Part shown: positions 1-64,000 of the stretch, in pieces
Layout of the letters: every line of letters starts with the position of its first letter
How positions within the stretch are numbered: position 1 is the first letter of the stretch
NCBI GenBank assembly: GCA_023380755.1
Contig: JAMCSD010000006.1
Coordinates: forward strand, 188,735 to 252,734
Direction of reading: 5' to 3'
From: Patescibacteria group bacterium
Lineage (GTDB): Bacteria > Patescibacteriota > Microgenomatia > UBA12405
DNA: 64,000 bases
Program-made: the position numbers and the translations under genes
Notes under the pieces: model-generated
The model's database searches: none
The model's input: the letters and a program-made list of their open reading frames with translations, nothing else
What the model was told of the DNA's origin: nothing

Positions 1-63
1 GTTCTGGTAAGCCGCCAGGCTAAACAGTCCACTGATAATCATAATTATCAGTACATACCACAA
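1..63 (-). CDS. Probable sensor histidine kinase, N-terminal fragment (gene continues beyond the window start)
   Basis: Open frame on the minus strand from TTG at 63 (in-frame ATG at 42) reads (M)WYVLIIMIISGLFSLAAYQN. This is a TM helix directly downstream of the OmpR-type regulator. The function is inferred only from the usual RR-HK operon order. Confidence 0.3.
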   Translation of the reverse strand, partial: MWYVLIIMIISGLFSLAAYQN

Positions 64-70
64 TGTTAGT

Positions 71-772
71 TTAATTCGTGCCGATCGAAACATTGTTTTC
101 TACCCCCAGTTTATAACCAAATCCACGCACGGTATGGATCAACTCTGGACCTCGGGGGTAAGGCTTGTCGATTTTATTGCGTAAGTATCCAATATAGACT
201 TCCACGGTATTTGGCAGCACATCAGCCTCATAATCCCACACACTATTTATAATCTGGTCTTTAGTCACAATCGTATTGGCATGCCGCATTAAATATTCCA
301 GTAAGCTGAATTCTTTTCGGGAGAGGGGGATCGTGGTTCCATTTCGGTGAACTTCGAAGTTAATAGTATTCAGTTCCAAATCGGCTACCTTCAGTGTCGG
401 ACTCTGATGTTGAATTGGCCGTCTGCCCAAGGCTCTCACTCGGGCCAAAAGTTCCGCAAAAGCAAATGGTTTTACTAGATAATCATCAGCCCCACTATTC
501 AACCCGACCACCTTGTCCTCCAACTGCCCACGGGCGGTGAGAATCAAAATTGGCGTATGTTTACCATCTTGGCGTAACTTCCGACAAATTGTTAAGCCAT
601 CCATTATCGGCAGCATTAAATCCAAGACGATCACATCATAATTCCCCGAAGTTGCCAGGTCGTATCCTTCTTCGCCATCATAGGCCACATCCACCGTAAA
701 TGATTCCTGCTCCAACCCCTTTTTAATTGAGTTGGCAATTTTGTGTTCATCTTCAATGACCAATAGTTTCAT
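71..772 (-). CDS. OmpR/PhoB-family two-component response regulator (receiver plus winged-helix domain)
   Basis: MKLLVIEDE start, phospho-acceptor context VIVLDLMLP, ADDYLVKPF, and a C-terminal winged-helix stretch (LSRKEFSLLEYL, TVRGFGYKL). Confidence 0.95.
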   Translation of the reverse strand: MKLLVIEDEHKIANSIKKGLEQESFTVDVAYDGEEGYDLATSGNYDVIVLDLMLPIMDGLTICRKLRQDGKHTPILILTARGQLEDKVVGLNSGADDYLVKPFAFAELLARVRALGRRPIQHQSPTLKVADLELNTINFEVHRNGTTIPLSRKEFSLLEYLMRHANTIVTKDQIINSVWDYEADVLPNTVEVYIGYLRNKIDKPYPRGPELIHTVRGFGYKLGVENNVSIGTN

Positions 773-878
773 AAGTATCTATAGTATAAGACCAAGCTTA
801 AAACATCCTGAGAAGGAATGCTATCTGATAGGGTTTTTCCTAGTTGTTATAGGACATCAAGCATTTTAAATTAATTAC

Positions 879-2033
879 GTGAGAGACGAAAGGCAGCCCG
901 AGCTTGATCTGTTCGCCACTCCGCCTCTCCCTCCTCAAACCCGCATTCTACCGGATCACGGAGCATTTATTTTTCGCCAACCGCTTAAGCCCCGGGAAAA
1001 AATAGAACCTCAACCACAGCCTAAAAAAGAATCTTATCTTACCGGTAGTGTCAGTATTTCCGATCTCGAGCTAATTAGTCAAATAAAAAAAGGTCAGGGT
1101 TTCAACACCTCACCGGCGACTGACGAACAGGTCGTCGCTTCTTTTTCCGGGACTCAAATCCATCTGCTTCACAGTATTTTAGCGATAGTTTACCAATATC
1201 CTACCGAGATTACCCCCGAAATTATCCGCCGGCATTTTCCCACCGCGGAAGTTGCCTGGCGTAACTTTATGGTTAAAATGCTTAACGATTCCAATCCGAT
1301 CGATCCCTTAACACGCTGTCGCGACGCTTGGGACTCCTACCGTCACCAGCACCAGTTTGAAGACAGCCGCCAGCAATCTCTTTGGTTTCATGACAGTATC
1401 TCCCGGAAAGCCGATCTCCTAATTAACAATTGGGCTAAAGCTTATACGTCTGGCTCACTTCAATTTCTTCGTGGCCAGCATAATCATTTTCATGAGTATT
1501 CCAAAATTATCAACCTCGATTTCGGTTATCTTTCCACCGGGCAATCACTTCATCTCCAGACCACTATGAGGACCGACCTAATTACCCACGCTCACCATCG
1601 CCCCGACGTGGTCGTCTTTGACCTCAAAAATAAATTGCCAGATCTCGCTGACCCCGACACTTCATCCGTCCAGCTCCTGCAAGCCTATCTCATGTGCTTA
1701 GGAGTCAAAGCCTTAACTGACTCTTATTCCTATAATGGTAATCCTTCGGTTCTGCATCGTCCCAATGTCACCATCCCTCTTTGTGGGCCGACAATTCACA
1801 ACCATGTCGCCCACGACGATATTGGTCATGTCCGCTTTTCTTATATCACTCACCGTCTCTCACCCGACGGAAATACTTTCGAATGCCAAGAAGTGAACTT
1901 CCCCGCTGATATGGGGGAGAGATTAAAAACTGAAGCCACCTATATTGCCACCAACAAGGATAAGCTTTATTCCCAAATCAATCGCTACAAAAACAGCCGC
2001 GGCTTTAAGCAACCGCAAATTAGTATAAACTGA
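879..2033 (+). CDS. Hypothetical protein with a C-terminal RecB/Cas4-type PD-(D/E)XK nuclease-like core
   Basis: 384-aa ORF with GTG start. The ordered motifs RTDLI ... VVVFDLKNK ... QLLQAYL match the D / (D/E)xK / QxxxY pattern of RecB-like nucleases. The roughly 220-aa N-terminal part has no motif I recognise. Only 3 nt separate it from the downstream ATPase. Confidence 0.6.
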   Translation: MRDERQPELDLFATPPLPPQTRILPDHGAFIFRQPLKPREKIEPQPQPKKESYLTGSVSISDLELISQIKKGQGFNTSPATDEQVVASFSGTQIHLLHSILAIVYQYPTEITPEIIRRHFPTAEVAWRNFMVKMLNDSNPIDPLTRCRDAWDSYRHQHQFEDSRQQSLWFHDSISRKADLLINNWAKAYTSGSLQFLRGQHNHFHEYSKIINLDFGYLSTGQSLHLQTTMRTDLITHAHHRPDVVVFDLKNKLPDLADPDTSSVQLLQAYLMCLGVKALTDSYSYNGNPSVLHRPNVTIPLCGPTIHNHVAHDDIGHVRFSYITHRLSPDGNTFECQEVNFPADMGERLKTEATYIATNKDKLYSQINRYKNSRGFKQPQISIN

Positions 2034-2036
2034 ATT

Positions 2037-3899
2037 GTGGACCTTATTTATAGTTTTAAACTTAACCTTGTCATTCTTTTTCTCCTGCTTTTGGCCCTAT
2101 TACTAGCTGTTTTTCCTCCCTCCAAAAGCTTACCCTCGACTTCCCTCTATCTGATCTTCACCGCCATCCTGGCGACTTCTTTGGTTATTTTTGCGGCTGT
2201 GAATTCGTTACTGAAGCATAAGATTACCGTCGACCAATTGGCCTCGATTGCCCTCATTGTCTCTTTTATTCATCAGGAGTGGCTTTCAGTGGCTTTTATC
2301 AACCTGATGATTATTTCCGCCAGAATTTTTGCCATTTATACTGAAACCAAAGCCAAAAATACTATTAAAAGCCTCTTGAAATTAAGGCCGTCTACGGTTA
2401 AGGTTAAACGCTTCGGGGTAGTCGTCAATGTTCCTATCGAGCACCTTAAAGTCGGCGATTTAGTTGTCATCGACTCCGGTGATCGGGTGCCTGTCGATGG
2501 TTTGGTCCTTGCCGGACGGGCTGACCTTGACCAATCATCACTTACCGGTGAATCGCTACCGGTTTTAGTGGATGTTAATCACCACGTTTATAGCTCCACC
2601 CTCTGCCTTTCCGGTTCCCTGCTCGTCCGGGCCGATAAAGTCGGGGCGGATACTACTTTTCAAAAAATTGTTAAATTAGTCGAGTCGGCCCAAGCCAATA
2701 AAGTTCGTTTTCAAACTGTGGCCGAAAAATTTGCCTCCTGGTACATTCTGATTACTCTCGTTTCTTCAGCCGCTATTTATCTTATTTCTCAAAATCTTAA
2801 TCTGGTTCTTGCCTTCTTGCTGGTCACTTGTGCTGACGACATTGCTGTGGCTGTTCCTTTAGCTTATTGGGCGGCGATTGCCAATGCGGCCAAGAAGGGG
2901 ATTATCATCAAAGGTGGCAATTATTTGGAGGCTCTTTCCCAGGCCAAAGTCTTAGTCACCGACAAAACTGGTACTCTCACCCGTGCTCGGCTTAAAGTTA
3001 TTCAAATCACTCCCTTATCCGATAAATTTAATATTGAAAAAATCCTTTATTACGCTGCTAACGCTGAATCGGTTTCCGAGCACCCCATTGCCAAGGCTAT
3101 TATTCGCGACGCTCGTCTGCGCCAAATCCATTATCACGCTCCAGAGAAATTTGAAGAACATCCGGGTGGCGGTATCACTGGTCGCAGTGCGTCTCAATTA
3201 GTGGATATTGGTAGTCCCAAATACCTTCATCAGAGTAAGCACATCGCCCTCGGTCCCAAGGTTAAAATGGAAATTACTAAATGGGAAAAAGTCGGGGCTA
3301 CCACCGTACTTCTAGCTATCAACCACCAGCTAGTTGGTTTAATTGCTCTGGAGGATGAAGTCAAGCCGGAAGTTCCCGCCAGTGTCAAAGAATTAAGCCG
3401 CCTTGGTATTTCCCGTTTCGTTCTCCTTACCGGGGATAATGAATATGCCGCGGCCAATATTGCCCAAAAAACCGGCATCCATGAAGTTTACGCTAATAGT
3501 AAACCCGAGGATAAAGTCCACTTTATTGAACGGAATATCCATACTCCCGCTAAGCTTATTTACGTTGGTGATGGCGTCAATGATGCTGCTTCCTTAGCTG
3601 CGGCCGATGTTAGTTTTGCCATGGGAGCCATTGGTACCGATAGCGCTATCGAATCTGCCGACATTGCCATCATGGATGACAAATTCAGCCACATTGCCTC
3701 GACTATCAAATTAGCCCAATTCACCAAAAGTATTGTGGTTACTGATTTTACGCTTTGGGGTATAGTCAACCTGATCGGCTTATACCTAGCCTTTGCCGGT
3801 TTGATTAATCCTAGTCAAGCTGCCTTTTATAACTTTGTAACCGACTTTTTGCCTCTTTTTAATTCCTTCCGTCTTTTCAACTATTCACTTAAAAAATAG
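2037..3899 (+). CDS. P-type ATPase, P1B-like architecture with a non-canonical TM6 motif
   Basis: TGES (A domain), DKTGTLT (phosphorylation site), GDGVNDA (hinge). There is no N-terminal metal-binding domain. CADD (2829-2840) occupies the position of the CPC/CPx motif. Confidence 0.9.
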   Translation: MDLIYSFKLNLVILFLLLLALLLAVFPPSKSLPSTSLYLIFTAILATSLVIFAAVNSLLKHKITVDQLASIALIVSFIHQEWLSVAFINLMIISARIFAIYTETKAKNTIKSLLKLRPSTVKVKRFGVVVNVPIEHLKVGDLVVIDSGDRVPVDGLVLAGRADLDQSSLTGESLPVLVDVNHHVYSSTLCLSGSLLVRADKVGADTTFQKIVKLVESAQANKVRFQTVAEKFASWYILITLVSSAAIYLISQNLNLVLAFLLVTCADDIAVAVPLAYWAAIANAAKKGIIIKGGNYLEALSQAKVLVTDKTGTLTRARLKVIQITPLSDKFNIEKILYYAANAESVSEHPIAKAIIRDARLRQIHYHAPEKFEEHPGGGITGRSASQLVDIGSPKYLHQSKHIALGPKVKMEITKWEKVGATTVLLAINHQLVGLIALEDEVKPEVPASVKELSRLGISRFVLLTGDNEYAAANIAQKTGIHEVYANSKPEDKVHFIERNIHTPAKLIYVGDGVNDAASLAAADVSFAMGAIGTDSAIESADIAIMDDKFSHIASTIKLAQFTKSIVVTDFTLWGIVNLIGLYLAFAGLINPSQAAFYNFVTDFLPLFNSFRLFNYSLKK

Positions 3900-3919
3900 G
3901 TCGTAGTGTAGAATACGGC

Positions 3920-4975
3920 ATGATTGATCCGAGCGCCTTTGCTTACCACTTGCCGCCTGACTTAATTGCCGTTTCTCCCACCTCCCCGCGCGATCACTGC
4001 CGGCTACTTTGCGTTAACCGCTATACCGGCGAATTAACGCATCACCATTTTTATGAATTAAGCGAATTTCTCACTCCCAACGATGTCCTTGTTTTTAATC
4101 AGACCCGAGTTTTCCCTGCTCGCCTTTTTGGTCGCAAAAATACTGGGGGTCGGGTGGAAATACTGCTCCTCGAAAATCACACTCCCCGTCAGTGGCTGAC
4201 ACTCAGCCGTCCCGGCCTGAAAGCCAATACCGAGCTTAATTTTGATCACGGGCTTCAGGGGCGGGTCGTCAGTGTTGATCGGGACACGGGTGAAGTAGCA
4301 GTTGAATTTAACCAGGATCAGTCAACTCTTTACCAAACCTTAGATCGCATCGGCCATACTCCGATTCCACCCTACATTCATACTCAGGCACCCGAGACTA
4401 AACTTCGCCGTGATTACCAAACTGTTTATGCCCGAGTTTCCGGGTCAGCTGCTGCTCCTACGGCTGGACTGCATTTTACACCTGAGTTAATTAACCGATT
4501 GACCGCTCAGGGTGTTGACATCAAATATCTCACCCTTCATGTCGGTCTGGGCACCTTTAAGCCCTTAGAGACAAAAAATTTAGAGTCTGGTACCCTCCAC
4601 CGGGAATGGTACGATATTTCCCCTGATACCGCCGCAGATATTTTGCAGGCCAAAAAACAAGGCAAAAGAATTATCGCTGTCGGCACGACTACGGTACGCA
4701 CCCTCGAAAGCTTTGCTCGATCAAATAAGCTTACTGGTACCACCGATCTTTTCATTTATCCTCCATACCGTTTCCATCTTGTCGATAGTTTAATTACCAA
4801 CTTTCACCTGCCGGAATCCAGCTTATTAATGCTGGTTACTGCCTTCACCCATGCCCCCAACACTACTACCGCCTTCACCACCTTCCCCGAATCTTTTCTT
4901 GGTCGCGCCTACGAAACTGCTATCCAAGAGCATTACCGCTTTTTTAGTTTTGGCGATGCCATGTGGATTTACTAA
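3920..4975 (+). CDS. queA: S-adenosylmethionine:tRNA ribosyltransferase-isomerase
   Basis: Resembles QueA along its full length: YHLPPDLIA, VFNQTRVFPARL, HTPIPPYI, YQTVYA, AAPTAGLHF, GTTTVRTLES, NFHLPESSLLMLV, YRFFSFGDAM. Confidence 0.95.
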   Translation: MIDPSAFAYHLPPDLIAVSPTSPRDHCRLLCVNRYTGELTHHHFYELSEFLTPNDVLVFNQTRVFPARLFGRKNTGGRVEILLLENHTPRQWLTLSRPGLKANTELNFDHGLQGRVVSVDRDTGEVAVEFNQDQSTLYQTLDRIGHTPIPPYIHTQAPETKLRRDYQTVYARVSGSAAAPTAGLHFTPELINRLTAQGVDIKYLTLHVGLGTFKPLETKNLESGTLHREWYDISPDTAADILQAKKQGKRIIAVGTTTVRTLESFARSNKLTGTTDLFIYPPYRFHLVDSLITNFHLPESSLLMLVTAFTHAPNTTTAFTTFPESFLGRAYETAIQEHYRFFSFGDAMWIY

Positions 4976-5735
4976 CCCACTCTTTGTATATCCTTTCAAT
5001 TTTTTTGGCTGTTTCTTTAGGATCTTCTAGCCGAAGACTGTTGACCGATAATGGTGGGGAAAAATGAATGGTGATTAGGCCAAAGAAGCGCCCAATTAAT
5101 GGGATCATTTTAAAATAATCCCAATCTGAGGCTCCATCAATATAGGCCATTATTACCTTGGCGTTACTTTTAGATTGTATCTGGTTTACCAAATAACCCA
5201 CCCCCGAAAACCACTTGCCATTTTTCCGACCGGCGCTGGGGTACATCACCACCAGCTCCCCCCGACTGACTTTTTCTGCCGCTGACCTAATACTCTCAAT
5301 ATTCTTTTTGTGAGCAACTTCTTGGCTAAAACTAACATTGGCATGAATTTGCCTGAATAGCCAACCCTTATATTGCCCTCGATTATCCTCACCTTCATCG
5401 TGGTGGTGCACGTAAACAGGGATTAAATGTTTATCCCAATGCGGCAGGATTTTTAAAAAACTCGAATCGATCACCATATTAATATCCGGTCGATCGTTGA
5501 TGCCGGCGATTAAAGTCACCACATCCGATTCTCCGGGGTGGTTCGATAATAACAATACCGGCGATTCGCTTAAGGCTTTATCCACTTCGGCCGTCTTTCC
5601 TTTTACTACCAGGGGTGCGCCGGTCCTGTTGACCAGAGCCACCATCGCTTGCTGTAAACCCACTTTCTCAATTTTATGATCTAACCTTCCTCCCAAACGT
5701 CTTAGCAACCCCCAGCGTTGTAGCGACAATTCCAT
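4944..5735 (-). CDS. Lysophospholipid/glycerol-phosphate acyltransferase-like protein (PlsC superfamily)
   Basis: HX4D motif NHPGESD, and YPSAGRK in the position of the FPEGTR block. Its 3' end overlaps the queA 3' end by 32 nt (convergent). Confidence 0.6.
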   Translation of the reverse strand: MELSLQRWGLLRRLGGRLDHKIEKVGLQQAMVALVNRTGAPLVVKGKTAEVDKALSESPVLLLSNHPGESDVVTLIAGINDRPDINMVIDSSFLKILPHWDKHLIPVYVHHHDEGEDNRGQYKGWLFRQIHANVSFSQEVAHKKNIESIRSAAEKVSRGELVVMYPSAGRKNGKWFSGVGYLVNQIQSKSNAKVIMAYIDGASDWDYFKMIPLIGRFFGLITIHFSPPLSVNSLRLEDPKETAKKIERIYKEWVSKSTWHRQN

Positions 5736-5819
5736 ATAACCTTCATTGTAACAACTGCCTGACCGTTTTCCTAGCCACCTTTATAGATAAATAAAATTAA
5801 TGGTAGCTGTGCAGTTTTT

Positions 5820-5828
5820 TGTTATAAT
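5820..5828 (+). promoter_or_regulatory. Extended -10 element (TGtTATAAT) 6 nt upstream of the ATG at 5835; candidate leaderless promoter
   Basis: TG at 5820-5821, TATAAT at 5823-5828, ATG at 5835. No Shine-Dalgarno sequence lies between them. Confidence 0.5.
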
Positions 5829-5834
5829 TAACGC

Positions 5835-7643
5835 ATGCCTCCCATTCTCAAGATTATTACTTATACCCGTCGTTTTTGGCTCTGGTATCTACTGATGGCC
5901 ATTTTCGTCATCGCCGTTTCTCTGTTATCACTCGCCTCACCGTTGTTTAGTAAGCAAATAGTGGATTTGATTGTTAGCAAAGTAATCGGTACAGGTGCTA
6001 ATACCCAAAAATTGTTTTGGCTGCTGGGAGCTATCATCGCCGTGGACCTCCTTAGTTCCCTGCTCACCGCTATCGGCCAACAGATCGGTGACATTGTTTC
6101 AGTTCGTCTGCAATCATATCTCTCTTCCACCTTCTATCAGCACATCCTGGGATTACATGTTGGTTATTACGATAACGAAATTACCGGCAAAATTATTAAT
6201 AAAATGTACCGTGGCATTACCAGTATCTCCGAGTTTATCCAAGATGCTTTTAATAATTTTCTCCCCTTCTTCCTGACTGCTCTGGTTACTATTATCCTTT
6301 TAGCTCATTACTCACTTTTTATCAGCCTTCTACTCTTCATTCTTTTTCCGGTCTACATTTTAATCTCCCGCCAATCTTCCGTCGCTTGGGAAAAACACGA
6401 GGCTCAAAAAAATCAACGCAACGACCTTTCCCAGGGCCGGGTTTTTGAAAGTCTCACCGGCATTCGCATTGTCAAGTCCTTCGTCGCCGAAGTCCGAGAG
6501 CTCCAACAATTTATCTCTACCCGAAAGGAAATTGAAACTATCAGTGTCCGCCAGACTCGCGATTGGCACATTATCGATTTTCTCCGACGCGTCTTTTTAA
6601 ACCTCATTCTTTTTGCCATTTACGCTTATGTCGTCTTTTGGACCTTCAATGGGCACTTTACCATTGGTGAAATGACCTTACTTATCCAGTTAGTCAATCA
6701 GGCCCGTTTTCCTCTTTTTGCTATGTCCTTTATTTTAGGTCAAATCCAGCAGGCTAACGCTGGTTCGGCTGATTTTTTCAAAGTCTTGGAAATCGAGCCG
6801 CAAGTCCAAGACCTGCCCAACGCTTCCGTGCTCAAGATCAAACCATCCCCAAAGCCGGTCATTGAGTTTTCCCATGTCACTTTTGGTTATGACCCGCCAG
6901 AACCCGTCTTAAATGATATTTCGTTTGCACTTCACTCCGGGCAGCAATTAGCCTTGGTGGCCGAATCAGGGCAGGGGAAATCTACTATCGTTAACTTATT
7001 ATTACGCTATTACGAGCCGCAAGCTGGGGACATTTTTATAAATGGCCAAAACATCCAAAAAGTCACTCAAACCTCACTCCACCGAAATATCTCTGTAGTA
7101 TTCCAGGAGTCATTGCTCTTTTCTGGCACCATTCGTGAAAATATTGCTTACGGCCGACCGGGAGCTAGCCTTCAGGATATCGAAACTGCTGCCAAGGCCG
7201 CCAATGCTCATGATTTTATTATGAAACTTCCCCAACAATATAACAGTTTAGTCGGAGAGCGGGGAGTCAAATTATCCGGCGGTCAAAAACAGCGCATCGC
7301 TATCGCCCGAGCGATTCTCAAAGACGCTCCGATTGTTATCTTAGATGAAGCTACTTCTTCTCTGGACAGCCGGGCCGAGCTCCAGGTACAAAAGGGCTTA
7401 AATGAATTGATGAAAAATAAAACCTCCATTGTTATTGCCCACCGCCTCTCCACCATTGCTAACGCTGATTTAGTCCTGGCCATTGAAGAAGGCCGTATCA
7501 CTCAATTTGGTCCGCCGCGCCGTCTTTTAAAAAACCCCAACGGCTTATACGCCAAATTGATTAAACTTCAACGGCACCTTTTACGGGCGCCGGCCAATCC
7601 CAAAATCAGCCGCGAATTACAACAGTTTGATATTGTGGGGTAA
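5835..7643 (+). CDS. ABC exporter, fused permease/ATPase (MsbA-like type I exporter)
   Basis: N-terminal six-TM region, then Walker A ESGQGKST, signature LSGGQKQRIAIARA and Walker B VILDEATSSLD. Confidence 0.9.
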   Translation: MPPILKIITYTRRFWLWYLLMAIFVIAVSLLSLASPLFSKQIVDLIVSKVIGTGANTQKLFWLLGAIIAVDLLSSLLTAIGQQIGDIVSVRLQSYLSSTFYQHILGLHVGYYDNEITGKIINKMYRGITSISEFIQDAFNNFLPFFLTALVTIILLAHYSLFISLLLFILFPVYILISRQSSVAWEKHEAQKNQRNDLSQGRVFESLTGIRIVKSFVAEVRELQQFISTRKEIETISVRQTRDWHIIDFLRRVFLNLILFAIYAYVVFWTFNGHFTIGEMTLLIQLVNQARFPLFAMSFILGQIQQANAGSADFFKVLEIEPQVQDLPNASVLKIKPSPKPVIEFSHVTFGYDPPEPVLNDISFALHSGQQLALVAESGQGKSTIVNLLLRYYEPQAGDIFINGQNIQKVTQTSLHRNISVVFQESLLFSGTIRENIAYGRPGASLQDIETAAKAANAHDFIMKLPQQYNSLVGERGVKLSGGQKQRIAIARAILKDAPIVILDEATSSLDSRAELQVQKGLNELMKNKTSIVIAHRLSTIANADLVLAIEEGRITQFGPPRRLLKNPNGLYAKLIKLQRHLLRAPANPKISRELQQFDIVG

Positions 7644-8399
7644 TTATTCCGCCACATACCGGCTTACGCCCTCCCGGGCAAACACATTTGGCAGATCAGC
7701 AAACAGGTCAACTGGCATGAACGTTCTTAGTTTTACAAATTCCCAAAATCGGCTCTCCGCAGCCCAAGTTGAGCTATATGACTCCAGAGCCCGAAGCAGC
7801 CATTGGTCACTATTACCATAAGGCATCGCTTCTTTGGCACTCTCATAATCAGCCGCCAGTTTATCGGCAGCCCAAACCGCCTCCTTATAATCGTCAGTTT
7901 GGCTACCATGATTTTTACGGAATCTCTGCCCCGGTAATTGGGCCAAATCTTCAAAACCCGCTGCCGCCCGCTCTACCGCCTCATCACTAAAAAACCAGTA
8001 ACTTCTTTGAAAACCTCCCCGGTAATACCACCCCTCCATCCGTGAGTCGCCGCTTTCGTGTTCGTGTACTAGCCATAGTACCAGATACCAGTCCGGATGC
8101 CCCACATGATTGGCGGCGGTCACATAAATCGGTAAATAAATTTCCAGGTCCTGCTTCAGTTGGTCGTTGGTAAAGTTCTTAAACCCCCCTAAAACATATG
8201 GGTGTTTGTCAATAATTGGCACCAATACCTGGTGGTACCGGTTCCTGATTTCTTGGATATAAGACTTAAAATCTTCTTGAGTGGTGGCTGCCTCAACTAT
8301 TCTTGGTTGCGCTTCCCGGGGCGCAAAGGGGGACCCGGCATTCAGGGCTATGGTTAAGGAAAAAGCGGCGGCTAATTTGCTTAATTTTTTTCTCTCCAA
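7644..8399 (-). CDS. Secreted hypothetical protein
   Basis: TTG start and an N-terminal signal-like segment KLAAAFSLTIALNAG. The stretch HEHESGDS weakly recalls the lytic transglycosylase ES motif, which is not enough for a call. Confidence 0.55.
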   Translation of the reverse strand: MERKKLSKLAAAFSLTIALNAGSPFAPREAQPRIVEAATTQEDFKSYIQEIRNRYHQVLVPIIDKHPYVLGGFKNFTNDQLKQDLEIYLPIYVTAANHVGHPDWYLVLWLVHEHESGDSRMEGWYYRGGFQRSYWFFSDEAVERAAAGFEDLAQLPGQRFRKNHGSQTDDYKEAVWAADKLAADYESAKEAMPYGNSDQWLLRALESYSSTWAAESRFWEFVKLRTFMPVDLFADLPNVFAREGVSRYVAE

Positions 8400-8461
8400 C
8401 TAATACAAAATATATATTAGTTACCATGTTAGCATGATTTCGCCAATTAAACTGTGAAATT

Positions 8462-9574
8462 TTACACTGTTTTATTTGCGGTCGGCAGCATTTTCTTCAT
8501 AATAAAGGCATCCAACGTATATGGTGCCAGGATATATATCGATTCAAAAGCTAATACCGAAAGATCGTGTGAGGAAGGCATTTGGTGGGTCAACCAATAA
8601 GCAAAAATTGCCAAGAAAAAGGCATTTCTTAATGATACTCTCATTTGGACTTTCATGGCCTTGGCAATCATTTCTTTTTCCACTCCTCTCTTTTGCGCCT
8701 CCTCAGCCGCTTCTCGGTTATGCTTGTAACCCAAATAGATGGTCGCCAAAAAGGTGGCGACTGCCGTCACGATGTTAAAAGTCGTATTCTGCCGTGACAA
8801 ATCAGCCGTTAGCCACAAAAAACTAAATCCCACTGGGATATGTCTCAAAAAATAAGCCGAAGCAATCAGCAACACCCCTGCAATTCCTCCTAAGCCCATC
8901 AAAATTTTGTTGTAAGCAATCCGCACACTTAACACCTGTTTATTTTTCCACAGCAGTCTCCGCAATACTCGCCATAAGATCCTTAAAACCACCATTAATC
9001 CAATAATCAGAAGCCAAATCGCCAAAATCCGGGACCACGGTAAAGCTGTCGTCTTAGTTATCTTCAGAAACGGGAAGTAAAAAGTTGTCCCCTGCAAGGG
9101 GTAATCAGGATAGGGAATAAAATTATACAGATAGTGGGTGCTAATTTTCTCATAATAGAAATCAAGTAAAAACACCCTTCCGGCCGACACAAAAGCAATC
9201 GCCACCAACACGAAATTTAAAATATAAACTAATACTGAAGCGTCTCCCTCCCGCATCCTCTTTTTTACTAATAAGCCTTGTTCTTCGTTTTTCGTCTTTT
9301 CCAGGGCTTCCTCAAAATCCTTAAAATCTGGTAATAACTTTTCCCCTATCATCCGCAACGGTAAAAAGGCAATATTTTGAATTAGGCTCACCAAAATTAT
9401 CGACAGCCACACTACATGGGTGGCAAAATACAACCCAAAAAACATACTGGCATACAACTTAAAACTCCCGCCTCGAATAAACCAATACCCGATTAAAAGT
9501 AATATTCCGACAATAACGAAGGTGATTCTGGGCATCGAACGGGTATTGTCAATCTTCCGAATTTGTGAGATCAC
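8462..9574 (-). CDS. Multi-pass membrane protein, function unknown (a distant YidC/Oxa1-like layout is possible)
   Basis: 370 aa with about 6-8 hydrophobic helices and an amphipathic charged loop after the LIQNIAFLPLR helix. I saw no canonical YidC motif. Confidence 0.5.
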   Translation of the reverse strand: MISQIRKIDNTRSMPRITFVIVGILLLIGYWFIRGGSFKLYASMFFGLYFATHVVWLSIILVSLIQNIAFLPLRMIGEKLLPDFKDFEEALEKTKNEEQGLLVKKRMREGDASVLVYILNFVLVAIAFVSAGRVFLLDFYYEKISTHYLYNFIPYPDYPLQGTTFYFPFLKITKTTALPWSRILAIWLLIIGLMVVLRILWRVLRRLLWKNKQVLSVRIAYNKILMGLGGIAGVLLIASAYFLRHIPVGFSFLWLTADLSRQNTTFNIVTAVATFLATIYLGYKHNREAAEEAQKRGVEKEMIAKAMKVQMRVSLRNAFFLAIFAYWLTHQMPSSHDLSVLAFESIYILAPYTLDAFIMKKMLPTANKTV

Positions 9575-9692
9575 GCCTTATTATACAAATCTCCGCCGCC
9601 TTTTTTAAAATCTAACTATTTTAGAATTGACAGAATAGCCAGAATACTGATTTTATAGGGTAAATTATGCTACAATTATATTAAGCTAACCT

Positions 9693-10913
9693 ATGAAAAT
9701 TGCCCTAAAATGTTTTATCCTTATTTTCGCTGGATTTATTGCTTATAATCTTCTAAAATTGCCTTTCAATGTTTCTGCCGACATCTCCAGCTATACTGCC
9801 AGTGAGTTCTCGCGATATTGTGAAGACAAAGTCAATCATTCTATTTGTAATAAAGTTGAAAGTCCTAGTGATCAGATAATTGTCACCTGTCCTGCCGAAA
9901 GTCAATCAATTTCCGAGGTTTATGTTCATGCCGGTGACGGTCAGACCCTTTATCAGCTGCCCGATAGTCAGTTTGAAGCTGCCTATAGTAATACCCACAA
10001 CGCTGTTACCGTTAAGGTCACTGAAGGTCAACATAATTTGAGTTATGTTGGGGTTATTTGCGGCGTTCCGGTGACTAACACCCCGACTGTCGGTCAGCTG
10101 CCGACTAATACCCCAATTGCCACTAGCACCCCCGAGGCGACCAACACTCCCCAACCAACCAGCACACCCAGAGCAGACAATACTCCCACACCAACCGTCG
10201 AAATTAGTTCTCCAACCCCCACCGAAGTCAATAGCCAGCCGACTGCCACCCCGACTCCCACTAACGCCCCATCTAATAACGATGGCAACAATAGTAACAA
10301 TAACAACAACAATAATAATTCTTCTGACAACAACAGTTCCAACAATCCTCCCGCTCCCACCGCTACTCCAGTTCCCGCCGCCGGGATCGGTGGTGGTAAT
10401 GCCGCCAACGACAACAATAACCCCATCATTGCTGGCCTCGAAGCTTCCCAGGGAGAAGTCTTGGGAGAGAGTACCCAGCTTCCCTACACTGGTACCAGTG
10501 ACGCCAGCCCGGAAAAACTGCCTTCTAATAACCTTCGCCAAATCGGTCTTTCCTTAGCTATTCCCAAACTCTCTTTTCTCGCCCCGATTTATCAGGCCGT
10601 CGAGCTTGGTGATCAGTACCTTGTTGGGGATAAGGAAGTTCTCGAGAAAGAGGTTAATGGCGCCTATTTCCTTTATGGCCACAACAGCCCCGATGTCTTT
10701 GGGCGGCTTAATCATTTAACGGTTGGCGATACCTTAGTCCGGAGTGCCTTTGGCCAAGAAGTCACCTATCGGGTGACGGGCATTCGCTGGGTTTCCCAAT
10801 ATAATCAAGAAGTTTTAAGTCACTTAGTTCCCGGCTCCCTGGTTCTTGTCAGTTGTGACCCCAATAATTTGTCCTTAAGGATTGTTATTAATGCTGTCCC
10901 TACCAATGAATAG
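9693..10913 (+). CDS. Surface protein fused to a C-terminal sortase domain (signal/TM, Cys-containing domain, PT-rich linker, poly-Asn, LPYTG, sortase)
   Basis: Sortase signature in order: LAIPKL, LYGHN (His), LTVGDTL, LVLVSCDP (Cys), LRIV (Arg). An internal LPYTG lies at 10479-10493. Confidence 0.75.
   Translation: MKIALKCFILIFAGFIAYNLLKLPFNVSADISSYTASEFSRYCEDKVNHSICNKVESPSDQIIVTCPAESQSISEVYVHAGDGQTLYQLPDSQFEAAYSNTHNAVTVKVTEGQHNLSYVGVICGVPVTNTPTVGQLPTNTPIATSTPEATNTPQPTSTPRADNTPTPTVEISSPTPTEVNSQPTATPTPTNAPSNNDGNNSNNNNNNNNSSDNNSSNNPPAPTATPVPAAGIGGGNAANDNNNPIIAGLEASQGEVLGESTQLPYTGTSDASPEKLPSNNLRQIGLSLAIPKLSFLAPIYQAVELGDQYLVGDKEVLEKEVNGAYFLYGHNSPDVFGRLNHLTVGDTLVRSAFGQEVTYRVTGIRWVSQYNQEVLSHLVPGSLVLVSCDPNNLSLRIVINAVPTNE
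10078..10347 (+). repeat. Low-complexity Pro/Thr-rich linker followed by an AAC/AAT (poly-Asn) tract
   Basis: Reiterated TNTP/TPTP codons at 10078-10270. The NNDGNNSNNNNNNNSSDNNSSNN tract is encoded at about 10272-10347. Confidence 0.85.
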
Positions 10914-11439
10914 GTTCTTGAAATTAGCTATTATTTTAATTATTTTAGGAATTGCCGGGTTCGGCTGGTACCGTTTTAACCGCGAATCTTTGCAAAAGCT
11001 TTCGTCCACCTCAGCCCCCACTCCTACCACCATCTTAGCTCCGGCTTTTCCTTTAGGCTGGACCGAGGCTCCCGTCCAAAATGATCAGGTCGCCAAGCTC
11101 ATCAAAGAAACCAAGACTGGATTTCAGCCCACTATTGTGGCCATCAAAAACGATTACTCCGGAACCGATCCGCAAAAATATACCGATAAGCTCCTAAAAG
11201 GAGCCCGGTCTGCTTTTCCCACTCTTCGGGTTACCAGCGATTCGGTTGATAATACGGGCCCGATTTTTACCCGGACTTTTACTGGTTATTACTTTCTTAA
11301 AGGCAGCAAGATTTACTTTAAGCAGACCTTACTGATAAAAGATAACCGCTTAGTTACCATTACGGCGTCTTCTTCGGCCGATGATTTTGAGGCTGCCTTT
11401 GCTATCCTGGTTGACCGCCAACTTCTAGCTCTAGAATAA
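10906..11439 (+). CDS. Membrane-anchored hypothetical protein
   Basis: ATG at 10906 overlaps the upstream stop (ATGAATAG). There is an N-terminal TM segment LKLAIILIILGIAGFGWY. I preferred this start to the track start at 10882. Confidence 0.6.
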   Translation: MNRFLKLAIILIILGIAGFGWYRFNRESLQKLSSTSAPTPTTILAPAFPLGWTEAPVQNDQVAKLIKETKTGFQPTIVAIKNDYSGTDPQKYTDKLLKGARSAFPTLRVTSDSVDNTGPIFTRTFTGYYFLKGSKIYFKQTLLIKDNRLVTITASSSADDFEAAFAILVDRQLLALE

Positions 11440-11567
11440 CCATTAAAAACTTCGGGAACATCGTCCATATCTGAAATCCCTAAAAACGTGGGGCAAATAC
11501 CATTTTGACCCATATTGTAATTTATTTCAATGAGTATCTTTTTTTGTCAGAAGCGGTAAATTTGGTC

Positions 11568-11849
11568 ATGTCACTACATGAAGGCGTCACCATCATCACT
11601 CAAGATTATGTTTCCAAAAAAGGGTTCAATAACAACAAGCGGCTTGAAGAAGACCCGCTAGTACCAACCCCGACTGATTTAGCTACTAAAGAAGGGCTGG
11701 ATCGGGGATCAGGTTCCACCAAAGGGATTCCGATGCATGGTGGTGAACTAATTGTCCCTAACTCTCGTTACCGGGAAATTGAAGCTATTCTTCGCGCTCG
11801 CCCGGTATACGCTTTGACCTATGAGTCCCGCCTCCGGGATAGTGATTAG
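11568..11849 (+). CDS. Hypothetical small protein (uncertain)
   Basis: In-frame ATG at 11568, preceded by TAAATT 5 nt upstream, which fits the leaderless pattern seen elsewhere in the window. No recognisable motif. Its 3' end overlaps the minus-strand ORF 11748-11993. Confidence 0.3.
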   Translation: MSLHEGVTIITQDYVSKKGFNNNKRLEEDPLVPTPTDLATKEGLDRGSGSTKGIPMHGGELIVPNSRYREIEAILRARPVYALTYESRLRDSD

Positions 11850-11993
11850 AACCGTAAAAATCCCAGAGTTATGAGGCCTGTAGCGATTAAATATATCCCC
11901 ACCAAGACGCTTAATAGTTTCGGATTTACTAGGATAAGAAATCCAAAAATAATCGACAGAATGGGGTTGATATTTCGTAAAATCATAATTCAT
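11748..11993 (-). CDS. Hypothetical small protein (uncertain)
   Basis: 81-aa ORF with an AGAGG Shine-Dalgarno-like sequence 8 nt upstream of its ATG. No recognisable motif. It conflicts with the 3' end of 11568-11849. Confidence 0.25.
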   Translation of the reverse strand: MNYDFTKYQPHSVDYFWISYPSKSETIKRLGGDIFNRYRPHNSGIFTVLITIPEAGLIGQSVYRASAKNSFNFPVTRVRDN

Positions 11994-12335
11994 TATAACA
12001 ACCTCTTGACACCTTGTTAACCGTGCGTTTTACTGAGGTGTCTTCACAATAAAAACCGCCTCTAACGCCGGGGGCAAATAAAAAATAAAATGGCTAAATT
12101 TGTACAAAAGCTCGATTTGTTGGTTTCCACTGCGGGCTTTTTTTAGTTTCCTAAACGGGCGGTAACACCGCGTTATCTTTCCGTTTTGCCCTTTAACAAG
12201 TTGAAGGTTAAACTACTTGGTTTAGCAAGGTAGCGGAGTCGGGGCAGGCTACTCCGCTGCTTTGCTAACCAGGGATAGCATATTAGGCAGTTCGCCATCG
12301 TCTGTAGGAATTGTTGTTTTTACTGGAGGTTAGTC
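11994..12335 (+). promoter_or_regulatory. Long structured 5' leader of the ECF operon (candidate cis-regulatory RNA, class unknown)
   Basis: 342-nt non-coding gap. Possible promoter TTGACA (12006-12011), 17-nt spacer, TTTACT. Stems: GACACCT/AGGTGTC; AAACGG-GCGGT-aac-ACCGC-...-CCGTTT; and an uninterrupted 18-bp helix at 12222-12268. GGAGG Shine-Dalgarno sequence before the GTG at 12336. Confidence 0.4.
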
Positions 12336-13046
12336 GTGCTTAACTACTTGAATCAGTTGCTTGCTGGTATTAGTGCTGATCCGGTCGAGTTGGTCTTTTT
12401 AGTGCTGGCGCTAGTTATGGCCGGCGTGTTGCTCTATCAAAATCGTTCTCGGCTACGCCTGACTGATGGCAAAAACGAGGTTGATGGAGTTTACGGCTTA
12501 GTCGGTGGTGCCGTGTTGGGTGCTCTGACCGGTGTCCTCTGGGCTTATTTGAACCCGATTCAACTGGCCCCCGGGATTCACCTGCGTCTGTTTGCCATGC
12601 TGCCCTGCATCTTCGGGATAGTTTTTGGCCGCGGCACCGGTTTCGTCAGTGGTTATGTGGCTACCATTGTATGGGGTGTATTGTCGAACCTCTTCTTGCC
12701 GTTCCATACCCCCTTAGTCGATGGTGTTTTTGTTGGTTTGACAGGCTGGATCCCGGCTATGTTGCTGCGTGGAAATGATAACAATGAAACCCTCTTAAAC
12801 ACCATTCTCCAAAACCCTCGTCAGTGGTATATCCGGGCGGGTTTAGTCAGTCTCTTCGCTGGTTTGTTCATGTCGGTCTTTGTCGGTATCTCGCTTAATG
12901 CCACTATCCAACTGCCATTCTGGACGGGCTTTGGCTTGATTGGCATCGTCTCGGATACCCCCATGATGGTCCTTTTCACCGGAGTCGGAGCTCTCTGGCT
13001 GCTCAAGGCCACCCGTCGCCAGTGGAAAGTGATGCACGCCTTTTAA
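12336..13046 (+). CDS. Putative ECF-transporter substrate-capture (S) component
   Basis: 236-aa protein with about 6 TM helices, GTG start and a GGAGG Shine-Dalgarno sequence. It lies directly upstream of the EcfT-like and duplicated EcfA-like genes. The role is assigned from context and topology only. Confidence 0.6.
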   Translation: MLNYLNQLLAGISADPVELVFLVLALVMAGVLLYQNRSRLRLTDGKNEVDGVYGLVGGAVLGALTGVLWAYLNPIQLAPGIHLRLFAMLPCIFGIVFGRGTGFVSGYVATIVWGVLSNLFLPFHTPLVDGVFVGLTGWIPAMLLRGNDNNETLLNTILQNPRQWYIRAGLVSLFAGLFMSVFVGISLNATIQLPFWTGFGLIGIVSDTPMMVLFTGVGALWLLKATRRQWKVMHAF

Positions 13047-13054
13047 GGCCCATA

Positions 13055-13088
13055 AGTAAGATTGGATTACCTGGAATCCAATCTTACT
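13055..13088 (+). other. Perfect intercistronic stem-loop between the S and T genes
   Basis: GTAAGATTGGATT (13056-13068), loop ACCTGG, AATCCAATCTTAC (13075-13087), plus one flanking A-T pair. No U-tract follows. Confidence 0.8.
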
Positions 13089-13108
13089 CCTCGTTGTCTG
13101 GAGGTGAT

Positions 13109-13846
13109 ATGCCCTCTAAACCCTTTTTCGAACGTCTCGACCCTCGGGTTAGGATCATCTGGATGTTTCTTCTATCGGCTCTCACCTTGCATTTTATGGA
13201 GCCTTTACCGCTTCTTTTGGTCGTGCTCTCGATCATCCCCGTGTGGCTGCTGGCCCGCCGTTTCCTGATGCTAGTTTCCAAAGTCACCCCCAAGGCTATC
13301 GCTTTTATGCTTTTCTTGGCCGTGACCCAGTCGATCTCCCAGTTGATCATGACTCACACTGTTAATCCGAATGTCCTGGCCATTCAAATGGAGCGGGTAT
13401 ACGTGATGGTCACCGCCTCCGTTCTTCTTTTTCAGACCACAAACTATAGCCAAATCACAGCCGCCATTCGCAGTCTTAAGCCCCGAAATCCTGAAAGTAA
13501 ATTAGCACCTTTTATCGAATCAGCAGCTTTTACTGTTGGAATTGCCTTCCAAATGATTCCGACTATCTTGACGGAAATCGCTACCATGGCTCAGGTCCGC
13601 CGGGCTCGTGGTGAGGCGATCACTGAAGGTAAAGCTCTAGAACGGGCTAAAAAGTCACTCCGTCTCGGTATGCCGTTAGTCAACCGCATGATCGATGTCA
13701 TCAAAAATATCAACCTGGCTTTAACTAATTATGCTTACTCCAACCGTCGTCGTCGCACCCAATTTCGGATTATCCGCTTTTCCCTGATGGACTATGCTGC
13801 TTTGTTGGTGGTTTTTGCTGCGGCACTTGCCTTTTTATTTGTTTAA
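13109..13846 (+). CDS. ecfT: ECF transporter transmembrane (T) component, CbiQ/EcfT family
   Basis: ATG at 13109 preceded by GGAGGTGAT. The start MPSKPFFERLDPRVRIIW is typical of the family, and the conserved coupling region reads AQVRRARGE. I preferred this start to the track start at 13022. Confidence 0.85.
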   Translation: MPSKPFFERLDPRVRIIWMFLLSALTLHFMEPLPLLLVVLSIIPVWLLARRFLMLVSKVTPKAIAFMLFLAVTQSISQLIMTHTVNPNVLAIQMERVYVMVTASVLLFQTTNYSQITAAIRSLKPRNPESKLAPFIESAAFTVGIAFQMIPTILTEIATMAQVRRARGEAITEGKALERAKKSLRLGMPLVNRMIDVIKNINLALTNYAYSNRRRRTQFRIIRFSLMDYAALLVVFAAALAFLFV

Positions 13847-13857
13847 CCTTCACTTTC

Positions 13858-13891
13858 TCCTGGAGGGATTGCCCTCACACTCCCTCCAGGA
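13858..13891 (+). other. Intercistronic stem-loop between the T and ATPase genes
   Basis: CCTGGAGGGA (13859-13868) and TCCCTCCAGG (13881-13890), a 10-bp perfect stem plus one flanking pair, with a 12-nt loop and no U-tract. Confidence 0.75.
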
Positions 13892-13916
13892 AATTTCCTT
13901 AAAAATATAAACTATT

Positions 13917-15404
13917 ATGTCCACTCCAGAAGAAATATTTCGCCTAAATGCCTTATCTTATCAATACGATCAGACCAATTCTCCGGCTCTCAGAGACGTT
14001 AATTGTCATATTCAAGCTGGTGAAGCAGTCGGTATCATCGGCGAAAGCGGCGGTGGTAAAACTACCGCTCTCAATCTTCTCTCCGGGATAATTCCCCACA
14101 TGGTCCAAGATGGCAAGTATGAAGGCGAAGCCCTATTTCGGGGAGCCAGTATCCAACACTTGTCCATTTACGACCTTATGCGTCACGTCAAAATTGTTTT
14201 TCAGGACGCCTCTACCCAAAATTTTGGTTTAAATGTTGATGACGCCTTAGCCTTTGGTATGGAAAATATTGCTCTATCACCAAAAGAAATCGAGTATCGG
14301 ATTAAAAAAATTGCTGATGAACTCAATATTACTCATCTTCGGGCTAAAAACACCCAGCAATTATCCGGTGGCGAACGTCAAAGAGTTGCCATCGCTTCCG
14401 CCTTAGCCATGGACCCTGAAGTTTTATTACTCGACGAAGCAATTTCCGCTCTCGATACGGGCGGCCAAATGGACGTCAGGCAAATTGTGGAGCAACAGCG
14501 CGCCTCTGGCAAAACCATGGTTTTAGTTGATTCCGATGTCCGCTGGCTAGCAAAGACCGTTGATCGGGTCCTGGTCCTTCAGAGCGGTCAGCTGATTTAT
14601 GATGGCCCACCCCAGGTAATTTTTCAGCGAGCCGATTTAGCCGAAGCTGCCGGCCTCGAAAACCACTCTGGCGAAATCCAGTTCCGGGAACCATTTACCG
14701 GCTCTCCCGTTGTTCAGCTGTCCCATATTTCTTTTGCCTATTCCAAAGATACCCCCGTCCTTAAAGACATTTCTTTAAATATTACGGCCGGTTCTTGTGA
14801 AGCTTTAGTTGGTCAAAACGGCTCGGGTAAAACCACTCTGGCAAAAATTATTGCCGGCCTAATTAAGCCGTCGGCCGGTGAAGTTTTTATTAACGGCCAA
14901 GTTCCCTACAATTTGACCTCCCCTCGATTAGTCGAAAACGTCGGTTACGTTTTCCAAAATCCCTCCCAACAGTTTGTCGACGAAACCGTGAAAGAAGAGT
15001 TTTCCCATACCGCCTCGATTCTCAAACGCCCTCCGGCGGTCAGCCTTAAGGATTTTGATTTAGAAAATTATGCTGATAGTTCCCCTTGGGATTTATCTGC
15101 CGGTCAGCAGCAGCGCTTAGCGATCGCCAGCGTCGTTGCTACTAACCCCTCGGTGGTGATTTTTGACGAGCCCACTTTAGGGCAGACGCGGCGGGATCGT
15201 GAAAAATTAGTCGCTACTATCAAAAATCTCCAGCAGCAGGGGACCACTGTGGTGATTATTTCTCATGACCTTAAATTTATTGCCGATGCTGCCCAGCATG
15301 TTCATGTTATTGACCATGGCGAACTGCGGGCTAGTGGCGCTGCTCCGGAAATTCTTCAAGATAAATCCTTATTTAATCATTTAGGTTTACCGCTTCCGTG
15401 GTAA
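13917..15404 (+). CDS. ECF transporter ATPase, fused duplicated A-A' component
   Basis: Two complete ABC cassettes: GESGGGKTT / LSGGERQRVAIASA / LLLDEA, and GQNGSGKTT / LSAGQQQRLAIASV / VIFDEPT. Confidence 0.9.
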   Translation: MSTPEEIFRLNALSYQYDQTNSPALRDVNCHIQAGEAVGIIGESGGGKTTALNLLSGIIPHMVQDGKYEGEALFRGASIQHLSIYDLMRHVKIVFQDASTQNFGLNVDDALAFGMENIALSPKEIEYRIKKIADELNITHLRAKNTQQLSGGERQRVAIASALAMDPEVLLLDEAISALDTGGQMDVRQIVEQQRASGKTMVLVDSDVRWLAKTVDRVLVLQSGQLIYDGPPQVIFQRADLAEAAGLENHSGEIQFREPFTGSPVVQLSHISFAYSKDTPVLKDISLNITAGSCEALVGQNGSGKTTLAKIIAGLIKPSAGEVFINGQVPYNLTSPRLVENVGYVFQNPSQQFVDETVKEEFSHTASILKRPPAVSLKDFDLENYADSSPWDLSAGQQQRLAIASVVATNPSVVIFDEPTLGQTRRDREKLVATIKNLQQQGTTVVIISHDLKFIADAAQHVHVIDHGELRASGAAPEILQDKSLFNHLGLPLPW

Positions 15405-15416
15405 AAAAGGCAGCCA

Positions 15417-16124
15417 ATGTCATCTAAAATCTTAGACCGAAAATATACTACCGCCATTTATGACGGCTATTCTCCATCTACCGAAAACCACCCGAATTTT
15501 TACGCTGTCGAACTACGGACGGTTCGTGGTTCAGTCGCTACCCTGGAATTACCATTTCGGCCGTTGCCGGATCCCGAACAGGCTATTTCTTTGCTGATGA
15601 CCCTTCAATCCCCCCACTCTGTGATTCACCGCTTGTCCATGATGCTCACGGAGCAGGTAACTGATTGGCATCCCGATACCATTATTGGTATTCCGACCCT
15701 TGGTTTCCCCTTGGCCTGGGAGGTTTCCGACCGATTAGGCCTTCCTGATTTTGTCGCCTTAACCAACTCCCTGAAATATTGGCAGGACCAAAGTTTGGTG
15801 ACTATGGTGGAATCAGTCACCAGTGCCCCCAAGCCCATTTGTCTTGATCCTTATCTGGTGGATCGGGTGGCTGGCCGACGGGTGGTAGTCATTGATGACG
15901 TGGCCAATACTGGCATTAGTTTAAAAAAATCTATTGATCTAGTCTCTCGGGCGAAACCGGCTGATGTTAAAGTCGCCTTGGTTTTAACTGAGGGCCACAA
16001 ATGGCAAGGGGAGTTAGAGGAAATTAATTTTCCCTGGCGGACTGATCTAAGAGCTCTGGGGCATATTCCGACCTTCCAAAAAACGTCTCCGGGTTTTTGG
16101 AAGCCCAATCCTTCAACCATATAG
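15417..16124 (+). CDS. Type I phosphoribosyltransferase (APRT-like) with an N-terminal extension
   Basis: PRPP-binding loop VVVIDDVANTGISL. Core IIGIPTLGFPLAWEVS. Confidence 0.8.
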   Translation: MSSKILDRKYTTAIYDGYSPSTENHPNFYAVELRTVRGSVATLELPFRPLPDPEQAISLLMTLQSPHSVIHRLSMMLTEQVTDWHPDTIIGIPTLGFPLAWEVSDRLGLPDFVALTNSLKYWQDQSLVTMVESVTSAPKPICLDPYLVDRVAGRRVVVIDDVANTGISLKKSIDLVSRAKPADVKVALVLTEGHKWQGELEEINFPWRTDLRALGHIPTFQKTSPGFWKPNPSTI

Positions 16125-16137
16125 ATTAATGCCCTAA

Positions 16138-16680
16138 ATGGATTATTATTCGCTCAATTTTTTTGGCCTTAAACGTAATCTACCCATCATTTCTATTGCC
16201 CCCAAAATTAAAATTGCCAGTTTCTCACTTTTAGGTGACGTGGAAATGACTCAAAAATCAGCTGAGGAATTAGCCAAAAGACTGCAGCCGCTCAACTTTG
16301 ATTATTTGGTCGGTCCTGAGGTCAAAGTTGTTCCTCTTCTTTTTGCCTTGTCTCAAGAATTAACTAAAAAACAATTTATTGTTTGCCGCAAAAGTGTCAA
16401 AGGCTACATGATTGCCCCCTTAATTTATAAAACCAAGTTGAAAAACAAAACCTTTATGTTGGTTCTTGACGGCCCCGATGTGGCGCGGATTAAAAACAAG
16501 CGGGTCATCGTGGTTGACGATGTTGTTTCTTCCGGTATCACGGTCAAAAACCTCCAAAAGTTCCTCCTGGCTTCTGGCGTCAATATCGTCGCTGTCGCTT
16601 CCATTTTTAAACAGAGCCCGCAATATCAAGATGAATTAATCTATCTTCAAGAATTGCCAGTTTTCACCAGCTCGTACTAA
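16138..16680 (+). CDS. Type I phosphoribosyltransferase (adenine/purine PRT-like)
   Basis: PRPP-binding loop VIVVDDVVSSGITV. Core YLVGPEVKVVPLLFAL, CRKSVKGY. Confidence 0.8.
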   Translation: MDYYSLNFFGLKRNLPIISIAPKIKIASFSLLGDVEMTQKSAEELAKRLQPLNFDYLVGPEVKVVPLLFALSQELTKKQFIVCRKSVKGYMIAPLIYKTKLKNKTFMLVLDGPDVARIKNKRVIVVDDVVSSGITVKNLQKFLLASGVNIVAVASIFKQSPQYQDELIYLQELPVFTSSY

Positions 16681-16696
16681 AATACTATTATATTCT

Positions 16697-17302
16697 ATGC
16701 TGACGGAAGTCATTTTCGACATCGAAACCAAAAAACTATTTGACGAAATTATCGGGTTTAATCCTGCCGACCTTGGGGTATCCCTTGTTTCTCTTTATAA
16801 ACGTACCTTAAATGAAAACGGCCGGGAAATAAAAGGGGAGATGCTTAGCTTTTGGGATAGTGAATTACCCTCACTATGGGCTCATTTTAGCAACGTTGAT
16901 CGGATTATCGGTTACAATTCCATTCATTTTGACGTTCCCGCTCTGGCGCCTTTATGCCCTTACGACCTCAAGAAAATTCCTCACCTAGACATTATGGATA
17001 AGTTGAAGGAAAAAACCGGATTTCGGGTGGGGTTGAATGCCGTCGCTTCCGAAACCTTAGGGATTACCAAAACCGATAATGGGATCAACGCCGTACTTTA
17101 TTGGCTTGAGCATTCCACCAGCTCTCTTAAAAAACTTAAAGAGTATTGTGAACACGATGTCTTAGTGACCAAAGAAGTTTATGATTACGGCCGAACTCAT
17201 GGCCATTTAAAGTATAAAGATAAATGGAATACTCCCCGTACTATTACAGTCGACTTCTCCTATCCGATGGATCCTCTCAGCCAACAGATGGGCTTATTCT
17301 AA
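16697..17302 (+). CDS. DEDD-type 3'-5' exonuclease (PolB-exonuclease-like, RNase H fold)
   Basis: ExoI FDIET, ExoII NSIHFDVPAL, HLDIMD, ExoIII YCEHDVLVT. Confidence 0.8.
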   Translation: MLTEVIFDIETKKLFDEIIGFNPADLGVSLVSLYKRTLNENGREIKGEMLSFWDSELPSLWAHFSNVDRIIGYNSIHFDVPALAPLCPYDLKKIPHLDIMDKLKEKTGFRVGLNAVASETLGITKTDNGINAVLYWLEHSTSSLKKLKEYCEHDVLVTKEVYDYGRTHGHLKYKDKWNTPRTITVDFSYPMDPLSQQMGLF

Positions 17303-17317
17303 ATAAAACCAATCCGC

Positions 17318-17323
17318 TATAAT
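17318..17323 (+). promoter_or_regulatory. -10 box TATAAT 6 nt upstream of the GTG at 17330; candidate leaderless promoter
   Basis: TATAAT at 17318-17323, then gatatt, then GTG. No Shine-Dalgarno sequence. Confidence 0.4.
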
Positions 17324-17329
17324 GATATT

Positions 17330-18337
17330 GTGACCACTGCTGTTCCTGCGTCGCCTTTGTCGTTTGACCCTCTTCCGCCCTTGGCTGCCTCCCCCAAGCA
17401 CTTGATTTCTTATGAAGTTGGTCGAGCCAAGCCTTTGTCTTCACAGCCGCGGTATCCTAATTTCCTCGAACTCTTAAACGAATCACTTTATCACTTCGTG
17501 GATAATTTTTTTTATATCATAATAGTCGCTGCCTCACCTTACCTCTTCTTAAGCGCCGGAATTCTTATCCCCATTTTCCTGCTAAAATTTACCGTTGACA
17601 ATGACCTCTTGACCTCTCCGCCTTCACCCGTTGTCGTTGTTTCCTTGCTTGGCCTTTATTTCCTTTTCCTAATCATTGGTGAACTTTGGCTCCAAACCTC
17701 TTTCCTCTATTTGATTGCCCACCTAGAAGAAAAGCCTTCTTTCACCCAAATCCTGGCCGCCAGTTTTAAGAAAACTTGGGCTTTATGTTGGTTATTATGC
17801 CTTTTCCTTCTGCTCACTTTTGGCGGTAGCCTTTTGCTTTTAATTCCCGGCATTATTCTCTCCATCTTTTCCATCTTTGCCCCCTATGTGCTCATGGTCG
17901 AGGAGGTCGGTGGTTTTACCGCCCTTCACATCAGCCGGTTGCGGTTGCAACCCTATTTTTGGAGTCTAATTCAGAGGTTGGTCCTGTTTATCGGTACTAT
18001 CGCCATGCTCTATATTGCTGTCGGCTTACTGGCGGCCACTGTTTCTTTCAAATCGCTGGCTAATGTTCTGGAAATAATACTTAATCTGACAATCCCCGTT
18101 ATTTATCTGATTTTCTTAGGACGCAACTATCAGGCTATCCGCTGGCTGACTATCGAACGCAGTACCACCGTTAATATAGTTCCTAAATTGATTTATCTCA
18201 TCCTCATTATTTTCCCTCTCGGTTTGGCTGTTTTACTTCTCTTCCTGAATTTACCTTTCTTTATTAATACCTTTCATAACCTTCTCTATTTTCCCAACCT
18301 GCCGCTCAGCTTCCCCAAGCTTGTGAATTCCGGTTAG
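17330..18337 (+). CDS. Multi-pass membrane protein, function unknown
   Basis: 335 aa with a Pro-rich cytosolic N-terminus and then about 6-7 hydrophobic helices. Confidence 0.6.
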   Translation: MTTAVPASPLSFDPLPPLAASPKHLISYEVGRAKPLSSQPRYPNFLELLNESLYHFVDNFFYIIIVAASPYLFLSAGILIPIFLLKFTVDNDLLTSPPSPVVVVSLLGLYFLFLIIGELWLQTSFLYLIAHLEEKPSFTQILAASFKKTWALCWLLCLFLLLTFGGSLLLLIPGIILSIFSIFAPYVLMVEEVGGFTALHISRLRLQPYFWSLIQRLVLFIGTIAMLYIAVGLLAATVSFKSLANVLEIILNLTIPVIYLIFLGRNYQAIRWLTIERSTTVNIVPKLIYLILIIFPLGLAVLLLFLNLPFFINTFHNLLYFPNLPLSFPKLVNSG

Positions 18338-18355
18338 GCTTTGCTATGCTTAAGC

Positions 18356-19225
18356 ATGTCGGATACCTATTCTGCTGTCTGGGTTTCTCACACTTCCATT
18401 AGTGATTTTTTAAAGTGTCCACGCTCCTATTACCTTAAAAATGTTTACAAGGATCCCCGCACCGGCCACAAAATAAAACTGATGTCGCCGTCTTTGGCTC
18501 TGGGGCAGGCTGTCCACGAAGCACTGGAGAGTTTATCAGTCTTACCCGCCAAGGATCGTTTCCGCCGTCCCTTAGCCGAAATATTTGCCGAATCCTGGCA
18601 AAAAGTCAGTGGCAAGAACGGTGGTTTTATTGACTCCGATTCGGAATACCGCTACAAAAGTCGTGGGCTAGATATGATCGCTCGGGTTAATCAAAACCGC
18701 GGCCCCCTCGTCAACCCGGCTGTCAAAATCAAACAAGACCTGCCCCATTTTTGGCTCTCTGAAGATGACGGCTTAATACTTTGTGGCAAGATCGATTGGT
18801 TGGAATATTTACCCGAGACCGACAGCGTTCATATTATCGATTTTAAGACCAGTAAATATGACGAAGATCCCGACTCTCTCCAGCTGCCGATATACCATTT
18901 GCTCGTTCACCATTGTCAGCATCGGCAGGTCAGTAAAGCTAGTTATTGGTATCTCGACCGCAGTGATGTTCTCGAGCCTAAAGTTTTACCCGATCTGGAA
19001 CTGTCTCGCCATTCTATTCTCAAAATTGCCAAACGGATAAAACTGGCCCGGCAATTAAAACATTTTGTTTGCGAAAAAGGTGGCTGCCCTCATTGTTTAC
19101 CTTTTGAAGACATTGTCAAAGGCAAGGCAGAATTTGTCGGGACTGACCCGATGAACTATGATGTTTACATCAAGATTCCGGTGTCGGAAAAAGTTGTTTC
19201 CGAGGAGAGCAGTGTTATTCTATGA
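18356..19225 (+). CDS. Cas4/RecB-like PD-(D/E)XK nuclease with a predicted Fe-S cysteine set
   Basis: N-terminal FLKCPRSYYLKN, GKIDWLE, IIDFKTSK, QLPIYHLL, and a C-terminal CEKGGCPHC. The start could be TTG at 18341 or ATG at 18356. There is no CRISPR array or other cas gene nearby. Confidence 0.75.
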   Translation: MSDTYSAVWVSHTSISDFLKCPRSYYLKNVYKDPRTGHKIKLMSPSLALGQAVHEALESLSVLPAKDRFRRPLAEIFAESWQKVSGKNGGFIDSDSEYRYKSRGLDMIARVNQNRGPLVNPAVKIKQDLPHFWLSEDDGLILCGKIDWLEYLPETDSVHIIDFKTSKYDEDPDSLQLPIYHLLVHHCQHRQVSKASYWYLDRSDVLEPKVLPDLELSRHSILKIAKRIKLARQLKHFVCEKGGCPHCLPFEDIVKGKAEFVGTDPMNYDVYIKIPVSEKVVSEESSVIL

Positions 19226-19228
19226 GGC

Positions 19229-19924
19229 ATGAGGATCAATAAATTTTTAAGTCTTGCCGGTGTTTGCTCTCGCCGGGCGGCGGATGTACTTATTTCCCAA
19301 AAAAAGATCCTTGTCAATCATCATCCGGCCACACTCGGGGAACAAATAGATCCCGGCAAAGATTTAGTCACTTACCGTGGAGAGAAATTAACCCTCGACC
19401 ATCAAAAATTATATTATCTGCTCAACAAACCTCCTCACGTTGTTTCCACCGCCAAAGACGATCGTGGCCGGCCAACGGTAACGGATTACCTTAAAATCAA
19501 AAAACGATTATACCCAGTTGGTCGGCTTGATTTTGATTCCACCGGACTCATCTTATTGACCAATGATGGTGATCTTGCCCTTTGTCTGACCCACCCCCGC
19601 TATCACTTACCTAAAACCTATTTAGTGACTATCGACCGGCCTTTAACTGTTTCCGAGTTAACCGCCCTCCGCCGGGGTGTCGTTCTCGAAGATGGCCCCA
19701 CGCTTCCAGCCACTATCACTCCCCAAAATTCTCCCCCCACCCGTCTCGAAATAACTCTTAATCAGGGTAAAAACCGTCAAATTAGGCGGATGATGGCTCA
19801 CTTTGATCACCGCGTCCTCACTTTACACCGCACTGCTATTGGCCCCTTGAAAATTGGGTCTCTTTCGGCGGGGCAGGCCCGGCCTTTAACCCCCGCCGAA
19901 ATTATGCTTCTTAAGTCTATTTGA
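19229..19924 (+). CDS. RsuA/RluB-family pseudouridine synthase with an S4 domain
   Basis: S4 region MRINKFLSLAGVCSRR, catalytic GRLDFDSTGLILLTNDG, KTYLV, GKNRQIRRM. Confidence 0.9.
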   Translation: MRINKFLSLAGVCSRRAADVLISQKKILVNHHPATLGEQIDPGKDLVTYRGEKLTLDHQKLYYLLNKPPHVVSTAKDDRGRPTVTDYLKIKKRLYPVGRLDFDSTGLILLTNDGDLALCLTHPRYHLPKTYLVTIDRPLTVSELTALRRGVVLEDGPTLPATITPQNSPPTRLEITLNQGKNRQIRRMMAHFDHRVLTLHRTAIGPLKIGSLSAGQARPLTPAEIMLLKSI

Positions 19925-20348
19925 CTGCCACTTTCACCGGTATTTCCTTCGCTTTGGCTTCTTCCGCTACTTTCGCCTTCACCATTAATACCCCATCCCT
20001 CGTCTCCGCCGTTATCGTCTTGGGATCAATTGGCCGCCGTAAATAATTGGCATAATCAAAAGTCGCCGATCTCTGCCACTGGTGGACCGTCCGCCCCTTC
20101 TTACTCCTTTCCTCTTTATCTTTTTCTTCTTCATGGGCGCTGATGCGCAACAATCCGTTATCATAAGTTACTTTAATTTTTTCCGCTGGAATACCTGGCA
20201 CAGCTGCTTCCACGGTAACTTCGTTGTCGTCTTCGTAAACGTTAAGGCCTGTATTCATTTCTGGGAGTGTTAACCAACTCTCTTCGTCTTCGTCCCACGG
20301 CCGCATCCAGGAACGGCTAAATAATGGCCTAAATGGTAAATACCGCAT
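19917..20348 (-). CDS. Hsp20/alpha-crystallin small heat-shock protein
   Basis: Alpha-crystallin core VYEDDNEVTVEAAVPGIPAEKIKVTYDNGLLRISA ... DGVLMVKAKV. Strong AAGGAGGG Shine-Dalgarno sequence. Confidence 0.9.
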   Translation of the reverse strand: MRYLPFRPLFSRSWMRPWDEDEESWLTLPEMNTGLNVYEDDNEVTVEAAVPGIPAEKIKVTYDNGLLRISAHEEEKDKEERSKKGRTVHQWQRSATFDYANYLRRPIDPKTITAETRDGVLMVKAKVAEEAKAKEIPVKVAVK

Positions 20349-20374
20349 AATCCCTCCTTAGCAAATAACTATTA

Positions 20375-20415
20375 ATTGTATTAGCAGTCTAAATCAAAAT
20401 CTGCTAATTTGTCAA
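20375..20415 (-). promoter_or_regulatory. hsp20 promoter region with a CIRCE-like inverted repeat
   Basis: TTAGCAGTC-N9-ATCTGCTAA at 20381-20407, compared with the CIRCE consensus TTAGCACTC-N9-GAGTGCTAA. It is flanked on the minus strand by TTGACA (20410-20415) and TACAAT (20375-20380). Confidence 0.45.
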
Positions 20416-21170
20416 GGGATTTTTTGGCATTCGATCATCATGAAAAGGGGAATTTCTTCTCGGGCGGTATCTTCCATTGCTGCTTTTATCCCGGTACTCT
20501 TTTTATCCGATACCCATTCTTCCATCGAGACCACCACCATGCGGTTATCATGAACAAATTCCACCAAACTGGAAATCGGGTAATGATAGCTTACCGTCTC
20601 TTCACTGTTAGCTTTTCCTGGGTGAGCGGTTATTCCAATTACTTTCGGTTTAAGGTAAGCCCCGATGCGGCGATACTGGACTTGTTTCTCTGCGTCTACC
20701 TGCCAATTGGAATACTGGGGGATTCTAAAAGCTGGATGGTTTAATACCATAATTAATCTGCCGCCGACCTTTAAATTATTTTTGGCGTTAGCAATCACCT
20801 TAAAGGGATGGGCCGTATTTTGTAAAGCCAGGATAATGGTCACCACATCAAACTGCTCGGGCAAGGTAAACGGTTTAGTGATGTCAGCAACCACAAAGTG
20901 ATGATGGTTATTATTGTCCCTGGATTTAGCCTCGTTAATTAATTGCGCCGCTGCATCTAAACCGTAATAAGTAACCTCTGGGGGGATGGCCCGCGCCAGT
21001 ACCCCTTGGCCGCATGCCAAATCCAAAAGTTTTTGGCTTTTGTTTAGTTTTATTAACCGCAACAGGTTTGGAAAAATGACATGCTGGTGATAATAATGGC
21101 CTTCTTCCCCCACCACTTTCCCATACCATTTACCTACTTTTTGCCAGGAAGTATCCCTTTTATCAGTCAT
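20412..21170 (-). CDS. Class I SAM-dependent methyltransferase
   Basis: Motif I LLDLACGQGVLA, followed by acidic YYGLDAA. Confidence 0.85.
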   Translation of the reverse strand: MTDKRDTSWQKVGKWYGKVVGEEGHYYHQHVIFPNLLRLIKLNKSQKLLDLACGQGVLARAIPPEVTYYGLDAAAQLINEAKSRDNNNHHHFVVADITKPFTLPEQFDVVTIILALQNTAHPFKVIANAKNNLKVGGRLIMVLNHPAFRIPQYSNWQVDAEKQVQYRRIGAYLKPKVIGITAHPGKANSEETVSYHYPISSLVEFVHDNRMVVVSMEEWVSDKKSTGIKAAMEDTAREEIPLFMMIECQKIP

Positions 21171-21186
21171 AAAAAGAATTGTAATC

Positions 21187-21771
21187 CTATCCTAAGCGTT
21201 TAGCCACTTCCTCCCAATTGACTACCTGCCACCATTTTTCCACGTAAGTTTTCCGGTCGTTTTGGTAATCAAGATAATAAGCATGCTCCCAGACGTCCAG
21301 TACTAAAATCGCCTGTGATCCAGCCAAACACAACGCATTATGTTTTTCTACCTGGTTAATGGCTAGTCCATCGGCAGTTTTACTTAACATCGCCCAACCG
21401 CTACCTTCCACCGCTACTGCCGCCGCGCTAAATTCCTTCATAAAAGATTCCCAAGAAGCAAATTCCGCCGCTAAAATCGATTTTAGGCGGTCGTTAGGCT
21501 CGTTATTTTCCTGCGGCGGTCTCATAATTTTCCAAAAAATGTCGTGCAATTTATGGCCGTTATAGTTAAATGACAAGTCACGCAATACTGCTTTAATATC
21601 GATCTCCCCGCCTTCACTCTGGTATTTGTTTAATTTTTCTAGCGCTGCATTTGTCCCATTAACATAAGCCAGATGATGTTTGTCATGGTGCCGTCGGAGC
21701 GTTTCCGCCGATATCACCGGCTCCAAAGCTTTGTAGTCGTAAGGTAGATCAGGTAAGCTAACTGTTTTCAT
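21187..21771 (-). CDS. Fe/Mn superoxide dismutase
   Basis: LPDLPYDYKALEP, HHDKHH, and C-terminal DVWEHAYYLDYQN. Confidence 0.95.
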   Translation of the reverse strand: MKTVSLPDLPYDYKALEPVISAETLRRHHDKHHLAYVNGTNAALEKLNKYQSEGGEIDIKAVLRDLSFNYNGHKLHDIFWKIMRPPQENNEPNDRLKSILAAEFASWESFMKEFSAAAVAVEGSGWAMLSKTADGLAINQVEKHNALCLAGSQAILVLDVWEHAYYLDYQNDRKTYVEKWWQVVNWEEVAKRLG

Positions 21772-21775
21772 AATT

Positions 21776-24445
21776 TTATTTCCCTCGAGGGGTCAGCGCC
21801 CGCAAAGCAATAATATCCGGCTTTGGCAGGTTCACTATGTAATTATTATGTTTACCATAATACAACAACTGGCTGGCAGTGAACAAAAAGATGCCGAATA
21901 CCACTAAAATAATCGAGTAGCTGACCCACGATACGGTTTGTTGATGCATCAGTCGTTTAGAAGCCATCCACAAATAACTCGATGAGCTCATGAGGAGTAG
22001 TAAATAGGGCAATAAATTTACTGGTTTTTGTTGTGAATCCTGGACTCCCATAATCACTCCACTCGTTGGTTGGACTGCTGCCGTCACTACTTGTCCTGAC
22101 TTTATTATAAAGGTTGTGTTGGCTTCATTGGAGCTGACTCCTGTCCCATCTACCGCCACACCCTGAACTTGAGTCACTGTTTGATAGCTTCCTCCCACTA
22201 CTTTTGCATTGCCAAATACCTTGGTCAAGGGTAATCCAAACCGGATGGTCCCTTCCCGGAAGGGATTAATTTTCCCGATTGGCAGTGTAGTTGAAAAAAT
22301 CTCTTTGCCTTGGGGATTAACCAACCTATGGACGAGTTGGCCATTCAATAAAGGCGCATCACTGGAATTTTTCACCTTAATTTCAAATGTCACCACGTCG
22401 TTGGGGTACACAAACTCCCCGACATTATTTTTTGCTCCAATCACAATTACTGGCTGGCGGTGATCAGTGCCTTCGCTACTGTTCGCTAGGGTATCATTAT
22501 ACCCATTATCACCGGTATCACCCAGATTTTGTTCCACCACAATCTCGCTGGTGGCACTATTGTTAGTTAAATCGGCATCCGGGTCAGTTGATGAAATTTG
22601 GGCATAAGCGGTGAGTAATTTTTGGGCTGTATTGCTGGCTGCCCAAACCGATTTTACCGGTCCTTCAGCGCTGGTTTCGTTGAAAATATTCGGATCAACC
22701 TCCAAGTTTACCTGGAAATTTCCCGAACTTCCTTGGGACAAGTCCTTATAATCCCAGCTAACCTTATCGCCGGTAATTTGATGACCTACTCCGCTCGTAT
22801 CTGAAAGATACCTCGTTCCCGGCGGCAAGCTTAAATAAATCCGTGAGTTGCGGGCCTCATCATACCCTTGGTTGGTCCAATGTAAGGTTAGGGTTAGGGT
22901 GCCTCCTGGCGCTTCCTCGGTTTTTCTTGGGTCCACTGCAATTGCTAAATCCGGATAGGCAAAAATGATTTTCCCATGCCAATCACCGACCACATTAATA
23001 ATTCCCCGAAACCAATTGCTATACCACCACTGGCTGTTAATATAATTAAATAGGTTTGCCAAAGCATAGGCGTTACCCGTGGTAATATTCGCCATCCCCG
23101 CGGCCGCCGCACTGTTGCCCCCGCTGGCGGCTAAAGCCTTAATCCAATTTGTTAAATTTACGGCTCCATAACCACCGATGGCCGGGATAGATCCCACCCG
23201 ACTTGGATCGGTCGTTAAGATATCTAACAAAGTTTTCCCATTAACCGTAATTTGGTAAGCATTATTTCCATTCATAATTTGCCCCAACACATTTTCCGTC
23301 GAACTGGCCGCTGTTCCATTACCGGTTGCAATGGTGCTGCTGTTACCGTTTGCCTGGTTTTCCCCAGTACTAGCCTGAGTGGCAATATTGTTGTTCACCG
23401 TTACTGGTCCGCCTCCGGCTGCTCCCGGGCTGCCTCCCACTACTCCGGAAAATAATTCTGGACGGGGCAAAATAATGTTGCCGTTAAAATTTCTGACCGT
23501 AATTACTCCGGTCAACATATTAGTTGCTACCCAATAAGTGTTAATAAAATTAAGCACGTTCGCTACTGCTGCTGCGTCACCAGTTAGGACAATGCTGTTA
23601 CCATTAATGCTTACCGTATTATTTCCGCCGCTACCGGCATTTACGGTGACTTCATTATTTACATTGGTTGGCTGGCTTGACCCCACCGAAGTTGCCGGAC
23701 TAATAGTCATTCCCGTGGTACTGGCCGACTGCTGGATTGCTTTCCACATGGCATTCAGGTCTAAATTCCCGCTAGTGCCGCTGTCTAGGGTGATGAAATA
23801 AATTTGCACATGGGAACCGACACTTGAAGAATTTATCAGGTTCACTAAATTAGCATAAGCTGCCGCATCTCCGGCGGTTACCACCACCCCGCTGCTGCCT
23901 GTTCCTTCGTTGCTGCCGCTGTTGGCCGTACTGCTTTGGGTTGTCCCTACTGTACTGCTGGTATCGGTATTTACTTGGTTGCTGGCATTTGTTTCACTAC
24001 TGGCTGTTCCGCTGGCGGTTTCGGTTTGGTTGCCATTATTATTGTTATTCCCGGTTGTTGAAGTCGCCGTATTGCTATTGCCCACATTGACTGCTGTTGT
24101 TGGTGTCGGTGTCGCCGACGGTGTGGCCTCGTTGCTTAAGATCATCGGTGTTATTGGGTCACCAGTGGGTGTTGGGGTAGCGGACAGATCAGGAGTTGGT
24201 GAATCAGTACTGCTCGGTGTTAAGTTACTCGGAGTCGTAGTTGGTGTTTCTGTGGTTGTCGGCCCCGTTGTTTCGGTTGGTAGGGGAGTTGGCTCGGTGG
24301 GAGCTGGTGACTCCGTTGGCGTTATCATCACAGTCGGCTCTGGTGGGGGACTAGTGGGGGTTTCAGGAATAGTCGTTGGTGTGGCGCTCGGATCAACTGT
24401 TTGTCCCCACAAAATTGTACTATTACCAAACAGTAATAGTGCCAA
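21776..24445 (-). CDS. Large surface protein (PT-rich N-terminus, repeated TGDA..AN..N.IN modules, CARDB/DUF11-like beta domains, C-terminal TM helices)
   Basis: 889-aa ORF. The true start probably lies upstream, where the in-frame KLKRIKLSIVVSFLALLLFG signal sequence reaches about 24487 without an ATG. Modules: VVVTAGDAAAYANLVNLIN, IVLTGDAAAVANVLNFIN, ANITTGNAYALANLFNYIN. Confidence 0.7.
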   Translation of the reverse strand: MALLLFGNSTILWGQTVDPSATPTTIPETPTSPPPEPTVMITPTESPAPTEPTPLPTETTGPTTTETPTTTPSNLTPSSTDSPTPDLSATPTPTGDPITPMILSNEATPSATPTPTTAVNVGNSNTATSTTGNNNNNGNQTETASGTASSETNASNQVNTDTSSTVGTTQSSTANSGSNEGTGSSGVVVTAGDAAAYANLVNLINSSSVGSHVQIYFITLDSGTSGNLDLNAMWKAIQQSASTTGMTISPATSVGSSQPTNVNNEVTVNAGSGGNNTVSINGNSIVLTGDAAAVANVLNFINTYWVATNMLTGVITVRNFNGNIILPRPELFSGVVGGSPGAAGGGPVTVNNNIATQASTGENQANGNSSTIATGNGTAASSTENVLGQIMNGNNAYQITVNGKTLLDILTTDPSRVGSIPAIGGYGAVNLTNWIKALAASGGNSAAAAGMANITTGNAYALANLFNYINSQWWYSNWFRGIINVVGDWHGKIIFAYPDLAIAVDPRKTEEAPGGTLTLTLHWTNQGYDEARNSRIYLSLPPGTRYLSDTSGVGHQITGDKVSWDYKDLSQGSSGNFQVNLEVDPNIFNETSAEGPVKSVWAASNTAQKLLTAYAQISSTDPDADLTNNSATSEIVVEQNLGDTGDNGYNDTLANSSEGTDHRQPVIVIGAKNNVGEFVYPNDVVTFEIKVKNSSDAPLLNGQLVHRLVNPQGKEIFSTTLPIGKINPFREGTIRFGLPLTKVFGNAKVVGGSYQTVTQVQGVAVDGTGVSSNEANTTFIIKSGQVVTAAVQPTSGVIMGVQDSQQKPVNLLPYLLLLMSSSSYLWMASKRLMHQQTVSWVSYSIILVVFGIFLFTASQLLYYGKHNNYIVNLPKPDIIALRALTPRGK
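24115..24400 (-). repeat. Low-complexity Pro/Thr/Ser-rich region (coding)
   Basis: Encodes PSATPTTIPETPTSPPPEPT...TPTPTGDP. It also creates long spurious ORFs in other frames. Confidence 0.85.
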
Positions 24446-24507
24446 AAACGAAACAACAATCGATAATTTAATTCGTTTTAACTTCAGAGTATTTAAGAAT
24501 TTTTAAT

Positions 24508-24547
24508 CTGACCAGCAATCCCGGCGTAATGTCGGGATTGCTGTCAG
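24508..24547 (-). terminator. Strong stem-loop downstream of the 171-aa gene (terminator or mRNA-stabilising hairpin)
   Basis: CTGAC(C)AGCAATCCCG, loop gcgtaatgt, CGGGATTGCTGTCAG: a 15-bp stem with one bulged C. There is only an A/T-rich tail, not a clean U-tract. Confidence 0.5.
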
Positions 24548-24562
24548 GAGTTGGTCACTTCA

Positions 24563-25078
24563 TTAATCCAATAAAGACGAAATACTAACATTGACCAGAG
24601 TGCTAGCATTCGAAGTTGACGTCGCATTTCCAGTATTAGTAGTCTGAGATCCACCGCCAATATTAGCGGAACTAAACATAGATTTATATACAGTCGACGT
24701 CATCCCTTGGTAATTATTGCCTGTGTCTGATAGGGCTGTGGACGAGGTGTCTATATGCACCTTAGGCAGATAATATCCACCTACTCCTAATGAAAGCCCA
24801 TCCAGTACTCCCCCTAGCGTATTAGCAGTTAAGTTAACTGTCGTTGAGCTATTAGAAGTTGCACTAGCCGCCCCAGTAGTTATCGATTGTGAGCCTCCGG
24901 TAACATTACTGCTGTTATTCATGCTTTTCTTAAGCATTGAAAATATTTCTTGGGTATTATTTCCCGTATTAGACATGGCGCTTGAGCTGGTATCAAAATG
25001 AATACCGCTATAAGCAAAAGCCGGTACCACCCCTAAGAGTAATGCCGCAATCCCTCCAAGAATTGATAATTTAGTCAT
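24563..25078 (-). CDS. Small secreted protein made of two tandem repeats of about 65 aa, rich in Ser/Thr/Asn/Gly
   Basis: Signal peptide MTKLSILGGIAALLLGVVPAFA. Repeat 1 reads HFDTSSSAMSNTGNN...GGSQSITTGAASATSNSSTTVNL and repeat 2 reads HIDTSSTALSDTGNN...GGSQTTNTGNATSTSNASTLVNV. Strong GGGGGTG Shine-Dalgarno sequence. Confidence 0.7.
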   Translation of the reverse strand: MTKLSILGGIAALLLGVVPAFAYSGIHFDTSSSAMSNTGNNTQEIFSMLKKSMNNSSNVTGGSQSITTGAASATSNSSTTVNLTANTLGGVLDGLSLGVGGYYLPKVHIDTSSTALSDTGNNYQGMTSTVYKSMFSSANIGGGSQTTNTGNATSTSNASTLVNVSISSLLD

Positions 25079-25414
25079 AATTTTTCACCCCCTAACTTTA
25101 AAAAATTAACCAGCCAGCCTTGGGTCATAAAAACTGATAACCAAAAGCTGGCGCGTTTTGGGAACAAACCTTTCTTTATCCTCTATTATTTTCCTTTTTA
25201 CCTTTCTCATAGACTCCTAATCTATAACTCACACTAAATAAATGATAGATAAACAATTATGATTCTAGTAGGAGATTCAGTCAAGATATCAAACCATATC
25301 AAAGTCACAACTGATACTTTTTGTTATGGAATAATATTTTTTTATACTCTATTTAAAATAGTTTCTAACAGCCCATAAGACAATCTTTGCCAAGCTATGC
25401 CGGAAAACTTAATG

Positions 25415-25420
25415 TAAAAT
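25415..25420 (+). promoter_or_regulatory. -10 box TAAAAT 7 nt upstream of the ATG at 25428; candidate leaderless promoter
   Basis: TAAAAT, then agattct, then ATG. No Shine-Dalgarno sequence. Confidence 0.4.
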
Positions 25421-25427
25421 AGATTCT

Positions 25428-26270
25428 ATGAGCCTGCCAAAAATTTCTTCTTTAGCTAAATTCTGGTGGTTTTTTGTTTTTGTTTTTTTTCTTACTGGTG
25501 TCGCGTACGCTCTCTTCATTAATTTACATTCTTCCCGACAGTCGACTATTGCCCCCATCCCTAAAGGCCAACCAATAATCAAAAAACACCAAGATCTGTC
25601 ATACGTCACTCATGGCTCTCGCCATTCCCGCAAAATTGCCCTTACTTTTGATGCCGACATGACGCCTTTCATGGTTCAGGAGCTGCAACGCGGTGAGGTT
25701 AAAAGTTGGTACAACCAGGCGATTGTTGATTACCTCGATAAGGAAAAAATTCCGGCGACAATATTTATGGCCGGCATGTGGGCCGAGCTCTACCCTGAAG
25801 TGGCTAAGTCCTTAGCCCAAAACCCCTTATTTGAAATTGCTAACCATTCATATTCTCACCCTCGTTTTACTTCCGCTTGTTTTGCCCTTCCCCCCATGCC
25901 CGCCTGGGGCCCCCAGGGTGAATTCGAAAAATCCCAAGCGGCCATCTTTAAAGCGACCGGCATCACACCTCAATATTTCCGTTTTCCCGGCGGTTGTCAG
26001 ACCAAAGAAGACATCAAATTAGCCAATTCCTATGGTCTCACTGTTGTCGGTTGGGATAACGCCAGCGGTGATTCCTTTAACTCTAATGAGCCAGCCATTA
26101 TAAATACTGTCGAAACCCGGACCCAAAACGGTTCAATTTTGTTGTTTCATTTTCATGGTAACCGCAATGCCCCGGAAACTGCCAAGGTCTTACCCATTGT
26201 GATCCCTTATCTGCGGGCTAAAGGTTTTGAGTTTGTTAAGCTCAGCGACCTGGATCTTCAACCCAACTAA
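25428..26270 (+). CDS. Polysaccharide deacetylase (NodB homology domain), membrane anchored
   Basis: N-terminal TM helix, LTFDAD, HSYSHP, LLFHFH. Confidence 0.9.
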   Translation: MSLPKISSLAKFWWFFVFVFFLTGVAYALFINLHSSRQSTIAPIPKGQPIIKKHQDLSYVTHGSRHSRKIALTFDADMTPFMVQELQRGEVKSWYNQAIVDYLDKEKIPATIFMAGMWAELYPEVAKSLAQNPLFEIANHSYSHPRFTSACFALPPMPAWGPQGEFEKSQAAIFKATGITPQYFRFPGGCQTKEDIKLANSYGLTVVGWDNASGDSFNSNEPAIINTVETRTQNGSILLFHFHGNRNAPETAKVLPIVIPYLRAKGFEFVKLSDLDLQPN

Positions 26271-26299
26271 GAATTTTTTAAAATCACCGAAAGCTGCTA

Positions 26300-26328
26300 T
26301 TGACTTAAACCGCCGTTTCCACTATTCT
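26300..26328 (+). promoter_or_regulatory. Candidate sigma70-type promoter of the rarA operon
   Basis: TTGACT (26300-26305), 17-nt spacer, TATTCT (26323-26328). Confidence 0.35.
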
Positions 26329-26357
26329 TTGTATACCCGAAGAAAAACCAAACTCAT

Positions 26358-27545
26358 ATGCCTCTTCATACCACTCAACCACTCGCTGACCAACTTCGAC
26401 CCAAGAATCTTGATGAGTTCATCGGTCAACAACATTTAGTCGGTCCGGGCAAACCATTACGCCTTGCCGTCGAATCCAAAACGCTTTTTTCGATGATCTT
26501 TTGGGGCCCGCCCGGTGTTGGTAAAACTACCTTAGCCCGGATCTTAGCCAAAGAAACCGATGCAGAAATCCACGAACTTTCGGCTGTTTCCGCTGGCAAA
26601 GACGACATTAAAAAGATAGTTGGCACTAATCCCTCTCCCGGCCTGGTTAAAAAAATTTTATTTTTGGACGAAATCCATCGATTCAATAAAGCCCAGCAGG
26701 ATTTCCTGCTCCCTTATGTCGAATCGGGGATCTTAACCCTCATTGGCGCTACCACCGAAAACCCCAGTTTCGAAGTCATCGCCCCACTCTTGTCCCGTTG
26801 TCGCGTTTTTGTTTTAAATGAATTATCCCCCGACGAAATCCGCGAAGTCATCAGCCGCTGTCTCAAAACCCTCGAAACTAAAATGTCTAAAGAAGCTACT
26901 GACTGGTTGGTCAATATGGCCAACGGTGACGCCCGCCAGGCTATTACTATGATCGATAATGCTTATACCCTTTACGAAAAACTGACCATCGATACCCTCA
27001 AGTCCACCCTTCAAAATTCCTTCCTCCGTTTCGACAAAAAAGGCGAAGAGCACTACAACACTATCTCCGCTTTTATCAAATCAATGCGTGCTTCCAACGT
27101 CGATGCCGCTGTCTATTATTTAGCCCGGATGGTCGAGGCTGGTGAAGATCCCAAATTCATTGCCCGACGCATGGTCATTTTTGCCTCCGAAGACATTGGC
27201 ATTGCCAATTCTTCGGCACTTTTAGTTGCCAACGCCGTCTTTGAAGCGGTGACCAAAATCGGTTACCCCGAGTGCGCTATCAACCTGGTTCACGGTGTGG
27301 TTTATTTGGCCAAATCTCCCAAAAACCGTTCCGCTTACGATGCCCTTCAAGCCGCCCGCAAAGACGTTAAAGAACTGGGTAACCTCCCCATTCCTCTTAA
27401 TATCCGCAATGCTGTCACTGACTTAATGAAAGATATCGGTTACCACGAAGGCTATGAAATGTATCCCGAAGTGGACGACTATCTGCCCGAAAAACTCAAG
27501 GGCAAAAAGTATTTTAAGGAGATTAAAAATACAGTGAAGAAATGA
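26358..27545 (+). CDS. rarA: Replication-associated recombination protein A (AAA+ ATPase)
   Basis: LADQLRPKNLDEFIGQQHL, Walker A GPPGVGKTT, LFLDEIHRFNK, and a C-terminal MgsA-type region ARRMVIFASEDIG. Confidence 0.95.
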   Translation: MPLHTTQPLADQLRPKNLDEFIGQQHLVGPGKPLRLAVESKTLFSMIFWGPPGVGKTTLARILAKETDAEIHELSAVSAGKDDIKKIVGTNPSPGLVKKILFLDEIHRFNKAQQDFLLPYVESGILTLIGATTENPSFEVIAPLLSRCRVFVLNELSPDEIREVISRCLKTLETKMSKEATDWLVNMANGDARQAITMIDNAYTLYEKLTIDTLKSTLQNSFLRFDKKGEEHYNTISAFIKSMRASNVDAAVYYLARMVEAGEDPKFIARRMVIFASEDIGIANSSALLVANAVFEAVTKIGYPECAINLVHGVVYLAKSPKNRSAYDALQAARKDVKELGNLPIPLNIRNAVTDLMKDIGYHEGYEMYPEVDDYLPEKLKGKKYFKEIKNTVKK

Positions 27546-27862
27546 AACCCGGCGAATTTAGTAAAAATCTTTGGCGCCTCGCCCTCACCATCCCGCCGGG
27601 TCGGGTCACCACCTACGCCACCCTCTGTGTCGCCGCCGGTGGCCATCCCAGGATGGCTCAAATGGTCACCTACATTTTGGGCAAATCTCCTGATGTCGAC
27701 AAAATTCCTTGGCACCGTATAGTCTATTCCGATGGTAAAGTTTGGTTGTCACCAAAATACGACAAAATGAGACGTGAACTTTATAAAAAAGAGGGGATCG
27801 AGCTTGATGATCAAAATCGCATCAAAAACTTTGAACACATTATTTATTCATTTGACTCATGA
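27542..27862 (+). CDS. Alkyltransferase-like (ATL) protein: MGMT DNA-binding fold without the acceptor cysteine
   Basis: IPPGRVTTYATL helix-turn-helix region. PWHRIV (27707-27718) stands where active MGMT has PCHRV. About 106 aa. The ATGA overlaps the rarA stop. Confidence 0.8.
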   Translation: MKPGEFSKNLWRLALTIPPGRVTTYATLCVAAGGHPRMAQMVTYILGKSPDVDKIPWHRIVYSDGKVWLSPKYDKMRRELYKKEGIELDDQNRIKNFEHIIYSFDS

Positions 27863-28083
27863 AACACCAGCCCAAAACCCTCCATGGGGCTAACATGGAT
27901 ATTGATTTAACCAGCGCTCAAAACGTCACCTGGAAACAGGATCTTTGTCCCTGGAACGAGGCCGAAAACAGCGGCACGACCCACAAATGTGCCATCAAAA
28001 ACACCTCCATCTGCGACTACTTTTGCGGAGTCCAAGCCCCCGACAACGTTTTATGTTCATACCCTCACCAAAATGAAGACTAA
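27859..28083 (+). CDS. Small Cys-rich hypothetical protein (74 aa)
   Basis: The start overlaps the ATL stop (ATGA), and the end overlaps the next start by 11 nt. Five Cys residues (CPW, KC, SIC, YFC, LC). No known motif. Confidence 0.45.
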   Translation: MKHQPKTLHGANMDIDLTSAQNVTWKQDLCPWNEAENSGTTHKCAIKNTSICDYFCGVQAPDNVLCSYPHQNED

Positions 28084-28459
28084 AACGCTGGATGAATTAG
28101 CTCAAGACATTCTGCAATTTAACCACGCTCATGGCTGGCATCAGCACCCCCAGGACTTAGCTAAGTCCATCGTCATCGAAGCCGCCGAGCTACTGGAGCT
28201 GTTCCAATGGGATGTCACTCTGGGCCGTCTCGACAAAAATCTTCAGGGCAAAGATCTTTTGGAAATCAAAAAAGAGGCCGCCGATATCTTTTGGTACTTG
28301 CTTGAATTTTGCCACGACTCCGGCTTTGACCTTAAAGAGGCAGTCGAAATTAAGTATGCCCACAATACCAAGAAATTTCCCGTCGAAATGTTTAATGGGA
28401 AGGACAATGTTGAATTTCGGCAACACCAACACCGGTTATATCGTCAAAAGAGAAAATAA
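28073..28459 (+). CDS. MazG-like nucleoside triphosphate pyrophosphohydrolase
   Basis: I preferred the internal ATG at 28073 to the track start at 27989. Motifs EAAELLELFQW and KEAADIFWYLLEF (the EExxE/D four-helix MazG pattern), then KYAHNTKKFP. Confidence 0.75.
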   Translation: MKTKTLDELAQDILQFNHAHGWHQHPQDLAKSIVIEAAELLELFQWDVTLGRLDKNLQGKDLLEIKKEAADIFWYLLEFCHDSGFDLKEAVEIKYAHNTKKFPVEMFNGKDNVEFRQHQHRLYRQKRK

Positions 28460-28460
28460 A

Positions 28461-29201
28461 ATGACCAAAAATATTTATCATCAAGAACTCGTCATGGCAC
28501 TCAAAAAGGCCGATCCACAAGGCCCGGTTGGTGGGCTTTTTATGGCCCATTATTGCGGTTCCGATAAGCCGGCCTACAATCTTAATACCGCCGACCACAC
28601 CAAAATTATCAAAGAATTTGTCGATAGGCACGACTTTACTCCTCAGGCCGCTGTCGATCTCATCGGCTCGCTTTACATCAATGGTCAAAGTATGAACGAA
28701 ATTTTTTTTGCCGGTAATTTAGTTGGCCGTTTATTTAATAGGGATTTCGATCCGCAGCATCTCGATTCCTGGTTGAATTATGTCCATGGTTGGGCCGAAG
28801 CCGATGTTTTGTGCCAATCAAATTTCACCGACCAAGCACTTTTGGGGAATTGGCCTGCCTGGGAAAAAATCTTGACTAAATTTGTCACCGACTCCAATGT
28901 TCACAAGCGCCGTGCTAGCCTGGTCCTGTTAACCAAACCTCTACGTTTATCCCCCGATCCCCGTTTGCTCAAAATGGCCATCCGTCACGTCGACCTTTTA
29001 AAAGGGGAACGAGATATTCTTATCACCAAAGCCATCTCTTGGGCACTTCGTTCCTTAGTTTTCCAGCACCCGGAAGTTTTAGCGGAATACTTAACCAAAA
29101 ACCAAAAATCATTACCCAGTATTGCCTATCGCGAGGCTTATTCCAAGCTCACCACGGGCCGGAAATATAACCATCAGAAAAAACAAAAAGCTATTGTATA
29201 A
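28461..29201 (+). CDS. DNA alkylation repair protein (AlkD/AlkC-like HEAT-repeat glycosylase family)
   Basis: ATG at 28461, 2 nt after the upstream stop. Motifs W..YVHGWAEADVLC, VHKRRASLVLL and ITKAISWALRSL resemble the DNA_alkylation family. Confidence 0.7.
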   Translation: MTKNIYHQELVMALKKADPQGPVGGLFMAHYCGSDKPAYNLNTADHTKIIKEFVDRHDFTPQAAVDLIGSLYINGQSMNEIFFAGNLVGRLFNRDFDPQHLDSWLNYVHGWAEADVLCQSNFTDQALLGNWPAWEKILTKFVTDSNVHKRRASLVLLTKPLRLSPDPRLLKMAIRHVDLLKGERDILITKAISWALRSLVFQHPEVLAEYLTKNQKSLPSIAYREAYSKLTTGRKYNHQKKQKAIV

Positions 29202-29208
29202 ATAAAGG

Positions 29209-29652
29209 GTGAAGGATCTGATCTACGACGCCGTCAAAGATTCCACTAGTTTGCCTGACCTTGCCAAGAAACTTATCGCTTACCTTAAAAAATTTTCCCA
29301 CAATGGAGCGACCCCTATTGGATTTGTGGCCGGGATCATCAACTCGGACGGCCCCGATCTGGTAGAGAAAAATAAACAGCGACTCGCCTCTTTTACCCAA
29401 CAAATTTGCACCCAAGTCTCTTTTCCGGTCTTTTCTTGTCTTGACGTTTACGAAGGTGAGCTTCGTCAGATTATTACTGCCTCTGGGGCCACCCATAATG
29501 ATTACCTTCTATTCTGGCGCCAGGTTTTGGAATCTGGTTTTATTACCGACCTCTTTTTAACCCCCGGCTGGGAACGCTCCCGTGGAGTCCAAGATGAATA
29601 TGAAACCGCCAAAAGCATGGTCATTAATATTCACAAATTAACTTGCTCCTGA
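29209..29652 (+). CDS. DUF4406 / nucleoside 2-deoxyribosyltransferase-like protein
   Basis: GTG start. GFVAGIINSDGP and LTPGWERSRGVQDEYETAK match the G..s.Ga..E...A pattern of this fold. Confidence 0.55.
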   Translation: MKDLIYDAVKDSTSLPDLAKKLIAYLKKFSHNGATPIGFVAGIINSDGPDLVEKNKQRLASFTQQICTQVSFPVFSCLDVYEGELRQIITASGATHNDYLLFWRQVLESGFITDLFLTPGWERSRGVQDEYETAKSMVINIHKLTCS

Positions 29653-29667
29653 AATTTTTTTAACTAC

Positions 29668-29676
29668 TGTTACAAT
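29668..29676 (+). promoter_or_regulatory. Extended -10 element TGtTACAAT 8 nt upstream of the ATG at 29685; candidate leaderless promoter
   Basis: TG at 29668-29669, TACAAT at 29671-29676. Confidence 0.5.
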
Positions 29677-29684
29677 AGTTGTGC

Positions 29685-31361
29685 ATGGAGAAAGTCTTTA
29701 CTATTAAGTTAGCCGGCCCCGCCGGCTTAGGTATCAAGTCTGGCGGTCAGCTCTTATCCCAAATCCTGATTGCCCATGGTTTTAGCGTCCACGACTATAA
29801 CGAATACCCCTCGCTTGTCCGCGGCGGCCATAATACTTATCAAGTTACATTTACTACCGGCGAGCTTTTCGCGCCCCATCATACTGTCGATCTCTTCTTT
29901 TCCATTACCCCCGGCCACTGGCAGCAGCATCTTAAAGAATTTACCCCCAATACCCTCATAGCCGCTGACGAGAAAGTGGCGGCTGCTCCGACTACCGGCC
30001 ACCTGGAATCTGTTCCCCTCAAGGACATGAGTATTGAAGTGGGCACGGTCATCGTCACCAATACCATCTGTGTCGGCCTCGCTGCATTTTTATTCCACCT
30101 TGACCCCGAGATCTGTCATGCTCAAATCACCCAACAGTTTGGTAAAAATGCTGAAATGAATATAAAGGCCTTTGATGCCGGTTGGGTTTATGCTCAAAAG
30201 CATCTCTCTGCCTATCTTCAAAGTGTTAATCCGCCTAAGGGTGTTGCCAATCGTAAGCTGGTCGATGGCAATGAAGCCTATGGGTGGGGTTTTATTCAAG
30301 GAGGCGGCAATTTTTATTCCGCCTATCCTATGACTCCGGCCACCGGCGCTTTGCACTTCTTGGCCGCTAAACAGCAAGAATATAAATTACATGTAGTCCA
30401 CGCCGAAGATGAGATTGGCGTCGCCTCCATTGCTTCCGGAGCGGCTTTTGCTGGCGCCCGGGCGGCTGTTGGCACCTCTGGCGGCGGTTTTGCCCTGATG
30501 AACGAAACTATCAGTTACTGCGGTGTCACCGAAATAGGCATGGTTTTTTATTTGGTTTCCCGTCCTGGGCCGGCCACTGGTTTGCCGACCTATACCTCCC
30601 AGGGTGATTTGCTTTATGCCATCAACTCAGGCCATGGTGAATTTCCCAAAATTGTTTTAGCCCCCAGCTCACAACTCGAGTCCTTCGAATTTTCAGCCCT
30701 TTCTTTGGATCTGGCCGCTGCTTACCAATTACCGGTGTTAGTTGTTAGTGATAAATTTTTAGCTGAATCCGCCGTCTCTCTGGAAGACCTTTCCCAAAAG
30801 AAAGTTACCCCATTAAGTGTGGAGGTCGTCAAAGAAGGGGATGGCCATTTTAAGCGTTATGCCCTAACCCCCACTGGCGTTTCCCCGGTGGCTCTTCCCG
30901 GTACCAAGGGCGCTGAATTTATTGCCAATAGTTATGAACATGATGAGTATGGTTATTCTGCCGAAGACAGTGAGACTACTGTGGCCCAACTGGAAAAAAG
31001 GCATCGCAAACTCGACTCGGCCAAACCCAATTTACCCAAAGCTGTCCTCCATGGTTCTCCCAAAGCCACCAAACTCATCGTTTGTTGGGGCTCGGTGGCC
31101 GGCCCGGTCTTGGAAGCCCTGCGCCTGCTTCCTGCAGGTCATCCTTATGCTGCTTTGGTTGTCCGCACCGTTTGGCCGATAGATCCCGAAATCGAGGCTC
31201 TTACCAAAAACTACCCAGAAATTATTACCGTCGAAAATAACCAAACAGCCCAATTAACCACGGTCCTCAGGTCCCAAATCAATTTTCATCCCACTCGGGT
31301 AATTACCAAATTTGATGGTCGACCCTTTTATCCTGAAGAATTAATAAAGGAGTTTACTTAA
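29685..31361 (+). CDS. 2-oxoacid:ferredoxin oxidoreductase, fused gamma-alpha subunit
   Basis: N-terminal gamma-like region KLAGPAGLGIKSGGQLL, then an alpha domain (GNEAYGWGFIQGG, YPMTPAT, VHAEDEIGVAS). The start could be TTG at 29679 or ATG at 29685. Confidence 0.9.
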   Translation: MEKVFTIKLAGPAGLGIKSGGQLLSQILIAHGFSVHDYNEYPSLVRGGHNTYQVTFTTGELFAPHHTVDLFFSITPGHWQQHLKEFTPNTLIAADEKVAAAPTTGHLESVPLKDMSIEVGTVIVTNTICVGLAAFLFHLDPEICHAQITQQFGKNAEMNIKAFDAGWVYAQKHLSAYLQSVNPPKGVANRKLVDGNEAYGWGFIQGGGNFYSAYPMTPATGALHFLAAKQQEYKLHVVHAEDEIGVASIASGAAFAGARAAVGTSGGGFALMNETISYCGVTEIGMVFYLVSRPGPATGLPTYTSQGDLLYAINSGHGEFPKIVLAPSSQLESFEFSALSLDLAAAYQLPVLVVSDKFLAESAVSLEDLSQKKVTPLSVEVVKEGDGHFKRYALTPTGVSPVALPGTKGAEFIANSYEHDEYGYSAEDSETTVAQLEKRHRKLDSAKPNLPKAVLHGSPKATKLIVCWGSVAGPVLEALRLLPAGHPYAALVVRTVWPIDPEIEALTKNYPEIITVENNQTAQLTTVLRSQINFHPTRVITKFDGRPFYPEELIKEFT

Positions 31362-31362
31362 T

Positions 31363-31989
31363 ATGACTACTATTGCCGAATTACGCACTCCCCACGCTCC
31401 CACCTGGTGTCCCGGATGTGATGATTTTTTGCTGCTTGCCGGATTGCAGCAAGCCCTGGCTGCCTCGGCAATTCCCACCGAAAAAACCGTCATTGTCTAT
31501 GATATTGGTTGTGCTGGGAACATGGCTGATTTTGTACACACCTACGCCGTCCATTCGCTTCATGGCCGCTCGATAGCCGTGGCTATGGGAATTAAGCTTT
31601 TCCGTCCTGATTTAACCGTCATTGTCATTGGCGGTGATGGGGGGATTTATGGCGAAGGCCTAAACCACCTGGTGGCCGCCGCCCGGGCTAATAGCGACAT
31701 CAAAGTATTTGTTTCCAACAATTATCTTTATAGCTTAACCACCGGCCAAACTAGCCCCACTACTCCCAAAGGTGCTAAAACTAAATCTACTCCCTTAGGC
31801 GTCACTAATGAGCCTTTAGTGGCCTCCCGGTTTATCCCCGCCATTAACGACCAGGTCTGGGTCCAAAAAGTCTCTGCCAAAAACATCGCTGAACTAAATG
31901 GCGAAATTAAAGAAGCCTTAAATCACCAAGGCTTTGCCCTGCTCGATGTTGACGAAAATTGTGTCTCCTTTGGCAAACAATTGCGTTAA
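31363..31989 (+). CDS. 2-oxoacid:ferredoxin oxidoreductase beta (TPP-binding) subunit, short form
   Basis: WCPGCDDF, DIGCAGN, GGDGGIYGEG, NNYLYSLTTGQ. Only 208 aa. Confidence 0.9.
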   Translation: MTTIAELRTPHAPTWCPGCDDFLLLAGLQQALAASAIPTEKTVIVYDIGCAGNMADFVHTYAVHSLHGRSIAVAMGIKLFRPDLTVIVIGGDGGIYGEGLNHLVAAARANSDIKVFVSNNYLYSLTTGQTSPTTPKGAKTKSTPLGVTNEPLVASRFIPAINDQVWVQKVSAKNIAELNGEIKEALNHQGFALLDVDENCVSFGKQLR

Positions 31990-32055
31990 GACTAACTCCT
32001 AACCTCCCACGAAATTAGCAATCATTTGGCTTTTTTGCTATCATTAGCCATAAGG

Positions 32056-32823
32056 ATGAGCCAAATACCACTCAAAACCGAAGAACAAATTGCCGGGATT
32101 CGTCGATCTTCCCGCTTAGCCGCTGAAACTCTGAAATTTACTGCCGGCTTGCTTAATCCCGGCGTATCCACTCTAATGCTTAATGATGCTGCCCACGAGT
32201 TTATCGTCAGTCACCATGCCACCCCCGCTCCCCTGGGCTACAATGGCTATCCCAAAAGTATTTGTACCTCTGTCAACAATATTGTCTGCCATGGCATCCC
32301 CTCAGCAAATCAAATTCTGAGGAATGGAGATATTATTAATATCGATATCACGACCGTTCTCGACAGTTATTATGGTGATGTCTCCGCCACCTACCCTGTC
32401 GGGGAAGTCAGTGAAAAAGCCTCCAAACTAATTTCCCGTACCCGGCAGGCCCTGGAGTTAGCCATTAAAGAATTATCTCCCGGTAAGTACCTAAATGCTT
32501 GTGTCGGCCAGACCATAGAAAAATACCTTGCTCCCTTTAACTACGGTATCGTTCGACTGCTTGGTGGTCATGGCGTCGGGCTCCGCTTTCACGAGGAGCC
32601 ATTTGTTTATCATTTCGATACTCATCAGGACGATGTCCTTCTTCAGCCGGGAATGATCTTTACCATTGAGCCTATGGTCAATTCCTCCCCCAACTGGGAT
32701 GTGGTCATCGACAAAAAGGACGGCTGGACGGTCCGTACCGTTGATGGCGCCCTATCTTGCCAATTTGAACACACCGTTCTGATTACTCCTACTGGTCACG
32801 AGATTTTAACTAAGTTAGACTAA
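32056..32823 (+). CDS. map: Type I methionine aminopeptidase
   Basis: ATG at 32056 with an AAGG Shine-Dalgarno sequence. Motifs VCHGIP, DIINIDIT, GHGVG, FTIEPM, QFEHTVLIT. Confidence 0.95.
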   Translation: MSQIPLKTEEQIAGIRRSSRLAAETLKFTAGLLNPGVSTLMLNDAAHEFIVSHHATPAPLGYNGYPKSICTSVNNIVCHGIPSANQILRNGDIINIDITTVLDSYYGDVSATYPVGEVSEKASKLISRTRQALELAIKELSPGKYLNACVGQTIEKYLAPFNYGIVRLLGGHGVGLRFHEEPFVYHFDTHQDDVLLQPGMIFTIEPMVNSSPNWDVVIDKKDGWTVRTVDGALSCQFEHTVLITPTGHEILTKLD

Positions 32824-32827
32824 GCAC

Positions 32828-33700
32828 ATGATTCTTCTTGATGGCCGGGCCACTTCCCAAACACTGCTCTCCGAAATTAAATCCCAAGTTGCCAAGTTGC
32901 CAATCACCCCTCGTCTCGACATTATTCTTGTCGGGAATGACCCTGCCTCCTTAAAATATGTTGCTTTAAAGCAAAAGAAAGCTGCTGAGGTTGGCATTAA
33001 AGGCGAGATCGTCCAACTTCCAGCCGCCGCCACCTCCGCTGATGTTCTCCGCCGAGTCCATGAATTAAATACTAACCCCGATGTCACCGCCTTTATGATC
33101 CAACTCCCTTTGCCCAAATCCATCACCCCCACTCCGGTTCTTACGGCCATTGCTCCCGAAAAAGATGCTGACGGCCTCCACCCTCTTAATCTCGGTCGTT
33201 TATTTGTTAGCGACCCGACGGCGTTAGCCGCGGCCACACCCTTAGGGATTATCAAACTTTTAGAAGCCTACCACCTTCAATTTGAAGGCCAACAGGTTGT
33301 AATTATCGGCCGTAGTCCTATCATCGGCTTACCTCTTTTTGCCCTTTGCAATCAGCGAAATGCTACCGTCACTCTCTGCCATTCCCACACCAAGAATTTA
33401 ACTGAAATTTGTTCCCAGGCGGACATTTTAGTGACGGCTGTCGGTCGGCCCAACTTTGTTACCGCGGATATGGTCAAGGAAGGGGCTGTGGTCGTTGACA
33501 TCGGCACTAACTACGATACTGCCGGGCATCTGTGCGGTGATGTCGATTTTACCTCTGTTTCCTCCAAAGCCTCCTATATTACTCCCGTTCCCGGCGGTGT
33601 TGGCCCGATGACGGTGGCAACTTTGTTGTATAATACCTTTAAAATAGCTCAATCTAATTATGACCCAAGAGATGCTCGACCGTCTACTTCAAGTCATTGA
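32828..33700 (+). CDS. folD: Bifunctional methylenetetrahydrofolate dehydrogenase/cyclohydrolase
   Basis: ILLDGRATS, DPASLKYV, QLPLP, DADGLHPLNLG, VIIGRSPIIGLP, PVPGGVGPMTVA. Confidence 0.95.
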   Translation: MILLDGRATSQTLLSEIKSQVAKLPITPRLDIILVGNDPASLKYVALKQKKAAEVGIKGEIVQLPAAATSADVLRRVHELNTNPDVTAFMIQLPLPKSITPTPVLTAIAPEKDADGLHPLNLGRLFVSDPTALAAATPLGIIKLLEAYHLQFEGQQVVIIGRSPIIGLPLFALCNQRNATVTLCHSHTKNLTEICSQADILVTAVGRPNFVTADMVKEGAVVVDIGTNYDTAGHLCGDVDFTSVSSKASYITPVPGGVGPMTVATLLYNTFKIAQSNYDPRDARPSTSSH

Positions 33701-33998
33701 CCAAGCTCAATTTGTTTACCTCGATGAAGATCGGCCACTATTTCCCCGCGACCCTGAGGCAATGATTGACAATCTTCGTTTATCCCAACTAAGAGGTGCC
33801 GCCGTTGCCATTGACCATAGTCAGGAACGGGAGTTAATTACCCCCGCCGAAGCCTTGATAGCCCACAGTCATCTTCAGCAGGCTCTGGATTACGCCGCTT
33901 CGGTCAGAAATTCCCCCGAATCCCAGCCCTCCCCTGCCAAAACTGAAACTCCCCGTCCCCATCGGACCCTTTCTCCCAGACCGCTCAGAACCCGTTGA
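33660..33998 (+). CDS. Hypothetical protein
   Basis: 112-aa ORF overlapping the folD 3' end by 41 nt, with a Pro/Arg-rich tail. No motif recognised. Confidence 0.4.
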   Translation: MTQEMLDRLLQVIDQAQFVYLDEDRPLFPRDPEAMIDNLRLSQLRGAAVAIDHSQERELITPAEALIAHSHLQQALDYAASVRNSPESQPSPAKTETPRPHRTLSPRPLRTR

Positions 33999-34018
33999 CG
34001 TTACAATTTAAAACAACT

Positions 34019-34261
34019 ATGCGCCTCCAACTTTATGATCGTGGCACTCCCCAAGGCAAAAAGCTCTTTGCTGATTTAGAAACAGTCTGCCGCCGCCTCC
34101 AGATCGATTTTGATCCCGAATACATCAAAGATATGAGCCGGGTTTATGCTCAGGGAATTCAAGGCCGAACCGTCTTAATGATTGATGGTGACGTTGTCTT
34201 TGTTGACCGTTACCCGGATATTCGTGAACTGGAGAACATTATTTCAGACTATCTGAAATAA
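34019..34261 (+). CDS. Thioredoxin-fold (Thioredoxin_3-like) small protein lacking the CxxC pair
   Basis: ATG at 34019. The layout MRLQLY....(no CxxC)...LMIDGDVVFVDRYPDIRELENI resembles small redox-active disulfide proteins, but no cysteine pair is present. Confidence 0.4.
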   Translation: MRLQLYDRGTPQGKKLFADLETVCRRLQIDFDPEYIKDMSRVYAQGIQGRTVLMIDGDVVFVDRYPDIRELENIISDYLK

Positions 34262-34972
34262 TCTCTGAGCGTTGTCATCAATAATCCTTTCGGTTTCCTC
34301 AAAACTCATTTGCCAAATTTCAGCCACTTTTCGGTAAACATATAGCACCCAATCCGGTTTGTTTTTTTCTCCGCGGTAAGGCAGGGGAGTGAGTAATGGG
34401 CTGTCAGTTTCTAAAACTAGCCTGTCTTTAGGAATACTTTTTACGACTCCTGCCAGGCCCTCTTCATAAGTGACGTTGCCATCAATACCCATAAACCAGC
34501 GCTCCCCCAGGTCGGTTATTTTTGGGATCCGTTTCCGGCCCCCCGAATAACAATGAAACACCCCTCCCACAATTTTGGCGTACTCATTTAAAATTACCAC
34601 CGTTTCGTCAACCGCCTTACGGGCATGGATGATTAATGGTTTTCGGTAGGTTATGGCTAATTCAATTTGGGCTCGAAACTTTCGTTCCTGCTCTTTAAAG
34701 TTAAACTCATGCGAAAAGTCCAGGCCGCATTCTCCCACGGCCACAATTCCGGGATTGTTTTGCAGTAAATCCTCTAATCGGGTTTCATCAAAAATAATTT
34801 CTTGAGGGTGGACACCGACTGCTGCCGATAGGGTTCCCGGAAACTGGCTGGCTAGGTCGATGTTTTCTTCGGAATCCTCCAGGGTACTTCCGGCCAGAAT
34901 TACCCGGCTGATTGCGGGCAGTTCAAACTTCTCGTTTAGTCGTTTGGTCAGGTGAGCATGGGTGTCGATCAT
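34244..34972 (-). CDS. TatD-family metal-dependent hydrolase
   Basis: MIDTHAHL, GECGLD, IIHARKA, FHCYSG, LETDSP. Confidence 0.9.
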   Translation of the reverse strand: MIDTHAHLTKRLNEKFELPAISRVILAGSTLEDSEENIDLASQFPGTLSAAVGVHPQEIIFDETRLEDLLQNNPGIVAVGECGLDFSHEFNFKEQERKFRAQIELAITYRKPLIIHARKAVDETVVILNEYAKIVGGVFHCYSGGRKRIPKITDLGERWFMGIDGNVTYEEGLAGVVKSIPKDRLVLETDSPLLTPLPYRGEKNKPDWVLYVYRKVAEIWQMSFEETERIIDDNAQRLFQIV

Positions 34973-36381
34973 GCGATTCTCGGGAACAATGGCTTATCCA
35001 AAGGTTTGATCGCTCCGACAAATACCTTTTCTATTTTTTCCGCTGTTTCCGGCATAAAGGCCGTAAGATAATTTGCTGCTGCCAACAAATTATTAATGCA
35101 TTTCCCCAAAACTCCTTGCCGTTCCTGGCTCTCTTTCGGCAGCTTCCATGGCTCAGATTTATTTAACAGATCATTAGTCTGGTCAATATATTTCTTAAAA
35201 ACAGTATTCAGTGCCTCGTCAAACCGAAAATTCTCTATATACTCACGAATTTCCTCATTCTCTTTAATTTCTGGTGCCGAATGAACCACACCCTCGCTTA
35301 ATTTAGCGACCCGTGATACCAAATTCCCAAGGTTATTCGCCAAATCAGCATTATAACGTTCCTTAAATTTCCCAATTCCTACATCCGAATCACCATCAAA
35401 GGGGAATGATCGGGCAATTAAAAATCGTGTCCCATCAACCCCAAAAAGGTCTACTAACTGTTGCGGGGAAATCACATTACCTAGGCTTTTGGACATCTTC
35501 TGTCCGTCAATCATATAGAAACTGTGAGTGTAAACGGCCTTAGGAAGGGCCGCCCCAGCCGACAGAAGCATTGCCTGCCAAATGACCGTATGAAACCACA
35601 AAATATCTTTGGCAATTAAATGAAAGTCAGCCGGCCAAAAATCTTCTTTTCCGCTCAGAAATTGGGTGGCACTGTAATAATTGATGAGCGCATCAAACCA
35701 GACGTAAATTGTGTGCTCTGGATCCCAGGGAACCGGGATGCCCCACTTAACCTTCTCGCGTGAGATCGACAAGTCCTTAATTCCCGATTTTAACTTCGCC
35801 AAAATTTCACTTCTTTTACTTTCGGGAAAAGCATAATTAGTATTCGGATCCTCCAAAAGTTCGATAAGTTTGGTTTGATACTTTGATAGTTTAAAAAACC
35901 AATTTTCTTCACTCTTCCGCTCGACCGGTAAGTTAGGGTGCAACGGACATTTGCCGTCCACCAATTCCGATTCTGTATAAAATCTTTCACAACCGGTGCA
36001 GTACCATCCTTCATACCGATCTTTGTAAATATCACCCCTATCATAAATTCTCTGGATAAATTCCTGAACCACCTTTTCATGGCGAGGGTCGGTGGTCCTG
36101 ATAAAGTAATCAAAACTAATATTCAGCCCCTTCCAGGCTTCCTCAAATCTGGGAGCAATCCGATCACAAAAATCTTTGGGAGATAAGCCTTCTTTAGCGG
36201 CGGCCTCGGCCACCTTTTCCCCGTGCTCGTCTGTCCCGGTTAAGAAAAAAACCTCTTCAGCCTTTTGGCGGTGGTAGCGGGCCACTATGTCGGCAGCCAC
36301 CGTTGTGCAGGTATGCCCGATGTGCGGCACATCATTGATGTAATAAATTGGGGTTGTAATGTAAAACTTCTTCTTATCCAT
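34969..36381 (-). CDS. metG: Methionine--tRNA ligase (short form)
   Basis: FYITTPIYYINDVPHIGH (HIGH motif), zinc knuckle CTGCERF ... CPLH, KMSKSLGN. Confidence 0.97.
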   Translation of the reverse strand: MDKKKFYITTPIYYINDVPHIGHTCTTVAADIVARYHRQKAEEVFFLTGTDEHGEKVAEAAAKEGLSPKDFCDRIAPRFEEAWKGLNISFDYFIRTTDPRHEKVVQEFIQRIYDRGDIYKDRYEGWYCTGCERFYTESELVDGKCPLHPNLPVERKSEENWFFKLSKYQTKLIELLEDPNTNYAFPESKRSEILAKLKSGIKDLSISREKVKWGIPVPWDPEHTIYVWFDALINYYSATQFLSGKEDFWPADFHLIAKDILWFHTVIWQAMLLSAGAALPKAVYTHSFYMIDGQKMSKSLGNVISPQQLVDLFGVDGTRFLIARSFPFDGDSDVGIGKFKERYNADLANNLGNLVSRVAKLSEGVVHSAPEIKENEEIREYIENFRFDEALNTVFKKYIDQTNDLLNKSEPWKLPKESQERQGVLGKCINNLLAAANYLTAFMPETAEKIEKVFVGAIKPLDKPLFPRIA

Positions 36382-36454
36382 AAAAAATGTCGTTAAATTA
36401 TAACTTAGTATAACTTACGCTCCGTCTGATTCAGCTTTCGCGAACCCTTCGGAG

Positions 36455-36748
36455 CTACGACATCTTTTTCGTACTTTTAGCCTTTGTCTTGCTCGAACCC
36501 GCTTCCGGGGCGCTTTTACTCACCTTTTTCGAAAATTGTGCCTTTAATCTGGCAGCCTTATTGGCATGAATCAGGTGTTTTTTAACTGCCTTATCTAAGA
36601 TCGAATAAAGCTTTTTTAGGCCGTCCACACTGGGCTTGGCCAAAAATGACTTGGTTTCACCATGAACCTTTGATTTAAAGACGACATTCGCCTTATGGTT
36701 TTTAATCGATTTGCGCAGTGACTTTTTAGCTGATAATCCTATTGGCAT
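36455..36748 (-). CDS. rpsT: 30S ribosomal protein S20
   Basis: MPIGLSAKKSLRKSIKNHKAN start. Basic, helical, about 97 aa. Confidence 0.9.
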   Translation of the reverse strand: MPIGLSAKKSLRKSIKNHKANVVFKSKVHGETKSFLAKPSVDGLKKLYSILDKAVKKHLIHANKAARLKAQFSKKVSKSAPEAGSSKTKAKSTKKMS

Positions 36749-36757
36749 AATGAGGCT

Positions 36758-36786
36758 ATTCTATCCTATCTTTTTGACTTTAGCAA
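36758..36786 (-). promoter_or_regulatory. Candidate rpsT promoter
   Basis: On the minus strand: TTGCTA (36781-36786), 17-nt spacer, TAGAAT (36758-36763), 9 nt before the ATG. Confidence 0.5.
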
Positions 36787-36886
36787 TAATAAGGTTTGGT
36801 TGAATTCCGACCAGAATTCCACAAAATCATGTTTATTATCTCTAAAGTGGCGCAAATCAACCGCGGTTTTCGTCTTGTGGTTGATT

Positions 36887-36892
36887 TATAAT
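36887..36892 (+). promoter_or_regulatory. -10 box TATAAT 8 nt upstream of the GTG at 36901; candidate leaderless murJ promoter
   Basis: TATAAT, then aatcggca, then GTG. The inverted repeat ATCAACC...GGTTGAT lies just upstream (36856-36884). Confidence 0.4.
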
Positions 36893-36900
36893 AATCGGCA

Positions 36901-38517
36901 GTGACCATAAAGGAATACATCAAAGTAGTTAGTCTCCGAAAACAAAGCTCCATCCTTTCGGCCTCAATCGTTTTAGCCGTAACATTTGGCTTTTCTGCTA
37001 TCTTAGGCTTTTTACGTAGTCGTTTTCTTTACGCCCATTTTTTTACTTGTTGTGCCGGTGATCTTGATGCTTATAATGCTGCTTTTCGCTTACCGGACCT
37101 CATTTTCAAGCTCCTGGTGAGCGGTGCTTTGTCGGCTTCTTTTATTCCCGTATTTTCCACTTATCTTCATAAAGATGAGAAAGAAGCTTACCGTTTAGCT
37201 TCTAATGTCATCAACATCCTCTTTGCTATCTTTTTAGTATTAACGGTAATTGTGGCTATTTTTGCTGGGCCATTATCCCACCTCATTGCCGGGGGTTTTG
37301 CCGGCCATCAAGGTTTTACCGAATCCCAACTAACTCTTATGGCCAGTCTTACCAGGATATTACTTATTGCCCAAATCTTTTTTCTTTTAAGTAATTTTGT
37401 CACCGGGATCCTTCAGGTCCATCAGATGTTCATTGTTCCTGCTTTTTCGCCCATAGTTTACAATCTATGCATTATTGCCAGCATCTTTTTATTAGCCCCT
37501 ATCTTTGGGATCTATGGTGTTGTCTATGGGACGGTGGTCGGCGCCTTTTTGCACTTTTTTATTCAACTGCCGGTAGTTTCCCGGGTTGGTTTCAAATATT
37601 CCTTTTCCTTCCGTTCTGAGCTCCAAGGCGTCAAAGAAATTATTCACCTGATGCTTCCTCGAACCTTAGCCCTAGGATTAGGCGAAATCGAGGATACAGT
37701 GACTTTATTCTTTGCTACTACCTTATCGGTAGGGTCTCTGTCTCTCCTTAATCTGGCCATTCAGGTAATGTATCTACCCTCACGGATATTCGGTACCACT
37801 GTTGGGCAGGCCTCCTTACCTATCTTGTCGAAAAATATTGCTAAAAACGAACTTGAAACCTTCCGCTCCACGGTTTACAAAACTATTCTCCAGAGCCTCT
37901 TTATCGCCTTACCGATTACAGCTCTGTTTGTGGTTCACCGTGTTCCTTTGGTAAGAATCATTTTCGGAGCCCGGCATTTCCCCTGGACGGCTACCCTGAC
38001 GACCGCTCGGATCCTGGTCTTACTTTCCCCGGCGATTATTTCCCAGGCTATTATTCAAATTTTAATCCGGGCTTTTTATGCCATGCATAACACCAAAATT
38101 CCTTTATATATTTCTGCGGCGGCGTTAATCTTAACCATCATCAGCTGCTATTATTTCGTCGCCTTCAGCGGCCTGGGTGTTTCTGGTTTGGCAATCAGCG
38201 ATACGGTCGGCAACATTCTTGAATGTTTAGCCCTCATTTGGTTCTTTAACCACCTTGTTGATGGTAACTTTCTCCGCTTGACGCTGCAAAAATCTTCCAA
38301 ACTCATTTTGGCGACGGTGGGGATGGTTATCACCATGTGGGGTACCAGTAAAATATTAGACCTTTTCATTCTTGATACCACCCGAACCCTTAACCTCGTC
38401 CTGTTATTTATTGTTACCACGACTGCCGGCTTAATTGTTTATTTTTGGCTGACTTGGTTAACCCGTTCCGAAGAGCTATTCGAATACCTCCGCTACCTTA
38501 AAAGGCTGAGAAAGTAA
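36901..38517 (+). CDS. murJ: Lipid II flippase MurJ/MviN
   Basis: 538 aa, 14-TM MOP-family layout. N-terminal GFLRSRFL...AYNAAFRLPDLIFKLLVSGALSASFIPVF is typical of MurJ. Confidence 0.9.
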   Translation: MTIKEYIKVVSLRKQSSILSASIVLAVTFGFSAILGFLRSRFLYAHFFTCCAGDLDAYNAAFRLPDLIFKLLVSGALSASFIPVFSTYLHKDEKEAYRLASNVINILFAIFLVLTVIVAIFAGPLSHLIAGGFAGHQGFTESQLTLMASLTRILLIAQIFFLLSNFVTGILQVHQMFIVPAFSPIVYNLCIIASIFLLAPIFGIYGVVYGTVVGAFLHFFIQLPVVSRVGFKYSFSFRSELQGVKEIIHLMLPRTLALGLGEIEDTVTLFFATTLSVGSLSLLNLAIQVMYLPSRIFGTTVGQASLPILSKNIAKNELETFRSTVYKTILQSLFIALPITALFVVHRVPLVRIIFGARHFPWTATLTTARILVLLSPAIISQAIIQILIRAFYAMHNTKIPLYISAAALILTIISCYYFVAFSGLGVSGLAISDTVGNILECLALIWFFNHLVDGNFLRLTLQKSSKLILATVGMVITMWGTSKILDLFILDTTRTLNLVLLFIVTTTAGLIVYFWLTWLTRSEELFEYLRYLKRLRK

Positions 38518-38546
38518 GGCTATTGTTTTTATTTCTTGATTGTCGC

Positions 38547-38552
38547 TATACT
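38547..38552 (+). promoter_or_regulatory. -10-like TATACT 7 nt upstream of the ATG at 38560
   Basis: TATACT, then gttaagt, then ATG. No Shine-Dalgarno sequence. Confidence 0.35.
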
Positions 38553-38559
38553 GTTAAGT

Positions 38560-39129
38560 ATGGGAGGTAAAAAAGAGCTGTCTTTGCTTCCTGACAGCGA
38601 GAACTATAATTCGCTTCAGGGCCGGCTCTTTCGTTGGTTAACAACCGTTGGCCGAGTGGTGATTATTGTCACCGAATTAATCGTCGTTTCCGCTTTTTTA
38701 TCCCGGTTTTATTTAGATCGCAAAAACGCCGATCTTTCCGAATCATTACGCCAACAAAAAGCTATCCTTGAAAGTACCAAAGAATTTGAACAAGAATTCG
38801 ATTTACTCCAAAATCGATTGTCCTTTATTAAAAGCTTCAGCGGTCAATCTTCCCATCTACCGCCTCATCTTATTAGCTTAGCCCAAAGTATTCCTACCGG
38901 AGTGGTAGTCACCGACCTCCGGGTCGACGATGCTGACGCTCCAGTCAGTAAAGTATCCCTTTCCGCTAATGCCGATCAACAAGATAATATTGTCGATTTT
39001 GTTACCAACATCTCACTTAATCCTCAAATCTCTGCTATCGAAATCAAAAGGATCGAAAAAAAGCCCCGGAACGACAAATACCTCATTGATTTATCCCTCC
39101 AGATTGCTGATGCTAAAGGAGGTCCCTAA
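38560..39129 (+). CDS. PilN-like type IV pilus assembly protein
   Basis: Short cytosolic N-terminus (LSLLP), a single TM segment, then a periplasmic coiled-coil and ferredoxin-like region. Followed by a PilO-like gene. I saw no diagnostic motif. Confidence 0.55.
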   Translation: MGGKKELSLLPDSENYNSLQGRLFRWLTTVGRVVIIVTELIVVSAFLSRFYLDRKNADLSESLRQQKAILESTKEFEQEFDLLQNRLSFIKSFSGQSSHLPPHLISLAQSIPTGVVVTDLRVDDADAPVSKVSLSANADQQDNIVDFVTNISLNPQISAIEIKRIEKKPRNDKYLIDLSLQIADAKGGP

Positions 39130-39765
39130 ATGATCGATTACAAACAAAATCTCTATTCCACCTCCACCAGGCTGATTCAATATTTGGATAAGCAACGTCA
39201 AAACGAAAAAACCATGCAAACGTTTGAATTGGTCGCCTCTTTCTTGCTGATCACCTTCTTTTTAGTCTTTGCCATTAAACCGGCTATTACAACCATTATT
39301 GGTTTAATTGGAGAAATCCAAGCCAAAGAGGCTGTCTCCGCTCAGCTAAAAGATAAAATTAACCAAATCGTCATTGCCCAAGATATCTTCTCTCAAGTTC
39401 AGGAAAGATACCAAATTATTGACTCTGCCCTCCCTGATCGTCCCCGCTACGCTCAAGCCGCCATCCAGTATCAGGCTAATGGTGAGAAAACAGGGGTTAA
39501 TGCTAGCACCTTCGACGTTGGCATTCAAAGTAAAGCTAAAGCCAATACACTCCAAAACGTTAAATCAATCGACATTTCCATTGGGGACAAAACAAATTTC
39601 TTAGCCGCCCTCAATTTTATTGACGCCCTTAAACGGAACCGTCGGCTGATTAGGTTGAAGGAGTTCAGTTTGCAGAACCAAAACGACAAAACAGCCACTG
39701 ATTCCGGTCAGCTTAACTTTTCCATCAATACCCAATCATTATATTGGGACAATTCCAACCAATGA
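39130..39765 (+). CDS. PilO-like type IV pilus assembly protein
   Basis: Strong AAAGGAGG Shine-Dalgarno sequence. Single TM segment, then a coiled coil (IGEIQAKEAVSAQLKDKINQ). Topology and context only. Confidence 0.5.
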   Translation: MIDYKQNLYSTSTRLIQYLDKQRQNEKTMQTFELVASFLLITFFLVFAIKPAITTIIGLIGEIQAKEAVSAQLKDKINQIVIAQDIFSQVQERYQIIDSALPDRPRYAQAAIQYQANGEKTGVNASTFDVGIQSKAKANTLQNVKSIDISIGDKTNFLAALNFIDALKRNRRLIRLKEFSLQNQNDKTATDSGQLNFSINTQSLYWDNSNQ

Positions 39766-40031
39766 AAAAAATTTCCCGTTATCTTTTATTTTTGAGTATC
39801 ATCACCTTTGTAGCGGTTATCGTCGTCATCGTCCAGCAAAGCTACGATAAGCTCATCTCCAGTGAACAAAAAGTTAGTGCCGATATTATCCTTAAGCCGA
39901 TTAAACCGCAGCTTGATACTAGTGTTCTTGATAATCTGGAGAAAAAAGAAGAATTTACCGAAAACGACCTTAACTTACCCCCACCCCCACTTGCGGTTAC
40001 TCCTGTCCCAGGCTTCCGTCCTGCACCATGA
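39762..40031 (+). CDS. Small membrane-anchored protein with a Pro-rich tail
   Basis: The ATG at 39762 overlaps the upstream TGA (ATGA). TM segment YLLFLSIITFVAVIVVIV. Confidence 0.5.
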   Translation: MKKISRYLLFLSIITFVAVIVVIVQQSYDKLISSEQKVSADIILKPIKPQLDTSVLDNLEKKEEFTENDLNLPPPPLAVTPVPGFRPAP

Positions 40032-41302
40032 AAAAAGAATTAAAATTTCCCACCATCCTCGGTTTACTAGTTTTACTGCTGGGAACTGCGGCAGGTATTT
40101 TCTTGATGCGCCGCAATAGTAATCAAAACACCAATGCCACCGGTAGCTGTGACCCTACTTCCATCCAGGTCACTAATATTACCGATAAATCTTCCGATAT
40201 TTCCTTTCTCACCTCTTCCGCCTGCAATGCCACCATCTCGGTTAATAATTCCTTGATTTCTGATATCCGCAGCGCCGGTTCTTCCAGTAATTTTGCCGCC
40301 AAAACCCACTATTTCCAGGTCGACGACCTGAAAGCTAATACCAACTACACTTATACCGTCGTCAGCGGCGGTAACACCTATAACAACACCAACTACCAGT
40401 TCAAAACTGCCCAGAAACCATCATCCGCCATTCCCACCTCCAATCTTGCTTGGGGGAAAATTTACAATTCTGATCATACTCCAGCTTCCACAGCCATCAT
40501 TTATATTAATATCCCCGGCGCTTCACCACTCTCCGCTTATATCACCTCCAATGGCAACTGGAATATCTCTTTGGCAAATAGTTTCGATACCTCCAAAGCT
40601 AACTGGTTCACTCCGGATCCCAACACTGACGAAGATATTACCGTTGTGGCCGACAACCAGGACCCAGTAGTTTTTACTGGTAACACTTCATACAACAACC
40701 CCGTTCCCGACATCATTCTGGGGGAGACCACCACTCTTAATTTTCCCAAAACTACCCCCACCCTTCCCATTTCACCCACTGCCTCTCCCACTACAGCCCT
40801 GGTGGCTTATGGCACCTTGTCCATTACCAGCCCCATTGAGGGTGAATACATTGCCGGTGTTTCCCCTCAGTTTTTGGGTACTGCCAATGCTGGCAGCCAA
40901 GTTAGCCTACAACTGACTTCCACCTCCGCCAACCAGAGTTTTACTACTACTGCCGGTGCTGACGGTTCTTGGTCCTGGCCTTTGGCGCAAACTCTCAGTG
41001 CTACTCAATATACTCTGACTGCAGTCAGTAATGGCACTACGGTCACACGCATCTTTTATGTTTCGGCGGCTGTCGGTGGTCCGGCCTTCGTTTCTTCTCC
41101 TTCGGCCACCATCGCCGTGACACCGACGACTATCATGCCCGCCAATACACCGTTTATTACCGATACTCCCTTTCCTACAGAAAGGGCCAGTCACCCCAGC
41201 ACTTCCTCGGGAGTTCCCGTCACTGGAGTTATGGCCCCCACCATCATTATTACTTTGTTGGGAGTCATTTCGACTTTTGCCGGAATCCTAATCTTGAAAT
41301 AA
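40028..41302 (+). CDS. Surface protein (Fn3-like plus Ig-like domains) with a C-terminal sortase-type signal VPVTG-TM-K
   Basis: Signal peptide. Fn3-like IQVTNITDKSSDISF...KANTNYTYTV. Ig-like LSITSPIEGEYI...YTLTAVSNG. VPVTG at 41213-41227 is followed by 23 hydrophobic residues and a terminal Lys. Confidence 0.7.
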   Translation: MKKELKFPTILGLLVLLLGTAAGIFLMRRNSNQNTNATGSCDPTSIQVTNITDKSSDISFLTSSACNATISVNNSLISDIRSAGSSSNFAAKTHYFQVDDLKANTNYTYTVVSGGNTYNNTNYQFKTAQKPSSAIPTSNLAWGKIYNSDHTPASTAIIYINIPGASPLSAYITSNGNWNISLANSFDTSKANWFTPDPNTDEDITVVADNQDPVVFTGNTSYNNPVPDIILGETTTLNFPKTTPTLPISPTASPTTALVAYGTLSITSPIEGEYIAGVSPQFLGTANAGSQVSLQLTSTSANQSFTTTAGADGSWSWPLAQTLSATQYTLTAVSNGTTVTRIFYVSAAVGGPAFVSSPSATIAVTPTTIMPANTPFITDTPFPTERASHPSTSSGVPVTGVMAPTIIITLLGVISTFAGILILK

Positions 41303-41350
41303 CTATTTGTAATTGAAATGGTTTTACTTTAAAGTAAAGAAAGGAGCACC

Positions 41351-42337
41351 ATGCGTAATTCTGCAAGTAATTACTACGCAATTCTTTCCATCATCTTCAT
41401 GGTGCTGTCGATTATTGCTGGCATGGCTTTATTCCGGACGGCTCAAGACCTTCGGGAGCAAGCTACTTATCCTAGTGCCTGCACTTCGGTTGGTCAGGCT
41501 TGTGAGAATACCTATAATGAAGCCTGCACCTTGCCTAATGGTGGCAGCGGGACTCACAGCTGCCATAAAATCGGCACTTGCCAAGGGGTCGGGGACAATA
41601 CCCAATGCAGCTGGGGAACCGGTTCCAGTTGTACTACCTGTACTGCCAATTCTATCATTCCCAATCCTACTGCTTCGGCTTGGATGTGCCAAGTTTGCGA
41701 TTGTAGCAATGGAGGCTGGAACAACGGCCAGTGTACTAATTGCGGTGGTCTGGTTCCCTGTAGTAGTGTCAGTGCCCTTTCCTGCGGTCAGATCGATGCC
41801 TGTCCCCCCGGACAACCGACCACCCAATGTGGTGCTGCCTCCGAAAATCGCGTAGTTTATACCAACGGTTGTACCACTTCGACCAATCCTACCTCTCCGC
41901 CATCTCAGCAAACTGGTTCCTCGCCCACACCGACCAGAATTCCTCCCACCAGTACCCCCACCCGCATCCCACCTGGTAGCACTCCTACCCGTATTCCCAC
42001 TTCCACCGCGACACCGACTCGCAACCCGACCAACACCCCTGTACCTACTTCCACCCGGACTCCTTCGCCCACAGCGACTCCGCGGCCCGACGATACTCCC
42101 GTCCCTACAGCTACCCCCACCAACATTCCCGCTCCGACTGACACACCAGTTCCCAATCCCACTGCCACCCCCGTCGTCTATTCCACTCCTCAGCCTACCG
42201 CTACCACCGAGCCTTTAGCCCAAGGCCCCAGTCCGACCAGGATTCTTTTGCCTAATGCTGGTGTCAGTTTCCCCATCCAGGGTCTAACCGTTGTCGGTAC
42301 GATTATCTCTTTGCTCGGACTTTTGGTATTATTGTAA
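41351..42337 (+). CDS. Cys-rich / PT-repeat surface protein with a C-terminal LPNAG-TM signal
   Basis: AAAGGAG Shine-Dalgarno sequence. TM/signal anchor. 18 Cys within about 130 aa. TPTRIPP-type repeats. LPNAG at 42248-42262 is followed by a 24-residue, largely hydrophobic tail. Confidence 0.7.
41890..42215 (+). repeat. Imperfect tandem Pro/Thr-rich coding repeats (TPTRIPP / PTxTP units)
   Basis: Reiterated [54 protein letters not shown]... It generates spurious ORFs in other frames. Confidence 0.85.
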
Positions 42338-42342
42338 GGTAA

Positions 42343-43272
42343 ATGAAAATTCTTCAAAAGACTAATTTTGCGGCTGTCATCGAAGCCTTAAGGCCGAGTC
42401 AATGGGTGAAAAACTTAGCTCTCTTTGCCTCCGTCATTTTTAACGGTGTGTTGATGAACCCCGATCTTTTCGAGAAGTCAGTCATCGCCTTTATCGTTTA
42501 TTGTTGTTTGTCTTCAGCTGCTTATCTTATTAATGATGTCGCGGATATTGATAAGGACCGTCTTCACCCGGTAAAACGAAACCGTCCCATTGCTCGAGGT
42601 GATGTTGAGCCTTCATTTGCGGTAAATTTAGCCATCATTTTAATTCTATTTGGTTTAGGTATTTCCACTTTTATCAACCTTGCCTCCTTTCTTTTAGCCC
42701 TCTTTTTTATTGTTCTGCAATTTAGCTATTCTTTTATTCTCAAAAAGAAAGCCGTCTTTGATATCATCGGGATTGCTATATTTTTCATAATTCGGGCCTA
42801 TGCCGGGGAAGTCGCCACCGGTTACCATCTTCCTATTTGGGTGATGCTCTCCGTCATCTTCTTATCACTCTTTATTGCTAGTGGTAAAAGGAGAAGTGAA
42901 TTTATCAACACCGGTTCAAAAACCCGGGCGGCTCTTAAAGGCTATGGAAAAAGTTTACTCAATTTTTACACGACCATGTTTGGCGTTTCTACTCTCATCA
43001 CTTATGCTATGTTTACTTTCTATGAAGAACCCATTTCCTTTGAAGGATCGCTTCACCGTTTTTTACTTGACAATATCCCCAATGCCATTAACCGTAAATG
43101 GTATATGATCACCCTCTTTCCGGTTATTTTTGGAATTATGCGTTATGGCCAAATTATTTTTGAAATGCAGGAAGGGGAGCGGCCGGAGAAAGTAATTACC
43201 ACCGATATTCCATTGCTAATTTCGTTGTTCATCTGGGGCTTAATGATGGTCAGCATCATCTATGTTCTCTAA
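42343..43272 (+). CDS. UbiA-family prenyltransferase, decaprenyl-phosphate 5-phosphoribosyltransferase (DPPR synthase) type
   Basis: ALRPSQWVKNLALFA start region and NDVADIDKDRLHPVKRNRPIARG are characteristic of the Rv3806c-like branch. About 9 TM helices. Confidence 0.8.
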   Translation: MKILQKTNFAAVIEALRPSQWVKNLALFASVIFNGVLMNPDLFEKSVIAFIVYCCLSSAAYLINDVADIDKDRLHPVKRNRPIARGDVEPSFAVNLAIILILFGLGISTFINLASFLLALFFIVLQFSYSFILKKKAVFDIIGIAIFFIIRAYAGEVATGYHLPIWVMLSVIFLSLFIASGKRRSEFINTGSKTRAALKGYGKSLLNFYTTMFGVSTLITYAMFTFYEEPISFEGSLHRFLLDNIPNAINRKWYMITLFPVIFGIMRYGQIIFEMQEGERPEKVITTDIPLLISLFIWGLMMVSIIYVL

Positions 43273-44836
43273 ACTGCGTTTTCCTGTTAAAGGGATCGTT
43301 CCTCTTTTACTCCTCCTCCTTAGTTTTTTTACCCGCTTCGTCGGCCTTAATTGGGGAGCCCCTTTCTTCTTTCATCCCGATGAGAATAATATGGCTTCGG
43401 CTTTATCACAGCTTTCTTTTACTAATTTTAATCCTCACTTTTTTGCCTATGGGCAGTTTCCTCTGTACCTGGGTTTTATTACTTTAAAAATCTTTAACTT
43501 ACCTAACGATTTTAGCAACTCTATTTATGTTCTCCGTTTTTGGTCGGCCGTCTTTTCCGTCGGAACGGTTATTCTGAGCTATTTATTAGCCCGAAAACTT
43601 TTCCCCAAAACTGCTTGGCTTCTTCCCTTACTGCTTATTTTTTCCCCCGGCCTGATTCAACTGGCCCATTTTGGTACTACCGAGACCTTACTCATATTTG
43701 TTTTTTTGGCCAACATATATTTGGCTGTTTTGTATTTATCGACTCAAAATCGAGCTATATTATTCCTGGCGGCGTTGCTATGCGGACTGGGGATTGCTTC
43801 CAAAATTACTGCGGTCTTTTTTATTTTGCCCTTTTTGCTAGCCCTTTTGTTTGCTCGAAAAAAACCTTTAGTTTTAATACCACTTTATCTAGTATTAACG
43901 AGTATTTTTGTTTTCCTATTTTCTCCTTATAACCTCATCGATTTTTCTGATTTTATGGGGGCAATTAACTATGAAACCGGTGTAGCCACCGGAGCGACTC
44001 CGGTCTTTTATACTCGTCAATTTCTGACCTCAACCCCTTATCTTTTTCAATTCGTCAAAATCTTTCCGTACGCTCTCGGCTTGCCTCTGACAGTTATTTT
44101 TTTAGTAGCTCTGGCTTATTTTATAATTCGGCGGTCAATTAAAATTACCCCGCAATCTTTAGTAATTATTATCCCCAGCCTGATTTATTTTCTTTACAAT
44201 GGCTGGCTTTTTACCAAGTGGTTCCGCTTTATGTCTCCCTTATTTATTATTCCGCCTATTTTTATCGCCTATTTCCTCGACCGAATTTTTCGTCGCCGCC
44301 ACTGGATAGTCACAATTCTCTGTTTATTCCTAATTCTGCCTGGTGTCTACTTCCTTAATCTCTACCTTCATCCCGACGTTCGCCTTTCTGCTTCCGAATG
44401 GCTAAAAAACAATCTACCCTCTTCCACCAACGTTCTTTCCGAAGCCGGCAATGTGGTTAATTTACCCACCTCGCCGGTATCGTTTACTGTCAATAACTTT
44501 GATTTTTACAATCTCGATGAAAATCCTGAGCTTCCCAATAGGTTAATCCAATCATTGGCTGAAAGTAATTACATCCTCATTCCTTCCCGGCGGATTTTCA
44601 AGGACCAAAACGGTCCCAACTTCCCCTATGCCTCACGTTATTATCAGGCCCTTTTCACCGGCAAACTTGGATTTACTCTTCTCAAAACTTTTACTCCTCA
44701 GACCGAACTATTTCTTGATGGCGAAAATGCTGAGGAAACCTATACCGTTTTCGACCACCCAACCATCCGGCTTTACCAAAAAACCATTCCCCATAGTATA
44801 AGCGATTATCAACAGATCATTAATTCTTCACCGTGA
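43262..44836 (+). CDS. GT-C fold membrane glycosyltransferase (PMT_2 / GT39-GT83-like), paralog 1
   Basis: Polytopic N-terminal half with HPDE just after TM1 (FFFHPDENN) and a soluble C-terminal domain. Overlaps the upstream gene by 11 nt. Confidence 0.8.
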   Translation: MFSKLRFPVKGIVPLLLLLLSFFTRFVGLNWGAPFFFHPDENNMASALSQLSFTNFNPHFFAYGQFPLYLGFITLKIFNLPNDFSNSIYVLRFWSAVFSVGTVILSYLLARKLFPKTAWLLPLLLIFSPGLIQLAHFGTTETLLIFVFLANIYLAVLYLSTQNRAILFLAALLCGLGIASKITAVFFILPFLLALLFARKKPLVLIPLYLVLTSIFVFLFSPYNLIDFSDFMGAINYETGVATGATPVFYTRQFLTSTPYLFQFVKIFPYALGLPLTVIFLVALAYFIIRRSIKITPQSLVIIIPSLIYFLYNGWLFTKWFRFMSPLFIIPPIFIAYFLDRIFRRRHWIVTILCLFLILPGVYFLNLYLHPDVRLSASEWLKNNLPSSTNVLSEAGNVVNLPTSPVSFTVNNFDFYNLDENPELPNRLIQSLAESNYILIPSRRIFKDQNGPNFPYASRYYQALFTGKLGFTLLKTFTPQTELFLDGENAEETYTVFDHPTIRLYQKTIPHSISDYQQIINSSP

Positions 44837-46536
44837 CCAAAGCCTCAAAGTTACTTCCTACCATTGCTGCCGGCCTCTCCTTTTTAAGTCTCATCCTGGC
44901 CAAGCTCGATGTTTCCTTTAAAATTCAGTGGACCATTCTGGCCATATTCCTCACTGCTATCGGCGCAGTTGTTTTTCTCGCTTACTTTCATAACAGCGAA
45001 TTATTAAAAAAAACTTTTTCTTCTTTTTCCCGCCCCCAGCTTATCATTTTGACCTTCTTGGTTATTTTGACCATTGTTACCCGATTCATATTATTAAAAG
45101 AATATCCCTTTGTAGCCGTAGGCGACGAAGTCCGTGATGGTGGACTCGACGCCGTCCGAATTCATCAACAATTGGTCAATCTTTTTAGTTATGGCCGCTA
45201 TGAATCCCACGGACTGATTATTGCTACTTTTGATAGTCTTTTTTATCCGCTTTTCCATAATAGTGTTTATCTTTACCGCATTCCGGCCGCCATTATCGGC
45301 AGTCTCGATATCCTTTTTATCTTTCTTATTACCCGTCTGATTACCAATTTTCGCACCGCCATTTTTGCCGCTTTATGCTTAATCGCGCTACCGGTGCACC
45401 TTTTTTATTCCCGGACGGAAATTGTCGTTATTTTTAGCAGTTTTCTTTCCACCATTGGTCTCCTCTGTTTCTTTCTTTGGTATCGCCGGCCAGACCTTAT
45501 CAATCTGATTGTCCTTTCCACTTTTATCGGTTTTTCTTTTAACTTCCATGCATCTATTAAAGCCTATTCCTTTGTCATCCTTGGTTTGCTCCTGGCATTT
45601 TTGGTTTGGAAAACATTCCGGCATAAATTATCTCTTCAAAAGTCCCTCACGTCTATTTTGGTTGTTTTCGGTTTTGTAATCGTTGGTTTTGGCCCTCGTC
45701 TTTTGTACACCGATTGGTCAACTTTTACTCATTCCCGCACGATCACTCACGATACTCATGTTTTTACCCTGAAGTCCCTCCAAGACATTGAGACCAATTA
45801 TCTAAAAAGCATCTTAGTTATTTTTTATGAGCCAACTAACAGCCATTTTCCCGATCACCGACCGCTTTTGGACCCCACCCTGGCCCTCTTCTTTTTTATT
45901 GGCCTGGGCGCTATTTTCCTCGTTAACCGCCAGGCAGTTCCGCGTTTTGCCGCCCTCCTTTTATTCTTAGGTTTTTTCACCAACAGTGCCCTGACGGATT
46001 GGATTGGTGCTGATCATCGGATAATGCCGCTCATCCCCCCGCTTATCTTTATTGTTGCCTTTGGCCTAGAATTTGTTTTTTCTCGCTGGCATAGTTCTTT
46101 TTTTCGTCTCACTTTTTTAGTCACTACCTTATTTCTAATTCTTGGTCGTGGTCTCTTATTTTTTACCGAGGAAAGAGCTAATCTGATCGCCATGCCTGAT
46201 GTTAAACAGGCCACCGATTACCTGATGATGCATTTACTTTATGATTTGCCCCAAATTACCAGTAGTCATCAGCTCTGTCTGGTTTCTTCTCCCTACAATA
46301 TTCAAAACTATAACTACTTACATTATCAGGAGCAACGGCAGTTTTTTTATCCCCAGACCAATTTTTCCTTAACTGCCTCGGAGCTTCTGCCGAATTCGGA
46401 ACTTTGGGTCTTTACCGGGGATTGTCCCAGCTCGGGTCTTATTAAACCCAACCACCTTTTATCGGTTAATTGTGCCGCTCAATCTCACTTTTTTTGTCCG
46501 CTTAATTTTAACCGTTCCTTAAATATTTATTACTAA
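44833..46536 (+). CDS. GT-C fold membrane glycosyltransferase (ArnT/PMT-like), paralog 2
   Basis: GTGA start-stop overlap. VGDEVRD follows the second hydrophobic helix. More than 10 TM helices. Confidence 0.7.
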   Translation: MTKASKLLPTIAAGLSFLSLILAKLDVSFKIQWTILAIFLTAIGAVVFLAYFHNSELLKKTFSSFSRPQLIILTFLVILTIVTRFILLKEYPFVAVGDEVRDGGLDAVRIHQQLVNLFSYGRYESHGLIIATFDSLFYPLFHNSVYLYRIPAAIIGSLDILFIFLITRLITNFRTAIFAALCLIALPVHLFYSRTEIVVIFSSFLSTIGLLCFFLWYRRPDLINLIVLSTFIGFSFNFHASIKAYSFVILGLLLAFLVWKTFRHKLSLQKSLTSILVVFGFVIVGFGPRLLYTDWSTFTHSRTITHDTHVFTLKSLQDIETNYLKSILVIFYEPTNSHFPDHRPLLDPTLALFFFIGLGAIFLVNRQAVPRFAALLLFLGFFTNSALTDWIGADHRIMPLIPPLIFIVAFGLEFVFSRWHSSFFRLTFLVTTLFLILGRGLLFFTEERANLIAMPDVKQATDYLMMHLLYDLPQITSSHQLCLVSSPYNIQNYNYLHYQEQRQFFYPQTNFSLTASELLPNSELWVFTGDCPSSGLIKPNHLLSVNCAAQSHFFCPLNFNRSLNIYY

Positions 46537-46537
46537 T

Positions 46538-48244
46538 ATGTTTTCCCGCCGTTATCTTATAGCCATCCTCTTTATCTGGCTTGCGGCTTTCTTGTTCCGT
46601 ATTCACGGTCTAAATTGGGATCAGGGCAATCATCTTCACCCCGATGAACGTTTTTTAACTATGGTTAGCACTGATATCCGCCTCCCGCATTCCTTGTCCA
46701 ACTACCTTGATACTGCCACCTCACCGTTGAATCCCTATAATTACAAACAATACCAGTTTTTTGTTTACGGCACCTTTCCTATTTTTTTCACCAAATATAT
46801 TGCCACCTTCCTCCATCAAGATGGTTATGACCAAATTTATCTGGTAGGCCGCGTTCTTTCTGCGATCTTTGACTCCTTCAATATCTTTTTGTTGTTTATT
46901 TTGTCTCTTAAAATCTTTCCCCGAAAATCAAAATTCATTTTCTTGCCCAGTTTGTTGTATACCTTTTGTGTCTTACCCTTGCAGCTCTCCCATTTTTTTG
47001 CGGTCGATACCTTTCTCACTTTTTTTCTTCTTTTAACCTTTATCTTGTTGAACTCCCGGCAGTATCTGTTTGCCTCCTTTGTTTTTGGACTGGCTCTCAC
47101 CAGTAAAATTTCGGCTGTTTATTTTGCCCCCATCTTTGCCCTCTTCCTGGTCATCAATTTCTTTCAAAAAAGGACCTTCAAAGCCTTAATCTTAGTACCC
47201 TTCTCGTGCCTTTTCCTAACCTTTTTAGCTTTCCGCTTCTTCCAGCCTTACGCCTTCGTGGGGTTATTAAAACTCAATCCATTATTTATCAGCAACCTTA
47301 AAGAATTGGCTGTAGAAAGCGGCCCTCAATCCTTCTTTCCTCCGGCCGTCCAATGGTTTAGCAAAATTAGATTCCTTTTCCCCTTCCAAAATTTGGTTAT
47401 TTGGGGTCTTGGCTTACCGCTGACATTGGCTATCTTGATCACCTCACTTCAACTAAAAAAGCACTGGCGGCATTTACCCTTAGTTATTATCGCCTCAACT
47501 ATCTGGATTCTCGGTTTGCTCCTATATCAGGGCAGTCAGTTTGCCAGCACCATGCGTTATCTTCTGCCAATTTATCCATTTATTATATTAGTTGCTGCCT
47601 ATCTTATTTTTCTCTCCAGATCCACCAAAGTTGTTGCTTTAATCTTAGTCTTCCATGGTCTTTTCGGTCTTATGTTCCTGGGAATCTATAGCCGGCCTCA
47701 TTCTCGCTATCAAGCATCTTTATGGATGTATCAGCATATCCCGCCTAATTCTCGGGTAAGTAATGAGTATTGGGATGACATTCTCCCCATTAATGTTCCC
47801 GGGTACAACCCCTCAGTTTACCAGGGAGTTACCCTTTCTTTTTACGATACCGAATCACCCGTGAAGTGGCAGCATCTCTCCTCCCAGCTTCAAGACGTGG
47901 ATTACCTTGTCATGTCTTCCAATCGCCTTTGGGCTTCCATCCCCCAACTTCCCTCAAAATATCCCGATACCACCAAATTTTATAACCAACTATTTGATGA
48001 AAAAACCCAGTTTAAAAAGATTCTTGAGGTTAATTCTTATCCCGGGATTATGTTGCCTTTCCTCCGCCGCTGTTATTATTTTGGCCCGACCAATTTCCCT
48101 TACCAGGAAAAAACCAATCGCTGGTTTACCGTCGATTCCCAATGCTTTTATCCTGGTATCTACTTCCGGGATGATACTGCCGAAGAAGCCTTCACGGTCT
48201 ATGATCATCCCAAGGTGTTAATTTTTAAAAACAGCTCTATTTAG
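46538..48244 (+). CDS. GT-C fold membrane glycosyltransferase (PMT_2-like), paralog 3
   Basis: LHPDERFLTMV after TM1. Same architecture as paralog 1, including a similar C-terminal stretch (TVYDHPKVLIFK versus TVFDHPTIRLYQK). Confidence 0.8.
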   Translation: MFSRRYLIAILFIWLAAFLFRIHGLNWDQGNHLHPDERFLTMVSTDIRLPHSLSNYLDTATSPLNPYNYKQYQFFVYGTFPIFFTKYIATFLHQDGYDQIYLVGRVLSAIFDSFNIFLLFILSLKIFPRKSKFIFLPSLLYTFCVLPLQLSHFFAVDTFLTFFLLLTFILLNSRQYLFASFVFGLALTSKISAVYFAPIFALFLVINFFQKRTFKALILVPFSCLFLTFLAFRFFQPYAFVGLLKLNPLFISNLKELAVESGPQSFFPPAVQWFSKIRFLFPFQNLVIWGLGLPLTLAILITSLQLKKHWRHLPLVIIASTIWILGLLLYQGSQFASTMRYLLPIYPFIILVAAYLIFLSRSTKVVALILVFHGLFGLMFLGIYSRPHSRYQASLWMYQHIPPNSRVSNEYWDDILPINVPGYNPSVYQGVTLSFYDTESPVKWQHLSSQLQDVDYLVMSSNRLWASIPQLPSKYPDTTKFYNQLFDEKTQFKKILEVNSYPGIMLPFLRRCYYFGPTNFPYQEKTNRWFTVDSQCFYPGIYFRDDTAEEAFTVYDHPKVLIFKNSSI

Positions 48245-48956
48245 TCGCCGTAATAATATAACGGTAAGCCACCATCTTTATCACCGGCAGGTCGCCCAAC
48301 CAATCATTCAGACGGCACAATGTGGTTGAAAAAGAAAATATAAACCGCGGTAATAACCCCAAACCTTTGACCGATATATTCTTATACCCCGATCTGCTAA
48401 ATGCTGACTTCAAATTAAAATAATTGCACTGAGTGATTAACTTTTCCGCCCGCCAGTCCAGAAAAAATGTAATAAATAAATACCAAAATAAATTGCCGGC
48501 CCCCGGCTCTGAAAATGCCGCCACCCCTCCTGGCTCCAGCTTTTGGTAAATCTCGGCCAACGTTTTTTCCAGGTCTACGTGATGCAAAATATCAGCGCCG
48601 ACTATCGCTGCCTCCTGGTTACCTCGCAGCGCCGCTGCCGTCTTGAGACCCTTCGCGCGGCCAAGTTCCTTCGCCAATTCCTTTAAATTCCTTAACGACT
48701 TTTCACTCACATCTACCGCCTCGACTTCGAAACCTTCGCTTAATAAGGGGATGCTCAACCGTCCATTACCACTGCCGAAGTCAACTACTTTCTTCACTGG
48801 GGGATTTTTTTGTTTTATTGCCGTTTCTATTTCTTCAATTTCCAGCTTAGTGTGCAGGGGTGGTTTAATAATCGCCTGCTTCTTGTATTGATTCTCTAAA
48901 TTGTCAAAATAAATTGCCTGATCAAAGGCTAAAGATTTTTTCATAAATTTTAGCAA
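48237..48956 (-). CDS. Class I SAM-dependent methyltransferase
   Basis: Motif I VVDFGSGNGRLS, followed by acidic VEAVDVS. Confidence 0.8.
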   Translation of the reverse strand: MLKFMKKSLAFDQAIYFDNLENQYKKQAIIKPPLHTKLEIEEIETAIKQKNPPVKKVVDFGSGNGRLSIPLLSEGFEVEAVDVSEKSLRNLKELAKELGRAKGLKTAAALRGNQEAAIVGADILHHVDLEKTLAEIYQKLEPGGVAAFSEPGAGNLFWYLFITFFLDWRAEKLITQCNYFNLKSAFSRSGYKNISVKGLGLLPRFIFSFSTTLCRLNDWLGDLPVIKMVAYRYIITATK

Positions 48957-50031
48957 ACTGATCTAACTTAAAAATATCCTTGGCAGTTTGCTGATATTTT
49001 TTATTCAAAGCGGTATCAATTTTTACCGCCAGGTCCTCACTGTCGGCGACTCGGGCAATTTCCCCCATTTTGGTTAATCGGATCGGTACCCGGACACCCG
49101 GTAAATCAGAGGCGACCACCGGACAGCCGCAGATCATGGCCTCCGCTTGGACAATCCCAAAAGTTTCCAGATTATTAATACTCGGGAGTACCAAACAATC
49201 AATATTTTTATAGTAATTAACTAAAGCTTCGTGGGGGATAGGCCCCGTCAGTATTATTTCCTTATCCTTTTTAATCAACGGTTCTAATTGCTTAAAGCTC
49301 TGATCTCCGACCACCGCCTGAAATGGTCCAACTAACACCAGTTTTACTGGCCTCTTTTGTTTAACCAGTTCAAAGGCCTTAATTAAGTATTCCAGTCCCT
49401 TTTCCCATCCCACTCTCCCCACATAACCGATTATTTTCTGATTTCCCCACTCTCTTTTAATCCGCGCACTTTCCTTTTTATCTTCCGCGGCCACAGCCAC
49501 CGGCGGCAAAATATAGTTCACTTTAGACTTAAACATTTGTAGGAAAAATGACTGGTTGGCGTAATCCTGGGTATAGGCCACGATCTTATTAGCCAAAAGA
49601 TAGGTTAAAAAATGAAAGGGAAAACTAATTACAGCGGTCAGCCAGTTCGACAAATTACCATCAAATCCGAATTCGCAATGGTGGGTCACGATTAATCTCT
49701 TCCCCCAAACTTTAGCCCCTACTGCCAAGACTGCCGACTCCAATTGCGGCAGATGGCAGTTAACCACCTCGGTTTGTCGCAGTTCTTTTATGGCGTCCCA
49801 CCAAAAAAGCGGCATCAATACTCCCTTGCCAATCGAGAAACTGACAGCTGATCGTTTAATCTTTATTCCTCCCTTTTCTTCAACCGCTGGTAAATTACGT
49901 AAATAGCGGGAAGTTAAGACTGTCACTTGCCAATCCCTCGCTGCCATAGCTTTGGCTAATTCCTGAGCATAAATCGTGACTCCGGAAATATTGGGTGCAA
50001 AGTAAGTACAACTAATTAGTAGCCGCTTCAT
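48922..50031 (-). CDS. GT4-family (GT-B fold) glycosyltransferase
   Basis: GRVGWEKGLEYLI and the E(x7)E region ETFGIVQAEAMICGCPVVASDLPG. Confidence 0.9.
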   Translation of the reverse strand: MKRLLISCTYFAPNISGVTIYAQELAKAMAARDWQVTVLTSRYLRNLPAVEEKGGIKIKRSAVSFSIGKGVLMPLFWWDAIKELRQTEVVNCHLPQLESAVLAVGAKVWGKRLIVTHHCEFGFDGNLSNWLTAVISFPFHFLTYLLANKIVAYTQDYANQSFFLQMFKSKVNYILPPVAVAAEDKKESARIKREWGNQKIIGYVGRVGWEKGLEYLIKAFELVKQKRPVKLVLVGPFQAVVGDQSFKQLEPLIKKDKEIILTGPIPHEALVNYYKNIDCLVLPSINNLETFGIVQAEAMICGCPVVASDLPGVRVPIRLTKMGEIARVADSEDLAVKIDTALNKKYQQTAKDIFKLDQFAKIYEKIFSL

Positions 50032-50837
50032 TTTTCCGCCGCCACAAACAAATAAGGACTATCGTCGTTCTCGGTTATTCTCTCCGCCAGTCGCTCAAAC
50101 AACAATTTCCACAATCGGTTACTTATATAGCTTGGCCCCCATACCCATTTTCCAAATAATTTTCTGGTTAATAAATTACTTACCCCCCAATAATGTGTTA
50201 CATCAAACCAGGTCATTAAGTTGTTGCTGTTGAAGTATTTTTTTTCCTCGACCAAAGTAAAACCTGCCTCTTTAAATTGCTGCCGCCATCGCATCGGACT
50301 GACATTGGCTACGTGGATTGATTTTCGGTTGAACCATTTTTTATAAGCTTCGCCGATTATTTTTTTTCCCAGCAGTCGGTCACCAAAAGTATCTGTTACC
50401 ACCGTTGTTAATAGTTTCCCACCCCTTTTTAAAACCCGGTGCATCTCTTTAATAATCGTTTGGCTCTGAGGTATGTGCTCCAGTACACAGTTGCAAATCA
50501 CGGTGTCAAAAGTTCCTTCGGGGTAGGGGAATCTAGTTCCGTCATATTCCTTCACTTCCCCATAATTACCCCTTCTTTGAGCTTCCGGCCAGAGTGATCC
50601 GGCCACATCAATTCCGGTGCTAATTTCTTTCCCCCTAAAAACTGACCAGGTAAAAAACCCATCACCACAGCCCACATCCAGCGCCCGGCCCAAATGATCC
50701 CGGTATTTTTCGTAAAAAGGCGCTTCGATTGCCCTGATCATGGCCAGATGCGGGGGCTCCCTATCTAAGAATTCGTCCAATACTCTTTGGTCAAGCAACA
50801 AATTCTTCGTTTTCATTCTGTATAATTCTATCAGCAT
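50028..50837 (-). CDS. Class I SAM-dependent methyltransferase
   Basis: Motif I ALDVGCGDGFFT, then VICNCVLEHI and LKRGGKLL. The start could be 50837 or the internal ATG at 50816. Confidence 0.85.
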   Translation of the reverse strand: MLIELYRMKTKNLLLDQRVLDEFLDREPPHLAMIRAIEAPFYEKYRDHLGRALDVGCGDGFFTWSVFRGKEISTGIDVAGSLWPEAQRRGNYGEVKEYDGTRFPYPEGTFDTVICNCVLEHIPQSQTIIKEMHRVLKRGGKLLTTVVTDTFGDRLLGKKIIGEAYKKWFNRKSIHVANVSPMRWRQQFKEAGFTLVEEKKYFNSNNLMTWFDVTHYWGVSNLLTRKLFGKWVWGPSYISNRLWKLLFERLAERITENDDSPYLFVAAEK

Positions 50838-51405
50838 GACACCGAAAGGCCTACTTTTTTGGCAGCCGTCACATGATTATCTTCGACTGCTTACCAAGAC
50901 TGCCACCGGTCGTCGGTTTTTGGTAATCGTCAACTATTGCATCTGGGTATTTCTTTTTCTAGTTTCTTTCCATTTGATCCGTTTTCAGGCTAATATCTTT
51001 TGGCAGCTGTTGCTGGCTACCACCATTGCCGAGTTTGTGGAACGCCTTGTCAAAGCCCGCCTTTTTTGGAAACGGCCCCTTTTCGAAAGAAAAGACCCCA
51101 TTCCACATGGGCTGGTCAAAACTTGGTACCAAACTGGCAGCTTTCCCTCGGGCCATACTTCCAAAGCCGTCTTCTTTCTTCTCTTTCTCCTTCAATACCC
51201 CGTCCTTAATCCCATACTTTATTTGGTTGTCGTCGTCCCGTTATTGTGTTTTCGGGTCCTCATGGGTTTCCATTACCCGATTGATATTTTGGGCGGAATT
51301 CTGGTCGGCCTGCTGTCTTGGTCCGTAGTTCACAACCTTGTTTTTTCCCCTTATCTGGTAGAATCAGTACATCTAATTTTTAACACTGTCTTTTTTATTA
51401 AATAG
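50836..51405 (+). CDS. PAP2-family lipid phosphate phosphatase
   Basis: ATG at 50836, preferred to the track start at 50740. The three PAP2 motifs are KARLFWKRP, PSGHTS and GFHYPIDILGG. Confidence 0.8.
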   Translation: MTPKGLLFWQPSHDYLRLLTKTATGRRFLVIVNYCIWVFLFLVSFHLIRFQANIFWQLLLATTIAEFVERLVKARLFWKRPLFERKDPIPHGLVKTWYQTGSFPSGHTSKAVFFLLFLLQYPVLNPILYLVVVVPLLCFRVLMGFHYPIDILGGILVGLLSWSVVHNLVFSPYLVESVHLIFNTVFFIK

Positions 51406-51408
51406 ATT

Positions 51409-53487
51409 ATGTTTTCCGACCTGAAATTTATTATTTTGTGGTGGCTCACGGTTTCGGGGATCAGTCTACTGTCATTACCCGCGATTACCTATTTATTTAA
51501 AGACTTTTGGGATAAAGGTTACGCTTTTACCAAAATAGTGGCTTTAAGTTTAATAACTTATGTTGTTTTTGTCTTGAGTGTTTTTAAATTACTTCCTTTT
51601 GAGCAGTACTCCATTTTAGCGGTCATCATGGCCTTGTGTGCGGCGCAATATTTTGTCTTCCAAAGAATCGGTTACTGGCCTACTTTTCGCAAGCTTATTC
51701 AGAATAATTATAAAATTTTCCTTTTCGAAGAAATTGTTTTTTTAGTGATCTTAACGGCCTGGTCCTATGTCCGCGGCTTTGCCCCCGATATCGAAGGTCT
51801 GGAAAAGTTTATGGATTGGGGGTTCGTCAACTCTGCTCTTCGGACCAAGTACTTGCCTCCTGCCGACATGTGGTTTGCCGGTGAACCGATTAACTATTAT
51901 TACTTTGGCCATCTAATATTTGCCTTGCTTACCAAACTTTCTGGCATTAGTTCCGCGGTTACTTACAACCTCAGTATTGCCCTGGCTTGTGCTCTGACTT
52001 TCATCAGCACCTTTTCCTTAAGTTCTAATTTAGCGCATCTGATGCTTCGTCTTTCGTCCTCAGCTAAAAAAATAAAAACTAGCCTATTTCCGGTTATCTT
52101 GGCCGGTCTGGTCTCCGCTTTGCTGCTGACCTTTGGCGGCAATCTTCACACTATCTATAAAATTGGCAAAATCAACATTACTCAAAATGGCCATCTAGTC
52201 CTTACCCCGTCGGCGATTGAAAAAGCCGCCACTGTTTATTGGTATCCCGATGCCACCCGGTTTATTGGTTTTGATCCGGATACCAAAGACAAAACCATCC
52301 ACGAATTTCCTATCTATAGCTTTGTCGTGGCTGACCTTCATGGTCATATGAACGATATTGCTGTGGTCCTGTTCGTAGTGGCCTTTTTGTTAGCCATGTC
52401 CGTCAAAAAATCCGATCAAACCATCATCAATTGGTCGTTAGTCATCCCCCTGGGGCTGGCCCTTTCGGTAGCTTACATGACTAACGCTTGGGATTTTGCC
52501 GTCTACGGGCTGGTTTTTGCCATCACCTCCTTTCTTATCACCAAATCTTTTTGGAAAACAGTCATCAATGGTCTTTTAACCATCGTTCTGTGGTATCTCT
52601 TTACCCTGCCATATAATCTCAACTTTATCCCCATGGCCCAAGGATTGCGCCTCGCTGACGCCCATTCTCCTTTTTATCAATTATTCGTTTTATATGGCGG
52701 TTTCTGGTTAATAGCCCTTCCTTTTGTTATCTTTTTTCTCAGGCATCTCCTCACTCACAAAAAGCTAACCACCATCGACTTTTTCGTTTTTGGACTGATC
52801 ATTACCGCCACCATTCTCATTATTTTGCCGGAGCTGGGCTATGTCAAAGATATCTATATTTATGAACATCGCCGGGCCAACACCATGTTTAAGTTGGTCT
52901 ACCAAGCCTTCATGATTTATGCTGTTTGCGCCGGTTATATCCTGATTCGCTTACGCCGTGTTTTGCCTTATAAATTATTATTTGCTTTAATTTTTATCAT
53001 CCATCTTATTTACCCTTACTTTGCCATTAAAGGTTATTACGGTGACCTGAAAAATTATAAAGGTCTATATGGCCTCAATTTTTTAGCTGACCGTTACCCC
53101 GATAACTATCAGGCCATTTTATGGATCCAAAAAAATATTTCCGGCCAGCCGGTCATGCTCGAAGCTGTCGGCGATAGCTATACTGATTATGACCAAGTTT
53201 CCATGAGTACCGGGCTGCCAACCGTTGAAGGTTGGATTGTTCATGAGTGGCTTTGGCGCGGTGGTTACGACAAGCCGGCTGCCCGTCAAGCCGACGTCTC
53301 TCAAATTTATACCGGTAATGACCTTAATACTGTCCGCTCCCTCCTCCAAAAATATTCTGTCAGCTATATCTTTGTTGGTGCCAAAGAATATGAAAAATAC
53401 CCCTTAATTAACGAGAAGAATTTTGCCAAATTAGGCAACATTGTCTATCAGTCAGGCAACACCAAAATCTATAAACTGAATCAATAA
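51409..53487 (+). CDS. DUF2298 / YYY-motif polytopic membrane protein (GT-C-like)
   Basis: 692 aa with more than 12 TM helices. GEPINYYYFGHLIF matches the eponymous YYY motif. C-terminal soluble domain. Confidence 0.7.
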   Translation: MFSDLKFIILWWLTVSGISLLSLPAITYLFKDFWDKGYAFTKIVALSLITYVVFVLSVFKLLPFEQYSILAVIMALCAAQYFVFQRIGYWPTFRKLIQNNYKIFLFEEIVFLVILTAWSYVRGFAPDIEGLEKFMDWGFVNSALRTKYLPPADMWFAGEPINYYYFGHLIFALLTKLSGISSAVTYNLSIALACALTFISTFSLSSNLAHLMLRLSSSAKKIKTSLFPVILAGLVSALLLTFGGNLHTIYKIGKINITQNGHLVLTPSAIEKAATVYWYPDATRFIGFDPDTKDKTIHEFPIYSFVVADLHGHMNDIAVVLFVVAFLLAMSVKKSDQTIINWSLVIPLGLALSVAYMTNAWDFAVYGLVFAITSFLITKSFWKTVINGLLTIVLWYLFTLPYNLNFIPMAQGLRLADAHSPFYQLFVLYGGFWLIALPFVIFFLRHLLTHKKLTTIDFFVFGLIITATILIILPELGYVKDIYIYEHRRANTMFKLVYQAFMIYAVCAGYILIRLRRVLPYKLLFALIFIIHLIYPYFAIKGYYGDLKNYKGLYGLNFLADRYPDNYQAILWIQKNISGQPVMLEAVGDSYTDYDQVSMSTGLPTVEGWIVHEWLWRGGYDKPAARQADVSQIYTGNDLNTVRSLLQKYSVSYIFVGAKEYEKYPLINEKNFAKLGNIVYQSGNTKIYKLNQ

Positions 53488-53504
53488 AATCAGTCTCAAA
53501 ATTG

Positions 53505-53510
53505 TACAAT
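53505..53510 (+). promoter_or_regulatory. -10 box TACAAT 6 nt upstream of the ATG at 53517; candidate leaderless promoter
   Basis: TACAAT, then taacga, then ATG. No Shine-Dalgarno sequence. Confidence 0.4.
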
Positions 53511-53516
53511 TAACGA

Positions 53517-55418
53517 ATGGATATTTTAGCCGGTCTCAATGATGCTCAACTGGCCGCGGTCACCCACACCGGTTCTCCGTTGTTACTTTTGGCTGGTGCC
53601 GGCTCTGGTAAAACCCGGGTCCTTACTCATCGGGCCGCCTGGTTTGTCAAAGAAGGTCACGCCCGACCATCCGAAATCCTTTTACTAACTTTCACTAACA
53701 AAGCTGCCGGTGAAATGAAAGAGCGGATGTCGAAACTTCTTTCATCGACTGACTATGATCTTCGGACTGAAAACCTTTTTGCTGGCACCTTCCACTCGTT
53801 TTGCTGCCGGATTTTAAGGATTGATGGCGCTCATTTGGGCATCGGACCCAATTTTGTCATTTATGATGAAAATGATCAGGAAAACATCGTCAAATCAATT
53901 ATCCTCGATATGGATTTAACCACCAAGGAATTCAAGCCCAGTTCCGTCATGTACTATATCGAAGCGGCCAAGAACAACAATCAATCTCCCGGTCTCGCCA
54001 AAGAAATGGCTCATGGTTTTTGGCAGGAAATCAGCGCTCGGATTTATGATAAATATCAAAAACGCCTCGCCGATCTTAATGCTCTCGATTTTAATGATCT
54101 CCTTTTCAAAACCGTTGAGCTTTTCATCCAGCATCCATCAATCTTAGAAAAATATCGCCAGCACTACCAACATATCTTAATTGACGAATATCAGGATACC
54201 AATCAGGTCCAATATATTCTGACGAAACTCTTAGCCCAAAAACACCGTCACATCACTGCCGTTGGGGATGCCTCGCAGGCCATTTATGGTTGGCGTGGCG
54301 CTAACTTCCGTAACCTCATTAGTTTCACTACCGACTTCGAGGGAACAAAAGTCATCAACCTCGAACAAAATTACCGTTCTACCCAAATTATTCTCGATGC
54401 CGCCAATGCAGTCATTACCAAGAACACTTCTCACCCCGTCCTTAAGCTGTACACCCACAAAAAATCCGCCGACAAAATCAAGATCTACGAAGCCGACTCC
54501 GAAATTGCCGAGGCTGATTTTATTGCCGACAAAATTAAATTCCTCACTGCCAATTTCCAAATTCCCTTACGCTCGATTGCCATTCTTTATCGCATGAACG
54601 CCCAATCCCGGGCGCTCGAAGAAAGTTTGCTTCGCCAGGGAATTCCTTATGTGCTGCTTGGCGGAACGCGCTTTTATGATCGGGCCGAAATCAAAGATAT
54701 TATTTCCCTGTTGCGGCTGGTCGTTAATCCCCAGGACAAGGTGGCCGAGGACCGGGTCGCTAAAGCTTTAGGTAAACGTAAAAAAACCCTCTTTGATGAC
54801 TACCTTAAAAATCTCGATACTAAGCCCCTCACCTCTCTGCAAATTTTGGAATCAGTTGTTGTCAATTCCGGCTACCTGGACAAGTTTGACCCCAAAGATG
54901 AAGATGATCAGCGCCGGATTGAAAACATTAAGGAACTAAAATCCGTGGCCACCACCCACACCGGCCTTAACGATTTTTTAGAAAATATCGCCCTGGTCCA
55001 AAATGAATATAGTGAACAGGAAAAGAGTAAAAAGGCCAAAGAAAATCGCGAGGGTGTCCGGCTCATGACACTTCATTCTTCCAAGGGTTTGGAGTTTGAA
55101 GTGGTTTTTTTGGTCGGTTTTGAAGAGGGGATTTTGCCTCACTCCCGCAGCTTAGTCGAAGAATCCGAAATCGAAGAAGAACGCCGCCTCTGTTATGTCG
55201 GCATTACTCGGGCCAAGGATTATCTGTTCATTACCTATGCTAAAGAGCGCCTTTATTTTGGCAAAAGCAGTCTTAACGAGCCCTCCCGTTTTATAAACGA
55301 TATCCCCAAAAATTTGCTCGAATATGAAAGTAGCGGTGAAGTCTTACACGACTACCGCCGCCATGCCGCCCCCCGCCATGATACTGATGATTTTGTCTAT
55401 GATCCTGATATATACTAA
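53517..55418 (+). CDS. pcrA: UvrD/PcrA-type ATP-dependent DNA helicase
   Basis: LNDAQLAAV, AGAGSGKTRVLT, DEYQDTN, VGDASQAIYGWRGA, NYRST, LHSSKGLEFEVVFL, EERRLCYVGITRAK. Confidence 0.95.
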   Translation: MDILAGLNDAQLAAVTHTGSPLLLLAGAGSGKTRVLTHRAAWFVKEGHARPSEILLLTFTNKAAGEMKERMSKLLSSTDYDLRTENLFAGTFHSFCCRILRIDGAHLGIGPNFVIYDENDQENIVKSIILDMDLTTKEFKPSSVMYYIEAAKNNNQSPGLAKEMAHGFWQEISARIYDKYQKRLADLNALDFNDLLFKTVELFIQHPSILEKYRQHYQHILIDEYQDTNQVQYILTKLLAQKHRHITAVGDASQAIYGWRGANFRNLISFTTDFEGTKVINLEQNYRSTQIILDAANAVITKNTSHPVLKLYTHKKSADKIKIYEADSEIAEADFIADKIKFLTANFQIPLRSIAILYRMNAQSRALEESLLRQGIPYVLLGGTRFYDRAEIKDIISLLRLVVNPQDKVAEDRVAKALGKRKKTLFDDYLKNLDTKPLTSLQILESVVVNSGYLDKFDPKDEDDQRRIENIKELKSVATTHTGLNDFLENIALVQNEYSEQEKSKKAKENREGVRLMTLHSSKGLEFEVVFLVGFEEGILPHSRSLVEESEIEEERRLCYVGITRAKDYLFITYAKERLYFGKSSLNEPSRFINDIPKNLLEYESSGEVLHDYRRHAAPRHDTDDFVYDPDIY

Positions 55419-55436
55419 CCAAAAAATCCTAATTAT

Positions 55437-55445
55437 TGCTACAAT
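55437..55445 (+). promoter_or_regulatory. Extended -10 element TGcTACAAT 6 nt upstream of the GTG at 55452; candidate leaderless promoter
   Basis: TG at 55437-55438, TACAAT at 55440-55445. Confidence 0.45.
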
Positions 55446-55451
55446 TCAATT

Positions 55452-56489
55452 GTGATTACCCGCACGCTTTACAACGAGGAAAAAGATCAATTTAACGCCG
55501 TTATTACTCATCCCATCCAGACTTGGGAGTGGGGGGATTTTTTAACCTCCCAGGGGCACAAAGTTTATCGATTAGGCGTTTTTGAAAATAAAAAAATAGT
55601 CGGCGGCTACAGCCTTAATTTTCATCAAATTCCCAAAACCAATTACACTATCGGCGTCTTCCAGCGCGGCCCCAAAGTTGACCAGGACATGATTAACAAC
55701 GTTACCAAAATTGCTAAAGATGAAAATGCCATTTTTGTTAAATTTGAGCCGGAAGTCATCCAAAAAACCTTCGATGAATTTAGCAACGAAACCAACCTTA
55801 ATGTCTCTATGGATTTTCCTAATTTAGTTATTTCCCCTAAAGTTGCCTTTTATCCTTATACCTATATCGTCGACCTCGCCCAAACCGAAGACGAGCTCCT
55901 GGAAGGCATGCACCAAAAAACCCGCTACAATATCAAGGTGGCCAACCGCCACAACGTCGAAGTTGTCGAAGCCACCAATGACCAGGGTTTTGAGGAATAT
56001 ATAAAACTTTTATTTGACACCACCAAGCGCCAGGGCTTTTATCTTCACACCGAAAAATACCATCGTGACCAATGGCGGATCCTAAAAAAAACTTCCATTC
56101 CGCATGTCATGTTGGCCAAATACAACGGTATTACTTTGTCGGCCTTTATGTTATTTGCACTAAAAGACCGCTTATTTTATCCTTATGGTGCCTCTCTTGA
56201 TATCCACCGGGAGACGATGGCCTCCACTCTCTTAATGTGGGAATCAATCCGCCTTGGCCAACGTCTTGGCTGCCGCTCCTTTGACCTATGGGGGAGCTTG
56301 GGTCCCTTTGCCAAAGAAGGGGAGAATGGCTACGGCTTTCACCGTTTTAAACAAGGGTTTGGTGGTCAGCTGGTTCAATTTGTCGGCACCTATGACCTGG
56401 TCATTAATCCTCCTCTTTATCAAATTTATAATTTAGTAGATAAATACCGCTGGAAATTGTTACGCCTAAAAGCTAAAATTCCTCATTAA
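55452..56489 (+). CDS. FemAB/FemX-family peptidoglycan interpeptide-bridge aminoacyltransferase
   Basis: HPIQTWEWGDF, KTRYNIKVA, YPYGASL. Length (345 aa) and layout are typical of FemX-like enzymes. Confidence 0.8.
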   Translation: MITRTLYNEEKDQFNAVITHPIQTWEWGDFLTSQGHKVYRLGVFENKKIVGGYSLNFHQIPKTNYTIGVFQRGPKVDQDMINNVTKIAKDENAIFVKFEPEVIQKTFDEFSNETNLNVSMDFPNLVISPKVAFYPYTYIVDLAQTEDELLEGMHQKTRYNIKVANRHNVEVVEATNDQGFEEYIKLLFDTTKRQGFYLHTEKYHRDQWRILKKTSIPHVMLAKYNGITLSAFMLFALKDRLFYPYGASLDIHRETMASTLLMWESIRLGQRLGCRSFDLWGSLGPFAKEGENGYGFHRFKQGFGGQLVQFVGTYDLVINPPLYQIYNLVDKYRWKLLRLKAKIPH

Positions 56490-56491
56490 TC

Positions 56492-56803
56492 ATGACTGAC
56501 TCCAAAAAACTTACTGCAGCCGAAGTTCAACATATAGCCCGCTTGGCCCGTTTGCCACTAAGTGATGACGAAATCAGTCGCTTGGCCGCCCAGTTATCGG
56601 AAACTACCAATTATATTAACGTTCTGCAGGAATTAAATACGACTGATATTCTCCCTACCGCCCAGGTTAATCATAAAAAAAATGTTTTCCGGTCGGATGA
56701 AATTCAACCCTCGCTGACTCAACAGCAAGCCTTATCTACTGCCAAAGATACCTTTGATGGCTTCTTTAAAACCGAAGCTACTATTACCAAAAACAATCAC
56801 TAA
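56492..56803 (+). CDS. gatC: Asp/Glu-tRNA amidotransferase subunit C
   Basis: VQHIARLARLPLSDDEISRLAAQLSETTNYINVLQEL. Confidence 0.9.
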   Translation: MTDSKKLTAAEVQHIARLARLPLSDDEISRLAAQLSETTNYINVLQELNTTDILPTAQVNHKKNVFRSDEIQPSLTQQQALSTAKDTFDGFFKTEATITKNNH

Positions 56804-56806
56804 CTC

Positions 56807-58198
56807 ATGGCCAATTTAAACGAACTTACTCTTACCCAGGCCCTAGTCGGCCTCAAGAATAAAGACTTTTCCGCCGCCGAGTTGGTGGCTGACTGTTTTA
56901 AACGGATTACCGTTGTCGAACCCCAGATTAGCGCCTTTGTCACTCTCAACCAAAAACAGGCTCTTAAAGATGCCCAGTCTGCCGATCTTTCCTTGCCTTT
57001 GGGGGGTATTCCCATCGCTGTCAAAGATAACTTTTTAACCGCCGGCTTGTGCACCACCGCCTCTTCGCAAGTTTTGGCTGGCTACCTTCCTCAATACACC
57101 GCTACCGTTATAAAACGACTCGAAGCTGCCGGGGCCATAATCATTGGTAAAACCAATCTCGATGCCTGGGCCCACGGTTCCTCGACCGAGACCTCTGATT
57201 TTGGTCCCACTAAAAATCCTTGGAATATCCACCATCTACCCGGCGGCTCTTCGGGTGGTTCGGCTGCGGCGGTTGTCGCCGGCGAGTGTATTGTCTCCGT
57301 CGGTTCCGAAACTGCCGGTTCCATCCGCCAGCCCTCAGCCTGGTCCGGCGCCACCGGTTTTAAGCCCACATATGGCCGCTGCTCCCGTTATGGGGTGATT
57401 GCCATGGCCTCTTCCACCGATTCCCCCGGTCCGATTGCTAAAAATATCGAAGATGCCGCCTTAATTCTCTCCCTCATGTCCGGGCGCGATCCCCATGACG
57501 CCACCAGTATTGATGAAGACTCCTGGAAAATACCATCCAAAATAACTAATCTAAAGGGCTTAAAACTCGGCCTGCCCACGGCCTATTTCCCCGCCAACAT
57601 TCAGCCCGAAGTCAAAGCTGCAGTGCTCAAGGCCGCCGAGACGCTCAAAGAATTGGGTGCCGAAATCATTGAACTCGACGTTCTTGATCCTAAATATGCC
57701 ATCGCCGTCTACACCATCCTTCAGCGTTCCGAAGTCTCTTCTAACTTAGCCCGTTACACCGGCTTACGTTACGGTGCGGACCGCTCATTTTTTGGCAAAG
57801 AAGCTAAACGCCGGATTATGCTGGGCACCTACGCCTTGTCCTCGGGCTATTACGACGCCTATTATCTCAAAGCCCAAAAGGTGCGGACGATGATCGTTAA
57901 CGATTTTGATAAACAATTTCAAAAAGTGGATGCCATTATCGGTCCAACCTCGCCCACCACCGCGTTACCTGTCGGTGCCAGTGAAGGCCAGGCAATGTTT
58001 GGCGAACTGGAAGATATGCTGATGGAGCCCTCTTCTTTGGCCGGACTTCCCGGCTCCTCGGTTCCCTGCGGCTTTGCTGACGGTCTGCCGATTGGACTGC
58101 AGATTACCGCCCCGCAAAAACGCGAGGACCTGGTTTATCAAATCTCCGAAATTTTCCAGGCCAATACCGATTTCCATTTACAAAAACCAAAACTATGA
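56807..58198 (+). CDS. gatA: Asp/Glu-tRNA amidotransferase subunit A
   Basis: Amidase signature GGSSGGSAAAV, IAVKDN, GSETAGSIRQPS. Confidence 0.97.
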   Translation: MANLNELTLTQALVGLKNKDFSAAELVADCFKRITVVEPQISAFVTLNQKQALKDAQSADLSLPLGGIPIAVKDNFLTAGLCTTASSQVLAGYLPQYTATVIKRLEAAGAIIIGKTNLDAWAHGSSTETSDFGPTKNPWNIHHLPGGSSGGSAAAVVAGECIVSVGSETAGSIRQPSAWSGATGFKPTYGRCSRYGVIAMASSTDSPGPIAKNIEDAALILSLMSGRDPHDATSIDEDSWKIPSKITNLKGLKLGLPTAYFPANIQPEVKAAVLKAAETLKELGAEIIELDVLDPKYAIAVYTILQRSEVSSNLARYTGLRYGADRSFFGKEAKRRIMLGTYALSSGYYDAYYLKAQKVRTMIVNDFDKQFQKVDAIIGPTSPTTALPVGASEGQAMFGELEDMLMEPSSLAGLPGSSVPCGFADGLPIGLQITAPQKREDLVYQISEIFQANTDFHLQKPKL

Positions 58199-58623
58199 AC
58201 ACGAAAGAACTCCTAAAACTACGACAGGAATTGATTACTTCCATTGATCAGTTTGCAGACAATGAAAAAAAAATATTTGATCAATGGTCTCTTAAAGATA
58301 TTATCGCTCATTTATCAGGTTGGAACTTAATCACTCTAACCGCACTTCACAACCTAAAGCTGGGTACTTTAACTCCATGGGGTAAGGGTGTTCAAGAAAT
58401 AAATAAGGAAAACGTTCAATCTCGCCTCTCGAAAACATGGCAGGAAGTTCGTCAAGAATTCATTGAGAGTAGTCAGAAATTACTCAGCGAATATGAAACT
58501 TTATCCGATGATTTGTCCACCAAATTCCTTTACCGAAATAAAAGATACACCCCATTAAAATTCTTACAAATTGATATTGATCACTACCGAGAACATTTAT
58601 ATAAAATTAAATCTTATTTATGA
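58195..58623 (+). CDS. DinB/ClbS-like four-helix-bundle protein inserted in the gat operon
   Basis: WSLKDIIAHLSGW and the C-terminal HYREHL are His-containing helices typical of the DinB/DUF1706 fold. ATGA overlaps at both ends (58195-58198 and 58620-58623). Confidence 0.5.
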   Translation: MNTKELLKLRQELITSIDQFADNEKKIFDQWSLKDIIAHLSGWNLITLTALHNLKLGTLTPWGKGVQEINKENVQSRLSKTWQEVRQEFIESSQKLLSEYETLSDDLSTKFLYRNKRYTPLKFLQIDIDHYREHLYKIKSYL

Positions 58624-60044
58624 AAATCACCCCCATCATCGGTCTCGAAACCCATGTCGAGCTCAAAACCAAATCCAAAATGTTCTGTGGTTGTGATGCC
58701 TCCCATTTCCATGCCGAGCCTAATACTCATACCTGTCCCGTTTGTTTAGGCCTTCCCGGGGCGCTGCCGGTTCCCAACCGTACTGCCTGTGAATGGGATA
58801 TTAAGCTTGGTCTCGCCCTTCATTGCTCGGTCAACCAATCCTCCTTTTTCGAACGGAAAAATTATTTTTACCCTGACTTGCCCAAAGGTTATCAAATCAC
58901 CCAATACCAAAAACCGTTTACCGTCAATGGTTATCTTGATGTTGATGGGGAAAGGATCCGCATCAACCGCGCCCACATGGAAGAAGACACCGGCAAGTCC
59001 CAGCACGTCACTCTGGATCTCCAGGAAATGACCCTTATCGATTACAACCGCTCCGGCGTGCCCCTGGTCGAGATCGTCACCGAACCCGATATCCACAGCA
59101 GTGCTATCGCCAAAAAATACCTCCTCAAACTGCAACAATTAATCCGTTATTTGGGTATTTCTGATGCCGATATTGAAAAGGGGAGTATGCGCTGCGAACC
59201 CACCGTCAATCTCCAAATTGACACCGATGACGGCCGGACTGTTTACACACCCTTAGCCGAAATCAAAAATGTCGCCTCTCTCACCGGCGCCGAAAGTGCC
59301 ATTGAATACGAGATCCAACGCCAGTTGGCAGAATGGCAAAAAAACTACGTTGAAAAATCAGCCACCAACAAAACCACCCGTGGTTGGGATGCCGAAAAAT
59401 CCGTCACCTTTTTACAGCGCGAAAAAGAGGGCAGTGCCGACTACCGTTATTTTCCCGAGCCCGACATTCCGCCAATGGAATTTTCTGCGGTCGAAATCGA
59501 AGCCATCCGGATCACCATTCCCGAGCTTCCCGAGGAAAAAATGGCTAAATACAAATCCTTGGGCTTGTCCGATTATGATGCCAATTTAATTGCCGATGAC
59601 ATCTTTATTGCCGGCATCTTCGAGCATATCTTAAATAACTCTTCGGACAAAGATTATGCTAAGTTTATCGCCAATATGCTCTTTGGGCCGTTGCGTACCG
59701 TTCAATTAGATCCCAAAAAAATTAATCGCGATTCCTTTAAAAAAATATTTGAAAATCGCCGTAATCTTAATTCCAATTCGATTAAACAGCTGCTTCTTGA
59801 TAGTTATCAGTCCGGTCAAGATCCGCTCACCCTTGCCGAAGAAAAGAATCTTCTTCAGGTTTCCGATACTTCCCAAATTGAAAAATTTGCCAAGCAGGTC
59901 ATTGAAGCCAACCCCAAAGCGGTGGCTGATTATCAAAAGAATCCCAACTCCATCGGCTTTTTAGTCGGCCAGCTAATGAAAGTTTCCGGCGGTGCCGCCA
60001 ATCCCCAGCTCGCTCGCGAAGTCTTGGAAAAACTGCTTAAATAA
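58620..60044 (+). CDS. gatB: Asp/Glu-tRNA amidotransferase subunit B
   Basis: IIGLETHVELKTKSKMFCGC, CPVCLGLPGALP, YFYPDLPKGYQITQ, NRSGVPLVEIV, and a C-terminal YqeY-like tail. Confidence 0.97.
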   Translation: MKITPIIGLETHVELKTKSKMFCGCDASHFHAEPNTHTCPVCLGLPGALPVPNRTACEWDIKLGLALHCSVNQSSFFERKNYFYPDLPKGYQITQYQKPFTVNGYLDVDGERIRINRAHMEEDTGKSQHVTLDLQEMTLIDYNRSGVPLVEIVTEPDIHSSAIAKKYLLKLQQLIRYLGISDADIEKGSMRCEPTVNLQIDTDDGRTVYTPLAEIKNVASLTGAESAIEYEIQRQLAEWQKNYVEKSATNKTTRGWDAEKSVTFLQREKEGSADYRYFPEPDIPPMEFSAVEIEAIRITIPELPEEKMAKYKSLGLSDYDANLIADDIFIAGIFEHILNNSSDKDYAKFIANMLFGPLRTVQLDPKKINRDSFKKIFENRRNLNSNSIKQLLLDSYQSGQDPLTLAEEKNLLQVSDTSQIEKFAKQVIEANPKAVADYQKNPNSIGFLVGQLMKVSGGAANPQLAREVLEKLLK

Positions 60045-60378
60045 TTTCCGGTTCACTTAAACTTTCCGGGTCTCCGGGTAGCGCTCTAATCTGCATCCGC
60101 CCAAATTCGATTGTATCCATTACCGTCTCCGCGTGGGCAGCCGCAACCAGCTTGGCCTTCCAGTTAACGAGTTGGCGGTTAATCAGGCTCATCGCCTGAG
60201 TCACCAAGGTAATCCTCGGCTCTCTTTTAGTTACCTCCAGTTGGGGATGGGCCAAAGCCTCCGCCTCGGCTATCTGAACATCCAAAGGTTTGTTCGACCC
60301 TTTAGTTTTCACCTGACTCGTCGCAAAATAATTACTCCAATCGACTGAATCGAGAACTGAACCCTCGATTTTATCCAT
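60037..60378 (-). CDS. Hypothetical protein
   Basis: 113-aa ORF. Its 3' end overlaps the gatB 3' end by 8 nt. No motif recognised. Confidence 0.4.
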   Translation of the reverse strand: MDKIEGSVLDSVDWSNYFATSQVKTKGSNKPLDVQIAEAEALAHPQLEVTKREPRITLVTQAMSLINRQLVNWKAKLVAAAHAETVMDTIEFGRMQIRALPGDPESLSEPEII

Positions 60379-60433
60379 GTAATTAGTATATCATCGATAC
60401 GCACCAAAGTCAATATTATAAGATATATTTTAT

Positions 60434-60784
60434 CTAACCTTTGGCAAACTCTACCTGCAACTTTTCTTCGTCCTGGTTCACCTTTTCCTGTTGCTTCTCA
60501 ATGTTCCTTAGGGCCTCTTTTAATTCCGGCTTTAACCTAAGGTCCAAGGTATTTGTCACCTCTGCCCATTGCAATAGTAAAAAGCGTTTCCGATTCTTTA
60601 TAGCTTCCCGAACATACCGCCACTGCATCATTCGGGTGAGCTGGTGCCACTCGGGAAAGTTGGCTAAAAACTCCGGATCATACTCACCCATGTCCACTGC
60701 TTTTTGCAGGGTCATAGTGTTGGCTATGCTGTGCCCCTTTTTCGGTTGGCTTTTCTCGAACTCATCGTCAAATTCTCCCCGCAT
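60434..60784 (-). CDS. Hypothetical protein
   Basis: 116-aa charged helical ORF. I preferred it to the antisense ORF 60441-60836, whose composition is Ser/Phe/Cys-rich and shadow-like. Confidence 0.45.
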   Translation of the reverse strand: MRGEFDDEFEKSQPKKGHSIANTMTLQKAVDMGEYDPEFLANFPEWHQLTRMMQWRYVREAIKNRKRFLLLQWAEVTNTLDLRLKPELKEALRNIEKQQEKVNQDEEKLQVEFAKG

Positions 60785-60830
60785 AGCTCTATTTTACGCC
60801 ATTCTGTTTACCAACTCTAAATACGAATCT

Positions 60831-60839
60831 TGTTAAAAT
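60831..60839 (+). promoter_or_regulatory. Extended -10 element TGtTAAAAT 6 nt upstream of the ATG at 60846; candidate leaderless promoter
   Basis: TG at 60831-60832, TAAAAT at 60834-60839. Confidence 0.45.
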
Positions 60840-60845
60840 TACCTG

Positions 60846-61442
60846 ATGGCAAATGAAAGCGAAATTACAGTTGGCATTATCCTTGGTCACGGTATCAGCC
60901 GCGATGGTAATCTGCCGCCTTTAGTCCTGCAACGGATTCGCAAGGCGGTGGAACTATACAAACAGGGGATTATCCACAAGCTTATCTTTTCCGGTAAATG
61001 GTCGTGGCGCTGCCGCTATACCCCGCCAATTACCGAGGCGGGAGCCGGTAAAATGGTCGCCGAAACTTTGGGTGTTCCCGAGAAAGATATTTATCTTGAA
61101 GAAGAATCCAACTCGACTATTTCTAACCTTTTTTTGGTCGAAGAAAAGATCCTCCTTCCCCACGGCTTCCGTCATTTGATCTTTATCAATGAGCCGCCTT
61201 TGGAGCCCCGCCTTAAGTTGGACACGGAAAAATGTTTAGGTGACAATTACACCATTTCTTTTGTCGATTCCGGTTATGTCTTTCCGGTTCGCGAATTGGC
61301 CGAAATCCAAAAAAAGGAGCAGGAAAAATATAATTACACCAAAAATTTATTTGACCATCTGGGCAACCTTCCCCACCTAAAAATCTACGAAGCCTTTGCC
61401 AAAGACCTAGCCGAAAACTTTATCAAAAAAATCAATGGCTAA
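60846..61442 (+). CDS. DUF218 (YdcF/SanA/ElyC-like) protein
   Basis: ILGHGISRDG...LQRIRKAVELYKQG...LIFSG matches the DUF218 core. Confidence 0.75.
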   Translation: MANESEITVGIILGHGISRDGNLPPLVLQRIRKAVELYKQGIIHKLIFSGKWSWRCRYTPPITEAGAGKMVAETLGVPEKDIYLEEESNSTISNLFLVEEKILLPHGFRHLIFINEPPLEPRLKLDTEKCLGDNYTISFVDSGYVFPVRELAEIQKKEQEKYNYTKNLFDHLGNLPHLKIYEAFAKDLAENFIKKING

Positions 61443-64000
61443 CACTACCTACCAAACCACTTTTGAAAAACAGTTGTCGCAGCTTAATCCCGAACAACGC
61501 GAAGCTGTCGAGACCATTGAGGGTCCGGTCATGGTAATTGCCGGTGCCGGTACCGGGAAAACCCAAACCATTGCTCTCCGGATCGCCAATATTTTGGCCA
61601 AAACCCAAACCCCCGCCGGTGCCATACTTTGTCTAACTTTTACCGAAAACGCCGCTACTAATATGCGGGAACGCCTGTTGTCGGTCATCGGCGAGCCGGC
61701 TTATGCTGTCCAAATCCACACCTTCCATTCTTTCTGCAACGAAGTTATCCTGACCCACCCGGAACAATTTATTTTTGCCGCAGACTTAAAATCTCTTGAT
61801 GAATTGGAAAAAATTGAGATAGTCCAAAACTTAATCGAGGGCTTGCCTGACGGGGCGGTTCTTAAGCCTTGGGGGGATCATCAGTATTACCAAAAAGAAA
61901 TTATCATGCGCCTTCAAACTCTCAAGCGCGAAAATGTCTCCCCCGAGGATTTCATCCACCTTTTAAGCAACCAAAAAATTTTCATAAACCAGGCTAAAAA
62001 TGATTTCGACAGTCTCCGCTCCCGCCGCGCCAGTAAAAATCTAGCCGCCGAAGTCTTAGCCATCCTCGACCGTCTGCTGCAAATCCCCCATCTTTCCTTG
62101 CCGCTGTCTAACTTTCTTAAGCTCACCAAAACTCTTGACGAGCAAGGGCATTTTGCCTCGGGAAAAGCCAAAAATCCCGCCGTCAACCTAAAAAATTATC
62201 TTCTTAAGTTTTATGATGACCTCCTAAAGTCCCTGCCAAAACAAGAGGAATTAGCCGCCATTTACACCCAATACCAAGCTGAACTAAAAAAACGCGGCTT
62301 TTATGATTTTGACGATATGATTTTATTTGTTCTCGACGCCTTTCACCGCCATCCCGACCTCCTTCTTGAATATCAAGAACGCTTCCAATATTTTCTCGTT
62401 GACGAATACCAGGATACCAATTCTGCTCAAAATGAAATACTGGAAACTCTCGGTTCTTATTTTGATATCCCCAATATTTTTGTCGTCGGGGACGATGACC
62501 AATCCATCTTTCGTTTCCAGGGCGCTGCCATTGAGAATATTTTTAACTTTTACCTGCATCATCAAGCCGATATTAAAGTTATTGTCCTTAAAAATAACTA
62601 CCGCAGCCACCAGTTAATCCTTGATTCTTCTTTCTCCGTTATTTCCCGTAACAAAAACCGGATTACCTCGTATATCAAAGATATCGACAAGTCTTTAGTG
62701 GCCAATCAAAAATACGATCCTAACCCCATTAATCTTTATGCCGCGCCGTCGTCATTGGCCGAGAATTATTATGTGGCCAAGAAAATTCAGGAGTTGCTTA
62801 AAAACGGCACCCCTCCCAACGAGATCGCCGTTCTCTGCCGCCAGAATCATGACGTTGATGAGTTAGAGGAAGTGTTTGCCAAAATGCAAATTAAATATCA
62901 CCTCGAAAGCGGCCGCAACATTCTGGATAACCGCCATGTCAAAGATCTCATCACGCTCTTGACATTTATTAACCACCCCGACGATGATCAGATACTTTTC
63001 CGCTTACTCTCTAGCGATTTTCTTCACCTTAACCCGATTGACCTTTTCCGCTTAGTCCGTTATTGCAACCAGCATCAATACCGCCTCTCCCAAGTCCTCC
63101 TTGATGAAGAACACATGGAAGACATTGCCCATGCTTTAAGGCCTTCGACCAATATTCGTCTGCGCAATCTTCGCCTCCGGACCGCCAAGGCCGCGCGCTG
63201 GCGGGAAATTTATTCTCTGGACCGCTTTTTTAATAAAATTGTCCGCCGCTTCGGCTTTTTAAAACACGTCTTAAGCCACGAGTCACTCGAAGAACTCAAC
63301 GACGTTAACACCTTCTATGAAGAGCTTAAACGTCTCAGTTTGGAAGAAAAATACACCTTAGAACAGTTTCTCCGCCGCCTCGAATTGTTAAAACAAAACA
63401 ATTTGTCCTTAATCCCTCCTCCGGTCGACGGTGATTATCAGGACACTGTCCGCCTGATGACTGTCCATAAGGCCAAGGGTTTGGAGTTCGAACATGTTTT
63501 TTTAATCAAGGTCTTAGATAAAAAATGGGGCAACAACACTATCTCCACTAAAATCCCGCTTCCTTTGGGTATTTTAAAAACTGAATTATCTCTCTTGGCC
63601 AACCGGGAAGATAGCGAAAACGAGGAAGAACGCCGCTTATTTTATGTCGCTCTTACCCGAGCCAAAAGGCAAATTTATCTCTCTTATTCCACCAAAACTG
63701 AATCCGGCCGCGACCTATTGCCTTCCCGATTCATTTACGAAATTAAACCGGCAGCGTTGGAAACTGTTAATCCCGGTAAAATCCTCAGCCATGAAGCGCT
63801 CACGGCCATGTTTCCCATTGAGGAGCCAAAATTTTTCCATAACCGGAACATGGCCCACTTTCTTAAAATTTTCATCAACGAAAAATATCAATTTAATGCC
63901 ACTCATCTTAACTCCTATCTTCAATGCCCGCTCTGTTTTTACTTTAAAACCATCTTAAGAATTCCCGCCGCTAAAGATAAGTATGCCTCCCTGGGCACTG
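61435..64000 (+). CDS. UvrD-like helicase fused to a C-terminal Cas4/AddB-type nuclease domain, 3'-truncated by the window end
   Basis: Absent from the ORF track because it has no stop in the window. The ATG at 61435 overlaps the upstream stop (ATGGCTAA). My translation reads: NPEQREAV, AGAGTGKTQT, VDEYQDTN, VVGDDDQSIFRFQGA, NNYRSH, VHKAKGLEFEHVFL, EERRLFYVALTRAK, then LNSYLQCPLCFYFK at the nuclease-domain start. Confidence 0.85.
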   Translation, partial: MANTTYQTTFEKQLSQLNPEQREAVETIEGPVMVIAGAGTGKTQTIALRIANILAKTQTPAGAILCLTFTENAATNMRERLLSVIGEPAYAVQIHTFHSFCNEVILTHPEQFIFAADLKSLDELEKIEIVQNLIEGLPDGAVLKPWGDHQYYQKEIIMRLQTLKRENVSPEDFIHLLSNQKIFINQAKNDFDSLRSRRASKNLAAEVLAILDRLLQIPHLSLPLSNFLKLTKTLDEQGHFASGKAKNPAVNLKNYLLKFYDDLLKSLPKQEELAAIYTQYQAELKKRGFYDFDDMILFVLDAFHRHPDLLLEYQERFQYFLVDEYQDTNSAQNEILETLGSYFDIPNIFVVGDDDQSIFRFQGAAIENIFNFYLHHQADIKVIVLKNNYRSHQLILDSSFSVISRNKNRITSYIKDIDKSLVANQKYDPNPINLYAAPSSLAENYYVAKKIQELLKNGTPPNEIAVLCRQNHDVDELEEVFAKMQIKYHLESGRNILDNRHVKDLITLLTFINHPDDDQILFRLLSSDFLHLNPIDLFRLVRYCNQHQYRLSQVLLDEEHMEDIAHALRPSTNIRLRNLRLRTAKAARWREIYSLDRFFNKIVRRFGFLKHVLSHESLEELNDVNTFYEELKRLSLEEKYTLEQFLRRLELLKQNNLSLIPPPVDGDYQDTVRLMTVHKAKGLEFEHVFLIKVLDKKWGNNTISTKIPLPLGILKTELSLLANREDSENEEERRLFYVALTRAKRQIYLSYSTKTESGRDLLPSRFIYEIKPAALETVNPGKILSHEALTAMFPIEEPKFFHNRNMAHFLKIFINEKYQFNATHLNSYLQCPLCFYFKTILRIPAAKDKYASLGT

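Follow-up and report, generated by a model that had tools for sequence, protein, structure and literature searches.

A signal-like module ahead of the catalytic domain in a family of Microgenomates sortases: a candidate self-processing enzyme

We describe a sortase, an enzyme that anchors surface proteins, of an ultra-small Patescibacteria group bacterium; it is encoded in one chain with what is, as judged from sequence comparison, a copy of its clade's own extended sorting signal, held on a fixed tether directly ahead of the catalytic domain. The enzyme probably binds its own chain and perhaps cuts it. Observed are the anatomy of the protein, the conservation of the module, the identity of its motif with the signals of substrates, the fixed tether and an obligatory partner; the reading that we favour, a self-processing pro-sortase with the full mechanism including cleavage, is given a probability of about 0.4. 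Sortases are familiar from textbooks and serve widely as tools of protein engineering, and to our knowledge the enzyme and the sorting signal lie on separate proteins in every described sortase class. The surface biology of Microgenomates underlies their episymbiotic lifestyle. In the literature searched, we found no account of a natural sortase that has a sorting signal inside it, a pseudo-substrate or a zymogen form. The family would be either the first natural self-processing pro-sortase or the first case of a lid that is a true substrate mimic, and both outcomes bear on the way in which lids and N-terminal appendages control access to sortase active sites. The sortase is near-ubiquitous in Microgenomates (PMC6744442).

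The ORF (9693..10913; this and all features below are on the + strand) lies in a window of 64,000 nucleotides, the whole stretch of DNA analysed, and reads through 406 aa in one uninterrupted frame. The original prediction had described an anchor-like N-terminus, a Cys-containing region, a PT/poly-Asn linker, LPYTG and a sortase domain in this order, and all of these were confirmed. The hydrophobic, signal-peptide-like segment at the N-terminus (aa 1-29, 9693..9779) ends in 'VSA|D', where it would be cleaved; the hydrophobic stretch proper covers aa 1-21 only, and the query has no hydrophobic segment between LPYTG and the catalytic domain or at the C-terminus. A passenger domain follows (aa 30-126, 9780..10070), a small beta-sandwich that includes one helix and four invariant Cys, and then a low-complexity stalk, Pro/Thr-rich with a poly-Asn tract (aa 127-242, 10071..10418). 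Overlapping ORFs in other frames at the stalk are spurious, low-complexity artefacts. The pre-catalytic module opens with 'NPIIAGLEA' (10419..10445), the equivalent of the family's NYNPL[IV]xGI helix according to the alignment and the AF2 model, and continues with GEVLGESTQLPYTGTSDAS (aa 254-272, 10452..10508), where the extended sorting signal is copied within the chain. LPYTG itself occupies aa 263-267 (10479-10493, codons ctt ccc tac act ggt). It is followed by a fixed-length tether (10509..10553), in which a near-invariant (K)LPS.N reads KLPSNN (10515-10532) and which leads into beta-strand 1 and the catalytic domain (PF04203, aa 288-403, 10554..10901). LPYTG thus stands upstream of the sortase domain as claimed, but the gap from its end to the Pfam start is 20 residues and not about 25.

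A pentapeptide present by chance, or a fusion that arose from a frameshift or a misassembly, is effectively refuted as an explanation. It could appeal to the linker, which is low-complexity and error-prone DNA, to one in-frame stop in the relative L004, and to the fact that LP.TG is expected 0.46 times in the window's ORFs of at least 150 aa (0.01 times in the query protein); it was observed once among them, in the query. Assembly artefact is ruled out by an identical protein, named 'sortase [Patescibacteria group bacterium]' at NCBI and deposited from a 381-kb contig, and by single ORFs in relatives and in independent assemblies: three contigs assembled from separate samples carry the syntenic orthologue P0002 as one ORF, and the gene is likewise one ORF at every other distinct locus, except for L004 and for L016, where it reaches the end of a 1.8-kb contig. 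A gene split in related genomes, which had been raised as a possible objection, was, the in-frame stop of L004 apart, not what the relatives showed. The chance reading is ruled out because the motif column is conserved across the family, which at 50% identity falls into about 60 clusters, with an extended motif and a fixed spacing; the rarity of LP.TG alone is weak evidence.

That the ORF carries a genuine sortase domain is established by Pfam score, fold and triad. PF04203, the Pfam model of the sortase superfamily (MEROPS C60), scores 46.1 bits against a gathering cutoff of 26.6, the barrel in an AF2 model of aa 240-406, in line with the eight-stranded sortase fold, has a pLDDT >90, and the best 50 Foldseek matches of this model in the PDB are all sortases (E ~5e-9). 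His330 (LYGHN, 10680-10682), Cys388 (LVSCDP, 10854-10856) and Arg396 (LRIV, 10878-10880) are in register with the triad of solved sortases, as had been predicted, and 66-67 of 67 relatives keep all three residues unchanged. The predicted activity of the query is that of a transpeptidase acting on an LPXTG-type signal. TIGR01076 (sortase_fam) scored 31.5, under its cutoff of 39.35. The class alignment that had been proposed confirmed the domain but gave no curated class model above cutoff: the NCBIfam models for class_C_sortase (20.3 bits vs 160), class D (21.7 vs 165), SrtD (17.5 vs 140) and Marine/GN (17.3 vs 158) stayed far below theirs, and none for class A, B, E or F was reported at E <= 0.1. 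In a profile search of the PDB, structures of classes A, C, D and E had much the same E-values.

Class C (pilus-specific) sortases deserve a closer comparison. They have an N-terminal helix and then a loop that precedes beta1 and covers the groove (PMC3166054), and the position of our module in the chain corresponds to this active-site lid. The class C enzymes Streptococcus pneumoniae SrtC1 (2W1J), GBS SrtC1 (3RBI) and A. oris SrtC (2XWG) have the same beta-barrel and His/Cys/Arg as the query and their loop lies at a similar distance from the catalytic His; Foldseek ranks class C structures among its best matches, with alignments that include the N-terminal extension at an rmsd of 8-9 Å only. 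Their loop carries DP(W/F/Y), whereas the query lacks DP[WFY] and its lid-equivalent loop reads L[P/A]xT[G/A], a faithful copy of a sorting signal in VLG context. Also unlike class C, the query has no C-terminal TM and no pilin operon (it lies among genes for an ABC transporter, membrane proteins and a DcrB-like partner), the family pre-regions hold cargo domains, and the partner is obligatory. Class C membership was rejected on the missing DP(W/F/Y), C-terminal anchor and pilin cluster and on the model score below cutoff. The best solved-structure match of the family profile is Bacillus anthracis SrtA (2KW8/2RUI, E 1.5e-14), over the catalytic domain only (profile positions 48-161). The N-terminal appendage of that enzyme folds back to touch the catalytic His and influences how substrates reach the site; in contrast to the query module, it is not a copy of a sorting signal.

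By its alignment, the signal-like module is a mark of the whole sortase family and not of a one-off fusion. The alignment comprises 67 representatives, from lineages that share only 30-40% identity; a search for related loci covered 10 loci from genomes and 4 from metagenomes, and the profile search of proteins gave 7 sortases. Across the representatives, the pentapeptide column follows L-[P/A/M]-x-T-[G/A] (L in 45/64; P in 40, A in 13 and M in 6; T in 61/64; G in 34, A in 24 and S in 4), within a variable linker and ahead of an invariant His/Cys/Arg. Distances are nearly fixed: 11 aa from the P1 Thr to LPS in 39/61 family members, 12-13 aa from LPS to beta1 in 61/61, and 63-64 aa from the Thr to the catalytic His in 46/61. 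The complete family module can be written as (VLGATD)NYNPLVxGIxxSYGGxVLGxSTxL[P/A]xT[G/A], then ~9 variable residues, (K)LPSGN and beta1, and the query has its counterparts, NPIIAGLE, GEVLGESTQLPYTG and KLPSNN, at the family spacing. The NYNPL helix, whose equivalent lies at residues 5-13 of the AF2 model, and LPSGN are both conserved and specific to sortases.

The module resembles real sorting signals well beyond the pentapeptide. In the query, GEVLGESTQLPYTGTSD matches the C-terminal signals 'GQVLGA(S/T)TLAxTG(T/S)xxE', followed by a TM and a basic tail, of non-sortase proteins that have the query's N-terminal domain; the likeness also takes in the acidic residues behind TG and another VLG repeat further upstream. 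The pattern [VI]LG.{2,6}[LMFWYVI][PAM].T[GAS] was found in 43/67 sortases, always 137-139 aa from the C-terminus, and in 11/18 non-sortase homologues with the N-domain, 29-37 aa from the C-terminus and followed by a TM and a basic tail, with no match among 796 background ORFs (123,753 aa). These signals are barely detected by the NCBIfam LPXTG_anchor model (14.3 bits vs 15.9 on P0014). For a Microgenomates sortase, our analysis defines the extended form of the sorting signal (VLG..LAxTG) as well as a partner protein that is obligatory.

The passengers tell the same story of kinship with substrates. The four-Cys domain (..F..YC..C.K..SCP..VYVHAGDGQTVYQLP..SWIGVVC; model pLDDT 95, no structural relative in the PDB) is common to ~18 non-sortase surface proteins and to the sortases of L011 and L001/L010, and a protein search with its profile returned 4 fragments. 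The query's order of N-domain, PT stalk and signal is that of P0005-P0023, and its AxA-type signal-peptidase site aligns with that of homologues bearing a cell-wall sorting signal. Elsewhere in the family, P0009 and P0013 are built of a Cys-rich part, PT, FN3 and the signal, like the substrate P0006, and other pre-regions have FN3 or TSP1 domains in the arrangement known from real substrates. The prediction of cargo, sorting signal and enzyme in one chain was thus borne out, since the N-domain and the 'VLG..T.L[PA]xTG' signal are common to real substrates. Compared with canonical substrates, the query likewise has a signal peptide, a passenger (homologous to that of P0005-P0023), a PT-rich stalk and an extended VLG..LPxTG signal, but where they have a hydrophobic segment and a basic tail, it has ~20 polar residues and a sortase domain, 139 residues after the pentapeptide in all. 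With a folded domain on a PT stalk, the only arrangement that makes sense would be one in which the signal end is the wall-attached end.

The self-processing pro-sortase would work as follows. After Sec export, the tethered signal would fill the enzyme's own substrate groove in cis, and such docking we consider likely. Cys388 would then attack the putative scissile bond Thr266|Gly267, and the pre-region (four-Cys domain and PT/Asn stalk), built like a wall-anchored protein, would be passed to a cell-wall nucleophile; for this cleavage and transfer the odds seem to us somewhat below even. As cleavage of the signal peptide would leave the mature enzyme without a TM, the freed catalytic domain, with no anchor of its own, would be held at the membrane by a translationally coupled TM partner, and might go on sorting 'VLG...LAxTG' proteins. 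The candidate partner gene (10906..11439, 177 aa, N-terminal TM and a DcrB/LpqN/PsbP-like domain) is directly downstream in the window, its ATG overlapping the sortase stop (ATGAATAG), and a TM and DcrB/LpqN-like partner follows directly 3' of the sortase in 16/16 loci. That it serves as the membrane anchor of the enzyme is nonetheless a doubtful proposal.

Several observations speak for self-processing: the conserved pentapeptide, the specific extended motif and the fixed geometry, the substrate-like pre-regions with an AxA site aligned with that of true substrates, and the coupled partner. A further one is that the choice of G or A at P1' goes with the residue that follows the catalytic Cys in the beta7-beta8 loop (Fisher 6.5e-6), an association confounded by phylogeny; likewise, when motif positions are paired with columns of the catalytic domain, their mutual information is diffuse and dominated by clade structure. 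In class A sortases, this loop is reported to set selectivity (PMC8361268). Against self-processing, a cut would set the catalytic domain loose from its chain, with rescue by the partner only inferred, the minimal members P0034 and P0060 (~200 aa) keep the module with almost no cargo to deliver, and AF2 places the motif without confidence (pLDDT ~46 for VLGEST and ~66 for the LPYTG block).

The P1' position weighs on the other side. The objection that orthologues might not conserve the pentapeptide, raised with the original prediction, applies in part, since the L-P-x-T core is kept and the P1' Gly is not: 30/64 relatives (47%) have Ala, Ser, Asp or His at P1' (Ala or Ser in 28/64), and the closest orthologue, whose beta7-beta8 loop is identical to that of the query, reads LPFTA, whereas Gly occupies P1' in 17/17 bona fide signals sampled (Fisher 1.4e-4). 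This is the look of a non-cleavable mimic, and pseudo-substrates typically have the reactive position replaced. The tethered signal might therefore be an uncleaved pseudo-substrate lid, an autoinhibitory or protective plug displaced by real substrates, in the manner of the class C DP(W/F/Y) lid or of the B. anthracis SrtA appendage, with the N-terminal hydrophobic segment as a lasting signal-anchor and the pre-region as a stalk; we regard this as nearly as likely as self-processing. Such a lid would sit in the same chain place as that of class C (helix, loop, beta1), at a comparable distance from the His (GBS SrtC1: lid residues 44-55 and His 122, ~70 residues apart, vs 64-67 here), it would suit the cargo-less minimal members, and it explains the family-wide conservation with no loss of the enzyme's anchor. 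Yet a complete signal of 17-20 residues (Thr 95%, G/A 91%) exceeds the needs of a plug, and class C lids function without resembling a substrate. An N-terminal anchor would moreover put the FN3, TSP1 and four-Cys domains by the membrane, under the wall, with the stalk outward, the reverse of every surface protein known to us. The aligned AxA site argues for signal-peptide cleavage instead, and the obligatory TM partner is left unexplained by a lid.

We consider it improbable that the module serves another enzyme or is an evolutionary leftover, the two taken jointly. It would then have come by recombination with substrate genes, and either a housekeeping sortase would cut it in trans, the catalytic domain replacing the TM tail, or it would have no interaction with its own active site. 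Passengers and the double-VLG signal have clearly been swapped between substrates and sortase pre-regions, the syntenic orthologue P0002 carries a different passenger, and the missing confident docking in AF2 is compatible with this origin. A leftover would however hardly keep the Thr in 61/64 and a tether of fixed length across such divergent lineages, or the sortase-specific NYNPL helix and LPSGN, and no second sortase occurs within the 64-kb window.

Returning to self-processing, artificial proteins offer mixed precedents. Self-cleaving fusions of SrtA, LPXTG and a target were reportedly made by Mao in 2004. Fusions of this kind that cleave themselves were also described by Matsunaga et al. 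2010 (PMC2901362), which we count as feasibility. In contrast, Khare et al. 2011 exchanged the lid of GBS SrtC1 for IPNTG, and the engineered lid was disordered and did not bind the groove (PMC3166054); the query would be a naturally tethered enzyme-substrate pair where that attempt was unsuccessful. All these constructs resemble the query in having motif and sortase in one polypeptide, at the lid position (IPNTG) or as a cleavable linker, but the purification fusions are ordered enzyme-LPXTG-cargo and the query cargo-LPXTG-enzyme. In logic, and with no homology claimed, the query recalls autotransporters, where a passenger shares one chain with the module dedicated to its processing or anchoring; kinases regulated by a pseudo-substrate are similarly checked by a tethered substrate look-alike. 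Both are of unrelated fold and chemistry. Slightly less likely, the query could be a natural self-anchoring sortase whose first substrate is its own pre-region: a single cis transpeptidation would plant the adhesin-like passenger on the wall and also activate and release the catalytic domain, which the dedicated DcrB/LpqN-fold partner would then keep at the membrane. If true, this zymogen-plus-cargo logic would be new to any sortase class and widespread in Microgenomates.

As candidate trans substrates, the two proteins of the window that had been pointed out do exist. One (40028..41302) is secreted and FN3/Big_13-like and ends in VPVTG, a hydrophobic segment and K, without VLG context; the other (41351..42337) is secreted, Cys-rich and PT-rich, and ends in LPNAG and a hydrophobic segment, without VLG context or a basic tail. 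Near 17 loci, only three proteins have a C-terminal TM, and they carry a different signal, ILG..VETA[GK]/LPEKN.

The query sortase is encoded in one unbroken frame of 406 aa (9693..10913, + strand), and the protein identical to it on record, from a 381-kb contig, is named 'sortase [Patescibacteria group bacterium]'. ORFs overlapping it in the remaining frames or antisense were rejected as low-complexity artefacts of the PT/Asn-rich stretch. The layout proposed in the original prediction was found in full, with a hydrophobic N-terminus (aa 1-21, the sole hydrophobic segment of the protein), a Cys-containing globular region, a PT/poly-Asn linker, LPYTG (aa 263-267, nt 10479-10493) and a sortase domain; only the distance had to be corrected, since the Pfam domain begins 20 residues after LPYTG instead of about 25. 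PF04203 matched aa 288-403 with 46.1 bits (cutoff 26.6), the AF2 model of aa 240-406 is a beta-barrel with pLDDT above 90, and the best 50 PDB matches in Foldseek are all sortases. His330, Cys388 and Arg396 align in register with the catalytic triad of solved sortases, as had been predicted. The query is thus a member of the sortase superfamily. Alignment, which was expected to give the class as well, gave the sortase domain but no single class, the family profile matching solved structures of classes A, C, D and E about equally (best B. anthracis SrtA, 1.5e-14). The query scored far below every cutoff of the curated class models C, D, SrtD and GN, and reached membership of none of the other curated classes by model score. 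Class C was rejected, given the lack of DP[WFY] and of a C-terminal TM and a class model score far under cutoff.

Taken alone, LPYTG is weak evidence; the chance expectation of LP.TG among the long ORFs of the window is 0.46, and it was observed once, in the query. Searching exhaustively with HMMER for relatives of aa 243-406 yielded 94 cluster representatives (50% identity); for about 60, the alignment starts at the first query residue, far upstream of the catalytic domain. In 67 family members aligned with MAFFT, the pentapeptide has L at position 1 in 45/64 (the rest mostly F, M or W), P (40), A (13) or M (6) at position 2, any residue at position 3, T at position 4 in 61/64, and G (34), A (24) or S (4) at position 5. 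This column profile is, as judged from the alignment, the specificity profile of a sortase recognition motif. Its conservation matches that of parts of the catalytic core, and the residues just downstream vary freely. A chance pentapeptide, one of the readings first proposed, is excluded by this family-wide retention, and the probability of any chance or artefact origin is close to nil. The expected conservation in relatives holds for the L-P-x-T core with its Thr column (P1, Thr266) and only in part for the Gly (P1', Gly267), which Ala or Ser replaces in 28/64.

The full pre-catalytic module reads (VLGATD)NYNPL[IV]xGIxxSYGGx[VI]LGx[ST]TxL[P/A]xT[G/A], then about 9 variable residues, (K)LPSGN and beta1. 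The distance from the P1 Thr to LPS is 11 residues in 39/61 members, that from LPS to the first strand 12-13 residues in 61/61, and that from the P1 Thr to the catalytic His 63-64 residues in 46/61. Variable sequence on a constant-length tether would be expected of a motif that has to arrive at one particular site on the catalytic domain of its own chain. The gene, originally described as a single ORF, is also uninterrupted in relatives at the distinct loci, with one exception. The sortase gene of locus L004 (9203..10501; Patescibacteria UBA1406, DBQA01000006.1), the sole interrupted one, has one in-frame stop right after the signal peptide ('...MLVSAQ*AVCPESG...'), so that gene callers begin the protein within the module (P0042). 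This stop may reflect an error in sequencing, a pseudogene or a genuine split.

A full-protein search found 18 non-sortase proteins with the N-terminal domain of the query, and 17 of them end in a classical sorting signal (pentapeptide, hydrophobic segment, basic tail). In 11, the signal is G[QE]VLGA[ST]T-[LMFY]AxTG followed by small/acidic residues, for example 'GQVLGASTLANTGTADET...'; the corresponding stretch of the query is 'GEVLGESTQLPYTGTSDAS'. A strict pattern for the extended signal, [VI]LG.{2,6}[LMFWYVI][PAM].T[GAS], occurs in 43/67 sortases, every time 137-139 residues from the C-terminus, and in 11/18 non-sortase homologues, 29-37 residues before it, and was absent from 796 background ORFs (123,753 residues) of 14 loci. 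Moreover, the VLG repeat is duplicated in 37/56 sortases and 10/18 substrates. Relative to the substrate signal, sortases have two additions, an NYNPL helix that separates the two VLG repeats and the LPSGN tether, and the enzyme stands in place of the missing TM and basic tail. By these sequence comparisons, the internal motif duplicates the genuine sorting signal of the clade.

The N-terminal domain (window 9780..10070, aa 30-126) is predicted to form a small one-helix beta-sandwich in which four Cys are invariant (pLDDT 95). It had no significant PDB match and no Pfam or NCBIfam match and is, on the evidence of homologues P0004-P0024, an undescribed CPR surface domain of substrates and sortases alike. 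The query's 'VSA|D' coincides in the alignment with the AxA|S signal-peptidase-type site of the substrate homologues, just before the domain, suggesting that the hydrophobic N-terminus is probably a cleaved signal peptide. The domain is also found in the sortases of loci L011 and L001/L010 (P0004, Shapirobacteria), whose catalytic parts are only ~32-36% identical, and pre-regions of further members contain FN3, TSP1 and Cys-rich modules; the order Cys-rich, PT, FN3, signal mirrors that of substrate P0006. The syntenic orthologue P0002, with the same neighbours and a 50% identical C-terminal part, has a different, PT and Cys-studded pre-region (pentapeptide LPFTA); substrates and sortase pre-regions thus exchange passengers by shuffling. 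Some complete members are nearly passenger-free (P0034, 215 aa; P0060, 216 aa). What is constant in the family is the module rather than the cargo.

The sortase stop overlaps the ATG of a partner gene, as ATGAATAG. This gene (10906..11439, +) encodes 177 aa in which an N-terminal TM precedes a DcrB/LpqN/PsbP-like domain; PF08786 matched 10/14 partner homologues (best E 3.4e-8), and the partner profile matched LpqN 6E5D weakly. A homologue lies directly 3' of the sortase at every locus with downstream sequence (12 + 4 loci), in Shapirobacteria, Microgenomates and other Patescibacteria assemblies. The two-gene unit is, across these loci, conserved to the same degree as the module, and one odd ORF has become what we regard as a defined family, to which the partner gene is obligatory.

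We favor, at roughly 40%, the possibility that these proteins are tethered true substrates, or pro-sortases, that cleave themselves. The signal would dock in cis in its own enzyme, Cys388 would cut between Thr266 and Gly267, the substrate-like pre-region would be passed to the wall, and the freed catalytic domain, without a TM of its own, would be kept by the TM partner. Indeed, a complete 17-20-residue signal is kept, Thr being present in 95% of members and G/A in 91%; the query's signal-peptidase site is in register with that of true substrates; and the TM partner is always there, with no other explanation for its presence. The order folded domain, PT stalk, signal would make topological sense only with the signal end attached to the wall. 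Engineered sortase-LPXTG fusions are known to self-cleave (PMC2901362). Signal, topology, signal-peptidase site and partner all tell against an uncleaved pseudo-substrate lid, which is nevertheless nearly as probable: the module sits where the class C lid sits (helix, loop, beta1), P1' is not Gly in 30/64 sortases vs Gly in 17/17 true signals (Fisher 1.4e-4), the closest orthologue has T-A at P1-P1' with an unchanged beta7-beta8 loop, and cargo-free members retain the module. The association of P1' G/A with Asp/Ser at the position following the catalytic Cys (Fisher 6.5e-6), which is confounded by phylogeny, fits self-cleavage and lid alike. AF2 pLDDT is ~46-66 over the motif, too low to favor either. 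That the module serves as a trans-substrate or is a leftover seems unlikely.

The lid of class C sortases (residues 44-55 in GBS SrtC1, catalytic His 122; PMC3166054) is at a position like that of the query's extension, as is the B. anthracis SrtA appendage, but the extension of the query is a substrate copy. Khare et al. put IPNTG in place of the GBS SrtC1 lid, aiming at a trapped substrate-like complex, and the new lid proved disordered (PMC3166054). The natural family appears to be that very construct, its recognition element being much longer. Neither bioRxiv nor 7.7 million PMC papers yielded a description of any natural sortase that has an internal sorting signal, a pseudo-substrate or a zymogen form, and a signal-bearing sortase would surprise sortase specialists.

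The two window proteins noted for their VPVTG and LPNAG ends do carry variant signals, [VL]Px[TA]GVxxP and then a hydrophobic segment. These adjacent secreted PT-rich proteins (FN3/Big_13-like, 40028..41302, +; Cys-rich, 41351..42337, +) have tails with at most one basic residue and lack VLG context; theirs may be another, second kind of C-terminal signal for anchoring. In certain sortases of the family (P0031, P0034), the internal motif is LPNAG / LPDAG. Large surface proteins near the sortase in relatives (L010 1325..4189, -; L006 1652..4318, -; L004 7717..8703, +), one of which has a CLIPPER domain, terminate in 'G[TE]ILG..(F)VETA[GK]' or '..LPEKN' followed by TM and basic tail; their signals are also ILG/VLG-prefixed, with a pentapeptide unlike the internal motif of the resident sortase. 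Divergently upstream of the query lies a multi-pass membrane protein without family assignment (8462..9574, -), very strongly conserved in a syntenic relative (L002 4480..5775, -; E 2e-175), whose linkage to the sortase does not extend to more distant loci. GC skew is negative in all 2-kb bins of window 1..64000 (cumulative -4.9), despite the predominance of the + strand among long ORFs; a complete Microgenomates genome is reported to show an unusual disparity in strand composition (PMC7143001).

Follow-up and report, generated by a model that had tools for sequence, protein, structure and literature searches.

Organization of the locus

The window analysed in this study is a stretch of 64,000 nucleotides from contig JAMCSD010000006.1 of a Patescibacteria group bacterium, whose genome assembly is 77% complete. 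The five open reading frames described in the initial annotation were all recovered on the + strand and in the order claimed, namely an S component, EcfT, a fused ATPase and two phosphoribosyltransferases (PRT1 and PRT2). The features of the locus are as follows.

11846..11986, - strand: small membrane protein gene, DUF3096 (PF11295, E 3e-10), left insertion border, divergently transcribed
12006..12034, + strand: predicted sigma70 promoter (TTGACA, 17 nt, TTTACT), read from the sequence
12048..12094, + strand: H-type RNA pseudoknot of 47 nt, overlapping the start codon of the upstream ORF
12090..12146, + strand: upstream ORF (uORF) of 18 codons, running through the terminator, peptide sequence unconserved
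12110..12144, + strand: intrinsic-terminator-like hairpin and U tract (attenuator), matched in position by strong GC terminators in relatives
12188..12273, + strand: boxA-like element with a long covarying hairpin after it, a leader element general to the lineage
12336..13046, + strand: ECF S component, family unnamed, two additional N-terminal helices, predicted purine-base binder
13055..13088, + strand: intergenic 14-bp hairpin 3' of the S gene, possible mRNA stabiliser
13109..13846, + strand: EcfT (CbiQ, PF02361, E 4e-8)
13858..13891, + strand: intergenic hairpin between the T and ATPase genes
13917..15404, + strand: fused EcfA-A' ATPase (TIGR04520 and TIGR04521, both above cut-off)
15417..16124, + strand: PRT1, type I phosphoribosyltransferase resembling PRK06031, with its PRPP loop and S-V-T flexible loop retained
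16138..16680, + strand: PRT2, PRK07322 family (Thermus APRT-like), 180 aa, 177 bits, above the 143 cut-off
16697..17302, + strand: resident DEDD-type exonuclease gene, right insertion border

The gaps between S and T, T and ATPase, ATPase and PRT1, and PRT1 and PRT2 are about 62, 70, 12 and 13 nt, so that the description of all gaps as tiny holds for the last two only, since the first two house strong hairpins of -19.6 and -23.1 kcal/mol. Judging from this spacing, the five genes may be co-transcribed. On the left border, the DUF3096 gene has a strong promoter of its own (12020-11992), and in a genome of the same genus (G001) this gene directly adjoins the exonuclease gene, giving an empty site. 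The locus would then be a mobile purine-scavenging cassette inserted between these two genes. Computed results of this study are the gene identities, the fold of the S protein, the synteny, the transporter swap, the empty site, the conservation and covariation of the leader and the motif states of the two phosphoribosyltransferases; the substrate, the activity of PRT1, the direction of the switch and the stabiliser of the pseudoknot are what we infer.

The ECF transporter

Neither Pfam nor NCBIfam gave a match to the S protein, and the identification of its fold was made from an AF2 model (pLDDT 91.7), for which the best 13 VIA rows were all ECF S components (Z 9.3-14.6), headed by 4hzu_S (HmpT; Z 14.6, rmsd 3.0, 163 aligned), while Atlas features pointed to PF07155 at 0.90. 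Its identity to all the solved S components is 9-18%, and only 5 of 28 family members gave weak matches to PF07155 or PF12822 (best E 9e-4). The initial annotation had proposed a comparison with the known ECF S families; this matched no family model to the S protein, as none of RibU, ThiT, BioY, FolT, PanT, HmpT, YkoE, QueT and NiaX came above the HMM cut-off. Across 87 homologues, W69, R84, F86, W113, H124 and D129 are invariant and D207 is near-invariant. The RefSeq name 'aminotriazole resistance protein', carried by alphaproteobacterial homologues, was set aside as an uninformative annotation. In the literature searched we found no description of this S family or of ECF purine uptake, which does not by itself establish their absence.

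EcfT, whose likely start at 13109 lies downstream of GGAGG, is the sole CbiQ gene in its genome; its first Ala-Arg-Gly motif is intact, and the second is an aromatic motif instead, as it is across the family. With regard to the ATPase, the earlier claim of a duplicated protein with two full motif sets is upheld in that the chain matches both ATPase family models, the first half bearing Walker A, signature and Walker B and the second the signature LSAGQ; it needs qualification in that the first half lacks the H-switch His. Since this residue is likewise absent from the tallied homologous ATPase forms, one ATP site of the pair has probably degenerated, and import would probably run with one fully active ATP site.

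The assignment to a dedicated (group I) ECF layout agrees with the S fold, the T gene proper to the locus and the two nucleotide-binding domains in one cluster. In common with the group I transporters YkoEDC, QrtTUVW, MtaTUV and CbrTUV and with ECF-HmpT (4HZU), the locus has S, T and ATPase genes in one operon, a fused A-A' and a six-helix S fold. It differs from them in an S protein that has no Pfam or NCBIfam model and carries two more N-terminal helices, in the degenerate H-switch, in the replaced second T motif and in the predicted substrate, a purine base. The TCDB list of ECF transporters includes queuosine and methylthioadenosine families and no free-purine family (PMC3654945).

The two phosphoribosyltransferases

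Both proteins lie above the Pfam cut-off for type I phosphoribosyltransferases (PF00156) with a PRPP-binding loop in each, and PRT2 also passes that of PRK07322; both fall far under the cut-offs of the canonical Apt, Hpt, Xpt, Upp, PyrE and PyrR equivalogs. For PRT1 the best NCBIfam family by far is PRK06031 (132 bits, under the 175 cut-off). PRT2 matches 5zgo at E 8e-37 and aligns end to end with Thermus thermophilus APRT (5ZGO, 6FSP; PRK07322), keeping the PEVK, RK and DDVVS-G motifs and the PRPP loop, but it lacks the S-I-T-T-G flexible loop; PRT1 is remote from that enzyme (E 1e-6) and belongs to an uncharacterised PRK06031-like group. A Thermus homologue, APRTh, has been described as an inactive AMP sensor (10.1101/2025.10.31.685773).

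These results do not bear out two paralogous active enzymes. PRT1 and PRT2 share 24% identity over 124 aa and fall into separate clades of a quick tree with long branches, so they are not recent paralogues, and they belong to different subfamilies. Loss of catalytic residues had been named as grounds for rejecting the earlier proposal, and for PRT2 this now applies in part: PRT1 keeps its catalytic S-x-T loop, with the usual RK pair missing, and PRT2 has lost its S-I-T loop. PRT1 is probably a salvage enzyme, and PRT2 is a candidate nucleotide-sensing regulator, or otherwise an adenine phosphoribosyltransferase.

The complementary losses, together with the adjacency of the two genes both here and in the close relative L096, invite the reading that PRT1 and PRT2 form an obligate heteromer, with the flexible loop coming from PRT1 and the RK residues being contributed in trans by PRT2. 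We regard this as improbable, because PRT1-type genes stand alone in many alphaproteobacterial cassettes, PRT2 is accompanied by other downstream genes in most genomes of the class, and the cassette of G043 is without PRT2. The heteromeric enzyme suggested earlier is thus unsupported, with PRT1-type genes occurring alone and PRT2-type genes usually lying outside the regulated operon.

The leader upstream of the S gene

The initial annotation left out a conserved regulatory leader at 12006-12273. Its predicted promoter went unlisted by the promoter scan because the -10 box is weak; the TTGAC box occurs at the same place in relatives. In the pseudoknot downstream, stem 1 pairs 12058-62 with 12071-75 and stem 2 pairs 12067-70 with 12091-94, with a conserved 5' CA(G) lead and an A-rich loop 3. 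Covariation was observed in 11 cells with both sides changed, a result reached in 0 of 500 shuffles. The motif was found 3' of 16 of the 26 PRT2-family genes in the class and in 2 of 400 random windows, counts to be read with the RNA descriptor having been drawn up after the first examples and with the class genomes being related and so not independent. The same leader precedes guaB, purA-linked, Bmp, ECF, adenine deaminase and NMT1 genes, as well as a few genes of unknown function. Rfam 15 gave no credible match to the leader or to that of L131 even at E 10, cmscan ignoring pseudoknot pairs, and the motif has no description in the literature searched, which again does not establish its absence. 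Matches of model R2 below about 31 bits lay mostly within ORFs and were treated as false positives; a phylum-level search with R2 added one match only, and this was weak (below about 31 bits).

In 19 of 20 leaders an ORF stays open until 15 nt or less before the terminator, against 9.4 expected from shuffling. The boxA-like site itself occupies 12188-12207, and NusB, which bears on it, was not found in the genome at 77% completeness. Together with the long hairpin that follows (model R1), it was tried as a purine-specific switch and rejected because the element also precedes unrelated genes. The leader shows what is generally looked for in a riboswitch, that is, covarying structure, one metabolic gene set and an expression platform. 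When the pseudoknot is stabilised, the start of the uORF would be hidden, the terminator would be left uncovered by the ribosome and transcription would end near 12144; under purine scarcity, translation of the uORF would let the operon be read through.

The pyrBI and pyrE attenuators of E. coli are coupled to translation and depend on NTP-dependent pausing. They resemble the present leader in having a leader ORF of unconserved sequence that runs into an intrinsic terminator, but in the present case access to the start codon would be controlled by a conserved pseudoknot and not by NTP-dependent pausing alone. With preQ1-I and other small H-type riboswitches the leader shares a stem of 5-6 bp, a loop-tail pseudoknot, an A-rich loop 3 and an overlap with a translation start, and its gene set resembles the regulon of the guanine-I riboswitch (RF00167). 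It differs in having G at the junction instead of the ligand-pairing C, in lacking an Rfam match and in giving its output, as predicted, through a uORF-coupled terminator.

Distribution of the cassette and its predicted substrate

The S family was found at 89 loci spanning alphaproteobacteria, Firmicutes, one cyanobacterial MAG and small-genome MAGs, and includes the culturable Rhizobium, Mesorhizobium, Bradyrhizobium and Paenibacillus. The fused ATPase is present at 84 of the 89, and the coupling of importer and phosphoribosyltransferase noticed in the window is conserved, with such a gene near the S gene at 78 of the 89; in six Firmicute loci the transporter stands without one. Neighbouring genes in relatives include purH, purP, guaA and purA, which occur in CPR-like ones, and an xpt-like gene. 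Those in Firmicutes form an adenine-deaminase-like, UbiD/UbiX, creatininase and formiminotransferase cluster resembling the xanthinase pathway (PMC12507026).

In the close relative L096 the flanks, promoter and leader (71% nucleotide identity) correspond to those of the window, as do the two phosphoribosyltransferases (68% and 74%), before which a Bmp ABC importer takes the place of the ECF genes. An importer resembling the Bmp/PnrA-type purine importers (AtzT, 3S99) occupies the same slot behind the same leader, though the ECF transporter fold is unrelated to it. The L096 binding protein is closest to 3s99 (E 1e-37), in which adenine has been modelled, and to AtzT 6pi5 (E 4e-35), with reported Kd values of 0.11 uM (guanine), 2.5 uM (adenine) and at least 620 uM (pyrimidines) (PMC6834077). 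Among the ligand contacts of AtzT, the Glu and Trp are apparently kept in this protein; the Ser and two Asn are not. In the Firmicute locus L090, the phosphoribosyltransferase, ATPase, T and S genes lie behind a purine riboswitch (84 bits) that carries the C of the guanine type. A guanine riboswitch was detected at this 1 of 19 loci scanned and a vitamin riboswitch at none of them; nine alphaproteobacterial and other loci gave no Rfam match at all.

The initial annotation stated that the substrate cannot be read from the sequence of the S component; the guanine-type riboswitch, the pur and gua neighbours and the Bmp swap now narrow its class to purine bases. The genome encodes Prs, Adk and a canonical Apt, and IMPDH, an NCS2 permease, guanylate kinase, purH and purP were not found in it at 77% completeness. 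One PurA-family match is a divergent homologue with VWA-like and kinase-like neighbours and was not taken as a sign of purine interconversion. We consider it likely that the locus is a mobile cassette for ECF uptake of a purine base, with trapping by PRT1 and attenuation by the leader. The S component would bind the free base, most likely guanine or hypoxanthine but possibly adenine, on the outside of the cell, EcfT and the fused ATPase would bring it into the cytoplasm through the toppling cycle common to ECF transporters, and PRT1 would couple it to PRPP from the genome's Prs, so trapping it as a nucleotide.

Could the substrate instead be an imidazole, either the base AICA or an intermediate in the breakdown of purines, from which PRT1 makes ZMP and PurP and PurH close the ring to IMP? 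The cassette of L004 holds two purP genes and the N-terminal domain of purH, parts of purH occur in L008, L084 and L099, and the pathway that the Firmicute cluster resembles has imidazole intermediates. This nevertheless appears unlikely to us: the absence of purH and purP from the incomplete genome, the closeness of the swapped-in L096 protein to guanine and adenine binders and the guanine-class riboswitch controlling L090 all tell against it, and the N-terminal domain of PurH, an IMP cyclohydrolase, is compatible with general purine interconversion.

Some Bmp proteins are nucleoside binders, the best fold match of the S protein is HmpT, and NMT1/THI5 proteins lie behind the same leader in two genomes. 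These points, and the fact that most characterised ECF S components carry vitamins (PMC3971661), speak for the import of pyridoxine, HMP, niacin, queuine or another vitamin or precursor, or else of a whole nucleoside, with the phosphoribosyltransferase genes as passengers. We give this reading only a very slight chance, in view of the low identity and few weak family matches of the S protein, the lack of a vitamin riboswitch in the 19 scanned loci, a phosphoribosyltransferase linkage that holds across phyla and a cassette without nucleoside phosphorylase or kinase.

What may read the pseudoknot

PyrR of B. subtilis is a protein of the phosphoribosyltransferase fold that acts on a structured 5' leader with an intrinsic terminator ahead of pyrimidine genes, by way of a binding-loop hairpin and an antiterminator. 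We tentatively place first a purine counterpart of this attenuation, in which PRT2, as a pseudo-enzyme, would sense PRPP or purine nucleotides and attach to the pseudoknot in the manner of PyrR. Two motif-less proteins of the class sample, which adjoin MTA phosphorylase, keep the S-I-T loop; all 22 others and the PRT2 of the window have lost it. In most cases the PRT2 gene immediately precedes the promoter and the purine genes that follow differ, a placement typical of regulator genes, and the inactive sensor from Thermus offers a precedent. The two systems are alike in a phosphoribosyltransferase-fold protein at or in the operon, a structured leader, an intrinsic terminator and nucleotide genes; they differ in that the genes here are for purines, a pseudoknot over the uORF start replaces the binding-loop hairpin and antiterminator, and the binding of PRT2 to RNA is putative. 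Against this reading, the co-occurrence could come from one ancestral linkage, the loss of the loop may be a single event, and no RNA-binding surface was identified on PRT2; its basic pI does not discriminate, being common to loop-less and loop-keeping proteins. PRT2 also lies outside the PyrR family, there being no PyrR model among its 25 best NCBIfam matches except one at E 0.005.

It is also possible, in our estimate, that the leader is a riboswitch binding a purine or purine nucleotide directly, PRT2 then being an adenine phosphoribosyltransferase with a divergent loop, as its place above the PRK07322 cut-off and its retained PRPP loop would allow. The small H-type knot with its A-rich loop 3, conserved junction G and 5' CAG recalls aptamers of the preQ1-I type, the CAG stays with the knot despite a 30-nt insertion after the promoter, and in L131 the start codon of guaB itself abuts stem 2. 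However, the credible copies from the class-wide search all lie in genomes with a loop-less PRT2, the two class members keeping S-I-T have no motif, and in G043, which is without a PRT2 above cut-off, the knot has decayed. Moreover, the length of loop 1 ranges between 0 and more than 20 nt, invariant positions are few among the unpaired bases, and a canonical Apt is already in the genome. That the knot is stabilised by something else again seems unlikely.

Implications

Taken as a whole, we lean towards an ECF free-purine transporter under the control of a purine-sensing pseudoknot, not described in the literature searched, which would act as the gate to a terminator coupled to the uORF, the reader being either the ligand or a disarmed APRT homologue. 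To the question of how bacteria with reduced genomes of the CPR type supply themselves with nucleotides, and regulate their genes with few regulators, this locus adds a concrete, predicted uptake-and-trap route and a compact candidate control element common to purine operons across the class. As far as our searches reach, a new riboswitch class and a purine analogue of PyrR would each be new, and both can be tested at low cost, the RNA measuring 47 nt and PRT2 180 aa. If the proposal is true, ECF transporters would be extended from vitamins and metals to nucleobases, in a family whose culturable members among the rhizobia and Paenibacillus make it open to ordinary genetics.

Genes and predicted proteins of the cassette

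All five open reading frames described in the initial annotation were present, and they lie between two border genes together with their leader:

11846-11986, minus strand, DUF3096 gene
12006-12273, leader, with the promoter at 12006
12058-12094, H-type pseudoknot, stem 2 covering the start codon of the upstream open reading frame (uORF)
12090-12146, uORF of 18 codons, starting under stem 2 and reading through the terminator
12188-12273, boxA-like sequence and long hairpin
12336-13046, plus strand, S gene
13109-13846, plus strand, T gene
13917-15404, plus strand, fused ATPase gene
15417-16124, plus strand, PRT1 gene
16138-16680, plus strand, PRT2 gene
16697-17302, plus strand, exonuclease gene

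The gaps between them are not all tiny as had been stated, since about 62 nt separate S from T and about 70 nt separate T from the ATPase, each gap holding a strong hairpin. T was confirmed as EcfT by a CbiQ-family match, and the duplicated 495-aa ATPase passed both ECF ATPase models, though its first half lacks the H-switch His, an absence observed family-wide. The dedicated layout is that of a standard group I ECF system by gene content and S fold, apart from the second ARG motif of T, which differs from known group I systems and is replaced throughout the family. The S protein gave no match in a family search and stands outside every modelled S family, rather than in a known vitamin family. 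For lack of a family match, its structure was predicted from an alignment of 28 sequences (pLDDT 91.7), and the best 13 structural matches of this model were all ECF S components, headed by HmpT with 17% identity (Z 14.6, rmsd 3.0 over 163 aligned residues); Foldseek gave the same ranking, but with E above 0.001. These matches identify the modelled protein as an ECF S component whose family has no name.

The two genes that follow encode type I phosphoribosyltransferases (PRTs) as proposed, although not recent paralogues, as they share 24% identity and fall in different clades. In PRT1 the PRPP loop and the S-V-T flexible loop are retained (the RK pair is absent), and it is usually a PRT1-type gene that accompanies the S-family transporter on the downstream side. 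PRT2, of the PRK07322 family, aligns in full to the Thermus APRT, yet lacks the S-I-T loop present in that enzyme. In a class-wide sample, PRK07322 genes were detected in 27 of 251 genomes, and the loop is missing from 22 of the 24 other aligned proteins, the two loop-keeping ones being encoded beside MTA phosphorylase. Small-genome cassettes also hold two more divergent clades of PRTs, one with DDFIGKGGT and the other with DDARLTSG instead of the usual PRPP loop (compared loci L004:5154-5843, L005:11158-11898, L007:11826-12548 and L084:12451-13215; also L005:10322-11152 and relatives). The records of L004, L005, L007 and L008, from the order or class of the window genome, bear the title 'uncultured Gammaproteobacteria bacterium', which is likely to be a mislabel.

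Distribution and possible insertion

The S family was found at 89 loci in alphaproteobacteria, Firmicutes, one cyanobacterial MAG and small-genome MAGs. Within 4.8 kb of the S gene, a fused ATPase occurs at 84 loci and a PRT at 78, so that the synteny of PRT and transporter extends to relatives; of the 11 loci lacking a PRT, six are catabolic clusters of Firmicutes and five are truncated. Only 4 of the 132 genomes searched within the order harbor this S family. In a genome of the same genus (96% complete) the DUF3096 and exonuclease genes adjoin with nothing between them, indicating either an insertion in the window genome or a clean loss in its relative. The DUF3096 small membrane protein gene, which marks the insertion border, has a promoter of the extended -10 type, close to consensus, and its start is almost leaderless. 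Outside the cassette, 9693-10913 encodes a protein that combines a sortase domain with a long linker rich in Pro/Thr and Asn.

Substrate

The suggested interpretation as a base-import and phosphoribosylation module was partly supported overall, the purine-base class being backed by four lines of evidence; purine-base uptake and salvage is the probable function, with AICA instead of a purine base as the main rival substrate. A natural swap is seen at L096, which has both flanks, promoter, leader, PRT1 (68%) and PRT2 (74%) in common with the window, and where a Bmp ABC importer occupies the place of S, T and ATPase. The closest relatives of its binding protein, 3S99 and AtzT, hold adenine and guanine, AtzT having Kd values of 0.11 uM for guanine and at least 620 uM for pyrimidines (PMC6834077); since the ligand contacts are only partly kept, the swap informs the substrate class and not the compound. 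At L090 a guanine-type purine riboswitch precedes PRT, ATPase, T and S, and cassettes of small-genome relatives have added purH, purP, guaA, purA and xpt-like genes.

The S genes of Paenibacillus, Cohnella and Moorella sit amid UbiD, creatininase, isochorismatase, adenine-deaminase-like and cyclase genes, with a formiminotransferase gene in Moorella. This Firmicute cluster, with UbiD/UbiX (L009, L010, L034, L036, L087-L089), is, taken as a whole, similar to the hydrolytic xanthinase pathway outlined in PMC12507026. Genes looking like microcompartment shell genes in the Paenibacillus and Cohnella clusters suggest compartmentalised purine breakdown. Shortly upstream of 39 of the 42 alphaproteobacterial cassettes beginning with S lies a sigma-54 -24/-12 box (shuffle rate 0.6%), which is absent where a second PRT lies upstream; most of these boxes (L011-L083, L093-L095) stand 30-50 nt ahead of the start of S, and their presence suggests a nitrogen-linked control.

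The window's own genome (77% complete) contains Prs, Adk and a canonical Apt, whose gene adjoins MTA phosphorylase (G000:C6:110494-111766) as a separate adenine salvage route, while searches of this assembly turned up no IMPDH, GuaA, PurH, PurP, NCS2 permease or Gmk. Because Apt is already present, guanine or hypoxanthine is the more economical base for the cassette. At G000:C6:93157-96896, a divergent adenylosuccinate-synthetase-like gene, not a normal purA, lies beside VWA-like and kinase-like genes.

Leader pseudoknot and proposed control

Roughly ten cassette leaders first revealed the pseudoknot, and new loci then served to test it. When anchored on a TTGAC box, a descriptor matched 5 of the 1338 such boxes of the own genome, with a terminator only at the window site, and disclosed new copies before Bmp genes and guaB. 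When 19 copies were aligned with plain MAFFT, stem 2 was 81% paired with 11 both-side changes, against 23-40% in slid registers; none of 500 shuffles equalled the observed pairing, a significance overstated because the copies are related and were chosen for pairing. With a promoter-free descriptor, 16 of 26 PRK07322 genes had the knot immediately behind them, compared with 2 of 400 windows drawn at random from the genomes and 0 of 520 shuffles, and four more linked copies look right by eye. Searching whole genomes with a covariance model gave strong new matches before an operon of secreted-protein and Bmp genes, before a 5-formyl-THF cyclo-ligase-like gene that follows purF, and before the gene of an NMT1 binding protein, with a weaker copy before another NMT1 gene; a few genes downstream of knot copies carry no functional assignment. 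Of 20 leaders, 19 have a uORF that remains uninterrupted up to 15 nt or less before the terminator, versus 9.4 expected, at a threshold set post hoc. The leader had no match in Rfam, and a literature search, with some key papers outside its reach, brought up no publication describing the motif or the uptake of purine bases by ECF transporters.

The same leader also precedes a second, different ECF S-like gene accompanied by a 5-formyl-THF cyclo-ligase-like gene (L136:3145-3525 and downstream in L161). At L119:10563-12548 (minus strand) it precedes an adenine-deaminase-family protein followed by a Bmp gene; the apparent signal peptide suggests deamination outside the cell.

The boxA-like sequence and long hairpin are conserved as well, and NusB was not found in the own assembly (77% complete). 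A purine-specific switch at this element was rejected, as it also stands before unrelated genes. In several related genomes it precedes apparently acquired genes (L101-L107).

In the proposed mechanism, S, T and ATPase would import the base through the established ECF cycle (PMC3971661), PRT1 would trap it as nucleotide, and stabilisation of the knot would block uORF initiation so that the terminator forms; in guaB leaders the knot overlaps the start codon of guaB itself. The stabiliser may be a directly bound purine or PRT2. For PRT2 speak its gene, usually just upstream of the leader's promoter, its catalytic loop, lost wherever the motif occurs, the decayed knot in a cassette-bearing genome (G043) with no PRT2 above the cut-off, and an inactive AMP-sensing family member known in Thermus (10.1101/2025.10.31.685773); shared ancestry of one gene-promoter unit could also produce this pattern. 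Of everything at this locus, the conserved pseudoknot attenuator stands out as most novel.

Follow-up and report, generated by a model that had tools for sequence, protein, structure and literature searches.

The window (the whole 64,000-nucleotide stretch of DNA analysed) carries at 26358-29652 a run of six genes on the + strand, in the order rarA, ATL, orf3, MazG-like, AlkD-like, and orf6 (Table 1). Successive junctions measure −4 (ATGA), −4 (ATGA), −11, +1, and +7 nt; the six same-strand ORFs of the first-pass annotation were recovered with their coordinates and all five junction sizes, and its family calls for rarA, ATL, and the MazG-like and AlkD-like genes all scored above the Pfam cut-offs. 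The same-strand run continues past 29652 with the alpha-subunit gene of a 2-oxoacid:ferredoxin oxidoreductase (26-nt gap), followed by the genes for its beta subunit (+1), methionine aminopeptidase (+36), and FolD (+4).

Table 1. Genes and candidate signals at the locus.
Feature	Position	Strand	Evidence
rarA/mgsA, AAA+ replication-associated recombination protein, 395 aa	26358..27545	+	Pfam MgsA_C 1.7e-50, AAA_assoc_2 1.4e-21, AAA 1.1e-15
ATL (alkyltransferase-like protein), 106 aa	27542..27862	+	PF01035 1.8e-16, 60.2 bits
orf3, conserved Cys/His-rich protein, function unassigned, 74 aa	27859..28083	+	homologue alignment
MazG-like all-alpha NTP pyrophosphohydrolase, DCTPP1/RS21-C6-like, 128 aa	28073..28459 (ATG 28073)	+	PF12643 2e-8
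AlkD-type HEAT-like-repeat DNA glycosylase, 246 aa	28461..29201 (ATG 28461)	+	PF08713 8.3e-22
orf6, divergent DUF4406 subfamily, nucleoside 2-deoxyribosyltransferase fold, 147 aa	29209..29652 (GTG)	+	family and fold
Candidate promoter, weak sigma-70-like match TTGACT-17-TATTCT (9/12)	26300..26328	+	consensus match only
Weak promoter-like match with TG extension	29649..29676	+	consensus match only

With a crude ORF caller, 315 of the 644 same-strand junctions across the genome (0.8 Mb) were 11 nt or less, and five runs with at least five consecutive tight junctions were counted; with another version of the caller, 297 of 592 did not exceed 10 nt. As about half of the same-strand junctions are this short, the packing of the six genes is ordinary for the genome. 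The compact six-gene module proposed earlier was supported in its families, but its tightness is the genomic norm and extends into unrelated genes. The sigma-70-like match that precedes rarA, in a gap of 87 nt, may mark the start of a transcription unit, and that in the 26-nt gap between orf6 and the oxidoreductase alpha-subunit gene is a possible downstream boundary. The scanned region contained 23 sigma-70-like sites where 13.7 would be expected, and terminator-like sites showed no excess over shuffles (11 versus 10.8). The stretch is probably a co-transcribed run of maintenance genes. Neither a compositional anomaly nor flanking repeats were found at the locus, and within the window the cluster is not flanked by genes for biosynthesis, restriction, or known defence systems.

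The ATL protein contains the AGT C-terminal domain only. Trp57 replaces the acceptor Cys, and the codons CCT TGG CAC CGT at 27707-27718 bear out the PWHR site that had been read there in place of PCHR; the protein is predicted to be catalytically dead. Its closest solved relatives were the Vibrio ATL (2kif, 1.4e-10) and S. pombe Atl1 (3gva, 1.4e-4). The arginine finger is counted among the conserved ATL features in the available part of a 2023 review (PMC10779285). In an alignment of 11 sequences, that position was occupied by Gln40 in the window's ATL and by Gln (five) or Arg (four) in the other nine Trp/Phe-type sequences. Canonical base flipping by the window's ATL is uncertain because of this Gln. 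The protein itself is unfused; close relatives carry a fused GIY-YIG nuclease domain, as ATL-GIY-YIG (L118 and P0267) or GIY-YIG-ATL (P0268). A literature search on ATL/GIY-YIG fusions found no report of them, and the review PMC7835731, in the portion available, concerns nucleotide excision repair.

The 74-aa Cys-rich ORF noted at first pass proved to be a genuine, strongly conserved, unannotated Cys/His protein (orf3) with the N-terminal motif GANMDIDL. Its 114 homologues were 52-70% identical, the invariant residues include C30, H42, C44, C52, and C66, and no match was obtained among Pfam, NCBIfam, and PHROG families. Relatives were encoded in 279 stretches in a scan of 185,579 species genomes, and none was found in a viral-contig scan. 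Both ATL and MazG were present at one of 80 genomic loci of orf3 relatives, and the commonest neighbour cluster occurred at only five of 64 loci, indicating no conserved neighbour. By these patterns, orf3 appears to be an independently inserted, widespread small protein of metal-binding type without a constant partner, a passenger in the cluster.

The MazG-like protein (34.8 bits against a PF12643 cut-off of 27) retains the ExxE and ExxD acidic pairs. It matched phrog_3301 (pyrophosphatase, 5e-12) and, among solved proteins, 4qgp (6.9e-12) and dCTP pyrophosphatase 1 (6sqw, 1.1e-6), with the acidic motifs aligned. A MazG clade uniting the window's genome (G000) with its congener G001 was not rejected by the AU test (p 0.27).

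The AlkD-like protein scored 78.4 bits against a PF08713 cut-off of 21. Its W111, D115, and W194 align with AlkD Trp109, Asp113, and Trp187, and the equivalents were invariant in 18 sequences; the three AlkD residues are described as catalytic in the accessible text of PMC8626424. B. cereus AlkD itself was matched weakly (E 1.1e-4) and over the C-terminal half only, and tblastn gave no link from the window's protein to the phylum's typical PF08713 genes. On these comparisons, the protein is assigned to a distinct PF08713 subfamily.

For orf6, the earlier DUF4406/NDT-like call fell below the cut-off with the protein's own sequence (E 0.012; 16.5 bits against 22), but family and fold sustained it. 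PF14359 (DUF4406) was matched by 58 of 73 members of the orf6 family (244 representatives), and in VIA-align the AF2 model (pLDDT 95.7) aligned with 1t1j (Z 10.4), 7m5h (Z 9.2), and the deoxyribosyltransferases 7o62 (Z 8.1) and 6evs (Z 8.0); no solved protein was matched by sequence. The fold scores (Z 8-10) and the family matches support a predicted DUF4406-related protein of nucleoside deoxyribosyltransferase fold. Its GTG start agrees with the homologue N-termini. The conserved motif is S124-x-G126-xxx-E130-xxx-A134, and we take its S-x-G-xxx-E spacing to match the phosphate-binding Ser and catalytic Glu of DNPH1. The sole PHROG matches of the MazG-like protein and orf6 were to phage pyrophosphatase and deoxyribosyltransferase families, and the viral-contig scan returned only distant orf6 relatives (25-29% identity). 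Between G000 and G001, identity was 35% for orf6, 70% for ATL, and 61% for AlkD. The two orf6 proteins fell in different clades; a tree uniting them was rejected (AU p 0.0007, for a clade defined only after the first tree had been seen), indicating that these DUF4406-like genes are not orthologous. The ATL-AlkD locus has therefore acquired or retained two distinct genes of DUF4406-like type.

Elsewhere in the genome, a 105-aa Ogt-type protein with PCHR is encoded 70 kb upstream. Searches of the assembly, which is 77% complete, detected no HhH-GPD, Tag, AAG, AlkB, or Ada zinc domain and only one alkylpurine glycosylase, the AlkD-like protein. Of the three proteins whose absence the first pass proposed to check (Ada, Ogt, and AlkA), an Ogt-type one is present. 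This 77%-complete assembly encodes UvrB and UvrC; no UvrA DNA-binding domain was detected in it.

Conservation was assessed in 17 family relatives whose AlkD orthologue was unambiguous (E < 1e-40), each with about 6 kb on both sides. AlkD has been conserved by vertical descent in the family (36-61% identity). Within these flanks, rarA (71-82% identity in family relatives) lay near AlkD in 10 of the 17, a Trp/Phe-type ATL in six (G001, G008, G013, G031, G026, and G023), and a PCHR-type alkyltransferase in two more (G030 and G002), bringing ATL/MGMT-AlkD proximity to 8/17. The rarA...ATL...AlkD order is an old synteny block of the host family with variable inserts (HAD, peptidase S51, EamA, dCMP deaminase, IS200-like transposase, GIY-YIG, and others); rarA is its anchor and only a putative functional member of the cluster. 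Relatives of MazG and orf6 were found only in G001, the congener, where the order is ATL-MazG-orf6-AlkD (gaps 3, 26, and −4 nt), without orf3 and with rarA two genes away, one of them on the opposite strand. The six genes are not a conserved unit, since orf3 was found in none of the 17 relatives and MazG with a DUF4406-like gene only within the genus. As to whether the linkage is unique to this genome, ATL-AlkD recurs, but the four-gene set does so only in G001. The relatives are not independent of one another, and within-family synteny may persist by descent alone.

In another family (G344), GIY-YIG, GNAT, ATL (PFHRI), and AlkD genes lie on one strand with an ATL-AlkD gap of 27 nt, the AlkD (PF08713 3.4e-61) belonging to another subfamily than the window's. 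In a 400-genome sample of the phylum, at least 46 genomes had both families among the matches listed, and an alkyltransferase and AlkD lay within 10 kb of each other in at least seven genomes of three genus-level lineages, again among the matches listed; about one genome would be expected by our own arithmetic for ~0.9-Mb genomes, uncorrected for kinship. Outside the host family, AlkD was mostly partnered by a PCHR alkyltransferase at a distance of 1-8 kb instead of an adjacent ATL; ATL/MGMT-AlkD proximity was seen in no more than three or four independent lineages. In the MazG subclade of the window's gene (n = 6), three members (G001, L157, and L164) immediately precede an orf6-family gene, and a single gene separates the window's own from orf6. 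This MazG was present at 2/53 metagenomic loci of orf6 relatives; at 14 of 49 metagenomic orf6-family loci, a NUDIX, MazG, Maf, Ham1, dCTP deaminase/dUTPase, HIT, or deoxyribosyltransferase gene was at most two genes away. At none of 29 MazG-like loci in the phylum sample did orf3, orf6, or an AlkD-type gene lie within 1.5 kb.

The first-pass annotation had read the six genes as one coupled module clearing alkylated bases from DNA and the nucleotide pool, together with RarA fork rescue. The five consecutive junctions of at most 7 nt or overlapping and the confirmed or supported families agree with this, as do, in other genomes of the phylum, a NUDIX gene overlapping an AlkD gene by 4 nt (G097) and NUDIX genes flanking a PCHR alkyltransferase (G412), and also the ATL-MazG-DUF4406-AlkD grouping of G001, whose non-orthologous DUF4406-like gene hints at selection for the combination. 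A single module is nevertheless distinctly unlikely, given that the four-gene set occurs in only one of 17 relatives and orf3 in none, that rarA of G001 stands two genes apart, one of them opposite-strand, and that tight junctions, about half of those on the same strand, continue into oxidoreductase, map, and folD. Inherited synteny with neutral insertion of small genes, the common theme reflecting merely the abundance of small housekeeping genes, would explain why the rarA-oxidoreductase interval holds different unrelated inserts in each genus, IS200-like transposase genes included, and would suit the heterogeneous neighbours of orf3 and orf6 relatives elsewhere, the ordinary packing, and the unremarkable composition and flanks. 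We regard such a lack of any functional link as unlikely in view of the ATL-AlkD adjacency also seen in an unrelated family, whose AlkD comes from another subfamily, the two non-orthologous DUF4406-like genes at one ATL-AlkD locus in two congeners, the position of four of six MazG-subclade members beside or near orf6-family genes, and the excess of alkyltransferase-AlkD pairs within 10 kb (kinship uncorrected).

Phages commonly encode MazG-like proteins and proteins of deoxyribosyltransferase fold, and here these could deplete or detoxify particular modified nucleotides as part of an island giving protection from one particular genotoxic natural product or from foreign or modified DNA. The exclusively phage-family PHROG matches, the variable interval with transposase genes in relatives, and the self-resistance to DNA-alkylating antibiotics that AlkD relatives such as YtkR2 confer, according to the available part of PMC8626424, are in keeping with such an island. 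It is very improbable, however, as the window shows no genes for biosynthesis, restriction, or known defence beside the cluster, AlkD is inherited vertically in the family, and the viral contigs held no orf3 relative and only remote ones of orf6. We lean, with modest confidence, towards piecemeal assembly of the run in the variable rarA-oxidoreductase interval of an ultra-small genome of Patescibacteria type, giving two loosely linked sub-modules and one passenger; because only parts of it recur in relatives, the cluster is better seen as a patchwork than as a fixed unit. The lesion-handling sub-module would be the ATL and the AlkD-type glycosylase, an old pair repeatedly retained in the family: ATL may bind O6-alkylguanine-type lesions and hand them to an excision or incision enzyme, and AlkD may excise cationic or bulky alkylpurines without base flipping. 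In the pool-cleaning sub-module, the MazG pyrophosphatase would convert a non-canonical dNTP into dNMP, which DNPH1-like orf6 would then split, and the substrate need not be alkylated. The two proteins probably destroy abnormal DNA building blocks; action on alkylated nucleotides is suggested by the neighbourhood alone.

The E. coli ada-alkB and B. subtilis ada operon beside alkA are clusters of the alkylation adaptive response. The window's cluster likewise places an AGT-family O6-alkylguanine binder with a remover of N-alkyl bases; it differs in its non-catalytic ATL, HEAT-like-repeat AlkD instead of AlkA, two interleaved nucleotide hydrolase-type genes and an orphan, and the 77%-complete assembly yielded no regulator with an Ada zinc domain. 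ATL proteins that deliver O6-alkylguanine to nucleotide excision repair are known from S. pombe (Atl1), E. coli (Atl/YbaZ), and Vibrio (vpAtl). Like them, the window's ATL consists of just the AGT C-terminal domain (~106 aa), has the conserved Tyr, and carries Trp where the acceptor Cys would be, but it differs by Gln40 at the arginine-finger position and by its AlkD glycosylase gene neighbour. Archaeal AGT-EndoV and ATL-EndoV fusions join a lesion binder to an endonuclease and are read, in the review text available, as a hard-wired hand-off to incision (PMC10779285). Relatives of the window's ATL also join such a binder to an endonuclease, which is GIY-YIG and occurs in both domain orders.

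AlkD-related glycosylases serve self-resistance to yatakemycin-type alkylators, as far as the accessible text of PMC8626424 goes. The window's protein shares PF08713 membership and the Trp-Asp-Trp catalytic triad with B. cereus AlkD and YtkR2, but is only weakly similar and comes from a distinct subfamily. Mammalian DCTPP1 and DNPH1 are nucleotide-pool sanitation enzymes. DCTPP1 converts dCTP and 5-aza-dCTP into monophosphates, per the available portion of PMC11183266, and the MazG-like protein is likewise a DCTPP1-like all-alpha pyrophosphatase. Like DNPH1, orf6 combines a predicted deoxyribosyltransferase fold with an S-x-G-xxx-E motif, and the two genes lie close together here, whereas their mammalian counterparts are unlinked.

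The six-gene arrangement from rarA to orf6 is specific to one genome, G000, the genome of the window. It is best fitted by a patchwork of an old neighbourhood of the alkyltransferase-like protein (ATL) and AlkD, partly with rarA, a MazG/DUF4406-like pair, and a passenger gene, all set in a compact genome, in an interval whose content varies. The six forward-strand ORFs proposed by the first-pass annotation were all present in the window (contig C6:188735-252734), and their coordinates were exact. The assembly consists of 806 kb in nine contigs and is 77% complete, and the genomes of its relatives range from 0.5 to 1.1 Mb. The successive junctions in the cluster were -4, -4, -11, +1, and +7 nt. 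A crude home-made ORF caller placed 315 of the 644 same-strand junctions across the genome at 11 nt or less and counted five runs of at least five consecutive junctions of this kind. As such spacing is common in this compact genome, it says little about the cluster.

The run continues downstream of orf6 with an oxidoreductase alpha gene (26 nt later), its beta subunit (+1 nt), methionine aminopeptidase (+36 nt), and FolD (+4 nt). Weak promoter-like matches precede rarA and the oxidoreductase gene, and terminator-like matches were at chance level. The Rfam search of the entire window retrieved no family, the repeat search around the cluster gave only short chance-like pairs and none that flank it, and GC and GC3 showed no anomaly gene by gene. 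A single transcript may span the six genes, as predicted from gene spacing and the weak promoter-like matches. On the reverse strand, positions 21776-25078 of the window hold two ORFs that probably encode surface proteins: one of 889 aa, whose long N-terminal region is rich in Pro/Thr/Ser and whose C-terminal tail is hydrophobic, and after it one of 171 aa, rich in Ser/Thr/Asn, that matched no Pfam family.

Genes of the cluster, the second alkyltransferase gene of the same genome, and the longer relatives of the ATL
Feature	Location	Strand	Remarks
rarA	26358-27545	+	
ATL	27542-27862	+	
orf3	27859-28083	+	
MazG-like	28073-28459	+	
AlkD-like	28461-29201	+	
orf6	29209-29652	+	GTG start
PCHR alkyltransferase	L001 1486-1803 (fetched locus) = G000 C6:145832-146149		AGT C-terminal domain
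P0267			ATL-GIY-YIG order
P0268			GIY-YIG-ATL, reverse order
P0269, P0270, P0272-P0274			Five ATL fusions; N-terminal TfoX_N (competence-regulator type); 50-56% identity
Eighth longer ATL relative			PF01035 alone

RarA was matched in both its AAA+ module (AAA_assoc_2, 77 bits; AAA, 58.6 bits) and its MgsA C-terminal domain (MgsA_C, 171.6 bits, 1.7e-50). The assignment of the ATL held, with PF01035 at residues 5-86 of 106 (60.2 bits; cut-off, 27) and no N-terminal domain; its closest solved relatives were Vibrio ATL 2kif (1.4e-10) and S. pombe Atl1. According to passages of PMC10779285, the acceptor Cys of PCHR is replaced in ATLs, by Trp in most of them. The codons at 27707-27718 do read PWHR, as noted in the first pass, with Trp57 in the place of the acceptor Cys, and the orthologues carry PFHR or PWHR. 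The base-flipping Tyr (human AGT Y114) is kept as Tyr25, which is invariant in the alignment. The arginine-finger position (human AGT R128, 17 residues before C145) is occupied by Gln40 (27659-27661), 17 residues before Trp57; the other nine Trp/Phe-type ATL sequences aligned had Gln (5/9) or Arg (4/9). As the arginine finger is listed in passages of PMC10779285 among the features conserved in ATLs, the replacement by Gln40 makes the window's ATL an atypical one. An Arg three residues before this position was seen in the G000 ATL only, among the aligned sequences, and a literature search on alkyltransferase-like and Arg39 found nothing. ATLs bind O6-alkylguanine DNA without transferase, glycosylase, or nuclease activity, and the window's ATL may do likewise.

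The MazG-like protein was matched by PF12643 (34.8 bits; cut-off, 27), in agreement with its earlier naming, and aligned with the archaeal pyrophosphatase 4qgp (6.9e-12) and dCTP pyrophosphatase 1 (1.1e-6). Its paired acidic motifs ExxE...ExxD are kept, with EAAE and EAAD aligned to both of these enzymes, and we take the pairs to bind metal. The AlkD-like assignment was also confirmed, by PF08713 at residues 27-230 (78.4 bits; cut-off, 21). Residues W111, D115, and W194 align with Trp109, Asp113, and Trp187 of AlkD, which passages of PMC8626424 give as the catalytic residues, and are invariant in 18 sequences. By profile and catalytic residues, the protein is a putative glycosylase, which would have the alpha-alpha superhelix fold of this class.

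The naming of orf6 (147 aa) as DUF4406-like stood for its family and fold, and its own sequence stayed below the cut-off (16.5 bits against 22; E 0.012, over the last 27 residues). DUF4406 (PF14359) matched 58 of the 73 aligned family members at E ≤0.01 (lowest 7.4e-7), the gene of the congeneric genome G001 scored 26.1 bits, and 244 cluster representatives were retrieved for orf6 at E 0.001 or better. The AF2 model (pLDDT 95.7) aligned in VIA-align with 1t1j (Z 10.4, 113 aligned, rmsd 3.2), 7m5h (Z 9.2), the deoxyribosyltransferases 7o62 (Z 8.1), 6evs (Z 8.0), and 1f8x (Z 7.1), and MilB (Z 7.0), which indicates a deoxyribosyltransferase-type fold for the modelled protein. Foldseek with the same model returned no match at E 0.001 or better, and comparing orf3 and orf6 with the sequences of solved structures yielded nothing meaningful. 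An S-x-G-xxx-E-xxx-A motif is conserved in the family, and its E130 does not vary among 13 close homologues and is at least 90% conserved in 73. The S-x-G-xxx-E spacing is that of the phosphate-binding Ser and catalytic Glu of DNPH1; E130 is a candidate equivalent of the NDT/DNPH1 catalytic Glu, a lead drawn from motif spacing. Relatives in viral contigs were distant only, and the titles and abstract openings of the DUF4406 literature contained none on function. The group would represent a DNPH1-like branch of DUF4406, often beside house-cleaning NTPases, and this is the first description of an unannotated family.

The 74-aa orf3 is a real gene, with 114 homologues at 52-70% identity in which C30, H42, C44, C52, and C66 are invariant and which share a GANMDIDL motif. 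Orf3-type stretches were confirmed 279 times in 185,579 species genomes, and the family (~75 aa) spans Patescibacteria, rumen Clostridia, Chloroflexota, Bacilli, and DPANN archaea. Searches of Pfam, NCBIfam, and PHROGs assigned it to no family, no relative was found in viral contigs, and the ESM Atlas returned unnamed clusters of hypothetical proteins only. The AF2 model reached a pLDDT of only 68, and none of the 48,161 chains compared with it in VIA-align matched at Z ≥2. We describe it here for the first time as a previously unannotated Cys/His protein. No neighbour family was constant around orf3: the largest neighbour cluster occurred at 5 of 64 loci, and the commonest immediate neighbour, GNAT, accounted for 7 of the 101 that were scanned. 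Of the 80 orf3 loci (L034-L113), one also held ATL and MazG (L060, a 2.7-kb contig), where orf3 lies 9 nt before MazG. As these loci show no constant partner, orf3 is read as an independent insertion.

The first-pass annotation regarded the six genes as one co-regulated module. Of the 61 genomes in the order, 36 had an AlkD-like match, counting G000, and 17 relatives had a clear orthologue, for which approximately 6 kb on either side of the orthologue was fetched and annotated. These stretches contained a Trp/Phe-type ATL in six of the 17 relatives, a PCHR alkyltransferase in two further ones, and rarA in ten. Relatives of MazG and orf6 were found in one (G001), and orf3 in none. The six genes were thus not borne out as one conserved unit, as orf3 is missing from the stretches of all 17 relatives and, among these, the four-gene set occurs in G001 only, in the order ATL-MazG-orf6-AlkD (gaps of 3, 26, and -4 nt) with rarA two genes away and an opposite-strand gene between. 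The inserts between rarA, ATL, and AlkD vary by genus (HAD, peptidase S51, EamA, dCMP deaminase, shikimate kinase, IS200-like transposase, and GIY-YIG), and in one genus rarA directly overlaps AlkD. IS200-like (Y1 transposase) genes follow rarA in two relatives (L119 8472-9032 in G031 and L120 2687-3286 in G012), which fits an insertion-prone region. Downstream of rarA in G023 (L127 10797-12300), two back-to-back PF01035 genes, one with PWHR, are followed by a radical SAM gene, and in G037, from another family of the order, the AlkD orthologue immediately precedes uvrB, both genes lying on one strand (L125 4005-6842).

The part of the proposed linkage that recurred was the proximity of AlkD to an ATL or alkyltransferase. 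In a phylum sample of 400 genomes (401 counting G000 and one unpublished genome, G214), at least 150 of 401 genomes had a PF01035-type match and at least 162 a PF08713 match; ~100-aa PCHR proteins are common and account for most of the former. Among the matches listed, the two types of genes lay within 10 kb of each other in 7 of the 46 genomes with both families, and these seven belong to three genus-level lineages; by our own arithmetic, which ignores kinship, approximately one such genome would be expected by chance at ~0.9 Mb. In G344, from another family, GIY-YIG, GNAT, ATL (PFHRI), and AlkD genes lie on one strand with an ATL-AlkD gap of 27 nt, and this AlkD belongs to the typical PF08713 subfamily (3.4e-61). 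Literature searches on alkyltransferase-like with AlkD found no title on gene linkage, and those with gene neighbourhood found nothing. Elsewhere in the phylum, outside this family, NUDIX genes fill an analogous place, which repeats the repair-plus-pool theme with another type of hydrolase. In G097, an AlkD-family gene and a NUDIX gene share a 4-nt overlap (L142 3011-3565 and 3562-4359), and in G412 a PCHR alkyltransferase gene lies between two NUDIX genes (L141 3385-4877).

The identities between G000 and G001 were 82% for rarA, 70% for ATL, 61% for AlkD, 46% for MazG, and 35% for orf6. The orf6 proteins of the two genomes group with different metagenomic proteins, and the tree uniting them was rejected (AU p 0.0007, delta lnL 72), the group having been named after the first tree was seen; for MazG, a clade of G000 and G001 was not rejected (AU p 0.27). 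Three of the six members of the window's MazG subclade (G001 and the metagenomic loci L157 and L164) are directly upstream of an orf6-family gene, and the window's MazG is one gene away from orf6. Orf6-family loci were searched with a 13-row alignment. Of the 49 metagenomic loci with a called gene, 14 had a pool-type gene (NUDIX, MazG, Maf, Ham1, dCTP deaminase/dUTPase, HIT, or deoxyribosyltransferase) within two genes, with 82 of 110 neighbour clusters scanned and some contigs being near-duplicates. MazG itself was carried by only 2 of 53 orf6-family loci, and in the phylum sample, 29 MazG-like loci were examined and none had orf3, orf6, or AlkD-type genes within 1.5 kb. The MazG/DUF4406-like pair would plausibly degrade a non-canonical dNTP, alkylated or not, in two steps.

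A loss of Ada, Ogt, and AlkA had been considered for this genome. Approximately 70 kb upstream of the cluster, G000 encodes a second, stand-alone PF01035 protein of 105 aa with an intact PCHR, and therefore an Ogt-type transferase is present. As to the other two, no HhH-GPD domain (AlkA, Nth, MutY, and Ogg types) was found in the 77%-complete assembly, although the identical search matched in 14 of 14 control genomes, and Tag, AAG, AlkB-type, and Ada zinc domains were likewise not found in it. UvrB, UvrC, and four GIY-YIG genes were detected in G000, and the UvrA DNA-binding domain was not found in the same incomplete assembly.

As an operon, the cluster is ordinary, with enzymatic parts that all belong to known families. 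The support for a functional link within the ATL-AlkD(-rarA) neighbourhood is real but modest; a complex prediction for ATL and AlkD from the alignments of both gave no support and was not counted either way. A more far-reaching reading takes the dead alkyltransferase (ATL) of this lineage of ultra-small bacteria as the sensor of a dedicated short UvrA-independent pathway, which would mark alkylated bases for a small GIY-YIG nuclease and/or the neighbouring non-flipping AlkD-type glycosylase. The neighbouring proteins resembling MazG and DNPH1 would then eliminate the corresponding damaged dNTPs, and DNA and its precursors would both be guarded from a single locus. This reading was drawn because close relatives carry two fusions of ATL to the nuclease, one in each domain order, and because ATL adjoins AlkD in two unrelated families. 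We consider it unlikely, and the patchwork remains the best fit for the six genes as a whole.

The ATL of G013 (L118 5008-5586) is fused to a GIY-YIG domain, and a search for longer ATL relatives found eight proteins. The occurrence of both domain orders argues for a functional tie between the window's ATL clade and a small GIY-YIG nuclease. Small GIY-YIG genes also adjoin ATL or AlkD in G344, G023, and G012, and one of the TfoX_N fusions is named by a source 'alkylated DNA nucleotide flippase Atl1/TfoX/Sxy family'. As to what ATLs hand their lesions to outside UvrABC, the comparative evidence here (recurrence beside AlkD, GIY-YIG fusion in both orders, and nucleotide hydrolase-type genes repeatedly recruited to the locus) points to concrete candidate partners, in organisms whose repair equipment is much reduced. 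Our literature search found no paper describing the ATL-GIY-YIG architecture; the fusions among relatives of the window's ATL have an analogue in archaea, where passages of PMC10779285 describe ATL-EndoV fusions.
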